Part shown: in pieces, positions 1 to 64,000 of the stretch
Numbering within the stretch: position 1 is the first letter of the stretch
Layout: the number at the start of each line of letters is the position of its first letter
Assembly (NCBI GenBank): GCA_965248925.1
Contig: CBDFLE010000006.1
Span: forward strand, 32,001-96,000
Source: Candidatus Multivoradales bacterium
GTDB taxonomy: Bacteria; Acidobacteriota; Thermoanaerobaculia; Multivoradales; J023
Length of the DNA stretch: 64,000 nucleotides
Direction of reading: 5' to 3'
Position numbers and translations under genes: made by a program
Notes under the pieces: model-generated
Databases searched by the model: none
What the model was told of the DNA's origin: nothing
What the model saw: the letters and a program-made list of their open reading frames with translations, nothing else

Positions 1-760
1 GGTTTCATCTGGGTAACTCGTCGGCGAGAACGTCCCGACGGCGAAGTCGGAATCTCCGGCTTCGGGTCTTCGGCGTAGATGCGTTGATCGCGATGGATAT
101 CGATGACGAAGACTTCGCCCGCATCGTCCAGGCCCTGAAGAAATGCTGGGTTGTTCCCATAACCACCATCAGCGGCAACCCAACGAAAGCGAAGGCCCTG
201 AGCCCGCGCTCTGTGGACCATCTCAAGAGCCAATTCCGGCTTGGTTTGAAACGTTCGTGCCGATTCCGGAACACCCGCTTGACGGCAGCGCTTCGGCGAG
301 TTGGTCCACTCGCGGGGCAGGTACAACCGGGCATCGATCAAGGACGCGCGATTGCCGTGACCGAGGCTGGCGAAAACGCCCACCTGACAGCTGTCGGTCT
401 TGCCCCGAGTTCCGCACCATTGCCGGGCCACCCCGACAGATTTCTTCCCCTTCTTCGGGAAACTCGACTCGTCGATAACCAGGCACGAATCCAGGGTGCC
501 GAATCCAGGGTGCCGCCCAGCTCGGCATCGACTCCCGCAGCAACCTGGTCCATAACCTTTTGACTCTCCCAGTCCGACACCGACAGGAAGTGATGCAAAG
601 CTTGGGAATCGGAATCGGGGACAACTTCAGCCATTTGCAGCATGGTAGCGCGTCGCGCCTGCATTAGGCCGCGAAGATACTGCCCCGCCTGCGGCAGCAC
701 ACTGCGTGTAAAGCGAGAGAAACAAAGGGCAAAGCCCTAGGCAAAATCCCACAACTCGCG
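1..760 (-). pseudogene. IS701-family DDE transposase, inactivated
   Basis: QYLRGLMQ..ALHHFLSVSDW in one frame continues as IDESSFPKKGKKSVGVARQWCG..RLYLPREW..TKPELA..ADGGYG in another. The frameshift is a 14-bp tandem duplication (487-500/501-514); there is also an in-frame TAG at 737-739. Confidence 0.85.
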
Positions 761-937
761 CCCCAGATTTTGGTAGGAAACTGGGGCATCGCTGATCTCC
801 GAACGACTAGGGAACTGGGGGCTCAAGCTGAGCCCTGAGTTCCTCCATGGGTTTAGTGACGGCCTTCATCGGGGCCGCCAATACAGGTTAAAGCCTTTGT
901 CGTCACCAATTTAAGTAATCTGACAAAGTAGAACTAA
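1..937 (-). mobile_element. IS701-family insertion sequence, left part (element runs off the window start)
   Basis: Transposase motifs on the minus strand (below). AATCTGACAAAGTAGAACTAA at 917-937 resembles IS701-type terminal sequence next to a TTAG/CTAG-like target; the exact end is inferred. Confidence 0.8.
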
Positions 938-1337
938 GGATCAGGTTGCTCGGGCTTGCCTAGACTCGACAACACTATTGCCCAAAATCGAGGGATTCGC
1001 CTTCGAGTTGTACAAGCCTCATCCCGACTGCGTCGATGAGTGGGGGGAGCAAGAGTTTACCAGTAGTTGGACTGAGCGAGCGCAGTGACGGTCAACTCCA
1101 GGCCTGGTGCAGATTCAAGGGTGAGATTCGTGCGGACGAGCAGGAAGGGCAACACCGCGCACTAAACGAACGGATGGTCAAGATGGGACGCATTCAAATC
1201 CAATTCCCTCGTGAGTTCGCAGCCTAACACTGGAGCCAGTTTTTTCATCAGGAATCTACCTTCTGGAAAAAAGTGCAGGATTTCAAAGTGAAATTCTCAG
1301 GGATGACCGGCGGAGAAAGCTGCTTGGTGATCTAGCA

Positions 1338-2960
1338 TCAACCAGCGCCCGGGTTACCCCCGGCGCGAGGGCCTGCTGGTGGTAACCCAGGCTCTCGGAC
1401 TTCCTGGAGGCAGCGTTGATACCGAGCCCATGCTTCGAGATAGAATCCCATAGAGGCAGGAAGCTCACCGTTCAAGAATTCAAAGAATCTCGGAACGCAG
1501 GCCTCACAGGCCTGCAGAGCGGCATTCGCCAAGCTTGCGGTCTCCTTCAAGAAATGTAGGCGTTCCTTCTCGGAGAGACAGGACGTAGTCTTGGCTCGAA
1601 TCCGACTCTGGAGGTAAGTTGTAATGCTCTCGGGCCTCTCCCACGGCCAGAGTCGTGCGACGTTGTCTTCGCCGGTGCTAAGTATCTTGTTGCCTTCTGG
1701 ATTAAACTTGGCTGATTTCATGCTGCCTGTGCTGCCGCCGAATACTGCGACTTCTCGGGAGGTCTCGGCACTCCATACACGCAGCGTACCGTCTTCCGAA
1801 GAGGTAACTATCCACCGCCCATCTGGGCTAAACGTCGCCGAGGTGACTGCTTTCTGATGGCCCTTCAACGTTCTAAACTCTCTCGTTGCCAAGGTCCAGA
1901 CGCGAGCTGTCTGGTCCTCGGACGCAGTTACGACAAACTTCCCATCGGGACTAAACTTGGCATCTCGAATCAATCCACGATGACCGAGGAGTGTCGACTT
2001 CGGGCTTCTGGAGGTTAGTTTCCTGGGAGGATCAGCGTTCCAGAGGTATACCTTCCTACCGGAGGCGGTCAACACCGTGCGGCTAGCAGAATCTAGCGCC
2101 ATGGCCTTGATCTGATTGTGGGGACTCCGTTTCAACAGCAACCTAATCTGTCTTATATAGCTCCACCAACGCAGATTCTGATCTTGCGAAGTGGTGAGAA
2201 TTCGGTTTCTCTCGACATCAAACAGTACTCCGGTAACCGACTCACGGTGTTTGAGTCTCTTTGGTTCTGGCCTTCTTTCACCGGTGGCTCTGCCCCAAAC
2301 CAAGGCCACGGAGTCAGGCGAGATGGTCACTATCCATTTCTCATCGGAGCTGAAGACCGCTTTTGTAACGGGACCGTCATGACCACTCAACGTATCTAGC
2401 GAGCCACCCGTTTCGGCATCCCATACTTTCGCGGTGCCGTCTTGAGATGCGGTCAGCACGCGAAGACCCTCTGGGGCACTCAGACCTTTCGGGTTGAATC
2501 TCGCCGTATTCACTCGGTTCAGATGTCCCTTGAGGATGTTCTCCTGCTCCCCTGTTCGCGCGTTCCAGATTATTGCGGTTTGATCTTCAGACGCCGTCAC
2601 AATCCGCGATCCCGAGGGATCGAAGGAAGCTTCCAATATTCGCTTGGCGTGCCCGGCAAAGGCGAACAGTTCGGCACCTGCCAACGGCTCGGTTGACGCC
2701 GAGTTTCCCGACTTGTGTTCTGGACTGGCGAGGGCTCTATTCAGCACTACGAAACTGTTTGGAACGTCCGCCGGTCGACGAATCTCCAGCAGCAAGAGTC
2801 TTGCTCTCAGTCCCGGTATCTGCTCAGCGGCAACATCGAAGATTTCCTGATCCGTAATATTGATATTCTCCGTCTTGGGATCTAACATTCCACATCCGAC
2901 TAGCACGGCCACTACCAGAGCACCGAACGAATCTGTGCCTCGCCAACGCTCAGTCCGCAT
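1338..2960 (-). CDS. WD40-repeat protein, probable lipoprotein
   Basis: About 8 GH..W[DNST] repeats; N-terminal hydrophobic stretch ending LVGC (lipobox-like); Cys-containing helical tail; starts 5 nt after the upstream stop. Confidence 0.85.
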   Translation of the reverse strand: MRTERWRGTDSFGALVVAVLVGCGMLDPKTENINITDQEIFDVAAEQIPGLRARLLLLEIRRPADVPNSFVVLNRALASPEHKSGNSASTEPLAGAELFAFAGHAKRILEASFDPSGSRIVTASEDQTAIIWNARTGEQENILKGHLNRVNTARFNPKGLSAPEGLRVLTASQDGTAKVWDAETGGSLDTLSGHDGPVTKAVFSSDEKWIVTISPDSVALVWGRATGERRPEPKRLKHRESVTGVLFDVERNRILTTSQDQNLRWWSYIRQIRLLLKRSPHNQIKAMALDSASRTVLTASGRKVYLWNADPPRKLTSRSPKSTLLGHRGLIRDAKFSPDGKFVVTASEDQTARVWTLATREFRTLKGHQKAVTSATFSPDGRWIVTSSEDGTLRVWSAETSREVAVFGGSTGSMKSAKFNPEGNKILSTGEDNVARLWPWERPESITTYLQSRIRAKTTSCLSEKERLHFLKETASLANAALQACEACVPRFFEFLNGELPASMGFYLEAWARYQRCLQEVREPGLPPAGPRAGGNPGAG

Positions 2961-2965
2961 ACCTG

Positions 2966-5900
2966 CTACTCAACGAGATGAATGTCCTCACCCGCCAAGC
3001 TCCCACTGTCGGTACGAAATCGAACTTCCCAAAGGCGGCCCTGACCGACATCCTCTGAAATCTCCATCCATGAGTAAATTTGTTCGGTCTCGTGAAACGT
3101 ATTGTCATAGTCCTTCTTCACTTGGTCGGTCACGCATACTCCACCCTCACGAGCTATCTCCATCACTCGGCTAGCAGTGTGGACTACCAGCCCGTGTGCA
3201 TCATCTCTGTCAACCTGCACCTCGCCGACGTGAACTCCTACTCGCACTGTGATCTTCTCGTGACCTGTTCGGCCTTCAAGCTCAACAGCGAACTTGAGCG
3301 CTTCTATCGAGCTACGAAAGGCTATCATGCGGCCGTCGCCAGTCGACTTCACAACAAAACCGCCATGCCTCTCGGCGAGAGTATCGGTCTTGTCGAAGTG
3401 TTGATTCCGCACTATCGCCCAGGCAGCGGCCTTTATTTCGTTTAGGAGATGAGTGCTTCGGACTACGTCAGTGAAGACGATCGCTAGCTGGACGTACTCG
3501 GAACTCGAGCCGCCTAACCATCCCCAGAGCCCATCGCGTCGCTCATCGCTCCCCGCCTGTTGCCTAAACAGGATCCTGGTCCTTAAATAGGTGCCGGACA
3601 GCAGCGCTGCAAGTAACAGAATCACGTACAATACCGGCCGGTCGAAAGGAAATCGCAGTACTCTCCGGTCTGCGAAACTCCAGCGGTGCGCCGGCAGTTG
3701 GGTCTTGTAGACCACGAAGTCAAGGCGGCGCGACAACTCGGCCTGTTCTTTCCGAGGATCCCAGACGAACCTACCTCGCTGCCCAGCGGCCAGCTCGAGG
3801 AAGGCGTCGGTCGTGAATGGGCCGTAGTAGTCCGGGGACCGGATCGCAACATGGTCTGCGCTGAAACTGTCGTCACCGATACTGATCAGGTCGACTGTCA
3901 GTCGATTTCCTACGAGGGACAGTCGGGCGCTCTGCCAATCGACTTTAGGAACGCGGTTTATGACCTGAATTGGGTCCAGGAACAGGTGTTTGCCGCCACC
4001 ACTCGTCACGACCAGGTCCAAGGCTGCCTCTTGTGTTGTCGGATACTCGTAGGAGCTTTGAAGCGAAACCTCGCCACGTAGCTCAGCTGTTTCTCCTGGC
4101 TCGATAACGACCTGTACGGGCGGCGGATGGAAGACCACCGGAGTGTTGACCGCCGATTTGACTTGGTTAACCTTCACCCAGATTGCTCGTTGCGGGCCTG
4201 GGTTTCTGAGCGTGAGTGTCAACGGCGCCAACTCACCGTCCGTGAGTCGGACTTGATCCGGTAGTCGTTTAGCAAGCTGCAGGTCAGGCGCGGACTCTGC
4301 GCGTTGCAAGGGCATCGACTCGAATACGCCGGAGTTGCTCTGGCGCAACAAGAGAGTGCCGTCATCATAGCGGTAGCAGCGCCCTTTGCGTCGGCAGTCG
4401 ATCCACTGACCTCGATCGCCGCCGAGGAGAACGCTGGAAAGCGTGCACCTTGCCACTTTACAAGGTGACCAGATCCTCACCACACCCTCGCCAATACCGA
4501 CGGTGGCCAACGCATCGCCAGCCTTCCCAAAAGCCGCAGCACTCAGCCCGTTGCGGTCGATACGGCCAGCCAGCGAGGCGTGCTGCTGACCAATCACCCA
4601 GACGAAAACCTCGCCGCCGCGCAGCACAACGCCGACTCTCGTCGGCGAGATGAAATGCACGGCCAACGCATCGCCAGCTAACCGCCTGCTACCGCTGGAC
4701 AGAAGATCCTTGGACTCAAGGTCCCAAAGATACAAGCCGCCGCCACCGAAAGCGCCGACTAGCCGCCTACCGTCGGAGCTGAAAGCCAAGGCCTGGACTC
4801 TCTGCTGGGGCATATCGTTGTCTCTCGAACTCGTCTGAGCGAAGCGACCGTAGAGTTCGCGCGTGGACAGGTCAAGAACTTGGACCATGCCGTCGTCGAA
4901 ACCCGCCGCCAGGAGACCGCCATCGGGAGAGAAAGCGAGCGCCGCTACCGCGGATGTCTGCGCCGGAAGCGGCGCTTGCCTATCAAAGCGTCGTGCACCG
5001 TCGGCCGCCCGTCGCCACCAAGTGATAGGCCCATCCTGGAAACCGGCGGCCAGCGTGTCGCCCATAGCACTGAGCGCGAGGCAGCGAGGCGCCTTCCCTC
5101 CAGAGAGTGGAAACGTCCAAGGGCCGTGAGCCGGCTTGCTGTTGCGGTCCCAAAGCCGGATCGCTCCTCTGGAGCCTGCCACCAGACTCTGCCCGCCGTT
5201 GCCGAACGCCAGCGCCTTGACTAGCGGCACACCTCCTCCGAGTCGGCGCACCAGCTGGCTGGATGAGAAGGACCAGATTCCTACGAAACCCTCGCGTGTC
5301 CCCGCCGCAAGGAGTCTGCCGGAAGGACTGGGGCTGAGTGCGAAGACCTCGTCGCCGAAGTTCTCCAGCTGCGCCACCTCAGTGCCGGCAACGTAGCTCC
5401 AGAGCCGCACGCTACCGTCGCGCGAGGCAGAAGCAACCATATGGCCGTCCGGATGCCACACCACAGCCGTAGCAGCTAAGCGATGGCCTTCGAAAAGGCG
5501 CACCATTTTGCCGGTGTCGACCTCCCAGACCCGAACAGTGCTGTCGGCGGACGCCGAAGCCAAGAACTCTCCCTTCGGCCCCCAACTGACCGCATTCACA
5601 CGCTCATCGTGAGCGCCCTTAATCGTTGGTCCAAGAGGTTTGCCGTCGGCAGCATTCCAGAGCTTGATCGTGCGGTCCCACGATCCGGTGGCCAGAGCAT
5701 GGCCGTTAGGATGCCAGGCAAGCGCGGCAATCCTCTCGCCGTGTGCAGACCAAGCCGGCAGCTTGGCGGCACCAGTCCGCGGATCTAAGATCGTGACTGT
5801 GCCGTCTTTGGAACCGATCGCCAACAGGTCAGCGCGAGGGCTAAAGGCCACCGTCCAACCACTCCAGCGACGCGGTTGCCGGTCCGCTTTAAGGTCCCAG

Positions 5901-6430
5901 AGCCGTACCGTGCCATCGTCAGAGCTACTGGCTAACCAGCGACCATCAAAACTGAAAGAGAGGGTCTCTACGGGGCCTGAATCGTCTTCTAGCCGAAAGC
6001 TCTCTAGACCCGTTTCTAGGTCCCACAATGCGACGACACCAGCCGCCCCTCCGGTCGCCACCTCTCTGCCGTTTGGATGCCAGGCGAGCGCGTAGAGTGC
6101 CTCTCTTGATTTGACGCCGGAGAGCAGTTCTGCAGTTTCTTCAATCGACTCAGCGAACTTCTCACCGCCGAGAACCAGTGGCAGTAGGTCTTGGGTCGGC
6201 TGCGCGGCAGCCGGCCCAGGCGTTGAGTAGACTGTTAAGAAAGCGCATGTAACCAGAGTTCCCCAGCTCGACCAAGCCCGGCACGACAAAGCGTGAAGCA
6301 TAGCTGCTAGAGACGAAGGCACAGGTTTTAGGCGAGAAGAAGACCCATCGTGAAACTTCGCCAAGCTAGACCCGGAGGACACGCTAACCGGACGCGACCT
6401 CGATCTTCTCCTCCATCGTGGACGAGGCAA
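2966..6430 (-). CDS. Membrane-anchored WD40-repeat / class III adenylate-guanylate cyclase
   Basis: Signal-like segment ending AAAQP, about 13 WD40 repeats, a beta-rich Ig-like region, TM VLYVILLLAALLSGTYL, then cyclase motifs VFTDVVRST, VKSTGDG, RVGVHVGEV, DAHGLVVHTASR. Alternative start ATG 6301. Confidence 0.85.
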   Translation of the reverse strand: MPRPRWRRRSRSRPVSVSSGSSLAKFHDGSSSRLKPVPSSLAAMLHALSCRAWSSWGTLVTCAFLTVYSTPGPAAAQPTQDLLPLVLGGEKFAESIEETAELLSGVKSREALYALAWHPNGREVATGGAAGVVALWDLETGLESFRLEDDSGPVETLSFSFDGRWLASSSDDGTVRLWDLKADRQPRRWSGWTVAFSPRADLLAIGSKDGTVTILDPRTGAAKLPAWSAHGERIAALAWHPNGHALATGSWDRTIKLWNAADGKPLGPTIKGAHDERVNAVSWGPKGEFLASASADSTVRVWEVDTGKMVRLFEGHRLAATAVVWHPDGHMVASASRDGSVRLWSYVAGTEVAQLENFGDEVFALSPSPSGRLLAAGTREGFVGIWSFSSSQLVRRLGGGVPLVKALAFGNGGQSLVAGSRGAIRLWDRNSKPAHGPWTFPLSGGKAPRCLALSAMGDTLAAGFQDGPITWWRRAADGARRFDRQAPLPAQTSAVAALAFSPDGGLLAAGFDDGMVQVLDLSTRELYGRFAQTSSRDNDMPQQRVQALAFSSDGRRLVGAFGGGGLYLWDLESKDLLSSGSRRLAGDALAVHFISPTRVGVVLRGGEVFVWVIGQQHASLAGRIDRNGLSAAAFGKAGDALATVGIGEGVVRIWSPCKVARCTLSSVLLGGDRGQWIDCRRKGRCYRYDDGTLLLRQSNSGVFESMPLQRAESAPDLQLAKRLPDQVRLTDGELAPLTLTLRNPGPQRAIWVKVNQVKSAVNTPVVFHPPPVQVVIEPGETAELRGEVSLQSSYEYPTTQEAALDLVVTSGGGKHLFLDPIQVINRVPKVDWQSARLSLVGNRLTVDLISIGDDSFSADHVAIRSPDYYGPFTTDAFLELAAGQRGRFVWDPRKEQAELSRRLDFVVYKTQLPAHRWSFADRRVLRFPFDRPVLYVILLLAALLSGTYLRTRILFRQQAGSDERRDGLWGWLGGSSSEYVQLAIVFTDVVRSTHLLNEIKAAAWAIVRNQHFDKTDTLAERHGGFVVKSTGDGRMIAFRSSIEALKFAVELEGRTGHEKITVRVGVHVGEVQVDRDDAHGLVVHTASRVMEIAREGGVCVTDQVKKDYDNTFHETEQIYSWMEISEDVGQGRLWEVRFRTDSGSLAGEDIHLVE

Positions 6431-6434
6431 GCTA

Positions 6435-7727
6435 TCAACGGGCCGCCGCTGTCAGGCAATCAATCGGCGGCCGCCCTTGTTCCAACGGCGAAGATTCCGG
6501 CTCGCTGATCCAATTCTCAGGAATCGTTGTTGCAGCCAGTAGTCGGTGCTTCTTGGCTCTTGGCAACCAGGAGTCGAGTTCGAGTGCTAGCCAGAAGGCC
6601 TCTCCTGACAGGACATACAAGTGGCGTGTCGCGCGCTGCGTCGGAAGTCGTACCTCACCTAGCACTTGGACGATGCCTTTGTTGAAATCCGGCTCCAACT
6701 TGACAACCCTCCAAGTCGTTACTCCAGGCCTCCGGCCCTCCGGCCCGCGGAGCAGAGCATAGAGGAACTCTCCAACGGAATAGAGTCCGACCGGGATTTT
6801 CATCCCCTCGACGCTCTTGTACATCTCGGCAACAGTGCCAGCTGGCGGATAAGGCATAGACTCGTTGGAGCCAGGAAACCCCTCTAGTCGGCCGCGCGAG
6901 CCGTCCCTCGTGTCGTAGTAATGCAGACTAGGGGAGGTGCTCATCTCCAAAAAGTACACCAAGTCGCCTGCGACAGCGATGAACTCGTGATGGAATGCGT
7001 AGTGTCGGTACCCAGGTACATCCCAGATCATCTGAGCCTTCGGCGTGACGTTGGCATTCCCTGGCGTCTGGACTTGGGTTAGGTAGAAACCTTCTCGAAC
7101 GACGTCAAGACGTCCGTCAATCCCTAGCGCGCCGTAGGCGAAGAACTGATCGGCCACTGGCTGCCAATCAAACATCGACATCACCCGATTGTCCTCGATC
7201 AGCTCTCCCGTCATTCCAACGCGGCTCACCAACTCTGTTCGACCCCGCTTGAGGAGACTTGCGTCGAACCACTGGATGGAGCTGGGAATACCGTTTCCAA
7301 GATTCAGATTTAGACCAACGAAGCCGCCATTGCTGCGCTTGATGCCGTAGACGATTTCACGGACCGGCTCATCGCCGACAGCGGTCAGCGACTCCTTTGG
7401 GTAGTAGTCGCCAGCGCGACTAGCCGACAAGCTCTGCTCGACCGTGACGGAGCCGCTTACGATATCGCGGCTCAACGCCAACTCAAGACTCTTCCGATCA
7501 AACATACTCACGAGCAACGCCCGCGATTGCTCGACATCGCCCCAGGTAGCGAAGTTGAACTTGGAAGCTTGCCAATCCGAGTTGACCGACTCGCGCCAAC
7601 AGCCTTCCGCCCGAGAACCGCCCGCGATCAATCCTCCTATCAAAGCGAGCAACAGGGAGAGGCCGAGACCTCCGGGGTACCAACGGTCGATACCCGAATT
7701 GAGCTGAACATTCGTTCGAGTAGTCAT
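6435..7727 (-). CDS. Secreted hypothetical protein, possibly beta-propeller-like
   Basis: Long ORF with hydrophobic signal (LGLSLLLALIGGLIAG) and beta-strand-rich body; start ATG 7727 chosen because it follows the upstream peptide gene's stop and GAGGG. Confidence 0.7.
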   Translation of the reverse strand: MTTRTNVQLNSGIDRWYPGGLGLSLLLALIGGLIAGGSRAEGCWRESVNSDWQASKFNFATWGDVEQSRALLVSMFDRKSLELALSRDIVSGSVTVEQSLSASRAGDYYPKESLTAVGDEPVREIVYGIKRSNGGFVGLNLNLGNGIPSSIQWFDASLLKRGRTELVSRVGMTGELIEDNRVMSMFDWQPVADQFFAYGALGIDGRLDVVREGFYLTQVQTPGNANVTPKAQMIWDVPGYRHYAFHHEFIAVAGDLVYFLEMSTSPSLHYYDTRDGSRGRLEGFPGSNESMPYPPAGTVAEMYKSVEGMKIPVGLYSVGEFLYALLRGPEGRRPGVTTWRVVKLEPDFNKGIVQVLGEVRLPTQRATRHLYVLSGEAFWLALELDSWLPRAKKHRLLAATTIPENWISEPESSPLEQGRPPIDCLTAAAR

Positions 7728-7746
7728 GGTCTGGCCGCCCTCTGAA

Positions 7747-7941
7747 TCAGTTAACATTTTCTTCATTGCGGCAAACACCATTAGCGCTCATGCAAGGAAC
7801 GCCGGTTCCCAGGACCAAACCTGTGGCTCCGCGGCATTGACTGCCGAGAGTGCCCTCGCTGGCCTGGGTCGACATCGGCGCCACCTGCACTAGCCCGACG
7901 ATCAAAACGAGCAACAATAATCTAACGCAGACTCTGCTCAT
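7747..7941 (-). CDS. Small secreted Cys-containing peptide (64 aa precursor)
   Basis: GAGGAG SD about 10 nt upstream of ATG; Sec-type signal (basic n-region, LLLLVLIVGLVQV, TQA cleavage); about 37-aa mature part with 3 Cys; first gene of the operon. Confidence 0.65.
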   Translation of the reverse strand: MSRVCVRLLLLVLIVGLVQVAPMSTQASEGTLGSQCRGATGLVLGTGVPCMSANGVCRNEENVN

Positions 7942-8372
7942 ATCTCAATGCTCCTCAGTATCAAATGCTCATGTGCTCATGCCTGCCTAAGGGGAAGTTT
8001 CCGGATCGACTCGTGTCGATTTCAGACACCAGACTCAGCGCGCCGAAGGTCGCAGATTCGATTGCCGCTAGTGGTAGTGGCTAGCATTCCTCGCGCCTCA
8101 ACTGCTTGACCACAGAACCGAAAAGCTGGTCCCAATTCGGCTCAACAACCTGTAAATCCCCGTCTGATGAGTCAAGTATCCCCTTACGGACCTCGGTTTG
8201 CAATCCCAATGTACCGCTTCCTATCTCACTATCCTAGTACCTCTCGTGTTCCTCCAGACCCTGCTACGCGGCCCTCGTCGGGTCTCTAAGCTTAACCCAG
8301 TCAGCTGTTTAGGGGGCCGAGATTATCAATTTCTGTGCAGGCAGCTGGCGAGCGGGCTGCCACCTGCTCGAT

Positions 8373-8546
8373 CGAAGCCTGGCCCAGCAGGTGATCGCCG
8401 AGCTACGGCAGATGAACGAGTTGGTCCGGCGCAGCCAACGCCTGGAGGTGATCGAGCAACTTCGCGAGGAGATCCGAACTAACCCTGCTCCTCGGCCTCT
8501 CGCCCCACCTCCCGAGGAGCTGCTGCGTCAGGGCCGCGATCGATGA
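8373..8546 (+). pseudogene. 5'-truncated FitA/VapB-like antitoxin
   Basis: Frame reads RSLAQQVIAELRQM..PPPEELLRQGRDR* and overlaps the toxin start as ATGA. Upstream the frame hits TAG at 8310 with no start for the N-terminal DNA-binding part. Confidence 0.65.
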
Positions 8547-8962
8547 GGCCGCAGGCGGTGCTCGACGCTTCGGCCGCGCTGCACGCAGTGCTAACCCAAG
8601 AACATGCCAGCGAAGTCCTGGACTTCCTGCACGGAACCGCCTTGGTGCTAGTGCCCGCTCTATTTACCAGCGAAGTGACCAACGGGCTGTGGAAATACGT
8701 TCGCAGCGGCCAGATCACCCGCCACCGTGCTATCCAACTACTCGACCAGGCACTGAAGCTAGTCGATTCGGTGGTCGACGACCGCGACCTCGCCCGCGAA
8801 GCCTTGGTCCTAGCGGCCGCGCACTCACACCCGGCTTACGATGCCCTCTATGCCGTGCTGGCACGTCGCAACGGCTGCCCTTTGCTAACGTTCGACCGGC
8901 GCCTGGTCAAGTTGCTGGGGAAGCTCGGTGTTGAGGCTTGGGTTCCAGCCTCCAGCACTTGA
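8543..8962 (+). CDS. vapC: PIN-domain toxin (VapC family)
   Basis: VLDASA, SEVTNGL, AYDALY and LLTFDRRL: the acidic PIN residues are present. Confidence 0.88.
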   Translation: MRPQAVLDASAALHAVLTQEHASEVLDFLHGTALVLVPALFTSEVTNGLWKYVRSGQITRHRAIQLLDQALKLVDSVVDDRDLAREALVLAAAHSHPAYDALYAVLARRNGCPLLTFDRRLVKLLGKLGVEAWVPASST

Positions 8963-8976
8963 CCGACCGAGCTGCT

Positions 8977-8999
8977 GGGCCGGCAGAGGTCGCCGGCCC
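8977..8999. terminator. GC hairpin between convergent genes
   Basis: GGGCCGGC-N7-GCCGGCCC perfect inverted repeat; no U-tract. Confidence 0.45.
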
Positions 9000-9006
9000 G
9001 AAAGGC

Positions 9007-9321
9007 TCAATCCTTGGCCGACTCGAACAGCGACTTCACCGCTACGACCAGCATTGCCGGGGAGATGAACACCACGACATTGCCGAGTATCTGAGTAATC
9101 TGCTCACCCACGTAAGGCAGCTGCTGAATCGACGAGGCCGATAGAATCAGCGCAATCGCCGCCAGCAGAAAACCGCGGCTCTCGTCGGCGGTGATATTCA
9201 GCAGCCCCACCACCACACCCAAGATCGCCAACAACCACCAGATCCAGCCCAGGTTGACGAATCCAGCGAGGACGGCCAGCACAACACCAGCCAAGAAAGC
9301 GTATTTCCCAACTTGCCCCAT
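9007..9321 (-). CDS. Small integral membrane protein (about 4 TM)
   Basis: Hydrophobic throughout, GLLNIT..E..FLLAAIAL pattern; AAGGAG upstream. Confidence 0.8.
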   Translation of the reverse strand: MGQVGKYAFLAGVVLAVLAGFVNLGWIWWLLAILGVVVGLLNITADESRGFLLAAIALILSASSIQQLPYVGEQITQILGNVVVFISPAMLVVAVKSLFESAKD

Positions 9322-9580
9322 TTCTTCTTCTCCTTCTTTTGGCTACCAGCCACCAAAGCGCACGCACCATCGGCCGGCGCGGCCAAGCCGCCAGTAGCAC
9401 TGTCGATAGGTCAGATTGGGGCCAGGTTATCACACCGGAGGAACCTCGAAATTGCCGGCCGGTCCAGCAAGCAGGGTTCACGCAGACTCTTTGAAAGTCT
9501 CTAGCACCATCACCGCCAAACGGCCCGTGCAGGCCATGGTATAAACTCCCTGCCCCCCTTGGAGGCAGTGAGGACCCACC

Positions 9581-11350
9581 GTGCAGACCGCATTCCTACT
9601 CTTTGTTCTTGTCGCCGCTTTTGGGCTCTTGATCACCCAGGTGGTGCGCTTCGAGATCGTCTCGTTGGGGCTGGTGGCGGTGCTGGCTTTGGCCGGTGTC
9701 TTGACCACCCAGGAGGCGCTGTCGGGGTTCTCCAATAGCGCTACCCTCACCGTTGCCGCCATGCTGGTGTTGAGCGCCGGATTGGTGCGTTCGGGGGTGG
9801 TCGACTTGGTGGGCACTCTGGTTGAACGCTGGGCGGCGGGCAGTCCGGCGCGGCTTCTATTCACCGTCGGCATGGTCACCGCCGTGCTCAGCGCTTTCAT
9901 GAACAACACGGCGATCATCGCGCTGATGATTCCGGTGGTGTTGGCGCTGTCGAGCAAAGTCAATATCTCGGCTTCTAAATTGCTGATGCCGCTGTCGTTC
10001 TTCGCCATTCTCGGCGGCACTTGCACGCTGATCGGCACCAGCACCAACATCTTGGTCGACTCGCTCTACCGCGACGCCGGCGGGCCTGGCTTTGGCTTGT
10101 TCGATTTTGCCGGCATGGGATTGATCTATCTGCTGGTGGGCTCGGTTTACCTGATGCTCTTCTGGAAGAAGCTGCCCGACAATACGGTGTTTAGCCAGAT
10201 CCTCGACCCCAGCTCGCGCAGCCAATTCGTCACCGAGGTCACGGTGCCAGCCGACAGCCGCTACCTCGGGCGCCCGCTGTCCGAATTGCTCGGCCGACTT
10301 AAGGATGTCGAGGTCTTGGAGCTGATCCGCAACGAGCAAGCCAGCCTCGGCCCGGCCGCCGATACGATCATCGAGCGGGGGGACACCTTCCTGCTCAAGG
10401 GCAGCGGCGCCACCTTGAACCAACTGGCAGAACGCGATGGGGTCGGAGTCGGCAGCACGGTGGCCGACGGTGAGCGCATCGTCATGAGCCGCTTCGATCT
10501 ACACACCACCGAAGCGGTGATCCTACCCAACTCGCCTTTGATCGACCGACGGGTGCGAAACGCAGGCCTCAACCGCCGCTTTGGCGTCTTTGTGATGGCG
10601 GTACGACGGCTCGGCGGCGGCCATCACATCCGCAACTTGCGCTCGCTGCGGCTGCGATCCGGCGACGTGCTGCTGATCCAGGGAGAACCCGCGGCGCTCC
10701 ACACTCTGCAAGAGGATGCCGGGGTGCTGCTGATCGAGGGAATCGAAGCCCGGCTGACCTTCCCCCGCAAAGCACCGATGGCCATCGCCATCTTGGTCGC
10801 CGTGGTGGCTCTGGCAGCCTTGGGCATCGGCGAGATTGTGGTGCTCAGCCTGGCTGGGGTGGCAGCCATGCTGCTGACCCGCTGCTTGACCGTCAGCCAG
10901 GCCACCCGCGCCCTCGACAGCTCGGTCTTGCTACTGCTCGCCGGCATGATTCCCCTCGGCGTGGCGATCAACAGCAGCGGCCTGGCCAGCACCGCCACCG
11001 GGTGGCTGGTGGCCCATCTCGGCGACTTGGGTCCGGTGGCGATCATCAGCGGTTTCTACCTCTTCACTTCGCTGATGACGGCGGTGCTGTCGAACGGCGC
11101 CACCGCGGTCTTGCTGGCGCCGATCGCTCTAGAACTCAGTCAGCAGACCGGCATCGAACCGAAGGCCCTCCTGGTGGCGATCGCCTTCGGTGCCAGTGCC
11201 AGCTTCGCCACTCCGATCGGCTACCAGACCAACACCATGGTGATGGGCCCTGGCGGCTATAGCTTCGGCGACTACCTGCGCTTCGGTGGCCCGCTGAGTC
11301 TGATCATGTGGCTGGCGGCGACTCTCCTGCTCCCCCTATTCTGGCTCTAG
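9581..11350 (+). CDS. SLC13/CitMHS-like permease with TrkA-C domains
   Basis: SAFMNNTA, LGGTCTLIGTSTN, two soluble TrkA-C-like repeats, SFATPIGYQTNTMV..GGY.F.DY. Confidence 0.9.
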   Translation: MQTAFLLFVLVAAFGLLITQVVRFEIVSLGLVAVLALAGVLTTQEALSGFSNSATLTVAAMLVLSAGLVRSGVVDLVGTLVERWAAGSPARLLFTVGMVTAVLSAFMNNTAIIALMIPVVLALSSKVNISASKLLMPLSFFAILGGTCTLIGTSTNILVDSLYRDAGGPGFGLFDFAGMGLIYLLVGSVYLMLFWKKLPDNTVFSQILDPSSRSQFVTEVTVPADSRYLGRPLSELLGRLKDVEVLELIRNEQASLGPAADTIIERGDTFLLKGSGATLNQLAERDGVGVGSTVADGERIVMSRFDLHTTEAVILPNSPLIDRRVRNAGLNRRFGVFVMAVRRLGGGHHIRNLRSLRLRSGDVLLIQGEPAALHTLQEDAGVLLIEGIEARLTFPRKAPMAIAILVAVVALAALGIGEIVVLSLAGVAAMLLTRCLTVSQATRALDSSVLLLLAGMIPLGVAINSSGLASTATGWLVAHLGDLGPVAIISGFYLFTSLMTAVLSNGATAVLLAPIALELSQQTGIEPKALLVAIAFGASASFATPIGYQTNTMVMGPGGYSFGDYLRFGGPLSLIMWLAATLLLPLFWL

Positions 11351-11737
11351 AGCCCTTAGTTATAGACACTTATGCCACTATTGCACTAATAAGATACTCT
11401 TAACTTCATCTCTGCCTTCAGTTAGAACCACTTGATGCAGAGATTTCGCTCTCAAATCCCCGCTCCCCTGCTACACTCCCGACTGCCTAGAAACTCGGAT
11501 CATCCGAAGTCAGGAACACGAGCATCGGGGGGGGGAGAGTGGTGCTTGTGCTTGCGCTCGTTTCAAGTTGGTTCCTCCGATCGGCTCCACGATCAGGCCA
11601 GCTGGGGCCCGCCAGCCTCGGTCGGCTGGTAGTCGATCGGCGGAGGCTCCCGAGCCGCTGCCGTTTTCCTCCTGGGCACCGCAGTTGCGGTCTTTTCCGT
11701 CCGCACTGGAATCTCTCTCGTGAAGGAGAACAAGGTA

Positions 11738-13261
11738 ATGATACAAAGATCATTTGCGTGCGTCCTAGTGCTGGGATTGGCGCTCACGGGCACGGCTTTC
11801 GCCGACGCCACCGTTGACGAGGGCCCTGCCCACACGACCTTCCTCAGCCACCAAGAGGTCACTGACGCCCTCGACGCCGGAGACTTGACCCTGAGGGTGG
11901 CTCGCGCGCTCGGCTTGGCGGTGTTCAGCACACCGTTCAACACTTATGACGGTCACGGCGACGGCCCCTTCGACCCGGCGGAAACCGATACCGCCGCCTT
12001 CGGTCATCGGCCTACCCTGCAAGGCAACGGCTTGTCATTGCGGGTCAATGGACTCGACGCCCAAAGCTGCAACGAATGCCACACCATCGTCAGCAACCGC
12101 ACTCGCCCGCCGACCCTCGGCTTCGGCGGCGTCGGTGGCATCGTGCAGAACGCGATCATCATGCCGACCCTGATCGACGTCGCCGACTCCTTCGACGATC
12201 GTGTGGCCTTCCAGAGCGGCCATGATCCCTCCCTGTCGATGGTGTTTGACGGCGTGGCGGACTACAACGGTCGCTTCGCCAACCCGCCGTTCCTATTTGG
12301 CGGCGGCGGGGTCGAGCTGCTGGGCAAAGAGATGACCCGCGACCTCCAGGACTTGCTCGACATCGCCCAGACCTCTGCCGCCGGTACAGTGACCTCCCTC
12401 GACACCCACGGGGTCAACTTCGGCTCGATCACCACCTTGGACAACCTGGGCAATGTGCAGTTGGATGTCGAGGGTATTGGCCCCGAAGACATCAGCGGCT
12501 TGGCTCCGGACTCAGTGTTGGTGGTGCGACCTTTCGGCCGCAAGGGTGAGAACTTCACCATGCGCGACTTCGACCGTGGCGCGATGCAATTCCATTTCGG
12601 CATCCAGCCCCAGGAAGTGATCGGTGCCGGCCAGGACGAGGACGGCGACGGGGTGTCTGACGAGGTCGAAGACGGCGAAATGACCCTGCTGCACATCTTC
12701 GACGTGCTCAACCCACGGCCGCGGCAGGAGCATTTCACCTGGGAGACCTACGCCGGTTTCCAGACCTTCCAAGACATCGGTTGCGACGGCTGCCAGATTC
12801 CGGCGATCGAGACCAACAGCCGGCACTTGAAAATGTCCTTCCCCGACGTCGCCGAAGACCCGGACGCCAACGTCTACACCAGCATCGCCCTGCGCGAAGC
12901 CGGCTTCGACCGGGTGCCGGGCGGCGGTTTGGTGATCCCCCTTTTTGCCGATCTCAAGCGGCACAAGATGGGCCCTGGTCTGGCCGAGACCTTCGAGCGC
13001 GGAGACCTCGCCAACGACGAGTTCACCACCGCCCGGCTGTGGGGTATCGCTGATACGGCCCCCTACCTGCACGATGGTCGCGCCACCACCCTCTACCAGG
13101 CGATTGACATGCACGGTGGCGAAGCGCAGGCCGTGCGCGATAGCTTCACCGCCCTTACCAACGACGAGCAAGCCGACCTGCTGGCCTTCCTGCGCTCCCT
13201 GCGTGTGCCACACCAGCCGAACCAGAACCTGGTGCCGATCTTGCGCTACATTCTCCAATGA
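11738..13261 (+). CDS. Secreted di-heme oxidoreductase (DHOR-like) family protein
   Basis: Signal peptide; CNECH heme motif; RPFGRKG, DLKRHKMG, TARLWG, PYLHDGRA, HGGEA; the second heme motif reads CDGCQ. Confidence 0.82.
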   Translation: MIQRSFACVLVLGLALTGTAFADATVDEGPAHTTFLSHQEVTDALDAGDLTLRVARALGLAVFSTPFNTYDGHGDGPFDPAETDTAAFGHRPTLQGNGLSLRVNGLDAQSCNECHTIVSNRTRPPTLGFGGVGGIVQNAIIMPTLIDVADSFDDRVAFQSGHDPSLSMVFDGVADYNGRFANPPFLFGGGGVELLGKEMTRDLQDLLDIAQTSAAGTVTSLDTHGVNFGSITTLDNLGNVQLDVEGIGPEDISGLAPDSVLVVRPFGRKGENFTMRDFDRGAMQFHFGIQPQEVIGAGQDEDGDGVSDEVEDGEMTLLHIFDVLNPRPRQEHFTWETYAGFQTFQDIGCDGCQIPAIETNSRHLKMSFPDVAEDPDANVYTSIALREAGFDRVPGGGLVIPLFADLKRHKMGPGLAETFERGDLANDEFTTARLWGIADTAPYLHDGRATTLYQAIDMHGGEAQAVRDSFTALTNDEQADLLAFLRSLRVPHQPNQNLVPILRYILQ

Positions 13262-13275
13262 GGGTCTAGCCACCG

Positions 13276-14709
13276 ATGATCCGCACCCTGGTGCCGGGCC
13301 TTACCCGGCCACTGGTAGCGCTATTCGCCATCACCACGATGGCGAATAGCGTGGTGATGGGCGAGCCGCCGCACGACCCAACCGGCATCCACGGACGTAC
13401 TGCCTTGATGGTCGCCGCGGCGGCCGGCGACAATGACTTGGTCGTAGCGCTGCTCGGCTCAGGCGCCAAACTCGAGGCGGTCGACGATTCTGGCAACAGC
13501 GCCCTCTTCTTCCTGCCACCTAGCGACGACCCACGGATCACCGAACTGCTGCTCAGCCACGGTGCTCGGGTTCAGCAGACCAACAAGGCCGGCAGCACAG
13601 CCTTGGTGTCGGCGGCTCTTCTCGGCCGCCAAGAAATTGCCACGATGCTCTTGCAAGCAGGCGCCGACCCCGACCCGCTGCCGCGCAGCGGCCGTAGCGC
13701 TTTCGCGGAGGCAGTGCTGCATGGCCATCCACAGATCGCCCGCCTGCTGCACCATGCCGGAGCGCGGGTCAACCCACCTCTGCGGCGCGACGGCAGCCTG
13801 CTCCACCAGGCCGCACAGACTGGCAACGCTGCCGCCGTCGAGCTGCTGTTGGATCTCGGCGCACCGGTCGACGCCGGTCTCGACGACCTCGACTGTTGCC
13901 AGGGTCAGACTCCTCTCCACCGCGCGGCTGCCCGTGGCCACGCGGCGGTGATCGCTCGCCTGGCCGCTCACCAGGCAGCGTTAGAAACCACCGATATCAA
14001 AGGCCGTACTCCCCTGCTGGCCGCCGCCTTCGCCGGCCACGCTGAAGCCGTCATCAGTCTGCTCCAAGCCGGTGCCGACCCCGACCGGCGAGCCCAAGAC
14101 GAAGCACGGACTCCACCCCTGGTCGGCGCCGCCGCCGAAGGCCACACAAGCGTGGTCAGGGCCCTACTCGCTGCCGAAGCCAAGGTTGACATCACCAATC
14201 GCTACCGGGTCAATGCCCTGATGCAAGCGGCGTTCAAAGGCCACAGCGAGGTCGCACGTGCCTTGCTGGCCAAGCAAGCCGATCTGGCGGCGTTGAATCT
14301 CGAAGGTCATTCGGCACTCGCCTACGCCGTGGTGCGCAATCATCCCGAGTTGGTGCAGCTGCTCACCGACCACGGCGCCGCCATCGACAGCCGGGTCTAC
14401 ATCGCCGTCTTTGGCGACGTCGACTTGCTGATGCTGGCTGCTGGCCGTGGCCATCTCGAGAACACTCGAACCCTGCTAGCCAAAGGTGCCCCGGTCGACA
14501 GCTGGAGCGAGGTCGAGGGCATTGGTCGGGTGACCCCACTGATGGTGGCCAGCGCTCGCGCTCTGCTCGAAGTGGTCGACTTGTTGCTCGCGGCCGGAGC
14601 CGATCCCAATCTCGCCACGCCCGACTCTCCCTCCGCCCTCGACCGAGCCCGACAAGCAGGCCACATGGAAGTTCTCGAACGCCTGACGAAGCAGCCGAAG
14701 CCTCAGTGA
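13276..14709 (+). CDS. Ankyrin-repeat protein, probably secreted
   Basis: Numerous G.T[PA]L..AA..G....V..LL..GA repeats; N-terminal hydrophobic segment. Confidence 0.92.
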   Translation: MIRTLVPGLTRPLVALFAITTMANSVVMGEPPHDPTGIHGRTALMVAAAAGDNDLVVALLGSGAKLEAVDDSGNSALFFLPPSDDPRITELLLSHGARVQQTNKAGSTALVSAALLGRQEIATMLLQAGADPDPLPRSGRSAFAEAVLHGHPQIARLLHHAGARVNPPLRRDGSLLHQAAQTGNAAAVELLLDLGAPVDAGLDDLDCCQGQTPLHRAAARGHAAVIARLAAHQAALETTDIKGRTPLLAAAFAGHAEAVISLLQAGADPDRRAQDEARTPPLVGAAAEGHTSVVRALLAAEAKVDITNRYRVNALMQAAFKGHSEVARALLAKQADLAALNLEGHSALAYAVVRNHPELVQLLTDHGAAIDSRVYIAVFGDVDLLMLAAGRGHLENTRTLLAKGAPVDSWSEVEGIGRVTPLMVASARALLEVVDLLLAAGADPNLATPDSPSALDRARQAGHMEVLERLTKQPKPQ

Positions 14710-14745
14710 ATGCCGCAGCCACCGGGCGGGCAGTATACTCAAGAG

Positions 14746-15393
14746 ATGTCGCACCTCGATTTATGGAAACAGCAGCTCGGCGCGGTGCCCGATGAAGTCT
14801 GGCAGCAAACCGAACTCGAGTCACTAGTGCTGGCCGACAACGGGCTCACCGAGGTCTCCGAGCAACTTGGCAACTTGCAGCGTTTGCGGATGCTCGACCT
14901 CGGCCACAACGCCCTCCGCCAATTGCCCGAGGCGATCGGCAAGCTCGCCGACTTGACCGACTTCCTTTATTTGCACGACAACAGATTGCGCCAACTGCCG
15001 CCCGCCATTGCCAGGCTGACAGGGCTGCGTTACCTGAATCTCAGCGAGAACGAATTCAGCGCCCTACCAGACTCGATCTACCAGCTGACCGAACTGCGCG
15101 AACTCCGCGCCTCGGGCAACAAATTGACCTCACTCAGCGAGGCTCTCGGCCAGCTGGACCAGCTGCGCGAACTACACCTGAGAGACAATCAGCTCACCTC
15201 CCTACCCTCTGCCATCGGCCAACTGAGAGAGCTGCGGCAGCTCGATTTGCGGGGCAATCCGCTGGCCTCCTTACCCACAGCAATCAGCCAGTTGCCCGAA
15301 CTTCACAAGCTCGATTTGCGCTGGGTACCGGCGCTCGATCCGCCGAGCTGGTTGCCGGCCCTCGAAGCGCGGGGAGTTCTGGTCTACCGCTAG
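14746..15393 (+). CDS. Leucine-rich-repeat protein
   Basis: Repeated L..L.L..N.L..LP..I..L units. Confidence 0.9.
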   Translation: MSHLDLWKQQLGAVPDEVWQQTELESLVLADNGLTEVSEQLGNLQRLRMLDLGHNALRQLPEAIGKLADLTDFLYLHDNRLRQLPPAIARLTGLRYLNLSENEFSALPDSIYQLTELRELRASGNKLTSLSEALGQLDQLRELHLRDNQLTSLPSAIGQLRELRQLDLRGNPLASLPTAISQLPELHKLDLRWVPALDPPSWLPALEARGVLVYR

Positions 15394-15474
15394 GCCAGAG
15401 GCCACCGGCGGACTGCTAGCGGATCGCGGGCTGCTACACTGCCGCATTCCCTCAGGTCGAAAGCAGAATGAATA

Positions 15475-18069
15475 TTGCCAAGGAGCAGACTTCCGGTGAT
15501 GATGGACTCGGATCTAGCCGACTTCAAAATCGGCAATTGGTGGGTCAGACCGCAGCTCAATGAGCTAGAAAATAGCGATCAGCGCCGCCACCTCGAAGCG
15601 CGATCGATGGAAGTGCTGCTCTGTCTGGCGCGGCACGCGCCGACGGTGGTCAGCAAGGAACAGCTGATCGCCGAGGTGTGGACCGATTCCCCCTTCGTCA
15701 GCGACGACGTCATCAGCCACGCCATCTGGGAGCTGCGCAAGGCCCTGGGCGACTCGGCCCGCTCCCCAAGCTACATCAAGACCATACCCCGCAAAGGCTA
15801 CCTGATCGTCGCGGAAGTGCTGCGGCCGCAGGGTTCGGCGCTGCCCATCGAAGGTGCCCAGATCGACCACTACGACATTCACGAGGAAATCGGCCGCGGT
15901 TCGATGGGAGTGGTGTTCCGCGCCACCGACCGCCAGCTCGGTCGCACGGTGGCGATCAAGTTCCTGGCCACCGAGCTGACCCGCGACGACAAGGCCCGGC
16001 AGCGCTTTCACCGCGAGGCCCGGCTAGCCGCCTCGCTCGACCATCCCAACCTCGCCACCGTGCATCAGGTGGGAGAGACCGCCCAGGGTCAGATCTACTT
16101 AGTCACCAGCTTCTACAGCGGTGGCAGCCTGAAAGACCTTTTGGCCAAGGGGCCGGTACCCGCCCAAGAGGCGCTCGAGCTTGCCCGACAGCTCGCCGCC
16201 GGCCTCGGCGCCGCCCACAAGCGAGGCATCATCCATCGCGACATCAAGCCCGCCAATCTCCTGCTCGACGAGCACGGCCATCTCAAGATCGCTGACTTCG
16301 GCATCGCCAAGTTGCTCGGCGGCACCGACCTCACCCGCACCGGCGCGGCATTGGGCACGCCGGCCTACAAATCTCCGGAACAAAGCCGTGGTCAAGAAGT
16401 CGACCAGCGCACCGACCTGTGGTCCGTCGGTGTCGTTCTTTTCGAATTGCTCACCGGCCGCCGGCCCTTCGACGGCGAGTACGAGCAGGCGGTGGTGCAT
16501 TCGATCCTCTCGCACGAGCCGCAGGCGTTGGCGGAAGTCGGAGGCCAGCCGATCCCGGCGGAACTGAGCCGGATCGTTGGCAAGGCGATGGCGAAGGAGC
16601 CGGAGGAGAGGTATCAGAGTGGAGAGGAGATGGTGTCTGACTTGGCTCGTGCAAGTGTTCCCGGCGTAGTTACCAAAGATTCCCCGCGTGCTCGGGTCCC
16701 AACCGTCAAGTCTGCGATAGGGGTCTCGCTTGCGGCAACCGCTCTAATTGTGCTGGCGTGGGCTCAGCCTTGGAAGACGGTAGGTCCACTTAGGATGAGA
16801 GCCACTGAAGTCTTGGCAAACGGCCCATCGACAAACAACCAAGCTATCGCCCATTTCCACACCGGACAAAAATTCTGGCTCTCTGGAAATGACCCCAAGA
16901 ATCTGTCGGATGCACTCCGCCACCTAGAGCACGCAGCAGAGCTAGCCCCAGACTGGGCCGATGCCTATGCCCTACTCGCGCTCTTCAAATCCGACCGGTT
17001 TGCCGAAACTAAGCAGCAAGGTCTACTAGAAGATATTAGACAGCTTGCAGAACAAGTGAAAAAGCTGGACCCATCCAACGGCCTGATCAAGGTCGCAGAG
17101 GCGCGCCTTCACCTGCTCAATGGGCAATTCATCAAGGCCGAGCAACTCACAACATCAGCAATAGAGGCTCAATCGACCTGCCCAGAAGGATTCAACGAAA
17201 CATGCGACCTCGCGCACCTCTGGCGGGCTGAAGCAGAGTGGAGCCAAGGCCAGCAGGCAGATGCAGTGAGACGTCTCGAATCGTGTTTGGGAATCGGCAA
17301 TGGCCGCATCCGCTGCCGGCTCAAGCTAGCCCAACTCTACAATCTATCTGGAAACTCGACCAAAGCGGCTGTTCTCTATGAAGAAGTTCTGGCCCTGATA
17401 GACAAACAGACAACTGCTCTAAATGACCTGGGAGTCTATCGACTCGAGGCTCGCCAGTACCAGAAGGCGGTCGGAATCCTGACTCGGCTCGAGAAACTGA
17501 CACATGGACCGCGGGCAACACTGAACCTAGGGCACGCATATTACGGCCTCGGCTACTGGGAATCCGCTAGAAACTACTATCTCGAAGCGGACGAACGTTA
17601 CAAGTCGCTAGGACAAAACAACCCAATTCCTGCGGTCAGCATTGGAGACACGTTTCTAGAGGAGGGACAACCAGACATGGCTCTCCCATGGTTCGAAAAG
17701 GCAGCGCTACGCTTCGAGATGATTCTGCAAGGCCCCGTACCAGCTATCATTTGGCAGGCCCAGAACGCGGTATGCCTTGCCAAGCTCGGCAAAACCCGCG
17801 AAGCCCTACAACAGATCAACACACTAGTTCGTCACGAGGTACAATCCGAGCAACCCTTTGCACCGATCTTCTACTATGCTGCAAGAGTCTTCGCACTCGA
17901 CGGCGACCAGGAAAACCTATTCCGAATGGCGCGACTATCTTCCAAAGCTGGCAACGACCTCAATAGGCTGACCGATGATGCTGCCTTTATTGACTGGCGA
18001 AAGCACCAAGGCTATCAGATTCTCTTGGTCGATTTATCGTCGGGCACTCAGCCCCCGTTGTTATTCTGA
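15475..18069 (+). CDS. Winged-helix (OmpR/CadC-type) - Ser/Thr kinase - TM - TPR sensor
   Basis: LRKALGD...YIKTIPRKGY wHTH; GRGSMG, VAIK, HRDIKPAN, DFG kinase motifs; TM IGVSLAATALIVLAWA; TPR-like C-terminus. True start may be ATG 15499 or 15502. Confidence 0.9.
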   Translation: MPRSRLPVMMDSDLADFKIGNWWVRPQLNELENSDQRRHLEARSMEVLLCLARHAPTVVSKEQLIAEVWTDSPFVSDDVISHAIWELRKALGDSARSPSYIKTIPRKGYLIVAEVLRPQGSALPIEGAQIDHYDIHEEIGRGSMGVVFRATDRQLGRTVAIKFLATELTRDDKARQRFHREARLAASLDHPNLATVHQVGETAQGQIYLVTSFYSGGSLKDLLAKGPVPAQEALELARQLAAGLGAAHKRGIIHRDIKPANLLLDEHGHLKIADFGIAKLLGGTDLTRTGAALGTPAYKSPEQSRGQEVDQRTDLWSVGVVLFELLTGRRPFDGEYEQAVVHSILSHEPQALAEVGGQPIPAELSRIVGKAMAKEPEERYQSGEEMVSDLARASVPGVVTKDSPRARVPTVKSAIGVSLAATALIVLAWAQPWKTVGPLRMRATEVLANGPSTNNQAIAHFHTGQKFWLSGNDPKNLSDALRHLEHAAELAPDWADAYALLALFKSDRFAETKQQGLLEDIRQLAEQVKKLDPSNGLIKVAEARLHLLNGQFIKAEQLTTSAIEAQSTCPEGFNETCDLAHLWRAEAEWSQGQQADAVRRLESCLGIGNGRIRCRLKLAQLYNLSGNSTKAAVLYEEVLALIDKQTTALNDLGVYRLEARQYQKAVGILTRLEKLTHGPRATLNLGHAYYGLGYWESARNYYLEADERYKSLGQNNPIPAVSIGDTFLEEGQPDMALPWFEKAALRFEMILQGPVPAIIWQAQNAVCLAKLGKTREALQQINTLVRHEVQSEQPFAPIFYYAARVFALDGDQENLFRMARLSSKAGNDLNRLTDDAAFIDWRKHQGYQILLVDLSSGTQPPLLF

Positions 18070-19982
18070 GGACCCGTTTGAGCTGGTTCTGGGTCCGGCT
18101 GGGGGCCTTGGCCACGGGGATCTGCCTCCTGTCGACCTGGCCGCAGGTCGCGCCCACGCCTTCCTCGTCGACGCCTACTTCTCTCAGCCTTGGGGCGGTT
18201 CCTCAATTCTCTGAAACTGCTCCGCGGTTCGAAGACAGGCCGCAACGAAAAACGTAGCTCATCGGCCAAAACTTTGAGATCCGAAGCCAAAGCAAACTCG
18301 CCGAAAGGCGAGCCGGGCGTGTCGCCGGCAAAGATCATTCCCACGGCGTAGTAGACATTCCGTACCGTCCGATTTGCCCTATCGACTTCCTTAGAGGCAA
18401 AGTCACTGGCATTGATTCCAACCTGAGCCAATTGGCCTTCGAGATCCGCCAACGCTTCCTCATCCAGAGGCTCGAGGTCTGCGAACAGCTCTAGCCAAAG
18501 CCCGGCCAGCTCCGGGCGATCCAATTCCAGACCGAGAAAGTACTCTTTGAATTTCTCAAACTTACCTGGTGACCTACAAAAACCCCACAATGCTATATAG
18601 ATCAGCTCTAGATCATCCAGTGGGAACGAGGTCAGGACTAGAGAACCGGAGTCTCCAACCTGACTGACATCTTGACCGGTTAGCAGGGGGGCTATGTGAA
18701 ACTGGCTCTTAAAATACCGCACAACCCCGCCGCCATAGTTGATATTGGTTGCTAGATGGACGCCGTCGACAAAACCCTGAGTAAACCCGGTGGTCCGCCC
18801 CCACTTGCGGACTTCCATGTTGAGCCTAGGCTTGCGGTAGCCGGAGATCGGATGCCACATCCCGAGTATCTCCCCACTTGCATAGCTGCGTCTGTGATCA
18901 AGCTCAGCAATAGCAGCATCACCGTACTCACCAAGATGCCAACGCTTGAGACGGGCCACCACGTCGCGCTTAGTGCCACCGTCGAACAGCGCCGGCTGAT
19001 AAGTTGGCTGGCCAACTTGGGCCGATGCGGTGTTGGCTAGGACATGCCAGTTGCTGAGCACACACGGCGTACCGTCAGTCTTGTCCCATACCACCGTCCC
19101 GAGCGTACCTGCTTGTCCGCTGACGCTACCGACACTAATACCGCCAACCAGTGGGTTGACAGGCCCCTTGCCGGTGAGTAGCAATTCTTCGTTGCTGAGT
19201 TCGTCACTACCAGCCGGGGGTTCAACAAACACACCGCTCTCGGCATCCCCACCGGGATGTTGTACAGACGGAAAATATCGAGCATCTATGACGTCTATCG
19301 GCACACCGCAGACACAGAGCCTACAGTGTGACCAAGGATCCCCTGGGTGGTCTTCAGGACAGGGATCCCAGCAAGTAAGATCGCTGGGCAAGACTCCTGA
19401 CACTGGATACTGCATATATTGACCCCACCAGCTCCGCCAGGGATTGAGACCATTTCGTCGGCAGAATCTTCTTCGTTTTTTCCTTTCCACCGCATCTACC
19501 CTATTCAAACCGATCCGGTGCGCCACCAGTGCATACAGAGGGTTCGAGAGATCAGGTAGTGCCGATTGACTCATCAAGTGCGGAGACAGCTTGTTCTCTA
19601 CATGAATACGGAGTGCCAGCACATTACAGAACTTGCGTTCACGCTCGCGAACCGCGAATCCGACATCAACCGCGCTGACTCCTTGGAATCTTAGAATCTG
19701 CCGATGCACGCGATCATGGACCCGGATGGCATGATCAATGGCATCCTGGCCGTGAAGTGGATAGCAACACCAATGCCAGTGTCCGCAGCAGCCAAATTTT
19801 TTGTCCCTTTGTTTCTTGACAGGTGACCTATATCCTCGCAAGTCCTTGTAGTCTTCCCAGATTTTCCGGTTCTTCAATCTTCCAAAACCATCGAGGTGAC
19901 AACCTTTTGGCACCCAGATAACCAGATCTTCAACTTCAAGGCCGAAATTCAGCTGCTGCCGGTAGCTGGTCTCCAAGCTCAC
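18048..19982 (-). CDS. NAL1-like trypsin-family serine protease
   Basis: GVSAVDVG..LRIHVENK..GVPIDVI N-terminal domain; GTLG, LSNWHVL (His), GDAAIA (Asp), KWGRTTGFTQG, GDSGSLV (Ser), AVGMIFAG. Confidence 0.8.
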   Translation of the reverse strand: MSLETSYRQQLNFGLEVEDLVIWVPKGCHLDGFGRLKNRKIWEDYKDLRGYRSPVKKQRDKKFGCCGHWHWCCYPLHGQDAIDHAIRVHDRVHRQILRFQGVSAVDVGFAVRERERKFCNVLALRIHVENKLSPHLMSQSALPDLSNPLYALVAHRIGLNRVDAVERKKRRRFCRRNGLNPWRSWWGQYMQYPVSGVLPSDLTCWDPCPEDHPGDPWSHCRLCVCGVPIDVIDARYFPSVQHPGGDAESGVFVEPPAGSDELSNEELLLTGKGPVNPLVGGISVGSVSGQAGTLGTVVWDKTDGTPCVLSNWHVLANTASAQVGQPTYQPALFDGGTKRDVVARLKRWHLGEYGDAAIAELDHRRSYASGEILGMWHPISGYRKPRLNMEVRKWGRTTGFTQGFVDGVHLATNINYGGGVVRYFKSQFHIAPLLTGQDVSQVGDSGSLVLTSFPLDDLELIYIALWGFCRSPGKFEKFKEYFLGLELDRPELAGLWLELFADLEPLDEEALADLEGQLAQVGINASDFASKEVDRANRTVRNVYYAVGMIFAGDTPGSPFGEFALASDLKVLADELRFSLRPVFEPRSSFRELRNRPKAERSRRRRGRRGRDLRPGRQEADPRGQGPQPDPEPAQTGPQNNNGG

Positions 19983-20185
19983 GGTCCACCTCCAACTAGT
20001 AGTCGCTTCTCTGCTAGCAATCTCTGAGAGGTCCTTGGTGGCATATCCAAGCCCCTACGCCCCTCTTCTCAGAACTCCCACACTTCCTCTTCAGCGCAAT
20101 CACAAGCCTATCTCCCCCACCCCACCTAGATTTCGCCGAGTTCAAACGCGCTTTCAGCGGCAGTCAACACGACAGGAGGTGGCGA

Positions 20186-21028
20186 ATGCCGAACAACGAG
20201 ACCCGAGGGGCTAGACTCTTCCGCTCTAAGCTGGAGCAGATCCAGCAAACCATCACCCGCAGCGCCGCCCACAAGCGCCTCTCGCCAGACGACCGCGACG
20301 AGCTCTACAGCGCCGTCATGCTGAAGCTGATCCAGAACGACTACGCCATCCTCCGTCGCTTTCGTGGCGACAGCAGCTGGCGCACTTTCCTGACGGTAGT
20401 TATCCAGCGGGTGCAGCTCGACCAGCGAACCCAAAAGTGGGGCCGGTGGCGACCCTGCGCTGCTGCCCGACGACTCGGGCCGGTGGCGGTGGAACTGGAT
20501 CGCCGCATCTCCCGCGACGGGCTCGATCCCGAGGAAGCGGTCCAGACCATGGCGGCCGGCAGCAACAAACACTCCACTGAGACTCTGCGCAGGACTGCCG
20601 AGAACATCCGTCGCCGTCACGGCCGGCGGCAGATGATCAGTGACCAAGTGTTGGCTGTCTTGCCCAGCGACGAGCACACGGACCGGCGAATCGAGCTAGC
20701 GGAGGGCCGCGCGCGCAATGGGTTCCTGGCCACCGCTCTCGGCGGTTTGCTGGAAGGGCTCTCAGTTGAGGACCGAGAGCTGCTGGATCTGCGCTTCCAT
20801 CAGGGTTGGACGGTGGCCCGAATTGCTACCTCGCTCGACCGCGACCCGCGGGTGCTCTACCGCCACTTCACCCGCCTGCTGCGATGCTTGCGGCAGGAGT
20901 TCGAGGCTCAAGGCTGGGATCGGCAGGAGATCCGGACTTGCCTCGATCAGCACCAGGTCGAACCGCTCCCCGATCTGCTCGGGCCGGCACACCAACCGGA
21001 GAGCAACTTCAGTCGTAGTTTGGGCTAA
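20186..21028 (+). CDS. ECF-like sigma-70 factor
   Basis: Region 2-like LKLIQNDYAILRRFRGDSSWRTFLTVV; region 4 LSVEDRELLDLRFHQGWTVARIA; GGAGGT SD. Confidence 0.8.
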   Translation: MPNNETRGARLFRSKLEQIQQTITRSAAHKRLSPDDRDELYSAVMLKLIQNDYAILRRFRGDSSWRTFLTVVIQRVQLDQRTQKWGRWRPCAAARRLGPVAVELDRRISRDGLDPEEAVQTMAAGSNKHSTETLRRTAENIRRRHGRRQMISDQVLAVLPSDEHTDRRIELAEGRARNGFLATALGGLLEGLSVEDRELLDLRFHQGWTVARIATSLDRDPRVLYRHFTRLLRCLRQEFEAQGWDRQEIRTCLDQHQVEPLPDLLGPAHQPESNFSRSLG

Positions 21029-21093
21029 GATCGGCCCGCCTGGGAGTGAAGTGCTCAGCAGCGAGCGAAGGATCCCGGTGCGGAGGAGCGACA

Positions 21094-22263
21094 ATGCAGG
21101 GAAGCAAGGTCTGGATCCGGGTCGTACTATTGCTGGTAGTGCTGTACGGCTTCTTCGTCGGTCTCGACCTGATGGGGATCTCGTTCAAGCTTTTCGGCAA
21201 AGGCTTTGCCGAGGAATTGATCGCTCGTACCGCCAACCCCCTCACCGGCCTACTGATCGGCATCCTGGCCACTACTCTAGTACAAAGCTCCTCGACCACC
21301 ACTTCGATGACTGTCGCATTGGTAGCCAGCGGCGCGCTGAATATCGAAGGCGCGGTACCGATCATCATGGGTGCCAATATCGGCACCTCGGTCACCAACA
21401 CCATTGTCGCCCTCGGTCACGTGACCCGCAAGGAAGAATTCCGCCGCGCTTTTGCCGGCGCCACTTTGCACGACTTCTTCAACTGGTTGACGGTACTGGT
21501 CTTGCTGCCGCTGGAGATCGCCACCGGTTTCCTCGCCCGCGCCGCGGGGGTATTGCAAACGGTCTTGAGCGGAGTGGGTGGCGAGAAGCTGCTCAATCCG
21601 CTGAAGATCATCGTCCGGCCAACCGCCGGCTGGATCAGCGAAGAGCTCGGAGAGTCGGGCACCCTGGTCTTGATCGCTGGCCTGGCGATCCTCTTCCTGG
21701 CGCTGCGATACATGGTGGTGCTGCTGCGCTCTCTGCTTACGGAATCGGCCGAGCGGGTGCTGCACCGCACCCTGTTCCGCTCCGCGCCGGTGGCGATTCT
21801 GTGTGGCTTGGTGATCACCGTCATGGTGCAGAGCAGCTCGATCACCACCTCGGTGGTGATACCGCTGGTGGGCGCCGGGGTGATTAGCCTGGCACAGCTG
21901 TTCCCTTTCACCATCGGCGCCAACATCGGCACCACGGTGACGGCGATGATCGCCGCCCTGGCACTTGGCAGCGCCGACGCCATCACCATCGCTTTCGCCC
22001 ACCTCTTGTTTAATCTGGCCGGTACTTTGCTGGTCTATGTACCGCCGCCGATCCGCGCCATCCCGATTTTCTTGGCGACTAAGCTCGGCGACCTGGCGGC
22101 CCGCAGCAGGGTGCTCGCGGGTACCTACATCGTTTTCATGTTCTACCTTTTGCCAGTGATCTTGCTGCTGCTCTCCGGAGTGTTAGGCGGCGATTCGGAG
22201 CAGACTTCTGGGCAGCCACCCGGCGCGCCGATCCAGATCACCCAGCATCCCCAGGAGCCCTGA
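21094..22263 (+). CDS. Na+/phosphate symporter (NptA/SLC34-like)
   Basis: Two QSSS..T..GANIGT repeats; GGAGGAG SD. Confidence 0.92.
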   Translation: MQGSKVWIRVVLLLVVLYGFFVGLDLMGISFKLFGKGFAEELIARTANPLTGLLIGILATTLVQSSSTTTSMTVALVASGALNIEGAVPIIMGANIGTSVTNTIVALGHVTRKEEFRRAFAGATLHDFFNWLTVLVLLPLEIATGFLARAAGVLQTVLSGVGGEKLLNPLKIIVRPTAGWISEELGESGTLVLIAGLAILFLALRYMVVLLRSLLTESAERVLHRTLFRSAPVAILCGLVITVMVQSSSITTSVVIPLVGAGVISLAQLFPFTIGANIGTTVTAMIAALALGSADAITIAFAHLLFNLAGTLLVYVPPPIRAIPIFLATKLGDLAARSRVLAGTYIVFMFYLLPVILLLLSGVLGGDSEQTSGQPPGAPIQITQHPQEP

Positions 22264-22264
22264 C

Positions 22265-22918
22265 ATGCTCGAGAAACTCTTCGGAACGGATCGCTCATCT
22301 ACCCTGCTCGACTCGGCCTTTGCTGATGTCACGACGATGCTTGAGCAGTCGGCGAAGATGTTCGATCACGCGGTCGCGGCGCTGCTCGACAACACCCCCC
22401 TGGAAGTCGACCTGCACGACCTCGACGATGTGGTCGACGAAGGCGAGCGGATGGTCCGCCGCACCGTGCTCGAGCATCTCAGCATGCAGCCGGAGAAGGA
22501 CTTGGTGGCCAGCCTGGTGCTGGTCAGCATTGTCCAGGACGCTGAACGTATCGGCGATTTCGCCCGCGGTCTGGCGGAACTGGTGCCCTTGGCCGGTAGT
22601 GACCGTCAAGGCCCTTTCCGCGACCGCCTACAGGACGGTGCGAAGCAAGTTCGGGTCTTGTTCGACGACTGTGAGCGCGCATTTCGTAAGGACGACCCCG
22701 AAGGGGCCCGAGCAGTCGTTCACCAGGCCCGCGCCTTGAAAGGGCACTTCAAAGCCATCACCCGCGATGTGGCGGCGAGCGACCTAGGGGCCGACCTGGC
22801 AGTGGTCTACGCCGGTGGCTCACGCATCCTGCGTCGCATCGCTGCCCATCTGAGCAATATCTGCTCAACGGTCAGCCAGCCTTACGACCGCATTCGACAC
22901 GGCGACGAGGAAGCCTGA
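22265..22918 (+). CDS. PhoU-domain protein
   Basis: DDVVDEGER, DAERIGD, RRIAAHLSNI; directly follows the symporter. Confidence 0.85.
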   Translation: MLEKLFGTDRSSTLLDSAFADVTTMLEQSAKMFDHAVAALLDNTPLEVDLHDLDDVVDEGERMVRRTVLEHLSMQPEKDLVASLVLVSIVQDAERIGDFARGLAELVPLAGSDRQGPFRDRLQDGAKQVRVLFDDCERAFRKDDPEGARAVVHQARALKGHFKAITRDVAASDLGADLAVVYAGGSRILRRIAAHLSNICSTVSQPYDRIRHGDEEA

Positions 22919-23042
22919 CGGGTATGGCGGAAGCCTAGACTCAGGACTGAATCCTGGCAAATAGCAACCCTTAGCATCTGGTAGGTATCCCAAGAGTGGC
23001 ACGCCGCGATTGTCCCTGCTGGTCACACCTCGGAGAACTACT

Positions 23043-25481
23043 ATGCGCCCAATGCTCAGAGAATGCCGCCAAGCCCTGCGTTCGCTATCCCAGCGGCCAG
23101 CCTTCTCGCTATTAGCGATCACCATTCTGGCACTGGGCATCGGCGCCAACACAGCGATCTTCTCGGTAGTGCATGGCGTCCTGCTAGCACCTTTGCCCTA
23201 CGCTGACGCCGAGCGGCTGGTGCAAGTATGGAACACCTACCCGCTGATGGGTCTCGATGAGGCCGGGGTATCGGTGCCCGACTACCTCGACCGGCAGAGA
23301 GTACAGGCGTTCGAGTCTAGCGCCCTCTACCGCTACACCAACTTCAACCTCGGAGCTGAAGGTGCTCCGGAGCGAGTCCTCGGAGTTCGGGCAACCGCCT
23401 CAATTTTTCCACTGCTCAAGGTCTTGGCGGCCCACGGCAGGGTATTCGGCGAGGCCGAGGATCACCCCGGCGAGGAGCAAGTAGTGGTGATCTCGCACAG
23501 CCTCTGGCTACGCCAGTTCGGCGGCCAGCCGGAGGCCATTGACAGCACCCTCGATATCAATGGCCGGCCCCACCGTCTGCTCGGCGTTCTGCCCCAAGGC
23601 TTTACCTTCATCAATGACCAGGTGCAGGTGTGGAAACCGTTCGCGATCACCGCCGAGCAGTCACTCGACGAGATGCGGGGCAACGAGTTCTCGGCGATGC
23701 TCGCCCGCTTGGTCTCGGGTGCGACGGTGGAACAGGCGCAACAGGAAGTCGACGCCATCCACCAGGCCAACCTGGAGCGCTTTCCAGAGATTCGGTCGTT
23801 CTGGCAGTCAAGCGGCTTCGGCGGATGGGTGGTGGGCCTGCGCGATGAACTCTACAGCGATCTGCGACCGACCCTGCTGATCTTGCAAGGAGTGGTGGCC
23901 TTCGTTCTTCTGCTGGCCTGCGCTAACGTCGCCAACCTGCTATTGACCCGGCTCGCCGGACGCAAGAAGGAGCTGGCAATCCGCAGCGCAATGGGCGCCA
24001 GCCGGCTCGACCTGGCGCGACAGCTCCTCATCGAGAGCCTGCTGCTCGGTCTCGGTGGCGGCTTGTTGGGAGCTGGCCTCGGGTGGGTGGGGGTGCGCTT
24101 GCTGCACCACCTGGAAGGGATGCCCACCGATCAGCTGGCACTGGGCCCTAACCTGACCGTTCTCGCCTTTACCGCCGGTCTGGCGCTCGCCACCGGCTTG
24201 CTCTTCGGGCTAGTTCCGGTCTGGTCGCTGCGGCGTCACGATGCTAACTCGGTGATCAAGGCCGGGGGTGGGCGGGGCGCCTCGGCCGGCGCCGCTTGGC
24301 CGCGCCGCGCCCTGGTGATCGCCGAAGTCGCCATCGCCATGCTGCTGCTGGTCGGCGCAGGCTTGCTGGTCCGCAGTCTGATGCGGCTCGAAGGCGAGCA
24401 CCCCGGCTTCGATGCTCAAGGGGTGCTAGTGGCCCAGGTCTCACTCCCCGCAGCCACCTACTCACAGCCCGGGCAAATCGCCCGCTTCTTCGACAACACT
24501 CTGGCGCGCCTGCGAACTCTGCCCGGAGTGCGTGCCGCCGGTGCCATCTCCGCGGCGCCGTTCAGTGGCAGATCACCCTCCGGGTCCTATTCGATCGAGG
24601 GCTTCGAACCGGCCGAAGGTGAGTCCGATCCGCATGCGCTAATCCGGGTCGTTGACGACCACTACTTCGACACCCTTGGTATCCAACTGCTGCGCGGGCG
24701 CGGATTCGGCAGCAGCGAACAAGCCGACTCGCAGCTAGTGGTGGTAGTCGACCGCCGCATGGTCGACAAGTATTGGCCGCATCAAGAGCCACTCGGCAAG
24801 CGCTTGACCCGCGACGATCCAAACGGCGAGAACATCCGCTGGCTAACCGTAGTCGGGGTAGTCGAGTCGGTCAAAATTCGCGATTTGGAGCGGCCGGTTG
24901 AGAAAGAGACGATCTACGCCTCCCTCCGCCAGCTACCGAATCGCAGCATGACTTTCGCCCTCGCCACCGGCGGCGACCCGCTGGCCCTGGCACGCCCCCT
25001 GCGCGACACCGTATTGGCTAACGACCCAGCCCTACCGGTCTACGACATTCAGCCCTTGAGCCGGCAGCTCAGCCGCTCGCTGCGCGGCCGCAGCTCGTCA
25101 ATGGATCTGTTGATGATCTTCGGCGCCCTGGCGATCGTGCTAGCGGCGGTAGGGCTCTACGGCGTGCTCTCTTTCACCTTTGGCCAGCGCACCCGCGAAC
25201 TCGGCACCCGTGCCGCCTTGGGCGCCAGTCCGAGCAATATCTTCCGCTTGGTGCTAGGACAAGGGATGCTGCTGACGGCCATCGGCGTAGTGCTCGGCGG
25301 CCTGGCCGCCATCGGTCTTGGCCGCTACCTGGGAACCCTGCTTTACGAAGTGCGACCCTGGGATACCGTCAGCCTGGTCACCGCCGCTCTGCTGCTACTG
25401 CTGACCGCGGCCCTGGCTTGCCTGGTGCCCGGCTGGCGGGCGATGCGTACCGATCCGGCCACGGCGCTGCGCCAAGATTAG
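23043..25481 (+). CDS. ADOP-type duplicated ABC permease (MacB/FtsX-like)
   Basis: LALGIGANTAIFSVV, LLLACANVANLLL, ELAIRSAMGA, RTRELGTRAALGA, DPATALRQD. Confidence 0.92.
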   Translation: MRPMLRECRQALRSLSQRPAFSLLAITILALGIGANTAIFSVVHGVLLAPLPYADAERLVQVWNTYPLMGLDEAGVSVPDYLDRQRVQAFESSALYRYTNFNLGAEGAPERVLGVRATASIFPLLKVLAAHGRVFGEAEDHPGEEQVVVISHSLWLRQFGGQPEAIDSTLDINGRPHRLLGVLPQGFTFINDQVQVWKPFAITAEQSLDEMRGNEFSAMLARLVSGATVEQAQQEVDAIHQANLERFPEIRSFWQSSGFGGWVVGLRDELYSDLRPTLLILQGVVAFVLLLACANVANLLLTRLAGRKKELAIRSAMGASRLDLARQLLIESLLLGLGGGLLGAGLGWVGVRLLHHLEGMPTDQLALGPNLTVLAFTAGLALATGLLFGLVPVWSLRRHDANSVIKAGGGRGASAGAAWPRRALVIAEVAIAMLLLVGAGLLVRSLMRLEGEHPGFDAQGVLVAQVSLPAATYSQPGQIARFFDNTLARLRTLPGVRAAGAISAAPFSGRSPSGSYSIEGFEPAEGESDPHALIRVVDDHYFDTLGIQLLRGRGFGSSEQADSQLVVVVDRRMVDKYWPHQEPLGKRLTRDDPNGENIRWLTVVGVVESVKIRDLERPVEKETIYASLRQLPNRSMTFALATGGDPLALARPLRDTVLANDPALPVYDIQPLSRQLSRSLRGRSSSMDLLMIFGALAIVLAAVGLYGVLSFTFGQRTRELGTRAALGASPSNIFRLVLGQGMLLTAIGVVLGGLAAIGLGRYLGTLLYEVRPWDTVSLVTAALLLLLTAALACLVPGWRAMRTDPATALRQD

Positions 25482-25510
25482 TCGCGCAGCCTTTCCGGGC
25501 CTGAGATTTG

Positions 25511-26011
25511 TTAGAGCGAGAAGGTCCGCGGTTCGCCCGGCGGCCCGCTCATACCCTGATTGTGGATTTGCGGATCCTGCAACCTCGGCCGGCTTCCACC
25601 GTAGCGGAACGCGAGTTCGTAGTGAAACGATGCGAGCGAGGATGGGCCTTCGTAGCGGTTCAAGAGCAGACAACCCACCAAGTGATCGCCGCCCCAGAAG
25701 TACACCTCGAAAGGGGTGCCCGGTACCTTGCCGTCGCGGATCAAGCGCTTCTCCTTGCCCGCTCGAAAGCCCTCAAACTGAAGGATCTCGCGGTCGGCGG
25801 CCAAGAAGATCCTCTGCGTGTAACCCACTTCTTGCTGCAACTGCACGGTGATCTGGCCGGATGGCTGGCAGGACACGTTCTTACTTCCTCCTATGGCCTC
25901 GGTGAAAGCCAGCGCGCCGTTAACGTAGGCCACCATGATCGTCGCCACTTGCGGATTCGGTGGTGAACACTCGCGGGCATTCGGGGCATTGCTCAGTAAC
26001 TTGGTCGGCAT
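25511..26011 (-). CDS. Hypothetical beta-rich protein with C-terminal DPQIHN motif
   Basis: AAAGGAG SD 7 nt before ATG; preceded by the shared promoter motif. Confidence 0.7.
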   Translation of the reverse strand: MPTKLLSNAPNARECSPPNPQVATIMVAYVNGALAFTEAIGGSKNVSCQPSGQITVQLQQEVGYTQRIFLAADREILQFEGFRAGKEKRLIRDGKVPGTPFEVYFWGGDHLVGCLLLNRYEGPSSLASFHYELAFRYGGSRPRLQDPQIHNQGMSGPPGEPRTFSL

Positions 26012-26043
26012 GTTGTGACTCCTTTTTCAGTTGTTCTCTCCTG

Positions 26044-26080
26044 CCCTAACCCTCGTCAAACAACCTCCGGGATGATCATC
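26044..26080 (-). promoter_or_regulatory. Putative ECF-dependent promoter, copy 1
   Basis: Minus strand GATGATCA-N16-ACGAGGGTTAGGG; matches the motif at 29418-29453. Confidence 0.65.
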
Positions 26081-26091
26081 CTGGCTTTGCT

Positions 26092-28779
26092 CTATTTGCC
26101 GGATGCAAGCTCGGCCGAGCACAGATCGAGGTAGCTGGGGTCACAGAAACCCTCCGCCGCCAGCTCAGCAATAACCGGCGCGGCCAACTCAGCACGGCCG
26201 AGGCGCAGCTGCACTTGCGCCCATGACATGCGGACCGACCGCCACCGTGGCCCTTCGGCCAACGGCCGCAGCAGCCATGCGGCGCGGCGCCAATGAGGCT
26301 CCGCCTGCTCACTAGCCGACTCGAGGTCGCCCAACAAGATCAGACACCCCGCGAGCCGCTGACGAGCTACGTTATCCTCCGGAACCTCAGCGACCAATGC
26401 ATCGAGGATCTCGACGGCCGCCTGGAGGTGCCTCCGACTCTCGCTACCGCGACCCCGTTGGGAAAATGCGAGCCCGAGTTGTTGATAACTCATTGCCAGC
26501 TCGCGCCGTCCAGCCACCGAAGCGGCGCCCGTAGCCGGCAGCTCGGCGAGGATCTGGCGGCCACTCTCCAGCTGCTCCAGGCCTTGCTGGAATCGACCCA
26601 AGGCGACCAAGTTACGACCCAGCGCCGTCCGGTTGATCGCCAACCGTTGGCGGCGGGAGACATCCTGCGGATCGTCAGCTACCAGCGATTCATAGAGTTC
26701 GACGGCGGTCCGCAAGTGCTCCGTCGCTTGCGACCAAAAGCCATGGCTGAGCAGCCAATAGCCGAGGTAGTTGTTGCTCACCCCCAAGTCGTCGCGCCAG
26801 GTGACGTTGCGCGGGTCAGCCTCAACCAGAGACTCGCGCAGCTGCAATTCGCGCTCGAAGTGTCGCCGCGCCGAAGCTCCCAAGCCCGAGGCGCTTTCGG
26901 CCAGTCCCAGACTGTTGTACGACCAGGCGAGCTCCCGTCGCAGGCCCAGATCGCCCGGCGCTGCTCGCGCCAGCGCTTGCTTGATCTCCAGGCTGCGCTG
27001 GAAGCGATGGCGAGCAGCGACGAGGTCGCCTCGATCCTGCGCCAGGGTGCCGAGGTTGCTGAGCGCGTAGCTCAGCTCCAACAACCACTCTGGATGCTCC
27101 GGCTGCCGTTCCACCAAGCGCTCGGAAAGCTCCAAGTAGGCCTTCATGGAGCGTTCGGCATGGTCGAAGTCGCCTAGTTCGCGAGCGGCGAAGCCGACCC
27201 AAAAATTGCTCTGCCCAAGCTCGAACCAACGTTCAGTGCTCTGCGGAGCGCGCTCGGCCAGAGCCTGTGCCAGATTCAAGGACTCATCGAATGCGCTGAC
27301 CGCCTTCGCAGTCTCACCTTGCCGCAGGCGCACCTCACCGATCTGATGTAGGGCGGTCGCGTGGCGCGCCAACTCGTCGTCGCTGAGCTCGGCCTGGGGA
27401 ATCGCGGCGAAATAACGCTCGGCGCGCGATCCGACCTCGTCGATCAGCTCAAGCCTGCCAAGTTGGTCGAGCTTGTCCCGCAGATCCAACAACATGAAGC
27501 TGATCAGATCCTCGGCCTGCACCTGCCGCAAGGCAACCCGACGGTTGGCCTGCATTGCCTGCACTCCGAGCACCGCCGCCACCATTGACGCCACCAACAG
27601 CAACCCCGCGGCAACGGCGGCGAAGACCACCCAGCCGCGGTGACGAATAGCAAAACGAGTCAGCCGGTAAGCCGGGCCAGAGACATGCGCTGCGACCACC
27701 TCGCCAGCGAGGAAACGACGCAGGTCGGCGGCCAGCTCAGCGGCGGTGGGATAGCGCTCGGCGGGATCCTTGGCCAAGCATTTGAGGACAATCGCTTCAA
27801 GATCCGGCGGCAGCGCCGGCAGCAGTTCCCGCGGCCGCCGCGGCGACTGTTGGCGAATCTTGCGCAGCAGTTCCAGCACCAGCTCGTCGTCGAAGGGAAG
27901 GACACCAGTGAACAGCCGGTACATGGTCACTCCGAGACTCCAGACATCCCCACGGCGATCCGGGGGATTAGCCGGATCGAGGCGCTCAGGCGCCAAGTAG
28001 CTTGTCGTACCACTCAGCGGCTCGTCGTCAGCGCTGCCTCCGGCCACCGCCGCGGCGAGACCAAAATCGCTCACCCAGGCTTTGAGCTCGCCGCTAGCGG
28101 TCTCCTCCACCAACACGTTCGAGGGTTTGACATCGCGGTGTACCAACCCGGTCAAATGGGCGGCGTGCAGACCATCGGCTACCTGGATCAGGAGAGCGAC
28201 TTGCTGCTCCAGCGAGGTGTCGCCGCGAATCTCTTCCAGCGTCTTGCCGTCGACCCGGCGCAGAGCGATGAACGGGCGTCCGTCGAGCTCGCCGCTGTCG
28301 TAGACCTCGAGCACATTGTCGTGCCGTACTCGCGCCTGTGCCCGCGCCTCGCGCAGGCATTGGTCACGGGTCGCAGCATCCGCTGCATCGAGCAGTTTCA
28401 AGGCCACCGGACGATCCAGCTGCCGGTCATGGGCGGCGAAGACTTCACCCATGCCGCCGGCGCCGAGCAGGGCGCCGATCTCGTAGCGTTCGGCCGCGGA
28501 AATCACCACCGGCGACGGCTCAGCCAGCGGCGAGTCCACCGCCAACGGCGCCACGGTCACCAGAATTTCAACCGCGGGGTGGGCGAGAAAGGACTCTGAA
28601 ACCTCGGCCGCCGCCGTTAGCAGCTGCCGAGCTCGCTCGATCAGATCGGGGCAACTGGCTTGCAATCGACTCAGGTAGGCCGCACGCTCTGGCTCGTCGA
28701 GGGCAGCAGCAGCCAAGACGATCTCGTCCAAACGCAGCCGGGGACCCGCCGCTAGCGGCGGGTGGTCATCGGCGGTCAT
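26092..28779 (-). CDS. Ser/Thr kinase - TM - TPR protein
   Basis: GAGGMG, VALK, HRDVKPSN, DFG, YLAPE; TM helix; TPR repeats; overlaps the ECF stop (ATGA). Confidence 0.92.
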   Translation of the reverse strand: MTADDHPPLAAGPRLRLDEIVLAAAALDEPERAAYLSRLQASCPDLIERARQLLTAAAEVSESFLAHPAVEILVTVAPLAVDSPLAEPSPVVISAAERYEIGALLGAGGMGEVFAAHDRQLDRPVALKLLDAADAATRDQCLREARAQARVRHDNVLEVYDSGELDGRPFIALRRVDGKTLEEIRGDTSLEQQVALLIQVADGLHAAHLTGLVHRDVKPSNVLVEETASGELKAWVSDFGLAAAVAGGSADDEPLSGTTSYLAPERLDPANPPDRRGDVWSLGVTMYRLFTGVLPFDDELVLELLRKIRQQSPRRPRELLPALPPDLEAIVLKCLAKDPAERYPTAAELAADLRRFLAGEVVAAHVSGPAYRLTRFAIRHRGWVVFAAVAAGLLLVASMVAAVLGVQAMQANRRVALRQVQAEDLISFMLLDLRDKLDQLGRLELIDEVGSRAERYFAAIPQAELSDDELARHATALHQIGEVRLRQGETAKAVSAFDESLNLAQALAERAPQSTERWFELGQSNFWVGFAARELGDFDHAERSMKAYLELSERLVERQPEHPEWLLELSYALSNLGTLAQDRGDLVAARHRFQRSLEIKQALARAAPGDLGLRRELAWSYNSLGLAESASGLGASARRHFERELQLRESLVEADPRNVTWRDDLGVSNNYLGYWLLSHGFWSQATEHLRTAVELYESLVADDPQDVSRRQRLAINRTALGRNLVALGRFQQGLEQLESGRQILAELPATGAASVAGRRELAMSYQQLGLAFSQRGRGSESRRHLQAAVEILDALVAEVPEDNVARQRLAGCLILLGDLESASEQAEPHWRRAAWLLRPLAEGPRWRSVRMSWAQVQLRLGRAELAAPVIAELAAEGFCDPSYLDLCSAELASGK

Positions 28780-29339
28780 GATCGGGGCTGCAGCTCACCA
28801 TGCAACCAGGTGCGCACTGCCCGCCAGTCGCGCACCACAGTGGGAACCGACACACCGAGAATCTCCGCCGTCTCGCCCACCGACAGGCCAGCAAAGTAGC
28901 GTAGCTCGACCAGCTTCTCCTGCCGGCTATTGACCCGGCTCAGACGCGCCAGGGTTTGATGCACCGACAAGATCTCCTCCAGCCGGCGTGGGTTCGGGTC
29001 GACGATCTCACCGTCGAGCTCGACCGCAAGTTGATCGCCGCCGCGTTTCTGCGCCAAGCGGTGACGGGCCTCATCGACCAATATGAAACGCATAGCTCGC
29101 GCCGCCGCGGCATAGAAGTGATGTCGATCCGCCCAGGCAATCTCGGTATCGAGCAGGCGCAGGGCCGCGTCATGCACCAACGAAGTGGTGCCCGGTTGGC
29201 GACCGCCCTGGCGCCGACGCAGCACGCTGCGAGCGACAATTTTCAGTTCGTCGTAGAGCTCCGGCCAGACTTCCTCCCGAGCCTCTCGATCCCCACTACC
29301 CCAGGCACGCAGCAGAACCGTTATCTCCTTTGCGGGCAT
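28776..29339 (-). CDS. ECF sigma factor, kinase-associated (TIGR02999-like)
   Basis: ITVLLRAW..GD, LYDELK..A, TTSLVHDA, AMRFILVDEAR..AQKRGG, VELRYFAGLS, TVVRDW. Confidence 0.9.
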   Translation of the reverse strand: MPAKEITVLLRAWGSGDREAREEVWPELYDELKIVARSVLRRRQGGRQPGTTSLVHDAALRLLDTEIAWADRHHFYAAAARAMRFILVDEARHRLAQKRGGDQLAVELDGEIVDPNPRRLEEILSVHQTLARLSRVNSRQEKLVELRYFAGLSVGETAEILGVSVPTVVRDWRAVRTWLHGELQPRS

Positions 29340-29417
29340 GAGGCCATGCTAAAGCAAGCTCTGGAGTGGAACAACCGTCATGGCTTCGCGAGGAAACGCA
29401 GAAAAAAGATCTCCGGC

Positions 29418-29453
29418 GATGATCAGCATCGTTCTCCGCTTACGAGTGTTGGG
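29418..29453 (+). promoter_or_regulatory. Putative ECF-dependent promoter, copy 2
   Basis: GATGATCA-N16-ACGAGTGTTGGG upstream of the 29536 gene. Confidence 0.65.
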
Positions 29454-29535
29454 TCGAGGCGCCATTCGGCGGCTCACGGAAGCGGCGAGAGTAACCGCCA
29501 CCGAACTCGATCAACTTTCAAAGGAGACCACCCTC

Positions 29536-29835
29536 ATGGCCACCAGCAAAATCCAAGTCTGCCAATGCGACAACGAGCTCATCCTGATTGCCACGACCCC
29601 AGCCGGCAGCTCGACCCTCTGCCACCTCAAGTCGGGATACAATGCCCCGGTGAACTACGAGTTCAACCCCAGGCACATTCTGGCGTCCGGTAACTACACC
29701 CTGGAGATGATCGGCATCAACTGGGGCGGTCCAGGGGCGTTTGAAGTAACGGTAACCACCAACGGCAAGACGAAAACCTTCGGCACCCGCTCGTCCGGGC
29801 CCTTCTGGGCCGAGCGCACCGCCATTTCCGTCTAG
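29536..29835 (+). CDS. Small beta-sandwich protein, possibly lectin-like (99 aa)
   Basis: AAGGAG SD; CDNEL..GNYTLEMIGINWGGPGAF resembles DN..NxGGP galactose-binding-like folds (inference). Confidence 0.7.
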   Translation: MATSKIQVCQCDNELILIATTPAGSSTLCHLKSGYNAPVNYEFNPRHILASGNYTLEMIGINWGGPGAFEVTVTTNGKTKTFGTRSSGPFWAERTAISV

Positions 29836-29865
29836 TCGCCGCCGAAGTCCCGTTCTCAGCAGTGC

Positions 29866-29909
29866 CGGCCCGGAGAATCTCGCGAGCAACGGCGATTCAC
29901 TCCGGGCCG
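29866..29909 (+). terminator. Hairpin after the small gene
   Basis: CGGCCCGGAG / CTCCGGGCCG inverted repeat. Confidence 0.45.
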
Positions 29910-29972
29910 CGCCGTGTTCCTCAGAGCACTACAGCGATACGGCCGGTGAGCGCGATTCGGTAGAGTGGCCTG

Positions 29973-30851
29973 ATGAAGTTGTCGAACTGGATCGGGATTC
30001 TGTTGCTGGTGACCGGCGGCTGCTCAGAGCCCGCCCTGTCGACCAGTTTCATGCAGCAGGTCAACGAGCAGCGCATCGCCACCGGGCTGCCACCGCTGGC
30101 AGAACACCCCGCGCTGAGCAAAGCCGCCCAAAAGCAAGCCGATCGAGTAGCCCGCAGCGGCTCGCCGACCACTAGCCAAAGAGAACTTCAGCAGACCATG
30201 AAAGAGCTGCTGCGCAGCGGTTACGGCGCCCACACCTGGACTTCCAGCACCGTGATTGGACCGCGGCCGGAGAATCTGCTCAGTGCCTGGCGCAAGGTCA
30301 AGCCCGATTGGCTGGAAACTCTCCACAGCGGCGATTTTGAGCACTACGGCTTGGGCCGGTCCAGCTACCGTGGGCAACCGGTCCACAGCCTCTTCGTCGG
30401 CCGCACCCGGCACACCGTCGAATGGCGGCAGGCAGAGCCCTTGAGCGACTTGGTGGCGGTTCGCCACGCAGTGCTCGAAGCGGTCAATCGGGCACGAATC
30501 GCACGCCGCAGACAGCCTCTAACGGCCAACCTAGAGCTCGACCTCGCCGCCCAGCGCCATGCCGAGGACCAGCTGCGCCGCGGCTACTACGCGCATCAAA
30601 GTCCAGAGGGCGATACCGTCCGCGACCGGGCGATAGCCGCCGGTTATCGCGGTGCTCGAAGCTACGCTGAGAATATCGCCAAAGGCCTGTTCGACCCGGA
30701 AGAGGTTGTCCGGCGTTGGCTCGACAGCTCCGGCCATCGACGCAACATCTTGAGCCCCAAACTCACCGCGCTGGGTGTTGGCGTCGCCTTTGGCGACACT
30801 GACGAAGGCTTGCAAGTGCTGTGGGTGCAGGCCTTCGCCGGCCCCCGCTGA
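29973..30851 (+). CDS. CAP/SCP-domain lipoprotein (tandem CAP domains)
   Basis: Lipobox TGGC; VNRAR..L..AAQRHAED, ENIAKG, WLDSSGHRRNIL. Confidence 0.88.
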   Translation: MKLSNWIGILLLVTGGCSEPALSTSFMQQVNEQRIATGLPPLAEHPALSKAAQKQADRVARSGSPTTSQRELQQTMKELLRSGYGAHTWTSSTVIGPRPENLLSAWRKVKPDWLETLHSGDFEHYGLGRSSYRGQPVHSLFVGRTRHTVEWRQAEPLSDLVAVRHAVLEAVNRARIARRRQPLTANLELDLAAQRHAEDQLRRGYYAHQSPEGDTVRDRAIAAGYRGARSYAENIAKGLFDPEEVVRRWLDSSGHRRNILSPKLTALGVGVAFGDTDEGLQVLWVQAFAGPR

Positions 30852-30872
30852 GACGGAGCGCGCGGCGAGCCC

Positions 30873-31792
30873 TCAAGGTAGTTCGAGGCTCTCAGTCGAG
30901 CCTTCCTCCACCACGAGCCGGAACCCGCCAAATTCGGTTTCTACCCGGTAGGCGCCAGGCTGCAAACCCGCAATCAGCAAGGGCCGCTCGGCGAACAGCC
31001 GCAGGAGACAGCCCAGGCGGCGGCTCAGCGCGGTCAGCTCCCAACCATCCGCGGTGTAGATTCGCGGCCCCTCGCAAGCGGCGGTGCAAGTCAGCTCCAC
31101 AGCCCCGCTGGCTTGTAGCTCGAGGCGAATACCCGCCGCAGCCTGCTCGAGACCCAGCCAGCTACCGAACGCCCAGGTTCCATCCGACCAGGCAGCCACC
31201 CGCAGTCGCTCCGGGTAGGGTGGGTGCAGCGCTACCGCCACCCACCCTTGCCGATCCGAGGTCAGCTGGCGCAGCCCGCGACCGTCGCTTTCGAGAAAAA
31301 CAAAAGCCGCCGCTGAATTTACACCTGCCGCCGACACGACCTGGATCTCGAATGAGGACTGACGCTCGACCAGGACCAGCTGCACCAGCTCGCTAGCTCG
31401 ATCTGCCTCTAGCACCAGCTCGACAACCTCGCTAGAAGCCTTGCCGAGCTTCGCTTGCAATCGGACCGGGCCGGGCTGCAAGCCGAGCAAAGAAAAAGTC
31501 CTTCAGGACCGCTGATCGCAAACGCCCGTTGATCGAGGGAGCGGACATGGGCGCGGCTCACCGCCCGGCCCTCACCGTCGAGCACCTGGCCGCGAATCGC
31601 TTGGCCAGCGAAACCTAGGCTGGCTTCCTGATCCGGCTGCTCACTCAGTTGAACGGCGATCTGCGCCCCCCCGGGCCCACTGCCATCGGCGCTCCACACC
31701 ACCCGCCACTGGCCGGCGCCCAACTCTTGAGTTTGAAAATAGCCACTGCGATCGACCGCCACCCGAACATCCGGCCGCCCACCCCAGAGCAC
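30873..31792 (-). pseudogene. Carboxypeptidase-regulatory-like (beta-sandwich repeat) protein fragment
   Basis: IRGQVLDGEGRAVSRAHV and GLQPGAYRV patterns, split by a frameshift near 31490-31500 and truncated 5' at the IS3 remnant. Confidence 0.6.
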
Positions 31793-31799
31793 CTTGCTG

Positions 31800-32009
31800 G
31801 TCTCCAGATGGCCGGATCGGCGCCGACGAGAGCTTCAACGGGAAGTTGCGAGACGAATGCCTGAACCTGGAATGGTTCCGAAGCCGAGAGGAGGCGAAGG
31901 TGGTCATCGAGAGCTGGCGACGTCACTTCAACCAAGTGCGGCCACCTTCGAGCCTCGACTGTTGTCTCTGAATCCAAGCTCATTCTGAAACCGATTTCCG
32001 GCGCTGGCA
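31800..32009 (+). mobile_element. IS3-family transposase remnant
   Basis: Translates ESFNGKLRDECLNLEWFRSREEAKVVIESWRRHFNQVRP.SSL, the C-terminal integrase core; followed by a possible right end terminating in CA. Confidence 0.85.
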
Positions 32010-32010
32010 C

Positions 32011-32778
32011 TTAATCGTCGAGACTAAACTCTTTGCGCGTGCCGGAGTTGCCGGCGCCGACTAACTTGCCGTCCTCGAAACGCAAGCTGCTGGACAGCCC
32101 GCTGCTTTCGTCGGTCTTGATTCGCCAGAATCCAACTTCTGTTCCTTTAGACTGACGCAAGTTCCATATTTCAATTTTCTTACCGTCTTCGATCTTGGTT
32201 TCGAAGGACTCCGGCGCGCCGGTGATATAGAACACCTGCCGCTTGCTCATACCGTTGTCGAGCTTGCGATCGGCGATCGCCTGCTTGATGTCTGCCGACC
32301 AGTCGTCGTGCCCTTCTTGCAGCGGCTGGTGGGCGAAGGCCAGATCGGCGGCCGCCTTGAAATCCTCGAGGCTGTTGATCTTGATCAGCTTGATCACCGT
32401 CTGCTCGTCGTCAGCCGGGCCCACTCCCTCGATCTCTAGCTCGACTTCGTCGCCATCGAAGTCGATTTCCTCGATCTCGACTGGATCGTTGATGCGGATG
32501 CCCCAATAGGTGCCACCGGCGTGCCACGGACTGGCGTTGAAGGCGTCAGGATCGTCCATCTCGCTCGATTCGGGACTGATCTCGATCAGTGGGCTGTAGT
32601 ACACCCCAAACGAATGCCGGCCCTTATTGCAGGGTGCGTCCATGCGCATGTAGAGGGTGCCGGAGAGCATTTTCTTGGCGGCTTTGCGGTCGCTCTTGGC
32701 GAGGCCGGCGAATACGGAGGGTGCCAGCAGCACGGCCAGCGCCCAGAGGACTGTTGTGTGCACGTTGCTTCTCTTCAT
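32011..32778 (-). CDS. Secreted hypothetical protein
   Basis: Signal peptide ending VFA; AAGGAG SD; host-like codon usage. Confidence 0.8.
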   Translation of the reverse strand: MKRSNVHTTVLWALAVLLAPSVFAGLAKSDRKAAKKMLSGTLYMRMDAPCNKGRHSFGVYYSPLIEISPESSEMDDPDAFNASPWHAGGTYWGIRINDPVEIEEIDFDGDEVELEIEGVGPADDEQTVIKLIKINSLEDFKAAADLAFAHQPLQEGHDDWSADIKQAIADRKLDNGMSKRQVFYITGAPESFETKIEDGKKIEIWNLRQSKGTEVGFWRIKTDESSGLSSSLRFEDGKLVGAGNSGTRKEFSLDD

Positions 32779-32979
32779 AAGGTCTCCTTCAGATTTAGCA
32801 TTGCAGGCGCCGAGGATATCACCGCGGCTCTCCGCCTACCTGGGCTGCACTCGCTTCTCAACGTGCAGGAGCAGGTTGATCGCCAAATCTTCGACCCCAC
32901 AGGCCATGCTAATCTGCGGCCGATTCCGCGGCTCACCGCGACCTAACCGCCGCCGACAGTTTCTAGGAGTCAGCAGCCC

Positions 32980-33972
32980 ATGAGCGACCGTCATCCGCCC
33001 CGTATCGTCCACATTGGCCTCGGCCCGGTAGGCTCGGCTATCGTGCGGGAGATTCTCCGCCGCCAAGCCGGCCAGCTGGTCGGTGCCCTCGACCTCGACC
33101 CAGCCAAGGCGGGTCGCGACTTGGGTGAGGTGATCGAAGCCGGTGAGCAGCTCGGCATCGAAGTTGGCAGCGATGCCAACGCCGTGCTCAACGCCAGCCG
33201 GCCACAATTAGCGATCCTCACCACCACCTCGAGCCTCGAACGGCTGAGCGCACAGGTGATCGACCTGGTCGGCCGCGGAATCGCCGTGCTCAGCACCTGC
33301 GAGGAGCTCTCCTATCCCTGGGCTAGCCAGCCCGAACTGGCCGCCGAGATCGACCGCGCCGCCCGCGCCGCCGGAGTGGCGGTGCTGTCGACCGGAGTCA
33401 ATCCAGGCTTCCTGATGGACTTTCTCCCCTCGGCGATGTCGACCCTGTGCCGCGACGTACGCAGCGTGCGGATCAAGCGCCTGCTCGATGCCGGGGCGCG
33501 GCGCCAAGCCTTCCAGGACAAGGTCGGTGCCGGTCTCGACCTCGATTCGTTTGCCCAGCGCGCCGCCGCCGGCACCTTGCGCCACGTCGGTCTAAGGGAA
33601 TCGACCGACATGGTGGCCGCCGCTCTCGGCTGGAGCCTCGACGACTACAGCGAAGAACTCGAACCGGTGCTCGACGACTCCGGCGAGCGGGCCCGCGGCA
33701 CCTTGCAGATCGGCCGCGGTTTCGTCGCTGGTGATGAGCGCGTCACCCTCTATTTCCGCGCCGCGGTGGGCGAGCAAGACCCCCACGACCGCATCATCAT
33801 CGACGCCGAGCCCCCCGTCGACAGCACCATTCGCGGCGGTGTCCACGGCGACTTGGCGACCCACAACGTGGTCATCAACTCCATCCCGGCGGTGCTTGCC
33901 GCCCAGCCGGGGCTGCGTACCATGCTCGACCTGGCCACTCCAGGCTGCCGGGCGGAGTGCAGCGGCGTCTAG
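32980..33972 (+). CDS. DapB-like NAD(P)-dependent amine dehydrogenase (2,4-diaminopentanoate dehydrogenase-like)
   Basis: GLGPVG Rossmann motif, STCEELSYP, TGVNPGFLMD, GGVHGDLAT. Confidence 0.85.
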   Translation: MSDRHPPRIVHIGLGPVGSAIVREILRRQAGQLVGALDLDPAKAGRDLGEVIEAGEQLGIEVGSDANAVLNASRPQLAILTTTSSLERLSAQVIDLVGRGIAVLSTCEELSYPWASQPELAAEIDRAARAAGVAVLSTGVNPGFLMDFLPSAMSTLCRDVRSVRIKRLLDAGARRQAFQDKVGAGLDLDSFAQRAAAGTLRHVGLRESTDMVAAALGWSLDDYSEELEPVLDDSGERARGTLQIGRGFVAGDERVTLYFRAAVGEQDPHDRIIIDAEPPVDSTIRGGVHGDLATHNVVINSIPAVLAAQPGLRTMLDLATPGCRAECSGV

Positions 33973-34009
33973 CAGCCGCAATCACTCGGTCTCCGACTAT
34001 GCTCACCCC

Positions 34010-34723
34010 ATGAACCCGTGGATTCTAGTAGCCGTCGTATTCTTCTCCTCAGCGCTGACCGCGATTCTCGGAATCGGTGGCGGTATCTTGTTGATCGCCC
34101 TGATGCCGGGGCTGCTACCGGCGGCGGCGATCGTGCCCGTGCATGGGGTCGTGCAGCTGGCCTCGAACTCTAGCCGGGCCTACTTCGCCCGCCGCTCGAT
34201 CGCCTGGCAGCCGCTGCTGCCTTTTGCCGCTGGCGCCCTGCTCGGTGCCGCGGTCGGCTCGCAGGTGGTGGTCGAGTTACCCGCGGGCGGGCTGCCGCTG
34301 CTGCTCGGTGGCTTTATCTTGCTGACTACGTGGCTGCCCGGGATCGCCATGGCGCGGTGGCCGGGCCGCTTCTTCACTATCGGCGGGGTGCAGACCTTCG
34401 TCTCCCTCTTTGTCGGCGCTGCCGGCCCGCTAGTCTCGCCGCTACTGTTGCGGGAAGGCTACGAACACCGCCGCGTCGTCGCCACCCACGGCGCGATGAT
34501 GACCTTGCTGCATGCCTTGAAATCCCTGACTTTTCTCGCCCTGGGCTTCTCTTTCGCCCACTGGTGGCCTCTCATCGCCGCCATGGTGGTCTCCGCTACC
34601 GCCGGTTCATGGGTCGGCAACCGGCTGCGCGAGCATCTGCCGGAGACTAACTTGCGGCTGGCTTTCAAGCTCTTGCTAACTGTTCTGGCGTTACGCCTGG
34701 TGCTGAGTCCCTTGTGGGCTTGA
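34010..34723 (+). CDS. TauE/SafE-family membrane transporter
   Basis: GIGGGILL, VPVHGVVQLASN, GAAGPL; multiple TM. Confidence 0.85.
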   Translation: MNPWILVAVVFFSSALTAILGIGGGILLIALMPGLLPAAAIVPVHGVVQLASNSSRAYFARRSIAWQPLLPFAAGALLGAAVGSQVVVELPAGGLPLLLGGFILLTTWLPGIAMARWPGRFFTIGGVQTFVSLFVGAAGPLVSPLLLREGYEHRRVVATHGAMMTLLHALKSLTFLALGFSFAHWWPLIAAMVVSATAGSWVGNRLREHLPETNLRLAFKLLLTVLALRLVLSPLWA

Positions 34724-34833
34724 ATCGCGCCGGCAACTGCTCATCCGCACCACGGCGCGGCCGCCCTGATTCTCAGTGCTAACATTGCTCAGACTCGGAA
34801 CGGAACGCTCTATCCACTTGCCTGGAGGACATT

Positions 34834-35388
34834 ATGCGGCGTCAACAGTTGCTTCTTTCTACTGCCTTGATCGTCTTACTTGTGACGCTGGGCGGCTGGG
34901 GTAAGAACAAGTCCAAGAAGACCGATCTCTATACCTGGCACGACCGAGCTCAGTCTTTCGCCGAGTTGAAGACTTTTGATTGGCAGCCTGCCGAGCGCTT
35001 GATGTCGAAGAGCCAATCGGCCCTAGACCGCTGGATCGTCGGGTCGGTAGAGCGCGAACTCTCCGAGCACGGGATGCGTCACTCTGACGCCGCCGAAGTC
35101 GACTTCGTGATCGCTTACGAGTACGCCTCACCGGATCGCGGACGCCGCGGAAAGCCCACCAGCCGCGCTCCCTCCGGTGGTTGCCGGCGCGGAAAGTGCC
35201 AGCGCGCCAACCCCAAAGCAACCGCGGTGAAACTCGACAACACTCTCTATTTCGAATTTCAGGATCCGGTGACCCGGCTACCCTTCTGGCGCGGGCGCAT
35301 CCGGCCAGTATTGGGCCGCGCCGACGACTTGGAAGGAGATTTCGTCAGCGCAGTGAAAGAGGTTTTCCTCCAGTATCCACCCAGCTGA
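34834..35388 (+). CDS. DUF4136-like exported protein
   Basis: FAELKTFDW, VERELSEHG, WRG..VFLQYPP pattern; GGAGG SD. Confidence 0.7.
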   Translation: MRRQQLLLSTALIVLLVTLGGWGKNKSKKTDLYTWHDRAQSFAELKTFDWQPAERLMSKSQSALDRWIVGSVERELSEHGMRHSDAAEVDFVIAYEYASPDRGRRGKPTSRAPSGGCRRGKCQRANPKATAVKLDNTLYFEFQDPVTRLPFWRGRIRPVLGRADDLEGDFVSAVKEVFLQYPPS

Positions 35389-35393
35389 GCTGG

Positions 35394-36833
35394 TCAGCCT
35401 GCCGCGCAGGTTTGGTCTTGCGCGGCCACCGCTAGGCGAATGTCTTCGATCGCCATCTCCAGCCGTGGGCGATGGGTGCGGAAAGAGAGCACACAGAGGC
35501 GCAAGATCACCCGCCCATCGATGACCGTGTCGGTCATTAACACCCGCTGACGGCGGTTGATCAGGTCGAGTATTCGCCGATTACGCACATTGAGTTCTGC
35601 CTCCGACAACCCCGGAGCAGCCCAACGAAAAGGAACCAGAGATAGTTCCGGCTCGGTCAAGACCTCGATCCCCGGGATCTGGCGCAGCTGCTCGGCAGCC
35701 CAGCGAGCCAGATCAAGCTTTTCGTCGAGACAGTCGCGAAACACGCCGATACCGTGCATCTTGATCGGCAACCAGGCGCGCAAAGCGCGAAATGGCCGGG
35801 TCAGTTCAGGGGATATCTCACTGAAATCCACTCGCTCTGCCTGGTCTTGTAACGGTGGCATGTAGTCGGCGGAAACCGCGTGGGCACGCCGTAGGGCTGC
35901 CGGATCGCGCACCAGCAAAGCGCCGCTGCCGTAGGGCAGAAAGAGGCTCTTGTGCGGATCGAGGGCGATTGAGTCGGCCCGCTCCAGCCCCACTAAAGCC
36001 AACTGGCCACGCTCGGTCATGGCAAAGAACCCGCCGTAGGCAGCATCCACATGCAGCCACAGTCTCTGCCGCTGGGCGATCTCGGCCATCGCCGGCAACG
36101 GATCTACCGCGCCAGTGTTGGTGGTGCCGGCACTGGCCACCACCAAGAAAGGCTGCTTGCCTTGCGACCGATCCTCCGCCACCAGTCGGCTCAGTTCGTC
36201 GGGCCGCAGGCGGAAGGCTCCATCGCAAGGCACCGAACGCACATTGGACGACGGAAAACCGGCCATCATCGCCGCTTTGACCACCGAATGATGCACCTGG
36301 GCGGAAACGTAGATCGTGCCGTTAAGAAAGTTCTCCGGCAGTAGCTCTCGCCGTGCCGTGACCACCGCCGTCCAGTTGGCCAGCGAGCCGCCGGTGGTGT
36401 TGAATCCCCCAGCGCTGGGCGGATAACCCACGATGTCGCAGAACCAGCGCACCACATTAGTTTCCAGCTGCGCCAGTCCGGGAGCAGCGATCCACACGCC
36501 GACATAGCGGTTGACGGCGGTGCTGATCAGATCGGCGAGAGCACTGTGGAAGAGACCGCCGCTGGGAATGTAGGCCAGATAGCCAGGTCCAGCGGTGTTG
36601 TAGGAGCAAGGAATCGCTTGATCGAAAAGTTGCGCCAGCAACCGTTCCAGCGGCACCCCCTGCTCGGGCAGCGCTTCGGCCAGCTGACGGGCGATCTCGG
36701 CGCCGTTCTCAACCGCCGCCGCGGGTTGCCGGTCGAGACTCTCCAGATGCTCGACGATGCGCTCCATCGCAGCGTCCACCCAGGCACGCAAGGTAGCGCT
36801 GTCCGGCTCCAGAGGATAGTCGGTCATGGTCAT
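35394..36833 (-). CDS. Group II PLP-dependent (aromatic amino acid-type) decarboxylase
   Basis: YLAYIPSG, GGSLAN, HHSVVKA, AGTTNTGAVD, WLHVDAAYGG, DPHK (PLP lysine). Confidence 0.9.
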   Translation of the reverse strand: MTMTDYPLEPDSATLRAWVDAAMERIVEHLESLDRQPAAAVENGAEIARQLAEALPEQGVPLERLLAQLFDQAIPCSYNTAGPGYLAYIPSGGLFHSALADLISTAVNRYVGVWIAAPGLAQLETNVVRWFCDIVGYPPSAGGFNTTGGSLANWTAVVTARRELLPENFLNGTIYVSAQVHHSVVKAAMMAGFPSSNVRSVPCDGAFRLRPDELSRLVAEDRSQGKQPFLVVASAGTTNTGAVDPLPAMAEIAQRQRLWLHVDAAYGGFFAMTERGQLALVGLERADSIALDPHKSLFLPYGSGALLVRDPAALRRAHAVSADYMPPLQDQAERVDFSEISPELTRPFRALRAWLPIKMHGIGVFRDCLDEKLDLARWAAEQLRQIPGIEVLTEPELSLVPFRWAAPGLSEAELNVRNRRILDLINRRQRVLMTDTVIDGRVILRLCVLSFRTHRPRLEMAIEDIRLAVAAQDQTCAAG

Positions 36834-37558
36834 TCCGCCATTGTATGACGGCGGCCCGCTCTCGCGGTCTGATCGAGCCTTCGCGACTGCCAATACCGCG
36901 CCGCCCAGAAAGGACTCTCAAGGCTGGACTTGATCACCCCACGGCGGGCCGAGGCATGCATGAACCAGCCGTCCGAGAGATAGATGCCGACATGGCGGGT
37001 TCTGTTCTTGAGCTTGAAGAACACTAAGTCGCCTGTCCGCAACTTCTTCCTTGATATCGACTTACCTTCTTGCACCTGGCCGCGAGTGGTACGAGGCAAA
37101 TCGACTCCGAGAACCGCATGAAAGGTGACAACGACCAAGCCGGAGCAGTCGATCCCGGCCTTCGAGATGCCGCCATAGCGGTAGCGAACCCCCTCCCACT
37201 CGGCCAGCTGGCGCAGCAGCAAACGCTCTAGCGCAGCTTCCGCACCGGGACGCCGAGCGGCCAGCTGGCGCTCGATCGCGGCGGCGTCTGCTCGCGCCGC
37301 GTCTCCGGCAAGCGCAGCAGCTGCAGCCCGCTCAGCCCTGCGGCGTGCCGCGGCTTCATTCTTCGCCGCAGCTTCGGCCACGGCGGTCGCCAGTGGTTTT
37401 GCTGGCGCGCGATCAACCACCGGTGGCGGCGGTGGCGGCCGTAGCTCGGGCAATCGCCCGGCGCAGCTGGTCAGCACAGTGGCTGCGAGCACTAAACAAG
37501 AGAAAGTGGCTAGGCAACGCGATCGGGGATAAATCTTGGTCAGCTCCGACATCTGCAA
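36830..37558 (-). CDS. NlpC/P60 (C40) peptidoglycan peptidase lipoprotein
   Basis: LTSC lipobox; YRYGG..GIDCSG, GDLVFF, HVGIY, FMHAS. Confidence 0.9.
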   Translation of the reverse strand: MQMSELTKIYPRSRCLATFSCLVLAATVLTSCAGRLPELRPPPPPPVVDRAPAKPLATAVAEAAAKNEAAARRRAERAAAAALAGDAARADAAAIERQLAARRPGAEAALERLLLRQLAEWEGVRYRYGGISKAGIDCSGLVVVTFHAVLGVDLPRTTRGQVQEGKSISRKKLRTGDLVFFKLKNRTRHVGIYLSDGWFMHASARRGVIKSSLESPFWAARYWQSRRLDQTARAGRRHTMAE

Positions 37559-37566
37559 TCAGCTGC

Positions 37567-39384
37567 TCAAGCCACCACTTCCGACACCAGGTTATCAACG
37601 ATAAAATCCCGACGCTGCGGCGTGTTCTTGCCCATGTAGAAATCAAGAGCCTTCGAAACTTCGCTCATCGCCCGCACTTGCACCGGCTCTAGCCGGATGT
37701 CGGCACCGGTGAATTGCTTGAATTCTTTGGGAGAGATCTCACCCAGGCCCTTGAAGCGCGTGACCTCGGCCTTCTGGATGCGATCCAGGGCCTGATCGCG
37801 CTCGGCTTCGCTGTAGCAGTAGGCTGTCGCTTTTTTGTTGCGAACGCGGAACAGTGGCGTTTCGAAGATATAGACATGACCGCCAAGCACCAGCTCTTCG
37901 AAATAACGCAAGAAGTAGGTCAACAAAAGGTTACGGATATGCATGCCATCAACATCGGCGTCGGTAGCGATAACGACTTTGTTGTAACGCAGCCCTTCGA
38001 TGCCATCCTCGATGCCCAGGGCACGCATCAGGTTGTAGAGTTCTTCGTTCTTGTAAATCGCATCGCGCCTTAGGCCGTAAGTGTTGAGCGGTTTGCCCTT
38101 GATGGTGAAAATCGCCTGACTGTCGACATCGCGAGCCTGCACCATCGAACCACCGGCTGAGTCGCCCTCGGTGATGAACAGGCTCGACTCCACCGCCAGT
38201 ATGTGTTTGTCGCCGCGGTGGATCTTGCAATCAATCAGCTTGGGGATGCGGATGGCGGTTTTTCTGGCCCGCTCACGGGCCTGCTTCTTGACCGAAGCGA
38301 GTTCTTTGCGCAACTTCTCGTTGGCTTCGATCTTGGCCACCAGTTTCTGCGCATACTCAGAGTTGCGATGCAGCCAGACGTTGACCGCCTCCTTGACCGC
38401 GGCGACGATCCAACCGCGCACATCGGTGGAGCCCAGCTTGTTCTTGGTCTGGCTCTCGAACACCGGCTCTTGTAGTTTGACCGCCACTGCGCCGACGATG
38501 CCGTCGCGCACGTCGGCGCCGGCAAAACTCTTCTTGGCGAACTCGTTGATGCCCTTGAGCAAACCCTCGCGGAAAGCGCTCTGGTGGGTGCCACCATCCG
38601 CTGTATGCTGGCCGTTGACGAAGCTGAAATAGCTCTCGCCATAGCTGTTGGTGTGGGTGAAAGCGAACTCCAGCCGACTCTCGCGATGGTGCACCAGCGG
38701 ATAGACCGTCGGTTCCTCGCCAATCTCCGCCGCCAGCAGGTCTTCGAGCCCGTTCTTACTGCGAAACGCTTTGCCGTTGAGCAGCAGGGTGAGACCGGCG
38801 TTGAGGTAGGCGTAGTAGCGCAGCCGGTGCTCGATGTACTGGTCGTTCCACTCGAAATCGCCAAAGATCTCCGGGTCGGGAGCGAATTCGACGAAGGTGC
38901 CGTTCTTGCCGGCACTGTCGCGCCCCCCCTTCTCCATCGTCTTCTTGCCCCGACTGAAGAGCGCCCGCTGGTACTTCTTGTCGCGGTAGCTACACACCTG
39001 GAAGTGTACCGACAGGGCGTTGACCGCTTTGGTGCCGACCCCGTTCAGGCCGACCGAGAATTGGAAGACGTCGTCATTGAACTTGCCGCCGGTGTTGATT
39101 TCTGACACGCAGTCGACCACTTTACCCAGGGGGATGCCGCGACCGTAATCGCGCACCGACAGGGTCGAGCCGTCGCGGACGATCTCGACCCGCTTGCCGT
39201 GGCCCATGATGAACTCGTCGATAGAGTTGTCGACCACTTCCTTGAGCAGAATGTAGATGCCGTCGTCGGGATGGGAGCCATCGCCCACCCGACCGATGTA
39301 CATGCCGGTTCTCAGGCGGATGTGCGACAAGGCGTCGAGCGTCTGGATGGCGCTCTCGTCGTAGACCGGTTGCTTGTTGGCCAA
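37567..39384 (-). CDS. parE: Type II topoisomerase B subunit, topoisomerase IV-like
   Basis: HIRLRTGMYIG, EVVDNSIDE, GLNGVG, TEGDSA, TDADVDG, RFKGLGE; short GyrB/ParE type. Confidence 0.88.
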   Translation of the reverse strand: MANKQPVYDESAIQTLDALSHIRLRTGMYIGRVGDGSHPDDGIYILLKEVVDNSIDEFIMGHGKRVEIVRDGSTLSVRDYGRGIPLGKVVDCVSEINTGGKFNDDVFQFSVGLNGVGTKAVNALSVHFQVCSYRDKKYQRALFSRGKKTMEKGGRDSAGKNGTFVEFAPDPEIFGDFEWNDQYIEHRLRYYAYLNAGLTLLLNGKAFRSKNGLEDLLAAEIGEEPTVYPLVHHRESRLEFAFTHTNSYGESYFSFVNGQHTADGGTHQSAFREGLLKGINEFAKKSFAGADVRDGIVGAVAVKLQEPVFESQTKNKLGSTDVRGWIVAAVKEAVNVWLHRNSEYAQKLVAKIEANEKLRKELASVKKQARERARKTAIRIPKLIDCKIHRGDKHILAVESSLFITEGDSAGGSMVQARDVDSQAIFTIKGKPLNTYGLRRDAIYKNEELYNLMRALGIEDGIEGLRYNKVVIATDADVDGMHIRNLLLTYFLRYFEELVLGGHVYIFETPLFRVRNKKATAYCYSEAERDQALDRIQKAEVTRFKGLGEISPKEFKQFTGADIRLEPVQVRAMSEVSKALDFYMGKNTPQRRDFIVDNLVSEVVA

Positions 39385-39390
39385 GGCAGC

Positions 39391-39948
39391 TCAACCACCT
39401 TTCTTGTTGTCCAGCGGCGACCGCGAGACTGGCTTCTGATCGTAGGGCAGACAAGGAGTTGTGCCAATCAAGTAGGCCAGGTGCTTGGTCTCGGCAACCC
39501 GCAAAGCCACGTTGTAGCCGCTGAACGAGGTGCGCAAGGTCGGCTGCTGGCTGCTCATGGCATCGAAGTAGGTTTCGAGACCGTTCTTCTTCCAATGCTC
39601 GTCCATCACCTCGAGCAAGCTGCGCGGCTCGACCTCGGAGTCGATCTTCAGCTTGACCTGGATCGAACTCGAAGCCGACGCTTTGCCGGCCATCGCCGCT
39701 GGGCAAGCCATCGGTCGGTCGACCGGCGCGTCGTAGGAACGGACCTTATCGCCTAGGATTGTCTCGGCCGCATCCAGCACCTGCCGCAGCTCGGCAATGG
39801 CCGCTTCGCGCTTGGGATCGTCGCTAGCTGACGATTCGGCCGCTGCCAGCTGCCAAACGACCGCGGCCAGCAGGGCAAGAAGGGTCACTCGAATGCCACT
39901 TGCCAAGAGCCGAGGGTGTCGCGGTTGTGGTGCTTGCTGGTTCTTCAT
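39391..39948 (-). CDS. Exported hypothetical protein
   Basis: Signal-like hydrophobic segment; ends 6 nt before parE. Confidence 0.65.
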   Translation of the reverse strand: MKNQQAPQPRHPRLLASGIRVTLLALLAAVVWQLAAAESSASDDPKREAAIAELRQVLDAAETILGDKVRSYDAPVDRPMACPAAMAGKASASSSIQVKLKIDSEVEPRSLLEVMDEHWKKNGLETYFDAMSSQQPTLRTSFSGYNVALRVAETKHLAYLIGTTPCLPYDQKPVSRSPLDNKKGG

Positions 39949-40144
39949 AGGAACTCCAGAGGGGTGATGATCACGGGTCAAGGTGACTTGCTGTATTGTT
40001 GGGCAAGTAATCCGCAAGACAGATGGCAGGGTATCAGGTTACGCCACCAGGCCTTCTTAGGCGCGGTAAGATCCCTGTAACGATGCCAGCAGCGGTCGGG
40101 AGCCTCCGCCCGGCCCGATCCGGTGCCGAACAGCCTAAGAAACC

Positions 40145-40840
40145 GTGACTCCTACTGCCGATTCGATCGACCTTCGCGCGTTGCAAAACGTCTTCCCGGA
40201 TCCGCGGAACGCGCCGGCCGAGGGCCTACTGGCGGTCGGCGGCAATTACCGACCCGAGATGCTGCTCGCCGCCTACGCCAGCGGCGTCTTCCCTTGGCCC
40301 AGCGACGAGCTGCCCCACTCCTGGTTCTCCCCCGATCCACGCTGGGTAGTTCGGCCAGCCGACCTTCGCATCTCCCGCAGTCTGCGCAAGGCTGTGCGGC
40401 GAGGGGCTTTTCACATCACCTTCGACCACGCCTTCGAGCGGGTGATCGAGCTCTGCTCCAAGACCTCTCGGGCGGGCCAAGACAGTACCTGGATCACCGC
40501 CGAGATCTACCAAGGCTATTGCGATCTGCACCACATGGGCTGGGCCCATTCGGTGGAGTCCTGGCACGAAGGCGAGCTGGTGGGCGGCCTCTACGGGGTT
40601 GCAGTGGGTGGCATGTTCAGCGGCGATTCGATGTTCTACTTGCGCCCCGACGCCAGCAAGGTGGCGCTGGTGGCATTAGCTCAACACCTCGCCGAGCAGG
40701 GATTCACCTTCCTCGACTGCCAGGTTCACACCGCCAACATGGAGCGCTTCGGTGCTTTCGAGATCAGTCGCCGGCGGTTTCTCGAAGAGCTCGATCGGGC
40801 ACTCGACCTGCCCTCAAAGCCAGGCCGCTGGAGCCGCTGA
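40145..40840 (+). CDS. aat: Leucyl/phenylalanyl-tRNA-protein transferase
   Basis: GLLAVGG, AYASGVFPW, WFSPDPR, AHSVESW, LVGGLYG, DASKVAL, DCQ. Confidence 0.95.
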   Translation: MTPTADSIDLRALQNVFPDPRNAPAEGLLAVGGNYRPEMLLAAYASGVFPWPSDELPHSWFSPDPRWVVRPADLRISRSLRKAVRRGAFHITFDHAFERVIELCSKTSRAGQDSTWITAEIYQGYCDLHHMGWAHSVESWHEGELVGGLYGVAVGGMFSGDSMFYLRPDASKVALVALAQHLAEQGFTFLDCQVHTANMERFGAFEISRRRFLEELDRALDLPSKPGRWSR

Positions 40841-40841
40841 G

Positions 40842-42779
40842 GTGAACGGCAGGATCGCCATCGCAACTTGGCGCCGCTGGACCGGCCCAGCGGCAATCCT
40901 GGCTGCCACGACACTGATGCTGTGGCGTAGTTGGCTGAAGTGGCCCGACCTTTTCGTCGATTACGGCCAGCAGCTCTACGTCGCTTGGAGGCTTGCCGAA
41001 GGTGAGGTTCTCTACCGCGACATCGCTTACTTCCATGGCCCCTTGTCGTCGTACTTACACGCGGGGGTGATGCGGCTTTGGGGCACCAGCCTACTTTCGT
41101 TGGTGGTGTTCAATCTCTTGCTGCTCGGCGTTCTGCTGTGGCTGCTTTACCACTTGTTGAGCGATCTCGGCAGCCGCTTCTCGGCCACGGCCAGCTGCCT
41201 GCTGTTCGTCGGCATCTTCGCCTTCGGCCAATACCTGCGCATCGGCAACTACAATTACATCTGCCCCTACACTTACGAAATCACCCACGGCGTGATCCTC
41301 GCCCTGGCAGCCATCTTCTGCTTCGAGCGCCACCGGCGGCAGACCTCGAAGGGTCAGTTGGTGCTAGCAGGAGTGCTCCTCGGCCTGGTTTTCCTAACCA
41401 AAGTCGAGATTTTTGTCGCCGCCGCGGTGGCTCTATTCGGCGGCACCATGGCATTGGGTTGGCAGGATCGACTTGGAATGAGACAAGCGCTGCGCAGGCT
41501 AGCGGTGCTGGGTGGCGCAGCGCTCCTCGCACCGCTGGCGGCCTGGCTCTTGCTCTGTCTGGCCATGCCTCCAGCAGCGGCCCTTGAGGCGGTGACTCGG
41601 GCCTATTCAGCGGCGCTCACCTCGCCGGCTGGCGAACTCGCCTTCTATCGCTCGCGAATGGGATTGGACGCACCGGCCAGCAATCTTTGGCGCCTGGTTG
41701 TGACCTCCTCATGGCAACTGGCTGCTCTGGGGCCGGCAGCGATTGCCGCTTTTGTCTGGCAACGGCTTCCCAAGCTCCGTTGGGCGGCCGCAACCTTGGC
41801 GGCGCTGCCGGTGCTCTATCTTGCCTGGCAGCTGCCCAGCGCCGGCTGGTTCCATGCAGCAAGGCCCTTGCCGGTGTGGGTAATGGCGGTGATCGGCGCC
41901 TGCGGCATCCAGCTGCTCCGTCGACCAGCCGGCAGCGGTAACGGCCCATCTGACAACCTGGCACCCGGCAACGCTGTGCGCCCAACCCCTGGTCCAAGGG
42001 CCATCGGTATTCTGCCTTTGGCCCTGTTCGCCCTCGCTCTACTACTGAAAATCGTCCTCAACAGCCGGGTCTACCACTATGGGTTCGTGCTGGCCATGCC
42101 CGCAACCCTCTTGCTGGTGGTGGTTTGGTTGGAGTGGTTGCCACGCTGGATCACTCATCGCGGCGGCCAGGGCCGAGTGTTCCGGGTCAGCGCGACGGCG
42201 ATCCTACTCTTGGCGACCAGCGCCCATGTGCTGCGCAGCGAGCGCTACTTGGCCGCCAAGACCTACTTGGTAGCCGCAGGCGGCGATGCCTTCTGGAGCG
42301 ATTCGCGAGGCGCGGCAATCGAAGGCTTGCTAGCCACCTTGGCCAGCCACCGTCAGCCCGGCCAGACGCTGGCCGTTTTTCCCGACGGAATCCTGCTCAA
42401 CTATCTCTTGCGAGCCCCTTCCAGCCTGCCCTATCTGAACTACGTCCCCACCGAGGTGCTGGCCTACGGCGAAGAGCGGATCTTGGCGGATCTGCAACAA
42501 CAACCACCAGATTGGGTGGTGCTGGTGGAGGCCGACACCAGCATTTTCGGCTATCGCTACTTCGGCCAGGACTACGGGGTCGAGCTACGCCGCTTCATCG
42601 ACCGCGACTACCGGCCGGTAGGCACCTGGGGCGCGGTACCGCTGACCGGCTCGGGCTTTGGGGTCCAGCTGTGGCGGAAGCGCTCCGCGCAGCCATCCTC
42701 GTCCCAGCCGAGGTATGATTGGCACCGGCAGCGACAGCAGGCCGCCCGCCACCGGGCCAGCGCCCAGCGGCTTCACTAG
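40842..42779 (+). CDS. GT-C-type (ArnT/PMT-like) membrane glycosyltransferase
   Basis: DYGQQLY..GEVLYRDIAYFHGPLS; many TM; soluble tail with PDWVVL. Confidence 0.75.
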   Translation: MNGRIAIATWRRWTGPAAILAATTLMLWRSWLKWPDLFVDYGQQLYVAWRLAEGEVLYRDIAYFHGPLSSYLHAGVMRLWGTSLLSLVVFNLLLLGVLLWLLYHLLSDLGSRFSATASCLLFVGIFAFGQYLRIGNYNYICPYTYEITHGVILALAAIFCFERHRRQTSKGQLVLAGVLLGLVFLTKVEIFVAAAVALFGGTMALGWQDRLGMRQALRRLAVLGGAALLAPLAAWLLLCLAMPPAAALEAVTRAYSAALTSPAGELAFYRSRMGLDAPASNLWRLVVTSSWQLAALGPAAIAAFVWQRLPKLRWAAATLAALPVLYLAWQLPSAGWFHAARPLPVWVMAVIGACGIQLLRRPAGSGNGPSDNLAPGNAVRPTPGPRAIGILPLALFALALLLKIVLNSRVYHYGFVLAMPATLLLVVVWLEWLPRWITHRGGQGRVFRVSATAILLLATSAHVLRSERYLAAKTYLVAAGGDAFWSDSRGAAIEGLLATLASHRQPGQTLAVFPDGILLNYLLRAPSSLPYLNYVPTEVLAYGEERILADLQQQPPDWVVLVEADTSIFGYRYFGQDYGVELRRFIDRDYRPVGTWGAVPLTGSGFGVQLWRKRSAQPSSSQPRYDWHRQRQQAARHRASAQRLH

Positions 42780-42795
42780 AGAGACCCCTAAGAAG

Positions 42796-44607
<1,812 letters not shown>

Positions 44608-44633
44608 GCCATGGCAGGGTCAGGCACTGATCT

Positions 44634-45038
44634 TCAAGGAACAATTTCAAACACCTCAACCCCCTCCGGCCGGTAGACGCTAAAGCCACGCCGGTCGAGG
44701 GTGAAAACGCGCTTCAACCGGTCCCGCTCGGCTACTCTGACCAGTGCCGCATCGGCTAGGTCCATAGGTAGATCTCGGTACTTGCTCATCAATTCCCGCA
44801 TGCGGGGAAAGTCCGTCGCGTCAAGCGGCGAGAGCACGACAACACCGCGACTGAGTAAGTTCCACAGTGCTTCCTGCCCACGCCAGTCGAATCCGAGTAG
44901 ATACATGGCTTTCGTGACCGCCGGCCAGACGGTCAGCATCGGTTCTTTCAAAGACTCGAACAGTACGCGGCAGGAGTGATGCTGAGAATCGTCAGCGTGC
45001 AGCAAGGCCACTAATGGCCCCGCATCCACCAAGATCAA
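44634..45038 (-). CDS. vapC: PIN-domain toxin (VapC), possibly attenuated
   Basis: ILVDAGPLVA, PMDLADAALV, VFTLDRR; the expected TEA reads TKA. Confidence 0.88.
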   Translation of the reverse strand: MILVDAGPLVALLHADDSQHHSCRVLFESLKEPMLTVWPAVTKAMYLLGFDWRGQEALWNLLSRGVVVLSPLDATDFPRMRELMSKYRDLPMDLADAALVRVAERDRLKRVFTLDRRGFSVYRPEGVEVFEIVP

Positions 45039-45283
45039 CGTCGCCGCTCCAGTAGCTCGCGGAACTTGCGACCGGTCTCCTGAGACAGATCCGGCGGGCC
45101 GCCGCTGACGCAGCCGATAAGATCACGCGCCAATTCCGCCGGATTCGCCGTGGTCAAGGCGCGCCGTTCGGCCATCTCTTGGATCGCCAAGCGTACAACC
45201 TCGGATTTGGGCCGCTGAACTACGCGGACCAAGAGATTCAACGCTTCTTCAGTTCTTCGGTCAAGTCTTACACTGGTAGGCAT
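45035..45283 (-). CDS. Ribbon-helix-helix antitoxin (CopG/VapB-like)
   Basis: TSVRLD..KSEVVRLAI, DLIGCVSGGPPDLS; overlaps the toxin start. Confidence 0.82.
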   Translation of the reverse strand: MPTSVRLDRRTEEALNLLVRVVQRPKSEVVRLAIQEMAERRALTTANPAELARDLIGCVSGGPPDLSQETGRKFRELLERRR

Positions 45284-45352
45284 TCGGGACTCCCTGTAGG
45301 ACAAACCGTACTACATCTCGACATCTCGATGCAATTGCCCAATCGAGCAGTA

Positions 45353-46675
45353 CTACCCTGTCACCAGATCCACTGCCAAGGCATCGAGCGCCCGCTGTAG
45401 GGGGAAGAAGAAAGAGGTCTCGCCGCTGCCGGCGAAGGCCATGGCGATGGCGTAGCCGTCGGCGGCGATCAGCAAGGCGCCACAATCGCCAGGCTCGAGC
45501 ATCGGCGTAGTCTCGATCAAGTCGCCGAAGACAATCGGCACGGTGTTGCCATCGCCGGTGCCGCGCAATGGCCCACCGACGCAGCAGACCGGTAGCGGTA
45601 GCTCGATCTGGGCATCGATCTGCAACACCTCTCCGTGGACCGCGCCGCTGGTCCGGCCGACCATCGACACGGCTTCGCCGTCGACCGCAGGGCGGACTCC
45701 GCGCGGCACCCCGAGCCCGGAAATCTTGGCGCTGACATCAGTCACTTTGCGAACCGCTGCGATCAACGCAATCAGGTTGCTGGCAGCTCTGGCCGGCTGA
45801 TCGTGAGCGACGATGAAACGGCTGACTTTGGCCACGATATCGGCACGGGTGCCGCCATCAGGCCGGGCGGGCTGGATGACCGCGTCACCGGGGTTGGGAA
45901 GGGTGCCGCCGGCACAGAATGGGGTCAGGTCGGAGAGGATGGCGAGGGCCTTCGGATTACCCCGGTCGGTCACCAATGCGCCGAAGGTGGTGGCGCCGCC
46001 GCGGTAGTGGCCCAAGCTAGCGCCAGGCGACGCGGGCCGCACCCGTACCTGGAAAGGTGAGGCGGGCTGCGTCGCGGCAGGCGGTGAATCCGAGACCGGG
46101 TCAAGCAGAGCGGTAGAAACCGCCGCTGCCGGCACTCCCTCCGCAAGCTCGATCAACTTGGCATAGCCACTCTCGCGCAGCTCCAGCGGGCTGAGCACGA
46201 TCATGTCGCGCAAGATGTCGACTATCCGCGCAATCATGTCGCGGATGTCATCGTAGAGATTGAGGTCCTCGCCGATGCCCTGCAAGTTGGCCAGGCCGAC
46301 CGAGCGCATTTTGACTTCGAGTTCTTTCTTCTTGTCTTCCCAATGCTTGATGTAGTCGAGCAGGTCAATCGCGTCGTAGATTCGCGCATCACTCAACACT
46401 AATAGGAAAATTCGCTGCTTGAAGTCACCGTGCGCGAATACTTGCAGCAATTCGGACATGCAGAATCTTGAACGCAGGTACTTGTCCGAGATCAGCAGCA
46501 CTACCGCTCGGCCGTGGCCAATCTTTGCCATGAACTCGCGGATGCTGTCTTTCGCTCCCAACTCCCTCTTGTCTCGTCGCAACCGGATATGGTGCGCCGC
46601 CAGGGCCTGCTCGATCTCATCGGCGACTTGCTCACTCTCGCCACCCCAGGCGTAGGACAGATAAATCTCACTCAT
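45353..46675 (-). CDS. TIR domain fused to degenerate NAL1/trypsin-like protease domain
   Basis: IYLSYAW..RD..SIREFM..ISDKYLRSRFCMSEL TIR; Pro/Ala linker; TFGALV, VIQP..DGG, GRTSG, PGDCGALL, AMAFAGS. Confidence 0.85.
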   Translation of the reverse strand: MSEIYLSYAWGGESEQVADEIEQALAAHHIRLRRDKRELGAKDSIREFMAKIGHGRAVVLLISDKYLRSRFCMSELLQVFAHGDFKQRIFLLVLSDARIYDAIDLLDYIKHWEDKKKELEVKMRSVGLANLQGIGEDLNLYDDIRDMIARIVDILRDMIVLSPLELRESGYAKLIELAEGVPAAAVSTALLDPVSDSPPAATQPASPFQVRVRPASPGASLGHYRGGATTFGALVTDRGNPKALAILSDLTPFCAGGTLPNPGDAVIQPARPDGGTRADIVAKVSRFIVAHDQPARAASNLIALIAAVRKVTDVSAKISGLGVPRGVRPAVDGEAVSMVGRTSGAVHGEVLQIDAQIELPLPVCCVGGPLRGTGDGNTVPIVFGDLIETTPMLEPGDCGALLIAADGYAIAMAFAGSGETSFFFPLQRALDALAVDLVTG

Positions 46676-46755
46676 GCTTGAACCTCAGGTTAAGAGCATG
46701 AATTGTAACCGTTCCCCTAACCCGGCCGCTGGGAAAGAGCTAGGCTTGCCGAATC

Positions 46756-47931
46756 ATGGATGCCGAACTACTCGCAAGCGCCGAGCCCAAAACCGGCGCC
46801 GGGCTTTACCTGCACATTCCCTTCTGCTCCGCGATTTGCCCTTACTGCGATTTCGCGGTGCTGGTGGGAAACGAGCGTCGGCTGGCGGCGTTCGGCTCCT
46901 TGCTGGAGCAAGAAATTGGCCGCTGGAAGGCGACGAGTTGGAGTTTCGACACCGTCTACCTGGGTGGGGGTACGCCGTCGATCTTGCCCGCTGACACCCT
47001 CGCCGAGGTGTTTGCTCAGCTCGCCGACAACCTCACCCTCGAGGCGGATTGCCGATTCTACTTGGAAGCCAACCCGGAAGATGTCGACCGCCCACGGCTC
47101 GAGGCCTGGCAACGACTAGGAATCAGCACCTTGAGCCTCGGAGTGCAGGCTTTCGACGATCGGAATTTGGCCTTCCTCGGCCGCCGCCATGACCCTGCAC
47201 AAGCTCGGAGAGCGGTGCGCCTGGCTCTGGGATCCGACTTTGAAACCGTCTCACTGGATCTGATCTTCGGCCTACCTGGGCAAGATCTGGAGTCGTGGCG
47301 CCGGACTCTGCAAACCGCGATCGACCTCGGCCCACAGCATCTTTCTTGCTACCAGCTCGAGATCCACCAGCGCACCCCGTTTGGCCGCTTGCAACGCCGA
47401 GGTGAGCTGCGCGAAGCTCCCGAACCACGCCAGGCCGAACTTTTTCGGTTCACTCACCAACGCCTTGCCGACGCCGGCTGGCAAGGCTACGAGGTGTCGA
47501 ATTTCGCCCGCGCCCCGAAGCATCGCTCGCACCACAACAGCAAGTATTGGGACCACACCCCGTACCTCGGCCTGGGACCCTCGGCCCACTCCTTCGCTGG
47601 CCGGCGGCGTTGGTGGAATGTACGCCATATGGAAGCCTGGGCACGACAATTGCGCGACACCGGCGACCCCTTGGAGGGCTGCGAAAATCTGCGCAACGAG
47701 CAACTTGCGTTGGAGCGCCTGATGCTCGGCCTGCGCACCAGCGACGGCATCGACCTGCGACGCTTCCAACGGCGCTACGGCATCGACTTGGTGAGAACCA
47801 ACCAGCGACGCATCGACACTCTGCGCCGCGATGGCTTGCTCGCCGAAGACGCCGATTTCCTGCGCCCCACCCTCGATGGCCTAGCGGTGGCTGACGGCCT
47901 AGCGGTGAATTTTGAAGTCCGCGCCGACTAG
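46756..47931 (+). CDS. hemW: Radical SAM heme chaperone HemW (HemN-like)
   Basis: LYLHIPFCSAICPYCDF, GGGTPS, EANPE, SLGVQ, YEVSNFA, HNSKYW, GLGPSAHS. Confidence 0.93.
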   Translation: MDAELLASAEPKTGAGLYLHIPFCSAICPYCDFAVLVGNERRLAAFGSLLEQEIGRWKATSWSFDTVYLGGGTPSILPADTLAEVFAQLADNLTLEADCRFYLEANPEDVDRPRLEAWQRLGISTLSLGVQAFDDRNLAFLGRRHDPAQARRAVRLALGSDFETVSLDLIFGLPGQDLESWRRTLQTAIDLGPQHLSCYQLEIHQRTPFGRLQRRGELREAPEPRQAELFRFTHQRLADAGWQGYEVSNFARAPKHRSHHNSKYWDHTPYLGLGPSAHSFAGRRRWWNVRHMEAWARQLRDTGDPLEGCENLRNEQLALERLMLGLRTSDGIDLRRFQRRYGIDLVRTNQRRIDTLRRDGLLAEDADFLRPTLDGLAVADGLAVNFEVRAD

Positions 47932-47972
47932 GCGCGCCCCGCCAGCGGGCATTCTCCTGTACCGCAAACAGC

Positions 47973-48005
47973 AAACGAGCCCGACTGTGTTCAGTCGAGC
48001 CCGTT
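47973..48005 (-). terminator. Intrinsic terminator of copy A
   Basis: AACGGGCTCGACTG-AACA-CAGTCGGGCTCGTTT. Confidence 0.7.
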
Positions 48006-48043
48006 GCAAAGCCAGACCAGCTTACGCCGACCTGGCAGATTCC

Positions 48044-49390
48044 CTAGTTTGCGCTGGGAATCACGCCAGTGTCGGTGATCAGCGGGTTGACATCGTCGCA
48101 AGCCGAGGTCAGCGGTAAGGCCGAGTAGCCGACCTGGAACAGGCCCAAGGCGCTGATCGTGGTCGTTACATGGCTCTGCGAGATGTTGCCATCTGAGCCG
48201 AAGTCAACATCGAAAGCGACCCCGTCGTTCGGAATGTTCAGGTTGAGGAACGTCCAACCGGACTCGTAAGGAATCGCCAGATCGCCGTCGCCGATCTTCG
48301 AGCGCTGGGTCTCAAGCGGGAAACAAGCCGGATCGAAGTCCGGATCCGGCGGCGAGATCACGCCACCACCGAAGATGAAGCATATCTCGACCGCGTTCTC
48401 TTGCTCGTCGAACGCTACGACCTCGGTCTCGTTCATTGGGTTCTACGACGGACCCGCACCAGGGCCAGAGCCGCAATTGTAGAACTGCTGAGTGTCAGAG
48501 GTGGTCGAGTCACGCCACACCAAGAGGTCTGTGCCACCGGTGAAACCAGCGTTCTCGATGTAACGAGTCGCCCAGGTGGTAGCCAACGGCTCGCGATTGT
48601 CCGAGCCGGTCAGGCCTGGATCGTAGCGACCGTAGAAGGTGTAACCCGTCGGCGTCGAGCCGGCGTTGAACTGCGGATCGGCCTCGATGGCCACCAGCGG
48701 CTCGCCAAACGAGAAGGCGTTCACCTGATCGACGATGTAGAAGTCGCCCCACAGCTGGTTGATGTCGTTGGCGATACCCACGCCACCGTCCACGAAGTAG
48801 CCGGTCTCGTTCGGGAACACCGTCGAACACTGGTTGACGTTATCGATCGTGATGTAACCGCGAGCGATGGCATCACCGTGATCCTCGCCCATGCAGCCCA
48901 GACCCAGCACGTTCTGGCCAGTGTGGCCATTCTGCAAGCGGGTCAGGTTGGCCGAGGAAACCACCGGGTTGTTGAACGGGAATACGCCCAAGCAGCCAGG
49001 GAAACTACCGTCCCACTGCGGGTTCAAGCCGTGCGGGCTGATCAAGTCGGCGCCGTCATTCTGGGCATCGGCCGTGACCGGCAGGTTGCCCTGGAAGACG
49101 TCGAACAGGTTGACCGGCACGATGTCGTAACCGCTAAGGAAAACGTCGCAGTCAATCGTCGGCTGGGTCCAATCGGTCCACAGCGTGACGTGAGCCAGCG
49201 CCGGAGCGGCTGACGCGTTGTTGATGGTGAACAGCGTGGTGGTACCCACCGCGTTGGTGTAGTCGACCTCAAAGTAAGGCAGCAGTAGGGTCGCCGCCGG
49301 CACGTTGTCAATCGTGCACAGCTCGGCGAAGGCCTGTCCGCCGAAGGCAAGGACACTAGCCACTAGTAAAACTAAAACGATCTTTTTCAT
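48044..49390 (-). pseudogene. Secreted acidic protein, copy A, with in-frame amber stop
   Basis: Same length and frame as copy B; TAG at 48443-48445 aligns to TGG (Trp) in copy B. Confidence 0.85.
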
Positions 49391-49668
49391 ACCCGTCTAT
49401 TCTCCCAGGTTGAAAAGGTGGTTGCAGTGATTTTGGGAAGAGCCACGGGCCACGGTCACGAACTCAATTAGGTGGAGCCATCAGGTTCCCAGCCTGCGCT
49501 TGCTCTACGGGCGCTCACCTCTTCTTACGAAATTCAGCCGCGCTATAGCATGGCGAACCATGAATGACACCTCCGAGCCCCGTAGACCAGCGATGGTGAG
49601 CAGAAGACGGTGACGAGCTAGGGATCCAACAAGCCCCCGAGGGACAAGCTATACTGGCAAACCGTCAG

Positions 49669-50418
49669 TTGGAGGATGGTCCATTGAAAGTCGACCTTGA
49701 TGCAGCCGGCGGCGAGCTGCGTTTGTTACTCAGCAGCCGTGCCGCAATCGGCGAGCTTTTTCGCCGTGCCGAGGCCGAAGCCGGGCTGTTCGTCGAACTG
49801 GAGCGTGAGCTACCGCAGTTCCACCGTCTGTACCTCGAGGCTCGCGCCCGGCCAGCGATCCGCTTCCGTTGCTCGGTCGAGGTCTTGCAGGTGTTTCCCA
49901 GCGGTTCTGGTTTCGGCACCGCGCTACGCTTGGTGGAGTGGACGCCAGAACGGCAGCGCCAACTACAGCGCGCATTGGACGGCGGCGGTGAGACCGACGA
50001 GTCGGTTTCACCTGCTTTCCGCATCCGCCAGCTGAACCCGAACGAGCGTTTTCGCTTGGCTACCCGGGCAACGCGCAACGAACGCCAGATCCTACTTCGG
50101 GATACTTCCCCGCAAGTCTTGATGGGCCTGCTCTCCCACCCCAGGCTGGAGACTCAAGATGTGGTGGCGATCATCAAATCGCCTCACAGCTCCGCCGGCG
50201 TATTAAAACGAATCGCCGAGAATCGCAAGTGGATGATGCATCCGGAAGTCCGCACTGCCGTGGTCCGCAACCAAAAGACGCCAACCCCGCTGGCGATTCG
50301 CCTGCTCGATCGCCTACGCAGCGAAGATCTGCGGTGGCTGTCGAAGCTCGGTAACACTCGCGAGTCTCTGCGCCGTGCCGCGCTGCGGGTCTACCTACAG
50401 CGTACTGGCCGACGGTAG
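49669..50418 (+). CDS. Hypothetical protein with C-terminal helical domain
   Basis: Coherent ORF; ERQILLRD..VLMGLLSHPRL..AVVRNQKTP helical pattern. Confidence 0.8.
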   Translation: MEDGPLKVDLDAAGGELRLLLSSRAAIGELFRRAEAEAGLFVELERELPQFHRLYLEARARPAIRFRCSVEVLQVFPSGSGFGTALRLVEWTPERQRQLQRALDGGGETDESVSPAFRIRQLNPNERFRLATRATRNERQILLRDTSPQVLMGLLSHPRLETQDVVAIIKSPHSSAGVLKRIAENRKWMMHPEVRTAVVRNQKTPTPLAIRLLDRLRSEDLRWLSKLGNTRESLRRAALRVYLQRTGRR

Positions 50419-50489
50419 GCCGGCCCAGTCCTCGTCCAGCCACGCTGAAAACACCCGGTACACCAGGCGGGGTCTTTGACGCAAATAGC

Positions 50490-50523
50490 AAAAGGGCCCG
50501 ACTGCGAACAGTCGAGCCCTTTT
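50490..50523 (-). terminator. Intrinsic terminator of copy B
   Basis: AAAAGGGCTCGACTG-TTCG-CAGTCGGGCCCTTTT; probably bidirectional. Confidence 0.8.
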
Positions 50524-50560
50524 CCATGTCAGACCAGCTTACGCCGACCTGGCAGATTCC

Positions 50561-51907
50561 CTAGTTTGCGCTGGGAATCACTCCAGTGTCGGTGATCAAC
50601 GGGTTGACATTCTCGCAAGCCGAGGTCAGCGGCAACGCCGAGTAGCCGACCTGGAACAGGCCAAGGGCACTGATCGTGGTCGTCACATGGCTCTGAGCCA
50701 ACGAACCGTCGGAACCGAAGTCGACGTCGAAGGCGACGCCAATGTCGTCGATGTTCAAGTTCAAGAACATCCAACCCGACTCATACGGAAGGGCCAGGTT
50801 GCCGTCGCCTACCGTCGCCCGCTGGGTCTCCAGCGGGAAGCACGGCGGATCCACGTCCGGGTCCGGAGGCGAAATCACTCCGCCACCCAGGTCGAAGCAG
50901 ATCTCCACTGCGTTCTCCTGCTCGTCGAACGCCACAACCTCGGTCTCGTTCAGCGGGTTCCACGACGGGCCAGCACCAGGGCCAGAGCCACAGGCGTAGA
51001 ACTGCTGGGTGTCAGAGGTCGTCGAGTCACGCCACACCAAGAGGTCGGTACCACCGGTGAAACCAGCGTTCTCGATGTAACGAGTCGCCCAGGTGGTGGC
51101 CAACGGCTCGCGGTTATCCGAGCCGGTCAGGCCTGGATCGTAGCGACCGTAGAAGGTGTAACCGGTAGGCGTCGAGGCGGCGTTGAACTGCGGATCGGCC
51201 TCAATCGCCACCAACGGCTCACCGAAGGAGAAGGCGTTGACCTGGTCGACAATGTAGTAATCGCCCCACAGCTCGTTGATGTCGTTGGCAATGCCGACGC
51301 CGCCGTCTACGAAGTAGCCGGTCTCGTTCGGGAACACCGTCGAACACTGGTTGACGTTGTCGATCGTGATGTAACCACGAGCGATGGCGTCACTGTGATC
51401 CTCGCCCATGCAGCCCAGACCCAGCACGTCCTGGCCGGTGTGGCCATTCTGCAAACGGGTCAGGTTGGCCGAGGAAACCACCGGGTTGTTGAACGGGAAT
51501 ACGCCCAAGCAACCAGGGAAGCTACCGTCCCACTGCGGGTTCAAGCCGTGCGGGCTGATCAAGTCGGCGCCGTCGTTCTGGGCATCGGCCGTGACCGGCA
51601 GGTTGCCCTGGAAGACGTCGAACAAGTTAACCGGCACGATGTCGTAGCCAGTGAGGAAAACGTCGAAGTCGATCGTCGGCTGGGTCCAATCGGTCCACAG
51701 CGTGACGTGAGCCAGCGCCGGAGCGGCTGACGCGTTGTTGATCGTGAACAGCGTGGTGGTACCCGCCGCGTTGGTGTAGTCGACCTCGAAGTAGGGCAGC
51801 AAAAGAGTTGCGGCCGGTACATTGTCGATCGTACACAGTTCGGCGAACGCCTGCCCGCCAAGAGCGAGGAGGCTAGCCACTAGTAGGACTAGAACTATCT
51901 TTTTCAT
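50561..51907 (-). CDS. Secreted acidic protein, copy B (448 aa), candidate surface protein
   Basis: Signal peptide ending AFA; CTIDNVPAATLLLPYFEVD; D/N/T/G-rich with no Lys in the mature part; GGAGA SD. Confidence 0.88.
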   Translation of the reverse strand: MKKIVLVLLVASLLALGGQAFAELCTIDNVPAATLLLPYFEVDYTNAAGTTTLFTINNASAAPALAHVTLWTDWTQPTIDFDVFLTGYDIVPVNLFDVFQGNLPVTADAQNDGADLISPHGLNPQWDGSFPGCLGVFPFNNPVVSSANLTRLQNGHTGQDVLGLGCMGEDHSDAIARGYITIDNVNQCSTVFPNETGYFVDGGVGIANDINELWGDYYIVDQVNAFSFGEPLVAIEADPQFNAASTPTGYTFYGRYDPGLTGSDNREPLATTWATRYIENAGFTGGTDLLVWRDSTTSDTQQFYACGSGPGAGPSWNPLNETEVVAFDEQENAVEICFDLGGGVISPPDPDVDPPCFPLETQRATVGDGNLALPYESGWMFLNLNIDDIGVAFDVDFGSDGSLAQSHVTTTISALGLFQVGYSALPLTSACENVNPLITDTGVIPSAN

Positions 51908-52246
51908 ACCTGCTTGATCTCCCCAGGTTGAAAAGGGGTCTCTGATGTCGAATCTAGAGCCACGGGCCACGGGCGCGGGCTCCGGTCTGTGGAGCGCTTC
52001 GGCTCCCGTCCTGTATCTCGGTACGGGCACTCACCTCCTGTCTAAAGACTTCTACCGAGACTAGCACGAATGTGGAGGAAATTTGCAACCCACTTGTAGC
52101 CAACCCCCCATCAGCAAAAGAAAAAGGCGCCCTGTATAGAGCGCCCAGCAAAAATCAGGCCCAAACCAACGGGTTGATCCCTCCCGCAGTAGAGATCAAA
52201 GTAAATCCGGTCCCAAGCCCCGCCGACTCAGAACACGGCCGTAAAC

Positions 52247-53953
52247 TCAGATCACCATCGCCAACCGCTTCGACATCACGGCGCCGGTGGTGGGATCGTG
52301 TAGGGAAATCAACAAACGGTGCGACTTCTTGCGCAGTTTGAGCTGGGTCTCAAAGACCACCACCTCACCCTGCTCGGGCCTCGAACCGACTTGGATAGTT
52401 ACCGGAACTACGGAGATATCGGCCCTGTCGCCACCCTCGTCGGTCGCCGCCACGCGCAGCTCGAGCGACGCGGCGTACCCCCCCTGATGCGCTAGCACCG
52501 CCACCTGGTCCAGCGGAATCTCCAGGCGAAGGGGTACGAGGATTTTGCGTAGGCCCGCGGCACTCGGTGCACCGAGTTCGGCGCCAAAGTCCTCCGCGAA
52601 CGGCAACGGTGTATCGAAAAGCTGGGCACTCTCGACCAACATAGTCACTTCGCTCTGCCGGGAGAGGTCGGTGAAGCTGGCACGGCTGCGCACTTTGAGC
52701 CCCTTGACTCGAGTCTTGACCTCGATCCGATGCTGCTCGTCGTTCTCCCGCCACTGGGGAGTGAAGCCCAGCCAGTAGTACGAGCGAGTGTCGTCCAGGA
52801 CGCCTTCGAGGGCACTCAAGCTGGCACCATCGATGAACGCACGGCCACCGGTTTGAGCTGCCAGATAGTGGAGAGAATCCTCGTTCAGCCAATCCCGTTG
52901 ACGAGACCGCTCGTCGGCGATAGAAGCGGCGAAGACACTGCGATGCTCGGCGCTGCCGTAAGTACGGCGTTCGAGCCCAGCGACATCGACCGGATAGAGG
53001 GTATAACCGAGACGGTTGGCGGTATCGATCAAGGGGCGGAAGGCGCGACGGCCGCCAGCAAGCCCCGAATAGGTGTGATTCTGCTGCGTGGAGTTGTAGT
53101 CGTAGCTACCGGCGGCCCAGGCTTCACCCGAGATCGGCCAGCCACCAGATAGCAGCAGCATGACTTTGCGGCCATCGGGCCTGGCGAAGCCGCGCAACGC
53201 CGAGGCGGCGGCAGCGGCCACCCGGGCGACCTGCAACTGACGCTCGCGGCCATAAGTGAGGGCGCCAGCGGGATAGTCGTAAGCGCCGCGGAAGCCAACA
53301 TTGGCGAAACCCCTGCCGCCGAAACCACTACCCAAACCACGGCGGTAGAAGCGGTGGGTCGAGTCCAAGTTGCGCTCCTGGGCCAACCAGCGCAGCCCGT
53401 AAGATCGGCGCTCCTTGGCACCTTCCAACACCCGCGTCAGCTCGCGGGTCGACTTCGACCAGGTTGACAGCAACTGCACCTGGCCACCATCAAAAGCAAC
53501 CACCGCCATGCTGTCCTTAGGTCCCAGCTGCGACAGCTGGCCGATCACCCGGTCGATCACCCGATTGCGGTGGGACGGCAAGGCAAAAAGATCGTCGATG
53601 AACACCAAGAAACGGGTACCGACCGTATCGCCAGCGCGAAACGCCGGCAAGGCCACGGACTGGGAGTGAACTTGGGAGGTCACCGCCTGTCCCGCCGAAA
53701 CCTCGGTGAAGAAGTCGATCGGCACCTCGGTGCCATCGATCAGCAGGGCGAAGTCCTGGGGACCGAGACCCACCACCCGGTCGCCCTTCTGGGTCACCAC
53801 TACTTCCAGATTCAGCACCCGGACGTCGACGATCTCGCCGAAGGCAGCAGACAAATCGGCCGCCTCGTCGGCAGCGATCGGCAGAGCCATGAGCAAGAGC
53901 AACATCACCGCCAGGGTGAGTGTTGTGAGTTTGGCGAAGCTTGAATTTTTCAT
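52247..53953 (-). CDS. VWFA-related (Acidobacterial-type) exported protein
   Basis: VDVRVLNLEVVVT, FLVFID, RKVMLLLSGG, LAAQTGG, SYYWLGF, VRSR. Confidence 0.88.
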   Translation of the reverse strand: MKNSSFAKLTTLTLAVMLLLLMALPIAADEAADLSAAFGEIVDVRVLNLEVVVTQKGDRVVGLGPQDFALLIDGTEVPIDFFTEVSAGQAVTSQVHSQSVALPAFRAGDTVGTRFLVFIDDLFALPSHRNRVIDRVIGQLSQLGPKDSMAVVAFDGGQVQLLSTWSKSTRELTRVLEGAKERRSYGLRWLAQERNLDSTHRFYRRGLGSGFGGRGFANVGFRGAYDYPAGALTYGRERQLQVARVAAAAASALRGFARPDGRKVMLLLSGGWPISGEAWAAGSYDYNSTQQNHTYSGLAGGRRAFRPLIDTANRLGYTLYPVDVAGLERRTYGSAEHRSVFAASIADERSRQRDWLNEDSLHYLAAQTGGRAFIDGASLSALEGVLDDTRSYYWLGFTPQWRENDEQHRIEVKTRVKGLKVRSRASFTDLSRQSEVTMLVESAQLFDTPLPFAEDFGAELGAPSAAGLRKILVPLRLEIPLDQVAVLAHQGGYAASLELRVAATDEGGDRADISVVPVTIQVGSRPEQGEVVVFETQLKLRKKSHRLLISLHDPTTGAVMSKRLAMVI

Positions 53954-54228
53954 CGTTTTCCGCTCTATTTGAAACGCGACTGGAGGGCCGCGAAGTCGTT
54001 GTGTTGCGTCTTCAGGGCCGCCCCGGAGGGCGACCTTGCCTTGCCATACAGCAAAGCGCGTACCAACTTCGGGATTGGGTCAAGAAAGGCGGCAAACAAA
54101 GGGAGATGGCCCAGATTGGCGCAGCGGAGAAGCAGCTCTGGACCGGCGCTGTCCTCGGCTGGGGACGGGGTGCGGCGCTCGCCGAGGGCGATGAAGCCAG
54201 GGGCGGGCAACCAATACCTGGAATTAGC

Positions 54229-54263
54229 AAAAGGCCCCGGTCACTGCTGCAACCGAGGCCTTT
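54229..54263 (-). terminator. Intrinsic terminator
   Basis: AAAGGCCTCGGT-loop-ACCGGGGCCTTTT on the minus strand. Confidence 0.7.
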
Positions 54264-54343
54264 CGGGTCTGTTTTGGTGGCGTTGGGTCTCCCCCCTCAA
54301 GCGGGGAAGCTCTCCGCGAGCCACTTTGACTGCGGAGCTTCCC

Positions 54344-54382
54344 CTAGGGGGTCGCCACCTCTGTCAAACCGTAATTATCCAC
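54344..54382 (-). CDS. Putative 12-aa micropeptide MDNYGLTEVATP
   Basis: AAGGAGGTGA (54387-54396), then TTCT, GTG start and TAG stop. Confidence 0.45.
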   Translation of the reverse strand: MDNYGLTEVATP

Positions 54383-54505
54383 AGAATCACCTCCTTCTTG
54401 GGGCGAGTCCTCAAACGGCGGTACCCAAACCGCCCAGCTCCGGAAGCCGCCCAACGCCTCGACGGAACCGCCACACCGCATGGATGTGGAGCTTCAGAGA
54501 CCTCC

Positions 54506-54534
54506 ATGGTGAAATAGGCGGCGCCGGATGTCAA
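54506..54534 (-). promoter_or_regulatory. Sigma70-like promoter
   Basis: TTGACA-17 bp-CACCAT. Confidence 0.55.
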
Positions 54535-54609
54535 TATGAGCAGGCAACATTGGCCGCCCAACAATCGGTCTGCCGTTAGCTCAAGCAACCTCAAAGGAAT
54601 CGAATTACG

Positions 54610-54846
54610 ATGAACGAATGGCTGTCAATCGCCACGGAGGGGCCGGTGGTCCGGCGGGGCCTGCTCTACGCTCTGATCGTCGGCTGCGTCTTGATCACCA
54701 TCAACCACGGCGACGCCCTGATGCGCGGCGAAGTGAACGGCCGGCTGCTGCTGAAGATGGGACTGACCACGCTGGTGCCCTTCCTGGTATCGACTTTTTC
54801 GAGCGTGGGCGCCTTGCGCCGAGCGCGGCGGCAATCCAATGGCTAA
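54610..54846 (+). CDS. nrtS: NrtS-family small membrane protein
   Basis: ALIVG.VL..INHGD..LT.LVPFLVST pattern. Confidence 0.75.
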   Translation: MNEWLSIATEGPVVRRGLLYALIVGCVLITINHGDALMRGEVNGRLLLKMGLTTLVPFLVSTFSSVGALRRARRQSNG

Positions 54847-57010
54847 CGCGATGACCCGGGCGATGCCCCAGCGACTCGCCCGGCGGCTCATCGCCCGACA
54901 GCCGATCGCCGGGTGGCTCCTCGGTTTGCTCAGCCTGGGGGCCGCCGCGGTCGTGATATTTGCCGTCGATCTGACGCCGCAGGTAGGGGCAGACTTCTTC
55001 TTCTCCACCGACGATCCACAGCTACGGGCATCGCAACAGATCGCCGACCTATTCCCGGCCGGTGAGCAGCTCTTGCTGTCAGCGACCAGCGAAGATCCCT
55101 TTGCCAGCGAGTCGTTGGAGCGCCTCGAGGCCCTGTGCCAGGAACTCGAGCAAGTCGCCGGCATCGGCGCCGTGCAGAGCCTCACTCGGGGCCCGTCAAG
55201 CCCGCAGAAAGTAGCCCAAAGCCCGCTGTGGAAGCGCCTACTGCTGACCGACAGTCCACATATCAGCCAGTTGGTGGTGACCCTCGACCGGGGCCTCGAC
55301 GGTGCGGCCAGCGGCCGCCTGGTGGATGCTGTCGAACAGCTCATCGCCAGCCACAGCTCGCCAGATTTCAGACTGCGGATCTCGGGAGCGCCTTACGTGG
55401 TGGAACTGATCCGCCGCCATCTGAAGCAAGATCTGCGGCTCTTCAGCCTTTTCTCGCTGGCCGTCTTCGGGCTGGTGATCGGGCTGGTGTATCGTTCGCC
55501 GCGGGTGGTCCTCGGCACTCTGACCACCTGCTTGGCAGCCTGTGCGGTGACCCTCGCCTTGCTGCCGTGGGTAGGGGTCGCGATCGGGCCGCTGACCGCC
55601 AATTTGGTCACCATCATTTTTGTACTGACCCTGTCGCACATGGTTTTCTTGACCGCCAACTGGCGATTGGCGTGGACCACCGCCAAGGACTCCGCCGCCG
55701 GCTCCGACAGCGCCTTGGTGGTCGCCACCGAGCGCACCCTGGGCGCCTCGTTCTGGGCCATGGCAACCACCGTCTTGGGATTCTCCAGCCTGCTGCTAGC
55801 CTCCGCCAAACCGCTGCGCGAACTGGGCGCCGCCGGTGCTCTTGGAACGGTGGTAGCGATCGTTCTAGCTTACGGGCTCTACCCCGCTTTCTTGCGCCAC
55901 GGCACGCCGCGAAGGGCGCGCGCGACCACCTCTCGCGCGGCCAAACCGTTGCCGACTTGGGGCTGGCCGGCACTGGCACTGCTATTGACCTCCTTAGCCG
56001 CTTGGGGCTTACCCAAGCTCGACACTGACCCCGGCCTGCTGAGCTACTTTGCTGAGCACAGCGAGATCCGCGCCGGCCTTGAGCATTTCGATCGTCATGG
56101 CGGCTCTAGCCCAATGTTGCTGGTGGTCAGAGCGGCAGACCGCCAGCGGCTCGATCAAGGCGCACCAGCGAAGCAGCTCGAAGACTTGCAAGAGCTGCTC
56201 GAAACCGACCCGGAAGTTGGCATGGCGTTGTCGCTACCGGTGCTGTTGGCTGAGGCTCGCCAGGTGCCCTTCTCCTTCTTACTCTCCACCGACAAGCTGC
56301 TCGACCTGCTCGACAGCGAGCGCTATCAACGGGTGGCCAGCAGCTTCATTACCCGCCAGCGCGACCAGGCCCTGTTCTTGCTGCGCCTGCGCGAGTCCGG
56401 GCGTCAAGCACCTCGGCGGGAGATCATCGAACGGCTGCGCGGGCAAGTCGCCAAAGCGGGGCTTGAGCTGGAGCTAGCCGGCGGTATCTACGATTTGCAA
56501 GCGCAACTCGGACTGCTGGTCCGAGGCAGCCTGATCCGGGGACTCGGCGGCCTGCTGCTGCTCTTCGTTGGAGTCGCCGCGGTGGTGTCGAGGAGTCCTC
56601 GATCAACCCTGTCGATGGTGCTCTGCCTGGGAGCGGTGCCGGTGTTGGTCTTGGGCGCATTCGGGCTCGCCGGTATTCCTCTCGATGTGATTTCTTCACC
56701 GGCCGCCAATGTTGCTATCGCCTTGGGTATCGACGCCATGATCCACCTGGTGGCGGCGATGCGCCGCCACGGCGGCCCGCCGGCGGTGGCTTGGGCGATG
56801 GCCCGTGAGGAACTGCGGCAACCAGTGTTAGGAGCAGCGCTAATCCTCGCCGCCGGCTTTGGCATCTTCTCCCTGTCGAGCTTTCCGCCGACCCAGCGCT
56901 TTGGTCTAGCCGTCGCCGCCGGCACCCTCTGCGCCGCCCTGCTGGCCTTATGGGTGCTACCGGTGCTGGCTGCCGGACGCTGGAGTCGGAGTCGAGGTCG
57001 GGCTGGATGA
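54839..57010 (+). CDS. MMPL/RND-family transporter
   Basis: Two repeats of a periplasmic loop plus TM bundle; TTVLGFSSL, GIDAMIH, GFGIFSLSSFPP. Confidence 0.85.
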   Translation: MANAMTRAMPQRLARRLIARQPIAGWLLGLLSLGAAAVVIFAVDLTPQVGADFFFSTDDPQLRASQQIADLFPAGEQLLLSATSEDPFASESLERLEALCQELEQVAGIGAVQSLTRGPSSPQKVAQSPLWKRLLLTDSPHISQLVVTLDRGLDGAASGRLVDAVEQLIASHSSPDFRLRISGAPYVVELIRRHLKQDLRLFSLFSLAVFGLVIGLVYRSPRVVLGTLTTCLAACAVTLALLPWVGVAIGPLTANLVTIIFVLTLSHMVFLTANWRLAWTTAKDSAAGSDSALVVATERTLGASFWAMATTVLGFSSLLLASAKPLRELGAAGALGTVVAIVLAYGLYPAFLRHGTPRRARATTSRAAKPLPTWGWPALALLLTSLAAWGLPKLDTDPGLLSYFAEHSEIRAGLEHFDRHGGSSPMLLVVRAADRQRLDQGAPAKQLEDLQELLETDPEVGMALSLPVLLAEARQVPFSFLLSTDKLLDLLDSERYQRVASSFITRQRDQALFLLRLRESGRQAPRREIIERLRGQVAKAGLELELAGGIYDLQAQLGLLVRGSLIRGLGGLLLLFVGVAAVVSRSPRSTLSMVLCLGAVPVLVLGAFGLAGIPLDVISSPAANVAIALGIDAMIHLVAAMRRHGGPPAVAWAMAREELRQPVLGAALILAAGFGIFSLSSFPPTQRFGLAVAAGTLCAALLALWVLPVLAAGRWSRSRGRAG

Positions 57011-58086
57011 AAATCGCCCTGCTACTTTCTGGCGGCGTCGACAGCTCGGTGGCCCTCGGCCTACTGCGCCGTCAAGGCCACGAAGTAGTGGCCTTCTACT
57101 TGAAGATCTGGCTCGAGGAAGAGTTGCAGGGACTCGGCGAATGCCCTTGGGAAGAGGATCTGAACTTCGCCCGAGCGGTCACCGATCAAGCCGGCGTGGC
57201 CTTGCGGGTGGTGCCTTTGCAGCAGGAGTACCACCAGCGAGTGGTCAGCTGGGCGATCGGCGAACTGCGGGCTGGCCGCACTCCGAGCCCCGACCTTTTT
57301 TGCAACCAGCGGGTCAAGTTCGGCGCCTTCTTCGAGCATCTACAGCAGCGGACCAACGCTTTCGATCGCATCGCCTCGGGCCACTATGCCCGCTTGTCGC
57401 GACCCCCAGGCGGGATTGAGCTGCGGCGGGCCGCCGACCCGGTGAAAGACCAGACTTACTTCCTGTCGCAAATGAGCCGGCAACAGCTGGAGCGCTGCGA
57501 ATTCCCGCTCGGGAGTTATCTCAAACAGCAAGTCAGGCGGCTCGCGGCGGAGTTGGAGCTACCCAATCGCGATCGACCGGACAGTCAGGGGATCTGCTTT
57601 CTCGGCAAGATCCCCTTCGACGACTTCGTGCGCAGCTACCTGGGCGAGCACCACGGCGAGATTCGCGATCGGCGCACTGGCCAACACCTGGGCGAGCATC
57701 GTGGCCACTGGTTTCACACCATTGGTCAGCGCAAGGGTCTCGGTTTGAGTGGCGGCCCGTGGTACGTAGTCGACAAGGACATCGCCAGCAACTGTCTGTG
57801 GGTGGCTCACGGTGAGCAGCTGGAGGAATACCGCCGCGATCGCTTCCGCCTGCTAGCTCCGAGCTGGTTAGCCGCGGTGCCAGCTCTCGGCCGCCGGCTG
57901 CAAGTGAAGGTCCGCCACACTCCCCGAGCCGCCGACTGTCGCTTAGCCGAGAGCGCGGACGGCAGCATCGAAGTGCTGCTAGACCAGCCGGACCCAGGTA
58001 TTGCGGTGGGCCAGTCGGCGGCGCTCTACGACGGCCAGCTATGCCTGGGTGGCGGCCAGATCGGTAGCTCTGCAAACCGCAGCTGA
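57007..58086 (+). CDS. mnmA: tRNA 2-thiouridine(34) synthase
   Basis: SGGVDSSV, TPSPDLFCNQRVKF, SGHYA, KDQTYFL, DSQGICF, TIGQRKGL. Confidence 0.96.
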   Translation: MKIALLLSGGVDSSVALGLLRRQGHEVVAFYLKIWLEEELQGLGECPWEEDLNFARAVTDQAGVALRVVPLQQEYHQRVVSWAIGELRAGRTPSPDLFCNQRVKFGAFFEHLQQRTNAFDRIASGHYARLSRPPGGIELRRAADPVKDQTYFLSQMSRQQLERCEFPLGSYLKQQVRRLAAELELPNRDRPDSQGICFLGKIPFDDFVRSYLGEHHGEIRDRRTGQHLGEHRGHWFHTIGQRKGLGLSGGPWYVVDKDIASNCLWVAHGEQLEEYRRDRFRLLAPSWLAAVPALGRRLQVKVRHTPRAADCRLAESADGSIEVLLDQPDPGIAVGQSAALYDGQLCLGGGQIGSSANRS

Positions 58087-58266
58087 GGGCAGCCCACGAC
58101 CGCGGGTCAAGATTTGAAGCGTCCTCCTCCTGAGCGGAATTGTCCGCGGATTCTCGCTTCAGCCGGTGTAGAATTTATAGTGTCATAGTTGACGATGCGG
58201 GCTCACGCCCAGTCCACGGTCACTCCAGGGTGGCTGCCTTCTTACGCCTCTTGCAGGAGGATCCCG

Positions 58267-59049
58267 ATGGCTGAAGAATTCCCCCGCGGTCGATTCGTTT
58301 GGTACGACCTGAAGTCCACTGACCCGGCGGGGTCGCAGAAGTTCTACACCGCTGTCATCGGCTGGAGCACCCAGACGATGGAGGGCATGGACACGCCCTA
58401 TGACATGTGGGTGAATGGCGAGGCGCCGCTGGGCGGCGTCGAGCAGCTGTCCCAAGAAGCCCAAGACGCCGGCACGCCAACCCATTGGGTGGCCTACGTC
58501 GCGACGCCAGATGTCGAAGCCACCGCCCAGCGGGCCACCGAACTCGGCGGCAAGGTGATAGTGCCTCCCACCGACCTCCCCGGTGAAGGCCGTTTTTGCG
58601 TTCTGCAAGACCCCCAGGGGGCCTTCATTTCGGCTTATTCGTCCAAGGGCGAGGTCGGTGGTGACGACGGCCCGCGCCAGGTCGGTGAATTCTCTTGGCA
58701 CGAGCTCATCACCTCCGACTACGCGGCCGCATTCACCTTCTACTCCGAGCTCTTCGGTTGGCAGAAGGGCGAGGCTATGGACATGGGACCGGCCGGCATG
58801 TACCAACTCTACGGCCGCACCGAATTGCCTTTAGGTGGCATGTTTAACAAGAGCGACGACATGCCGATGCCGCCGAGCTGGTTGCTTTATATTCGGGTCG
58901 CAGACATGGATCAAGCAATAGCCAGGGTGAAAGAGCATGGCGGCCAGATTGCCAATGGGCCGATGGAGGTGCCAGGCGGCGACCACATCACCCAATGCAT
59001 CGATCCCCAGGGCGGCGCCTTCGCTTTGCATCACGCCAGCAAAGGCTGA
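58267..59049 (+). CDS. Two-domain VOC/glyoxalase family protein
   Basis: GRFVWYDL..FY...GW and GEFSWHEL..FYSELFGW; DPQGA and DPQGG; AGGAGG SD. Confidence 0.9.
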   Translation: MAEEFPRGRFVWYDLKSTDPAGSQKFYTAVIGWSTQTMEGMDTPYDMWVNGEAPLGGVEQLSQEAQDAGTPTHWVAYVATPDVEATAQRATELGGKVIVPPTDLPGEGRFCVLQDPQGAFISAYSSKGEVGGDDGPRQVGEFSWHELITSDYAAAFTFYSELFGWQKGEAMDMGPAGMYQLYGRTELPLGGMFNKSDDMPMPPSWLLYIRVADMDQAIARVKEHGGQIANGPMEVPGGDHITQCIDPQGGAFALHHASKG

Positions 59050-59060
59050 GTCCTGATCAG

Positions 59061-59085
59061 GCTGGTCGCCGACCCGGCGGCCAGC
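59061..59085. terminator. Hairpin between convergent genes
   Basis: GCTGGTCGCCG-ACC-CGGCGGCCAGC. Confidence 0.45.
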
Positions 59086-59098
59086 ACCTTCCTTCGGT

Positions 59099-59527
59099 CT
59101 ACAGCCCGCCGTAACCCATCTGGTAGAGCATCCAGTAGATCACAACCCCGGTCACCGATACGTAGAGCCAGATCGGCAGCGTCCAGCGAGCGATCTTACG
59201 GTGCTTGTCGAAGCGCTCAGCCAGCGCTCGCCACAAGGTGATCGCCGCCAAGAAAGGCACCAAAGCGGCCAGCACCGTGTGACTGAGCAAGAGAGAGAGG
59301 TAGAAGGTCCGCACCGCGCCAGTACCCTGAAAACGCACCGAGCCAGCATGGAAATGGTAGGTCAGGTAGCTGATCAAGAACAGCACCGAACAGCTGAAGG
59401 CGATCAGCATGCAAGCCCGATGCGCGGCGATTCGCCGCTGACGGATGCAGGCAAAGCCGGTGACGAGGAACACCGCCGCCAGGGCGTTTAGGCTGGCGTT
59501 GACGGTGGGTAGGTCTGAGATCTGCAA
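59099..59527 (-). CDS. DUF420 membrane protein
   Basis: LPTVNASLN, HRACM, FLISY, HRKIARWTLPIWLYVSVTGV. Confidence 0.9.
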   Translation of the reverse strand: MQISDLPTVNASLNALAAVFLVTGFACIRQRRIAAHRACMLIAFSCSVLFLISYLTYHFHAGSVRFQGTGAVRTFYLSLLLSHTVLAALVPFLAAITLWRALAERFDKHRKIARWTLPIWLYVSVTGVVIYWMLYQMGYGGL

Positions 59528-59724
59528 AGGGAACCTCCGGTGGGGACGGCGGGATCCTATCTGAGTTCGGCATGCGTGGGCGATCTGCGGCCAAAATCTG
59601 CGGACGAGATGCGCGGCCAGGACCGATCACGAGGGGTTACAATCCCTCGCCTCCCCCTCCCGCCTCGCCAACTGCCTCGGCACCATCCCTTAGCCAGCCT
59701 TCGCCACCCCATCCCGTCACCCAC

Positions 59725-62700
59725 TCACGCCGCCTCTTTCAGCTCCGGCTTCTTCCGATTGTCGTCGGGATTGCGATCGATCAGCTTGTTGTAAGGATCA
59801 ATGCCGACTTCCACTGGCTTGGCATCAACGACTAACTCTACCTGGGTGGTGGCTTCGGTGAGGTGGTGCTTCTCGAAGTAGAGCACTTTCTCTTCGTCCT
59901 TGCCGTCGACTTTCTCGCGACTGAAAACCGCCACGTCGATCCAGTCGGCGACAGGAACCTCGCTTTCTTGGCCCTGGCCGTCGGCACGGAGTTTTCGCGC
60001 CGCCAGCTCCATCTGCACTTTGTAGCGGCCATCGGGGAGTTCTTCGTAGGTCGCCTCGACGACCTTGTTTTCGTACAGAGTGATAGTCTCGAAAAGGTCT
60101 TCAATGACGTATTGCAGGTGCTCAGGAGTCACCGCGCGGATCTCGTCGATGAGTTCGGCCGAGGTGGTGTACGGCGGCTGCTGGAAGGCCACCTTCTGGA
60201 CGAAGCTGCGAATGGCGCCGTTGAGCACCTCCTCGCCCAGGTAGTCACGCAGGGCGTACATCACCAGACTGCCTTTGCGGTAGTGGATGTAGGCCTGGTT
60301 CTCGACCAGCATCAGCGGCTGCTCTTCGATCAGCTCGCCGCCGCGACTCTGGAGATATCTGTCGAGTTCGTGCTTGAGGAAGCGGCGCATCTTGTCGCGG
60401 CCATAGTGCTTCTCCATCACCATCAATGCCGAATATTGCGCCATGGTCTCGATCAACATGGTCGAACCCTGCACCGCCGCCGGGATGACCTGGTGCCCCC
60501 ACCATTGGTGCGCTACCTCGTGCGCGGAGACGTAGAAAACGTAGTCCAGATCATCCTCGTCACTCAGGTCGGCGATGAAACCAATGGACTCCGAGAACGG
60601 GACGGTGTTGGCGAACGACTGGGCAAAACTAGCGTAGCGGGGAAACTCGAAGATCCGCATTTGGCGGAACTGGAAGGGCGAGAACTGGTCACCGAAATAA
60701 TCGAGAGACTGCTTGATCGCCTCCATCATGCGGTCGATGTTGTACTCGTGGCCAGCGTGGTGGAAGATCTCCAATTTGACTTCCTTGCCATCCGGCCCAC
60801 GCCACTGATCCCGCAGCACTTCGTAGCGTGCCGATAGGAAGGCATAGAAGTTGAGCATCGGCACACCCATCTTGTAGTGGAAATAGCGCCGCTCTCCATC
60901 GCGCCACTCGCGCTCTAGATTGCCGGGTGTGACCGCGATTTGGTCTGCCGATGTCGACACCGTGGCCTCAAAGGACACCCAATCGGAATCGTTGGAGAGA
61001 GCGTGGTTGCGGCGGGCGAAAGTATCGTCGATTTTGGGCATCCGCTCGAGCGGTTCGAGGCCCGCCTTGCGCCGCTTGTTACGGTCCTGCAACTCGCCTC
61101 CAGCTTGATAGCCGAGGGAAGGGAAGAACTGCCGGTTGTTGAAGAAGGTGCCATTGGCCACCACCTGATTGACCGGCCCATTGTTGACGAAGCCTTGGGC
61201 ATCGAAACTGACCTCGAAATCGAGCCGCGAGGTAGCGCCGGGAGCGAGCGGCTCCTTCAGGCGGTATTGGTAATAGCCATTGAGCTCGTCGGCCTCGGTG
61301 AGTTCAGCACCGGCGATCTCGAGCTTGCCTATCTCAGCGTTGGGTCCGATCGAGAGGTGCAGCTCATCGAGGGATTGATCGGTCTTGTTGGCCAGCAAGT
61401 AGTGGCCTCGCGCCTCCACCCGGCGTTCTTCGGGATAGATCTCGACCTCCACTCGCACGTCGGTGATCTTCGGCACCGGCCGATCCTTGAAGTGGCTATA
61501 TTTCTTCTCGAACTCAGCCTGCCGGTCTTCGGCCACGTCACCTGCAACGTACTTGTTGAGTAAGTTGGTGTTGTAAAAAATGAAGGCGCCAACGGCAATG
61601 AATCCGGCGAGGGAGGCCGCCAAGCCCAACTTGGTCAGTGGCCCGATCTGGCTGCTCGCCGCCCGCCAGCGCGACCGCCATCCGCTGTCAGTGCCGCGCC
61701 GCCAGAAGGCCGTGGCGGCGATCAACATCGCTACCGCCAGCAGGCTCCAATAGAGCCCGAACCAAAAGCGCCGCGCCACGAAGTGGCCGTAGCCGTTCAT
61801 GTCTGAGTAGGTGCCCAGCCCCGGCGAGGCGAAGCTGTAGAGGTTGTGGTCGAAGTCGAGCGCGCCTAGGATAATGTTGCTGATCAGGTAGATCATCATC
61901 AACAAATAGCCGACAAACTTGCTCTTCGAAAACACCTGAAAGAACAACGCCAAGACCAACACCAAGGCGAAAGTCAAGCCAGGGCCAAAGATCAAGCCCT
62001 TGAAATAAAGCCCGAGTTCGAGCTGATGATAGCCCTGAAATAGCTGGATCGAGATCGCGGTCAGCACACCAACCCCGAGAACCACCACCAACGCCATTAG
62101 CAATGCCGCCGCCTTGGCCAAGACCATCACCCAGTTGGGCACCGGCAGCGCGCCATAGACCTCGTGCAACTTCAGCGAGCGCTCTTTCCACACCAGCTCG
62201 CCAGCGTAGAAAGTCAGGATCACCGGCGCCAGAAAAAGGAAACTGCCACCCAATATGGTTAACATCCAATAGGTCACTGGCAGCACATCGGTGCCGACAA
62301 AACTGCCGATGTTGGCCGAGTTGCCCACCGTGTTGGCGACTCCGAAAAGCAGGATCACCAGGAAGGCCACACTACGCACCACGCTGCCCGTCTCGATGCG
62401 CACTTGCCGCCGCAGTTGCAGCAGCCGGGTAGCAAAGCCGTAAGTAGGCACGGCGGTGGGCAAATGCAGGTCGATGGCTACCGTCGGAGCGGCATCCTCT
62501 GCCACTTGGCCACGCTGGCGCCACTTCTTGGCCCCGCCCTCGAGCACGGTGGAATAGCGGAAACGGTAGATGGCGAAGAGCAGCATCGCCAACCCCAAGC
62601 CCATCCACAGCAGGCGATTCCACAGCAGCTGACCATCGAGAGGCGGAGTCAGCGTGTTGCGATCGAAAACCGTCCAATAGCGGGTGGTATTACTGATCGC

Positions 62701-63342
62701 AGCCAAGCCAAAGGGATCGAGCATCGCCGCCAAGAACTGATCTTCGGTATCACTCAACAGGGTCTGAGAGACTCCCCAAGAAACCATCAGGGCGACCAGG
62801 CCGACATAGGTCGCCATCAGGCTCCGCGTCAAGCTGGCCAGGGAGAAGAAGATCGCACCGGCGATGAACAGATTGGGCAGCACTATCACCAGGATCGAAA
62901 ACAAGTAAGGCTGTAGCTGAAAAGCACCGAGCTGCTCTGGATCGAGCCAGGGCATGACGGCGCCTGCCACCAAGCCAAACAAGGCGCCGAGAAAAGTTGC
63001 CGCCGAGGCGGCGTAGGAACCAGCGAAGCGGCCCAACAAGTAGCGCTTCGGGGTCAGCCGGGTGGTGAAAAACAACGGCGCGGTCTGGTACTCAATATCT
63101 CGCACTGTCGAATTGGCCATGAAGGCGGTGGTGAGGAACAGGCCCAACACGCTGATCGAGGCCAACACCTGCAAAATCACAAATGGCGAATTGCGATGCA
63201 CATTGCCCGCAGCGCCGCCTACCGACACGCCGGTGTTGACGACAATCATGAAGGCCAGCAAGAAGAAAAAGAAGGTGGTGAACAGGAACAAGCCCTGCTT
63301 GCGTTGCTGCCGCCACTCGAAGAGAAAGACTTCCTTCAGCAT
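59725..63342 (-). CDS. ABC-2 permease fused to M1-family aminopeptidase
   Basis: Multi-TM N-terminal half; AQSF, HEVAHQWWG..E zinc motif, IHYRKG; start ATG 63342 after GAGGT. Confidence 0.92.
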   Translation of the reverse strand: MLKEVFLFEWRQQRKQGLFLFTTFFFFLLAFMIVVNTGVSVGGAAGNVHRNSPFVILQVLASISVLGLFLTTAFMANSTVRDIEYQTAPLFFTTRLTPKRYLLGRFAGSYAASAATFLGALFGLVAGAVMPWLDPEQLGAFQLQPYLFSILVIVLPNLFIAGAIFFSLASLTRSLMATYVGLVALMVSWGVSQTLLSDTEDQFLAAMLDPFGLAAISNTTRYWTVFDRNTLTPPLDGQLLWNRLLWMGLGLAMLLFAIYRFRYSTVLEGGAKKWRQRGQVAEDAAPTVAIDLHLPTAVPTYGFATRLLQLRRQVRIETGSVVRSVAFLVILLFGVANTVGNSANIGSFVGTDVLPVTYWMLTILGGSFLFLAPVILTFYAGELVWKERSLKLHEVYGALPVPNWVMVLAKAAALLMALVVVLGVGVLTAISIQLFQGYHQLELGLYFKGLIFGPGLTFALVLVLALFFQVFSKSKFVGYLLMMIYLISNIILGALDFDHNLYSFASPGLGTYSDMNGYGHFVARRFWFGLYWSLLAVAMLIAATAFWRRGTDSGWRSRWRAASSQIGPLTKLGLAASLAGFIAVGAFIFYNTNLLNKYVAGDVAEDRQAEFEKKYSHFKDRPVPKITDVRVEVEIYPEERRVEARGHYLLANKTDQSLDELHLSIGPNAEIGKLEIAGAELTEADELNGYYQYRLKEPLAPGATSRLDFEVSFDAQGFVNNGPVNQVVANGTFFNNRQFFPSLGYQAGGELQDRNKRRKAGLEPLERMPKIDDTFARRNHALSNDSDWVSFEATVSTSADQIAVTPGNLEREWRDGERRYFHYKMGVPMLNFYAFLSARYEVLRDQWRGPDGKEVKLEIFHHAGHEYNIDRMMEAIKQSLDYFGDQFSPFQFRQMRIFEFPRYASFAQSFANTVPFSESIGFIADLSDEDDLDYVFYVSAHEVAHQWWGHQVIPAAVQGSTMLIETMAQYSALMVMEKHYGRDKMRRFLKHELDRYLQSRGGELIEEQPLMLVENQAYIHYRKGSLVMYALRDYLGEEVLNGAIRSFVQKVAFQQPPYTTSAELIDEIRAVTPEHLQYVIEDLFETITLYENKVVEATYEELPDGRYKVQMELAARKLRADGQGQESEVPVADWIDVAVFSREKVDGKDEEKVLYFEKHHLTEATTQVELVVDAKPVEVGIDPYNKLIDRNPDDNRKKPELKEAA

Positions 63343-63352
63343 GACATTGACC

Positions 63353-64000
63353 TCAGGCCGCCACCGCCGCGTTAGCCTGACGGGCCTGCGGCAAGGTGGT
63401 GAAGTAGACATCGGCCAGATCGGGTGCCACCGGCTCGAAGTCCACTGCCGGGCACTCGTCGGCAAGAACGCGAATCTCCGTGCGGCCGGCGAACAGGCGG
63501 CTCGACAGCACCCGGTAGCGGTCGCGATAATCCGCCAGTTCTTGCTTCGCCACCACCCGCTTCCACACCTTGCCCTCGAGTCCGCCGATCGCCGTGGCGG
63601 GCTCGCCGGTGTGCCACACTTTGCCCTCGCCGAGGATCGCCATACGGCTGCACAGATCGCTGACATCTTCGACAATGTGAGTCGACAAGATCACCACCAC
63701 CTGCTCGCCGATTTCTGCCAAGAGATTGAGAAAACGCGCCCGTTCCTCCGGATCTAGACCAGCGGTCGGCTCGTCGACGATCACCAGCTTGGGCTCGCCG
63801 AGCAACGCCTGTGCAATGCCAAACCGCTGCTTCATGCCACCTGAGAAAGTGCCCAACCGCTTCTTGCGATGCTGGTGCAGATTGGTCTGGTGGAGCAGCG
63901 CATCGACCAGCGCCATGCGCTCTTTACGCCGGGTAAGACCCTTGAGTACCGCGAAATGGTTGAGCATCGCCTCGGCACTGATTTTCGGGTAGACGCCGAA
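63353..64000 (-). CDS. ABC transporter ATP-binding protein (5' end outside the window)
   Basis: FSGGMKQR signature, IVDEPTAGLDP, LSTHIVED. Confidence 0.93.
   Translation of the reverse strand, partial: FGVYPKISAEAMLNHFAVLKGLTRRKERMALVDALLHQTNLHQHRKKRLGTFSGGMKQRFGIAQALLGEPKLVIVDEPTAGLDPEERARFLNLLAEIGEQVVVILSTHIVEDVSDLCSRMAILGEGKVWHTGEPATAIGGLEGKVWKRVVAKQELADYRDRYRVLSSRLFAGRTEIRVLADECPAVDFEPVAPDLADVYFTTLPQARQANAAVAA

Follow-up and report, generated by a model that had tools for sequence, protein, structure and literature searches.

BT4663 of Bacteroides is a hybrid two-component sensor in which two seven-bladed Reg_prop propellers and a Y_Y_Y domain are followed by a transmembrane (TM) segment; the ligand is placed on the propellers and the spacer also dimerises (PMC5121618, excerpted text). 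A scissor-like movement is given for BT4663-type sensors in the accessible part of PMC8534201. In STAND proteins, WD40 repeats are described as the sensing part (PMC7159879, in excerpt). An earlier note on the locus analysed here had held its layout to be without precedent; this did not stand, as two periplasmic propellers, an Ig-like spacer and a TM segment are already combined in BT4663-type sensors (PMC5121618, same excerpt). The double-propeller/Y_Y_Y periplasmic sensor of the BT4663 type is the closest known layout.

Animal natriuretic-type receptor guanylyl cyclases are single-pass proteins whose ligand-binding portion faces outward and whose class III cyclase acts as a dimer within the cell. 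Class III cyclases, GGDEF domains and STAND NTPases are active only as dimers or oligomers. Propellers are commonly peptide-binding, and in methylamine dehydrogenase (heavy and light chains) and methanol dehydrogenase (MxaF/MxaI) the gene of a periplasmic propeller lies next to that of a small exported subunit.

The window, meaning the whole 64,000-nt stretch of DNA that was analysed, comes from an Acidobacteria-type bacterium and carries four co-oriented ORFs on its minus strand, as the earlier note had read them and as translation bears out:

7747..7941, minus strand: small secreted peptide gene, 64 aa; signal peptide at residues 1–27 (nt 7861–7941) and a 37-aa mature part with 3 Cys
7771..7794, minus strand: C-x6-C loop close to the C-terminus of the peptide, Cys50 to Cys57; both Cys invariant in 14/14 aligned peptides
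6435..7727, minus strand: secreted six-bladed beta-propeller gene (fold from a model), 430 aa from ATG 7727; signal peptide at about residues 1–40, conserved Cys43 and Cys424
2966..6301, minus strand: single-pass receptor cyclase gene, 1111 aa from ATG 6301; 1154 aa from the alternative TTG 6430
6203..6301, minus strand: predicted receptor signal peptide, ending A-A-A/Q-P (read from sequence)
4466..6133, minus strand: about 13 WD40 repeats in two propellers, predicted extracytoplasmic (Pfam WD40 and beta-propeller families; repeat ends)
3641..4465, minus strand: stalk, a Cys hairpin W-x2-C-x5-C-[YFW]-R-x-D-D-G and then two Ig-like beta-sandwiches (model and alignment)
3566..3637, minus strand: single transmembrane helix; hydropathy peak at residues 924–955, hydrophobic helix at 932–955, homologues hydrophobic at the equivalent place
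3104..3499, minus strand: class III nucleotidyl cyclase catalytic domain, minimal type; Guanylate_cyc (PF00211) at 1.6e-11, 44.5 bits with the cut-off at 21.9
1338..2960, minus strand: WD40 lipoprotein gene, 540 aa; lipobox L-V-G-C23, Cys-containing helical C-terminal part

The contents predicted for these genes (the peptide precursor with its Cys-containing mature part, the secreted protein and the WD40 lipoprotein) agree with the translations, hydropathy and WD40 matches. A predicted spacing of 4–19 nt was upheld in part. Read from the sequence, 19 nt separate the peptide stop from the propeller-gene ATG at 7727 and 5 nt separate the receptor stop from the lipoprotein ATG at 2960, but the 4-nt gap between the propeller-gene stop and the receptor depends on a start at TTG 6430. 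The stored gene call (P0161) has 1111 aa and begins at ATG 6301 (M44), leaving a 133-nt gap behind the propeller gene. When the upstream start was checked, the alignment of receptor homologues began only at the signal peptide, and TTG 6430 is probably not used. The four-gene order of the window is found again at two further loci (L001 and L015), thus the arrangement is beyond chance. The cassette in the window is flanked by a transposase fragment and a PIN-domain gene.

The receptor matches the Pfam WD40 profile (PF00400) at 1.4e-67; of its approximately 13 repeat ends, 10 were located by regular expression and 3 by eye. The stalk matched no Pfam family at E up to 1, and structure matches of its model (pLDDT 73.3) are to tandem Ig-like domains. 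The W, C, C, R, D, D and G of the stalk hairpin are invariant in 9/9 sequences. Profiles, hydropathy and the fold model together agree with the single-pass protein proposed earlier, in which WD40 repeats and an Ig-like spacer precede the TM helix and a class III cyclase follows it. The topology check pointed the same way. Since all 8 receptor homologues whose N-terminus is intact begin with a signal-peptide-like stretch, one TM helix lies before the cyclase and the ectodomain Cys pairs are invariant among homologues, the WD40 region is most likely extracytoplasmic. The A-x-A signal-peptide site is also present in P0164, L001 and L015.

Among solved structures, the nearest relatives of the cyclase domain are Ma1120 (4wp8; 1.1e-15) and 1ybt (1.5e-10). 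The NCBIfam LipJ model also matches this part at 1.4e-17, far from reaching its equivalog cut-off of 800 bits. Aligned with Ma1120, the window domain retains both Asp of the F-T-D and G-D-G motifs, taken here as the metal-binding pair, together with the Lys, taken as one of the Lys/Asp specificity residues, and the Arg. The specificity residues are presumably of the adenylyl Lys/Asp type, and cAMP is the predicted product. At the canonical transition-state Asn of N-x-A-[AS]-R the window cyclase has His (V-V-H-T-A-S-R) with the Arg kept; the same Asn-to-His exchange occurs in both close orthologues (L001 and L015).

Related ectodomains carry different outputs. A class III cyclase is joined to the WD40 ectodomain at four loci, recognised by the Guanylate_cyc profile in the window and L042, and by 58 % and 53 % identity to the window C-terminus in L001 and L015, respectively. 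A GAF-GGDEF output is present at two loci (L017 and L044), and an nSTAND1 NTPase (PF20703) at no fewer than, that is at least, five (L041, L046, L047, L048 and L053), making it the commonest output found among the relatives' ectodomains; L016, P0163 and P0164 have no output domain. The window receptor has no nSTAND1 domain, its C-terminal part being the cyclase. By these comparisons, ectodomain and helix appear to form a portable sensor module with exchangeable outputs. Given that all three outputs work only as dimers or oligomers, the signal would most likely cross the membrane by induced pairing or clustering of receptors, raising cAMP in the window bacterium.

The range of outputs also bears on whether the family could be cell-surface surveillance receptors, of a conflict or immunity type, for a foreign or danger-related molecule, with relatives answering by STAND NTPase and TIR and the window member by a cAMP alarm. 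Besides the prevalence of nSTAND1, which is named a clade of counter-invader systems in the accessible text of PMC8195603, an AAA-TIR gene follows the L041 receptor (TIR_2 at 22.6 bits, short of the cut-off of 28), the L017 receptor is bordered by HEAT-NACHT and kinase-AAA genes, a TIR protein comes after a distant peptide-propeller pair in L018, and the position of the window cassette between transposase fragment and PIN-domain gene would fit as well. However, the window cassette holds no STAND, TIR or other effector gene, cyclase and GGDEF domains are everyday signalling outputs, no link to phages or defence is in evidence, and the argument draws on relatives with 25–35 % identity in the shared part. 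A surveillance function is considered distinctly unlikely.

The N-terminus of the 430-aa protein is hydrophobic by hydropathy and its A-x-A/E-x-C site is conserved in the alignment, and judged from its predicted structure it is a new family of six-bladed beta-propeller. No Pfam or NCBIfam family matched it, none of 52 family members has any Pfam match, and 394 relatives were found in a library of 1.84 billion proteins. The model (pLDDT 87.2, pTM 0.86) is all-beta and its structure matches are six-bladed propellers, with 3s9j_A at the top (Z 16.9, rmsd 4.5, 299 aligned) and Kelch and NHL propellers tied within about 1 Z unit; sequence identity to the structural matches is 5–10 %. ESM Atlas leads were likewise clusters of six-bladed propellers, with scores <0.9. 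Across the whole genome, DUF5128 (PF17170) and TolB_like (PF15869) gave no match at E up to 1 while their controls matched; the DUF4221 (PF13970) profile gave none either, its control likewise matching in no genome.

The 64-aa peptide has a hydrophobic N-terminus, a T-Q-A/S cleavage-type site ahead of its mature part and GAGGAG 8–9 nt ahead of its ATG. In relatives, too, the ORF is conserved ahead of the propeller gene. Of the 35 propeller-family ORFs examined, 18 are directly preceded by a signal-peptide ORF whose product ends in a C-x6-C loop, where 0.44 would be expected by chance: the peptide criteria were passed by 25 of 8640 frames, 18 of the 25 being within the 510-nt upstream windows of the 35 ORFs, with the loop recorded as an attribute of the small ORFs and not used as a filter. 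Most of the small upstream ORFs have a GGAGG-type site before the ATG, and two propeller proteins carry the peptide motif as an N-terminal fusion. These upstream ORFs and the two fusions suggest that the peptide is probably partnered first by the six-bladed propeller rather than by the WD40 receptor. For most pairs there is no WD40 receptor in the vicinity; none of 23 further loci (L018–L040) gave a match to WD40, stalk, cyclase or lipoprotein, and neighbours of the pair are varied, including CarboxypepD_reg, TIR, pentapeptide-repeat and metallophosphatase proteins. Peptide and propeller form an older and far more widespread two-gene unit than the receptor cassette, and are most likely the small and large subunit of one secreted complex.

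Alternatively, the mature peptide could be a diffusible self-made signal of autocrine or quorum type, bound directly by WD40 propellers on the receptor and on a lipoprotein co-receptor, with the 430-aa protein as a processing or presenting accessory. Its Sec signal peptide and conserved disulfide-type loop are consistent with this, as are its place as first gene of the cassette in 7/7 receptor-linked loci and the readiness with which propellers bind peptides. Conversely, the genomic partner of the peptide is the propeller, mostly without a WD40 receptor, and a motif fused to a propeller is ill-suited to free diffusion. Conservation outside the loop is low among the 14 aligned peptides, which is compatible with co-evolving specificity and equally with a structural subunit. 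Nor is there good support for the part of co-receptor given to the lipoprotein earlier. It has a WD40 match at 2.6e-60 and a lipobox of the pattern [LVI][ASTVI][GAS]C, seen by eye after a hydrophobic stretch (L-V-G-C23 in the window, L-T-G-C in L001, L-I-S-C in L015), but only 3 of the 7 loci with a linked receptor carry it, with orthologues in L001 and L015 only, and is better described as a lineage-restricted accessory. A free peptide signal seems improbable, and the subunit reading is kept.

A search for a peptide ORF and a homologue of the secreted protein upstream of WD40-TM receptors, proposed with the original description, found both at 7 loci. Of the claim that ligand, accessory, receptor and co-receptor form one cassette, the recurrence of the pair by the receptor survives, but the peptide travels with the propeller and the lipoprotein is confined as above. 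When 24 genomes from the same bacterial family were searched with the stalk, 6 had the stalk domain, and in 6/6 of these a co-oriented propeller-family gene lies no more than 2 genes upstream; a single-protein query of 400 other genomes sampled across the phylum found no stalk domain. Peptide, propeller and WD40-TM-cyclase follow one another at the metagenome locus L042 as they do in the window, and at L017 and L041 one further gene lies between propeller and receptor. Pairwise identities of propeller and stalk correlate (r = 0.91; 21 pairs from 7 loci), six of the seven linked loci coming from one bacterial family and so not being independent. The pair is kept beside the receptor through the output swaps, down to approximately 19–30 % identity. 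A propeller-family ORF is present in only 1 of 18 metagenome loci with a stalk domain, most of which are uninformative on the propeller, at least 1.5 kb upstream of the stalk frame being available in only about 6 of the 18. L002 has a propeller orthologue at 48 % identity and no receptor on its 13.8-kb contig.

The pair might instead work on its own outside the cytoplasm, perhaps as a hydrolase or binding protein equipped with a small subunit, and have no more than an operon or regulon in common with the receptor, which would then use its own propellers, in the manner of BT4663-type sensors, to sense something else such as a glycan or envelope component. The many unrelated neighbours of the pair, the metagenome stalk receptors mostly lacking a propeller-family gene on the same contig, the six-bladed hydrolases among the fold matches of the propeller (SMP30, PON1 and sialidases) and the direct binding of sugars by BT4663 propellers (PMC5121618, in excerpt) are all in keeping with this. 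Against it, pair and receptor have remained neighbours through their own divergence and three changes of output, the pair lies upstream in every stalk-bearing genome of the family, and no catalytic signature was recognised in the propeller family, whose near-invariant residues are mostly Gly and Pro. Independence of the pair is judged unlikely, although to be taken seriously.

The reading tentatively preferred, at somewhat short of probable, is a propeller-built, periplasm-facing sensing complex with the pair as the receptor's outside partner and cAMP as output. The signal peptide would export two WD40 propellers, the disulfide hairpin and two Ig-like stalk domains beyond the inner membrane, and one helix with a linker of about 35 residues would join this ectodomain to the minimal cyclase. 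In one lineage the pair appears to be inherited with the receptor and would most likely serve as its outside partner, as co-sensor or presented ligand. More broadly, it is possible, if rather less likely, that these proteins are an undescribed bacterial family of single-pass surface receptors, with exported WD40 propellers on an Ig-like stalk and interchangeable oligomerisation-dependent outputs (cAMP, c-di-GMP, STAND NTPase with TIR partners), one lineage of which reads the state of a secreted heterodimer of propeller and C-x6-C peptide. If so, the nSTAND1 members would be membrane-spanning NLR-like receptors sensing outside the cell.

Among known systems, the likeness of the pair to methylamine and methanol dehydrogenases would be one of layout only; the window peptide is far smaller than the methylamine dehydrogenase light chain, and no sequence or cofactor signature is shown for the pair. 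The DUF4221 propeller of Bacteroides (3s9j), Kelch, NHL and SMP30/PON1 proteins share the six-bladed fold with the 430-aa protein at the low identity given above. Ma1120 and LipJ (Rv1900c) of mycobacteria have the same short catalytic core and FTD...GDG...R motifs as the window cyclase; they are soluble or lipase-fused, whereas the window cyclase hangs from a TM helix under a large ectodomain and has His at the canonical Asn position.

The resemblance to animal peptide-receptor guanylyl cyclases drawn in the earlier note holds for layout: both are single-pass and sense outside the cell, the class III cyclase lying within. It does not extend to domain content, as no ANF-receptor ectodomain or kinase-homology domain was found in scans of the stalk and C-terminal part, where Guanylate_cyc was the sole match, nor among the 25 of 50 families listed for the whole receptor. 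In the window receptor, unlike the animal proteins, no coiled-coil dimeriser is seen, the specificity residues are presumably of adenylyl type, and the peptide is probably a subunit of another protein. STAND/NLR-type proteins (Apaf-1 type; bacterial nSTAND1) resemble relatives of the window receptor in joining WD40 repeats to an NTPase, nSTAND1 in the relatives. In known STAND forms sensor and NTPase share one compartment, whereas here the WD40 part carries a signal peptide and lies before a TM helix, and the window receptor has a cyclase instead.

With BT4663, so far as the excerpted source extends, the window receptor shares an N-terminal export signal, a set of two propellers, a single pass through the membrane next to an Ig-like, all-beta spacer, and a cytoplasmic signalling enzyme of dimer type. 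The two differ in their building blocks. The window propellers are WD40-type rather than Reg_prop and the stalk has no Y_Y_Y match; in the genome, Reg_prop (PF07494) and Y_Y_Y (PF07495) matched above cut-off in three other ORFs and not in the receptor. In place of the BT4663 histidine kinase, the outputs here are class III cyclase, GGDEF or nSTAND1, and, unlike BT4663, the window receptor has a peptide-propeller pair encoded alongside it.

The cassette consists of four head-to-tail ORFs on the minus strand, and the spacings of 19, 4 and 5 nt between them match those of the earlier note. The ORFs and the features flanking them are:

7747–7941, minus strand: peptide, 64 aa
6435–7781, minus strand: secreted six-bladed propeller protein, 430 aa from ATG 7727
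2966–6430, minus strand: WD40 receptor cyclase, 1154 aa from TTG 6430
1338–2960, minus strand: WD40 lipoprotein, 540 aa
3–626, minus strand: DDE_5 transposase fragment, flanking the cassette and extending past the window start
8543–8962, plus strand: PIN-domain gene, flanking the cassette

The tight 4 nt spacing before the receptor depends on TTG 6430; the stored gene call (P0161) starts at ATG 6301 and is 1111 aa long. In sequence comparison the similarity of homologues begins at the signal peptide, with none before it. Given the stored call and this limit of homology, the gap between propeller and receptor is probably 133 nt. A Tat-type signal in the Arg-rich stretch after TTG 6430 was ruled out, as the stretch lies ~40 residues before the hydrophobic core and homologues are without it. 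The peptide ATG is preceded by GAGGAG 8–9 nt to its 5′ side, and a scan of 600–9600 gave 3 promoter-like and 10 terminator-like sites, against 2.3 and 7.5 expected. Four sequencing runs contain the window sequence; they derive from one sample and one study, are probably the assembly source, and none is RNA. The transposase fragment lies ~700 nt downstream of the lipoprotein gene. A small ORF at 8198–8482 (plus strand) just precedes the PIN gene, and the two resemble a toxin–antitoxin pair. Among the neighbouring genes examined, none adjacent to the cassette encodes a cyclic-nucleotide-binding protein. At 13276–18069 (plus strand) three consecutive genes encode an ankyrin-repeat protein, a leucine-rich-repeat protein and a Ser/Thr kinase that also has TPRs and a Trans_reg_C DNA-binding domain.

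The receptor had been described as ~13 WD40 repeats, an Ig-like spacer, a transmembrane helix and a cyclase, and Pfam, hydropathy and the fold of the stalk agree with this order. Residues ~100–650 match WD40 (1.4e-67) and many propeller families in Pfam, and ~13 repeat ends can be counted, 10 by regular expression and 3 by eye. The single hydrophobic helix spans residues 932–955. The 280 residues before it match no Pfam family; a model of this stalk region from a 9-row alignment is all-beta (pLDDT 73.3) and resembles Ig-like sandwiches in tandem (pilus chaperones, ASH/MSP-type repeats, IG1+IG2). A hairpin of the form W-x2-C-x5-C-[YFW]-R-x-D-D-G opens the stalk and is invariant in all nine sequences. 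Read from M44, the N-terminus resembles a signal peptide that ends in A-A-A/Q-P, and all 8 homologues with an intact N-terminus start in a signal-peptide-like manner. Since the cyclase must face ATP, and there is one helix and an export signal, we infer that the WD40 part is extracytoplasmic. Many WD40-stalk receptors (loci L042–L057 and L001, stored proteins P0164 and P0166) share a short motif, P-[LI]-[VI]-P-x-G-E, after the signal peptide; the window receptor has a weaker form, P-L-V-L-G-G-E.

The receptor C-terminus is a Guanylate_cyc domain in Pfam (44.5 bits against a cut-off of 21.9), and among solved structures it is closest in sequence to two minimal cyclases of mycobacteria, Ma1120 (1.1e-15) and LipJ (1.5e-10). 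The alignment shows that both metal-binding Asp residues are kept, as are the Lys of V-K-S-T-G-D-G, the Asp that precedes H-G, and the Arg; this is the adenylyl-type set. The canonical Asn is replaced by His, likewise in the related loci L001 and L015. Given this replacement, with the other catalytic residues present, activity of the domain is likely, though not certain.

No Pfam or NCBIfam family matches the 430-aa protein, and Pfam gave nothing for any of 52 family members. Word-based search found 8 close relatives, and a profile search of a library of 1.84 billion proteins found 394 at E ≤ 0.001, 104 at 1e-10 and 15 at 1e-30, the matches mostly spanning residues ~180–420. The model from a 52-row alignment (pLDDT 87.2, pTM 0.86) has about six four-stranded sheets, and both Foldseek and VIA-align return six-bladed propellers for it. 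The top structural match is 3s9j (DUF4221; Z 16.9), with Kelch and NHL propellers tied at 15.8. PF17170 and PF15869 match nowhere in the genome; the PF13970 profile also has no match there, and its control matched nowhere either. In the ESM Atlas the nearest clusters are nameless (0.90–0.92), and named leads fall below 0.9. The hydrophobic N-terminus leads into a conserved A-x-A/E-x-C site. Of the Cys residues, Cys424 is invariant, and Cys43 is kept in every row covering the N-terminus. We infer that the protein is exported and that its ends are tied by a disulfide.

The peptide likewise has no Pfam or NCBIfam match; Defensin_3 alone appeared, at 16.5 bits, below its cut-off of 18. Peptide-like frames were sought around 35 propeller-family ORFs (E ≤ 1e-3) on 29 sequence stretches (508 kb in total). 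A stop-to-stop frame qualified if it contained a hydrophobic stretch, had two or more Cys among its final 45 residues and had C-x6-C within its final 30. Only 25 of 8640 frames passed. Of these, 18 lie in the 510 nt that precede a propeller ORF on the same strand, against a chance expectation of 0.44, which gives 18 of the 35 propeller ORFs an upstream peptide ORF. For most of these small ORFs the start is an ATG preceded by a GGAGG-type site, and at locus L021 the peptide is a C-x5-C variant. Across 14 aligned peptides, the invariant positions are just the Met, a single Gly and the pair of loop Cys. Additionally, two propellers without a separate peptide bear the motif between their own signal peptide and the propeller:

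L039, 11730–13295: propeller with fused motif, C-x21-C-x6-C
L002, 7492–9366, minus strand: propeller with fused motif, C-x6-C; a 623-aa paralogue of the propeller (7492–9363)

None of 23 further loci (L018–L040) matches the WD40 part, stalk, cyclase or lipoprotein. The upstream enrichment, the fusions and these receptor-free loci point to the six-bladed propeller as the conserved partner of the peptide. The earlier note had cast the peptide as ligand of the receptor. Their co-encoding in the cassette favours that view, but the partnership with the propeller, upstream, fused and at loci free of the receptor, goes against it, and the peptide is best read as a small partner of the new secreted propeller and not as a free ligand. 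A complex prediction for propeller residues 41–430 (52 rows) with peptide residues 28–64 (14 rows), run without controls, scored 0.02 against a mark of 0.32 and is neutral on binding. The genome of the window holds a second pair (L020, 8164–9524; G000:C6, ~1.3046 Mb). The next gene encodes a CarboxypepD_reg/PEGA protein, and L035 and L038 have comparable 880-aa CarboxypepD_reg neighbours. A TIR-domain protein lies directly after the distant pair of L018 (5603–6700, minus strand), and a pentapeptide-repeat membrane protein just downstream of that of L026 (6500–8167).

Recurrence of a small ORF and a homologue of the secreted protein upstream of WD40-TM proteins, proposed earlier as a check, was seen at 7 loci. 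The three genes, for peptide, propeller and WD40-stalk-TM protein, point the same way in the window, L001, L015 and L016; in L017 with a HEAT-NACHT gene in between; in L041 with a 456-aa unknown protein in between and a longer peptide (~130 aa); and on the metagenome contig L042 with a C-x7-C peptide. Among genomes of the bacterial family that bear the stalk, the pair is upstream of it in all six. Pairwise identities of propeller and stalk run in parallel (r = 0.91; 21 pairs, 7 loci). This shows propeller and stalk to be inherited as a unit and, among kin, nothing beyond that. Several observations argue against close functional coupling: L002 encodes a 48 % identical propeller but no receptor; a propeller-family ORF is present on only 1 of 18 metagenome stalk loci, few of which extend far upstream; and a single bacterial family accounts for 6 of the 7 linked loci. 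The neighbours of the L002 propeller orthologue are the paralogue with the fused motif and a metallophosphatase-TM protein, much of which lies outside the membrane (9360–11711, minus strand); an integrase-like gene is located upstream.

The lipoprotein carries a lipobox (L-V-G-C23) and WD40 repeats (2.6e-60), and its helical tail contains Cys. Its proposed role as co-receptor fits the co-encoding in the window, L001 and L015, the only two further loci with orthologues after the receptor, but not its absence at L016, L017, L041 and L042; on this distribution it is an accessory of the closest cyclase-type loci. In L042 a protein with an FGE-sulfatase-type domain (5524–6402, plus strand) takes its place after the receptor cyclase. 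Pentapeptide-repeat membrane proteins are encoded just downstream of the cassette in L015 (14940–15974), L001 (16475–18169) and L042 (6435–7697).

The receptor ectodomain is a portable module. Of 24 genomes from the bacterial family of the window, 6 gave a match to the stalk region, as did 18 metagenome contigs; across the phylum, a single stalk query was positive in 1 of 401 sampled genomes, the window's own, and in 0 of the 400 others. Behind the helix, Pfam places Guanylate_cyc in the window and L042, and cyclase output was assigned in L001 and L015 because their C-termini are 58 and 53 % identical to that of the window receptor. GAF-GGDEF follows in L017 and L044, and an nSTAND1 NTPase in L041, L046, L047, L048 and L053. 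L049 gave a weak AAA_22 match and nothing else, and Walker motifs were recognized by eye in P0166 and P0167. Only a short tail is found in L016, P0163 and P0164, and tails of 160–195 aa without an identified domain in L043, L051 and L057. The stored proteins P0005 and P0164 are both assigned to one 13,229 nt contig. After the nSTAND1-type receptor of L041 lies a gene for an AAA protein with a weak TIR_2 match (519–1940, minus strand). Class III cyclases, GGDEF domains and STAND NTPases all require pairing or oligomerization. Since this need is common to the three output types, the ectodomain would signal by bringing receptors together.

The gene arrangement described in the earlier note is confirmed, and the interpretation given there has partial support. 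As a whole, the cassette is best read as encoding a periplasmic sensing complex of several propellers, with a WD40 receptor cyclase at its centre. What is new here is a variant of a known receptor type together with an unannotated two-gene family. To our knowledge, the bacterial WD40 propellers described so far are nearly all cytoplasmic scaffolds or STAND sensors; if the reading is true, they would here be exported and form the ligand-binding part of transmembrane receptors. One ectodomain coupled to cAMP, c-di-GMP and STAND/TIR outputs would then be a clean natural experiment on single-pass pairing signalling, and would link ordinary second-messenger signalling with immunity-type modules. 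The peptide–propeller pair is a sizeable unannotated family, of an architecture simple enough for function to be assigned at the bench. Should the reading fail, four hypothetical genes are still correctly annotated.

A possible parallel lies in Bacteroides, where NVEALA peptides may adjoin six-bladed propeller lipoproteins; no mention of NVEALA, DUF4221 or BF3164 was found in the literature searched. The likeness to animal receptor guanylyl cyclases drawn in the earlier note holds for topology and for nothing beyond it. nSTAND1 is a named clade of counter-invader systems (PMC8195603), and an exported WD40 sensor on a TM-linked STAND protein is not described in the passages of PMC8195603 and PMC7159879 that were examined. 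The statement that no system of this layout had been described stands in so far as no report was found of exported WD40 receptors with cyclase outputs or of the peptide–propeller pair, but the periplasmic sensor of BT4663-type hybrid kinases comes near. The window receptor is not of that family, as the above-cut-off Reg_prop/Y_Y_Y matches of the genome fall in three other ORFs. Three true Reg_prop and Y_Y_Y proteins are encoded elsewhere in the genome; within the window, a 1316-aa ORF (59725–63675) has a Y_Y_Y match of 15.3 bits at 60007–60090 (minus strand), below cut-off. The BT4663-type sensor nevertheless has the layout nearest to that of the receptor: two seven-bladed propellers, to which sugars bind, and an all-beta Y_Y_Y spacer that also dimerizes (PMC5121618), and scissor-like signalling has been reported for sensors of this type (PMC8534201).

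Follow-up and report, generated by a model that had tools for sequence, protein, structure and literature searches.

Bacterial TIR domains are NAD+-cleaving or signal-producing immune domains that are activated by oligomerization, and single-chain effectors in which the TIR is fused to a sensor or regulatory domain include TIR-SAVED (CBASS), TIR-STING, TIR-APAZ (SPARTA) and ThsB (Thoeris). The sensing of infection by bacterial TIR and SIR2 effectors is known for few sensor domains. Trypsin-like proteins have been described in related settings. In the parts of the sources drawn on here, the active protease of the trypsin-MBL or HamMAB nuclease-protease pairs cleaves a pro-effector (PMC12799240), as does the catalytically active protease of the CARD-trypsin gasdermin systems (review PMC13434031), and protease-activated immune effectors are also the subject of a preprint (bioRxiv 10.1101/2025.09.03.673762). 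Inactive members were discussed by Kaur, Burroughs, Iyer and Aravind (eLife 2020; PMC7159879). According to the relevant portion of that study, trypsin domains of conflict systems frequently lack activity; the inactive ones are described as joined to the vWA component of ternary MoxR-vWA systems and are suggested to bind peptides or to act as dominant-negative regulators.

Here, we examined a gene in a 64,000-nucleotide stretch of a Candidatus Multivoradales genome (the window), which an earlier note had described as a TIR domain fused to a dead protease. In our main reading, to which we assign a probability of about one half, its product (P0001) is a single-chain conflict protein in which a TIR effector is controlled by an old pseudo-protease. 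The ORF has an ATG start and no internal stops, its boundaries are exactly 45353-46675 on the minus strand, and it is organized as follows:

45353..46675, minus strand: TIR-pseudo-protease ORF (P0001), 440 aa, with TIR, helical extension, disordered linker and pseudo-protease domain
46340..46666, minus strand: TIR core, residues 4-112 (Pfam TIR_2 match)
46451..46453, minus strand: codon of Glu75 within CMSEL (residues 72-76), at the catalytic-Glu position of TIR NADases
46136..46339, minus strand: helical extension after the TIR core, residues ~113-180 (predicted secondary structure, pLDDT 55-78)
46073..46132, minus strand: Pro/Ala/Ser-rich linker, residues 182-201 (low confidence, pLDDT <50)
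45356..46063, minus strand: pseudo-protease domain, residues ~205-440, a chymotrypsin double-barrel of the NAL1-like or S1E-like kind

EAD, CHAT, vWA, MoxR and NTPase domains were all absent from P0001 in the Pfam scan. Total GC content differs between the TIR part (55%) and the pseudo-protease part (67%). A recent chimera was considered on these grounds and rejected, because the contrast reflects the different amino-acid composition of the two halves (third-position GC 0.75 vs 0.79).

The N-terminal half matched Pfam TIR_2 (PF13676) over residues 4-112 (E 3.6e-11, 44.1 bits vs a cut-off of 28), and its best solved relative was the TIR domain of plant RUN1 (6o0w, E 8e-5). Glu75 aligns with the Glu in the RUN1 motif CLDELV, in agreement with the claim that the TIR keeps this residue; the same column is occupied by Ala in 7s2z. 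The Glu was also kept, within a CMxEL motif, in all 11 same-type homologs shown (P0002-P0008 and P0010-P0013). Judged by these residues, the domain is probably NAD+-cleaving. The TIR half was modelled with moderate confidence (pLDDT 51-83), and the helical extension was predicted to form two long helices (103-125 and 128-158). This extension is common to proteins in which the same TIR cassette is joined to AAA_35 or to an unknown C-terminal domain, and homologs P0003-P0013 align with the first 37-52% of P0001 only. The best PADLOC matches of the TIR part were the SAVED_TIR model (weak, E 2.8e-5) and then, weaker, PDC-S66. Like TIR-SAVED, TIR-STING, TIR-APAZ and ThsB, P0001 combines a TIR carrying the catalytic Glu with a non-TIR domain through which assembly would be controlled, but this partner is a dead chymotrypsin fold and not a SAVED, STING, SLOG or Argonaute partner.

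The chymotrypsin fold of residues 205-440 was predicted at a pLDDT of ~97. In the fold searches, whose match list covers this C-terminal domain, VIA-align placed it beside the Streptomyces fradiae and S. griseus proteases and alpha-lytic protease (Z 24.0, rmsd 1.8 A, 182 residues) and beside NAL1 structures (Z 20.7), and Foldseek retrieved NAL1 (E 1.2e-11) and S1E proteases (TM 0.74-0.81). Overall, the domain resembles rice NAL1, streptogrisin and alpha-lytic protease (PA clan, S1-type) with Z 20-24 and rmsd 1.7-3.1 A over 179-211 residues. With proteins of the NAL1/streptogrisin kind it has in common the motifs RxRPA...SIGH, QPxxxDGG, GDxG, which is the frame of the oxyanion hole, and FAGS, which forms a strand. 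No Pfam model, including Nal1_C (PF25819) and Trypsin_2, matched residues 204-440 even at E<=10; in the nearest ESM Atlas clusters, Nal1_C was found on 14-19% of members. No PADLOC model matched the domain. When residues 201-440 were searched exhaustively with HMMER, 1821 relatives were recovered at E<=1e-3. One homolog lies in the window itself:

18048..19982, minus strand: intact, paralog-like protease with the motifs SNWHVL, GDAAIAEL and GDSGS

This gene had been put forward as an intact in-window comparator, and it can serve as one: it contains the His, Asp and Ser motifs and is homologous to the C-terminal half of P0001 (BLASTP E 4e-8, 30% identity over 142 aa). It was also the only active relative detected in the genome with the P0001 query, 26 kb away. 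The likeness of the C-terminal half to proteases thus exceeds chance by far.

Alignment to active relatives located the replaced catalytic positions, and the three motifs that the earlier note had read as replacing the triad fall on exactly these columns:

45923..45925, minus strand: Thr251 at the catalytic His column, in LSDLTPF (247-253) vs LSNxHV
45770..45772, minus strand: Ile302 at the catalytic Asp column, in SNLIALIA (NLIALIA is 300-306) vs NxxDAAIA
45482..45484, minus strand: Cys398 at the nucleophile column, in GDCG (396-399), with the GDxG frame intact
45548..45577, minus strand: clade-specific loop insertion of ~10 residues (367-376, GGPLRGTGDG), missing in most active relatives

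P0001 therefore differs from NAL1 and streptogrisin in having Thr, Ile and Cys in place of His, Asp and Ser, in the ~10-residue loop, in its TIR fusion and in giving no match to the Nal1_C and Trypsin_2 models. The same loss was found throughout its clade. Among 31 non-identical clade domains, none of the 28 covering the His column has His (S19 T4 N3 Y1 L1) and none of the 30 covering the Asp column has Asp (S22 P3 A2 I1 L1 W1), whereas each residue is present in 19/19 active comparators. The nucleophile column, covered by 30 clade sequences, holds S17 C11 G2 vs Ser in 19/19 comparators, and G396, D397 and G399 are kept in all 30. A complete H/D/S triad was seen in 109 of 151 aligned relatives. 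Within the top 18 matches, the best-scoring P0002 and P0015-P0030 all lack His and Asp; P0002, the closest full-length homolog of P0001 (66% identity), carries T/L/C. In a tree of 75 rows drawn from 143 usable domains, the dead clade was monophyletic (15 rows, SH-aLRT 98). It spans at least two phyla, Acidobacteriota (class Thermoanaerobaculia) and Chloroflexota, and an alignment of 16 of its sequences at 38-68% identity has 23 columns without variation and 20 more that hardly vary, which we list in favour of purifying selection, together with the clade-specific conserved residues D/E249 (28/28) and N300 (28/29). Hence, the question raised earlier of whether homologs retain the triad is answered by a clade-wide loss: as judged from the alignments, the loss is old and common to the whole clade, and local decay is ruled out. 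Without the triad His and Asp, a serine-protease mechanism is therefore impossible for this domain. P0001 resembles the protease-activated effectors, as the cited parts of the HamMAB and CARD-trypsin gasdermin sources describe them, in that a trypsin fold was recruited and fused to an immune module. Since it lacks the triad, unlike those proteases, any role of the domain must be non-catalytic.

The fusion partners of the domain were examined across clade members, for which a search with a 6-sequence alignment also supplied 16 loci from two contig collections. The pseudo-protease (psi) was the constant part of fusions with two TIR types, a SIR2 resembling ThsA, CHAT and EAD7. TIR-psi proteins fall into two groups with different TIR types (P0001 and P0002 vs P0015, P0020, P0163, P0164, L003 and L043), and P0002 was the only homolog found with both the TIR type and the dead domain of P0001. 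Other architectures were CHAT-psi-TIR, psi-TIR-SIR2, psi-TIR-TIR, CHAT-psi-SIR2, CHAT-psi, EAD7-psi and EAD7-psi-SIR2. The domain recurs with various cell-killing enzymes and is therefore probably a binding or control module, not an enzyme; the part of sensor, decoy or scaffold suggested in the earlier note would fit a constant module with swappable effectors, as would that of a regulator. In the EAD7 fusions, it occupies the effector position and not the sensor position of the scheme in the relevant part of Kaur et al. (PMC7159879), so that a regulator or dominant-negative role fits as well as a sensor. Two sets of neighbouring genes were considered as partners and rejected. The trypsin+vWA protein encoded beside one EAD7-psi gene (L039) has, by eye, intact-looking His/Asp/Ser motifs of its own and lacks EAD7, and it was not taken as evidence of partnership because it was seen at a single locus. 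The genes flanking CHAT-psi-TIR, an aminotransferase upstream and a ~765-aa secreted-looking protein downstream, reflect the synteny of closely related contigs.

Like the systems of Kaur et al., the P0001 clade has a trypsin fold without catalytic residues and associations with TIR, SIR2, CHAT and EAD, as far as the portion of PMC7159879 considered here describes them. P0001 departs from the ternary systems in lacking vWA, MoxR, EAD and NTPase and in having an RHH-PIN pair as its sole companion. The stand-alone TIR-psi architecture and the monophyly of the clade are not mentioned in that portion of the text of PMC7159879, its supplement aside. The claim that the system is not described thus stands in part: the fusion has no PADLOC or NCBIfam model, but inactive conflict-system trypsins in general were noted in PMC7159879, and some clade members carry EAD7, an adaptor defined there. 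Full-text literature searches found no experiment on the TIR-psi fusion or any clade member, nor a test of the inactive trypsin domains noted in 2020.

The surroundings of the gene are as follows:

42796..44607, plus strand: lepA, left border of a 2.1-kb insertion
44634..45038, minus strand: PIN-domain (VapC-like) gene, with a 4-bp overlap with the RHH gene
45035..45304, minus strand: RHH (CopG-like) antitoxin-like gene, 48 bp downstream of the TIR-psi gene on the same strand
46756..47931, plus strand: hemW/hemN-like radical SAM gene, right border of the insertion

The TIR-psi gene and the RHH-PIN pair make up the stretch inserted between lepA and hemW. Measured against VapBC, the pair has a PIN match above its cut-off (E 3.4e-7, 31.3 bits vs 23.6), an RHH_1 match below it (E 0.0046, 17.3 bits vs 20.5) and the overlap of the two genes. 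lepA is directly followed by hemW in 14 of 23 lepA loci of relatives, and PIN, RHH and TIR-psi genes were found at none of the 23; likewise, no full-length match to P0001 was found among 40 relatives. Around the insertion, only short imperfect repeats at chance level were detected in the search for flanking repeats and mobile-element ends, and no promoter-like site was detected. The insertion is surrounded by housekeeping genes (PLP decarboxylase, GyrB-like, PMT_2 glycosyltransferase, lepA and hemW). Within about 10 kb of P0001, none of the scanned ORFs had a vWA, EAD or AAA domain, and no cyclase, Argonaute or ThsA gene adjoins it; in Thoeris, ThsB stands next to ThsA (SIR2/SLOG or Macro/TM), whereas P0001 has RHH, PIN, lepA and hemW as neighbours. 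The genome as a whole is rich in conflict domains (31 CHAT and 13 TIR_2 matches). A defence-island setting, suggested as a check in the earlier note, found no support in these housekeeping surroundings, in which the adjoining RHH-PIN pair alone is conflict-like.

According to the main reading, P0001 would be a cytoplasmic single-chain protein, probably anti-phage and of the abortive-infection type, whose TIR, with its catalytic Glu, would be an NAD+-consuming or signal-making effector. The former substrate cleft of the dead domain may bind a peptide or protein, either invader-derived or protease-generated, and this binding would control the assembly of the TIR into its active form. A more specific version, which we offer tentatively and regard as possible but doubtful, is that the dead chymotrypsin-fold domain represents an undescribed family of pseudo-enzyme immune sensors, the cleft of which would trap an invader peptide or protein or a cleavage product and switch on the fused TIR, ThsA-like SIR2 or CHAT. 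A phage protease inhibitor and the tail of a structural protein may be proposed as examples of such ligands. If this version is true, P0001 would be a minimal one-gene example.

Several other explanations were weighed. One of them, a protease fusion that lost its activity recently and is turning into a pseudogene, has the missing triad in its favour and nothing further; it is already refuted by the clade-wide loss, and the intact 440-aa frame, the matching replacements in P0002, the conservation of a monophyletic clade in at least two phyla and the very high confidence of the predicted fold all speak against it. Very improbable, too, is a surviving protease activity of the C-terminal domain in which Cys398 or Ser would serve as nucleophile and Asp249, for instance, as its non-canonical partner. 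In 28 of 30 clade members the nucleophile position holds Ser or Cys, which would leave room for some chemistry; all 30 keep the GDxG frame, and an acidic residue at 249 is clade-specific (D/E in 28/28). However, the clade alignment contained no conserved His anywhere in the domain, the best one, His223 (22/27), also being present in the active clade; two members have Gly as nucleophile, the Asp column holds Ile in P0001 and, in other members, Ser, Pro, Ala, Leu or Trp, and Lys338 and Thr346, invariant in the 19 active comparators, vary in the clade.

A rather unlikely but more serious alternative is that the domain is not the primary sensor and instead serves active proteases (paralogs of the NAL1-like or trypsin-like kind, or caspase-like CHAT) as a dominant-negative regulator, decoy or docking partner. 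The TIR would then be switched by a separate protease-based system with its genes elsewhere, and the TIR-psi gene would form one arm of a multi-component network. Just such a role is proposed for inactive trypsin domains in section 12 of Kaur et al. (PMC7159879), the section on which we draw. Members of the clade have EAD7 as a recruiting adaptor or, in cis, a CHAT protease, the genome offers its CHAT proteins and the active relative in the window, and the exposed clade-specific loop often contains Arg-x-Thr-Gly-Asp, which could be read as a protease site only by speculation. P0001 itself, however, has neither EAD nor CHAT, the inserted block contains no protease gene, the sole active relative detected is just 30% identical, and the syntenic CHAT-psi-TIR loci have no conserved partner gene beyond housekeeping synteny. 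A role outside antiviral immunity appears unlikely, whether in development or stress, through regulated self-killing or NAD+ signalling, or as the toxin of a three-gene addiction or stress cassette with the RHH-PIN pair. The TIR-psi, RHH and PIN genes do share a strand, the 48-bp gap between the first two has no terminator-like site, and the three are jointly missing at the lepA-hemW junction of relatives, but the modular effector swapping of the dead-domain clade is a pattern typical of immune genes.

For the main reading, in which an old pseudo-protease controls the TIR, there is a parallel in animal immunity, where non-catalytic serine-protease homologs act. If the dead domain were merely a passive scaffold, P0001 would extend the known range of TIR fusions only modestly. 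If the main reading is true, a conserved pseudo-protease that is the constant partner of NAD+-depleting and caspase-like effectors would be a new kind of sensor or regulator, and P0001, encoded by a single gene of 440 aa, would provide an experimental handle on the inactive trypsin domains to which comparative genomics drew attention in 2020.

The TIR-protease fusion protein, designated P0001, and the intact protease that serves as its comparator are encoded in the window as follows:

45353-46675, minus strand: P0001 ORF, 440 codons, uninterrupted
18048-19982, minus strand: comparator protease, with SNWHVL, GDAAIAEL and GDSGS

All motifs quoted for P0001 in the earlier note were found in the protein (CMSEL at residues 72-76, LSDLTPF at 247-253, NLIALIA at 300-306 and GDCG at 396-399), and the protease it had put forward for comparison exists with its three motifs, aligning to residues 212-350 of P0001 (30% identity, E 4e-8). 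This comparator is an intact, NAL1-like protein of 644 aa, for which no family above threshold was found in Pfam, PADLOC or NCBIfam. Its gene is convergent with that of an 864-aa protein, with a 22-bp overlap (region 15475-21028); by eye, the latter combines a Ser/Thr kinase core (HRDIKPANLL, DFG) with TPR-like repeats, and ORF 20186-21028 looks like an ECF-type sigma factor. The low third-position GC of the protease gene (0.56 versus 0.66-0.84 in other genes checked) hints at a foreign origin.

Pfam detected a TIR_2 domain at residues 4-112 of P0001 (44.1 bits; cut-off 28), whose best sequence match among solved structures was the plant RUN1 TIR domain (6o0w, E 8e-5). Glu75 aligns to the Glu of RUN1 CLDELV, a position with a role in NAD+ cleavage, and RUN1 entry 7s2z, which we take to be a catalytic-site mutant, has Ala in exactly this column. 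The Glu is kept in 11 of 11 aligned homologs of this TIR type (motif CMxEL), the residue that the earlier note had pointed out in CMSEL of P0001. The TIR cassette runs to approximately residue 180, including two long helices in the AlphaFold2 model; it also precedes an AAA_35 ATPase domain in the homolog P0003 and an unrelated domain of ~190 aa in P0004-P0013. The closest full-length homolog, P0002 (66% identity), extends further at its C terminus, by ~110 aa (residues ~430-548); this tail is absent from P0001 and matches TPR_12 weakly (E 2e-4, below cut-off).

No Pfam model matched the C-terminal half of P0001, even at E<=10. In the AlphaFold2 model, for which 60 sequences were aligned, pLDDT was ~97 at residues 205-440, 51-83 in the TIR part and <50 in the linker (182-201). 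With this model, Foldseek retrieved rice NAL1 (E 1.2e-11) and S1E proteases (TM 0.74-0.81, normalised to target), and VIA-align scored Streptomyces fradiae protease at Z 24.0 (rmsd 1.8 A, 182 residues), S. griseus protease B at 23.9, alpha-lytic protease at ~23 and NAL1 at 20.7, with every match spanning residues 205/215-438/440. These matches indicate that the predicted chymotrypsin fold is intact.

Residues 201-440 of P0001, used as query in an exhaustive HMMER search, gave 1821 relatives at E<=1e-3 (16 at E<=1e-30). The domains that could be taken from the listed hits, together with P0014, made up an alignment of 151, of which 109 have the His/Asp/Ser triad; in the best-scoring relatives within the top 18 hits (P0002, P0015-P0030), His and Asp are missing without exception. 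In a maximum-likelihood tree of 75 sequences (the first 75 by identifier of 143 domains of 190-300 aa), 15 triad-less sequences formed one clade (SH-aLRT 98), and P0001 grouped with P0002 (SH-aLRT 99). According to their record titles, the fetched clade loci come from Thermoanaerobaculia, Anaerolineae/Anaerolineales and Ardenticatenaceae MAGs. Columns were counted in 31 non-identical clade domains, including those from fetched loci, and 19 active comparators.

Residues in the triad columns
His column: clade S19 T4 N3 Y1 L1, His 0/28; active comparators His 19/19
Asp column: clade S22 P3 A2 I1 L1 W1, Asp 0/30; active comparators Asp 19/19
Nucleophile column: clade S17 C11 G2; active comparators Ser 19/19

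G396, D397 and G399 are present in 30 of 30 clade sequences. Residue 249, Asn in active enzymes, is acidic in all 28; Asn300 (28 of 29) and a loop insertion of ~10 residues at 367-376 are the clade's own features. That the domain is still an enzyme is a weak proposal, given the complete absence of His and Asp from their triad columns, and no clade-specific conserved His was found in the clade alignments. A decaying gene also explains the data poorly, because the triad loss extends across a well-supported clade in which, over 16 sequences (38-68% identity), 23 columns never vary and another 20 hardly do. The dead domain is an old, selectively maintained pseudo-enzyme; clade relatives do not retain the triad, so the refuting result named in the earlier note, retention by homologs (local decay), did not occur.

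Clade architectures were taken from Pfam scans of members and precomputed domains (psi, dead domain; P and L, homologous proteins, the latter from loci on other contigs).

Architectures of the triad-less clade
TIR-psi, TIR type of P0001: P0001, P0002
TIR-psi, different canonical TIR type: P0015, P0020, P0163, P0164 (same protein as L003, shorter start), L043
CHAT-psi-TIR: P0016, P0018, L038 (same as L049), L045, L046, L048
psi-TIR-SIR2: P0019 (same as L047), L051
psi-TIR-TIR: P0165 and fragment P0028
CHAT-psi-SIR2: P0029
CHAT-psi: P0024, P0026, L040; L052 (truncated by contig end)
EAD7-psi: P0021, P0023, P0027, L039, L050
EAD7-psi-SIR2: P0022
psi alone or fragments: P0017, P0025

P0163, with GDSG at the nucleophile, is 61% identical to P0001 in the dead domain yet has the other TIR type; the TIR has thus changed on closely related dead domains. 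PADLOC matched effector parts only (SAVED_TIR, PDC-S66, ThsA-like SIR2, SAVED_CHAT), and none of its models covers the dead domain; NCBIfam gave nothing for P0001. In these architectures, the dead domain is the constant element around which the enzymes vary, an arrangement that in immune genes generally marks a sensing or regulating module.

Several features of individual clade loci were also observed. In L047:58-2175 and L051:3-1781, the dead domain, TIR and ThsA-like SIR2 follow each other in one polypeptide, whereas Thoeris keeps the two enzyme types on separate proteins. On two contigs, the next gene downstream of TIR-psi, in the same orientation, is an 870-aa ORF without a match in the Pfam scan (L037:1920-4532 and L044:2051-4663); the two count as one observation because their TIR-psi proteins are 99.8% identical. 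A divergent gene for a 1188-aa Trypsin_2-vWA protein (L039:4106-7669, minus strand) adjoins an EAD7-psi gene; inspection by eye showed the His, Asp and Ser motifs in its Trypsin_2 domain, and no EAD7 was detected on the protein.

Downstream of the P0001 gene, across a 48-bp gap, lies an RHH gene that scores below the Pfam cut-off; it overlaps by 4 bp a PIN gene that scores above it. All three share one strand and occupy the 2.1 kb that separate lepA from a hemW/hemN-like gene. Relatives belonging to the same family or order provided 23 lepA loci for comparison. The gene immediately after lepA is hemW in 14 of these, the other nine having an early end or a different downstream gene, and nothing matching the PIN, RHH or TIR-psi protein turned up in any of the 23. 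Nor did 40 relatives yield a full-length match to P0001, the best partial one being a TIR-psi protein of the other TIR type (46% identity over residues 186-439). Therefore, the block is a lineage-specific insertion and the locus is accessory. No repeats or mobile-element signs were found at its ends. The gene does not lie in a defence island, since its surroundings, out to ~10 kb, consist of housekeeping and unannotated genes. A run of four ORFs in the window (48443-49390, 49669-50418, 50561-52030 and 52247-53953; 249-568 aa) had no Pfam match at E<=0.001. The host genome (8.0 Mb) is unusually rich in conflict-type proteins, with 31 CHAT and 13 TIR_2 matches, mostly in open frames of ~600-1800 aa.

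The dead domain keeps the GDxG frame, which forms the oxyanion hole in active enzymes, as well as the FAGS strand, which in those enzymes pairs with the substrate. It may bind a peptide or protein in the former cleft; such binding would gate TIR assembly, and the assembled TIR would deplete NAD+ or make a signal. We assign a probability of about 0.5 to this sensor or regulator reading as a whole, in which predicted ligand binding gates predicted TIR activity; all functional statements on P0001 and its clade are based on homology and architecture. The main alternative is a larger network in which the dead domain would serve active proteases as a docking partner or act on them in a dominant-negative way; it follows a suggestion of Kaur et al. 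(2020; PMC7159879) and seems to us rather unlikely.

Kaur et al. observed that many trypsin domains of conflict systems are inactive, suggested that these are dominant-negative regulators or peptide-binding domains, and also defined EAD7; in a 2021 paper by the same authors (PMC8195603), the effector domains that can replace one another include trypsin, TIR, SIR2 and caspase. A gene that joins only a TIR to an inactive trypsin domain was not found in either text, nor was a treatment of such domains as one clade, although the source-data supplement may list them. The earlier impression of an undescribed system is only partly right, since inactive trypsin domains as such had been described. Full-text literature searches found no experimental work on a TIR plus dead-protease protein. 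Published protease-containing defence systems (PMC12799240; the review PMC13434031; bioRxiv 10.1101/2025.09.03.673762) have active proteases, as far as the available parts of these sources go, unlike the triad-less clade of P0001.

P0001 combines a TIR carrying the catalytic Glu with a folded, triad-less protease domain in an accessory locus; the triad loss is ancient and conserved, and the dead domain is modularly fused to NAD+-consuming and caspase-like effectors. We consider the finding real, conserved and testable.
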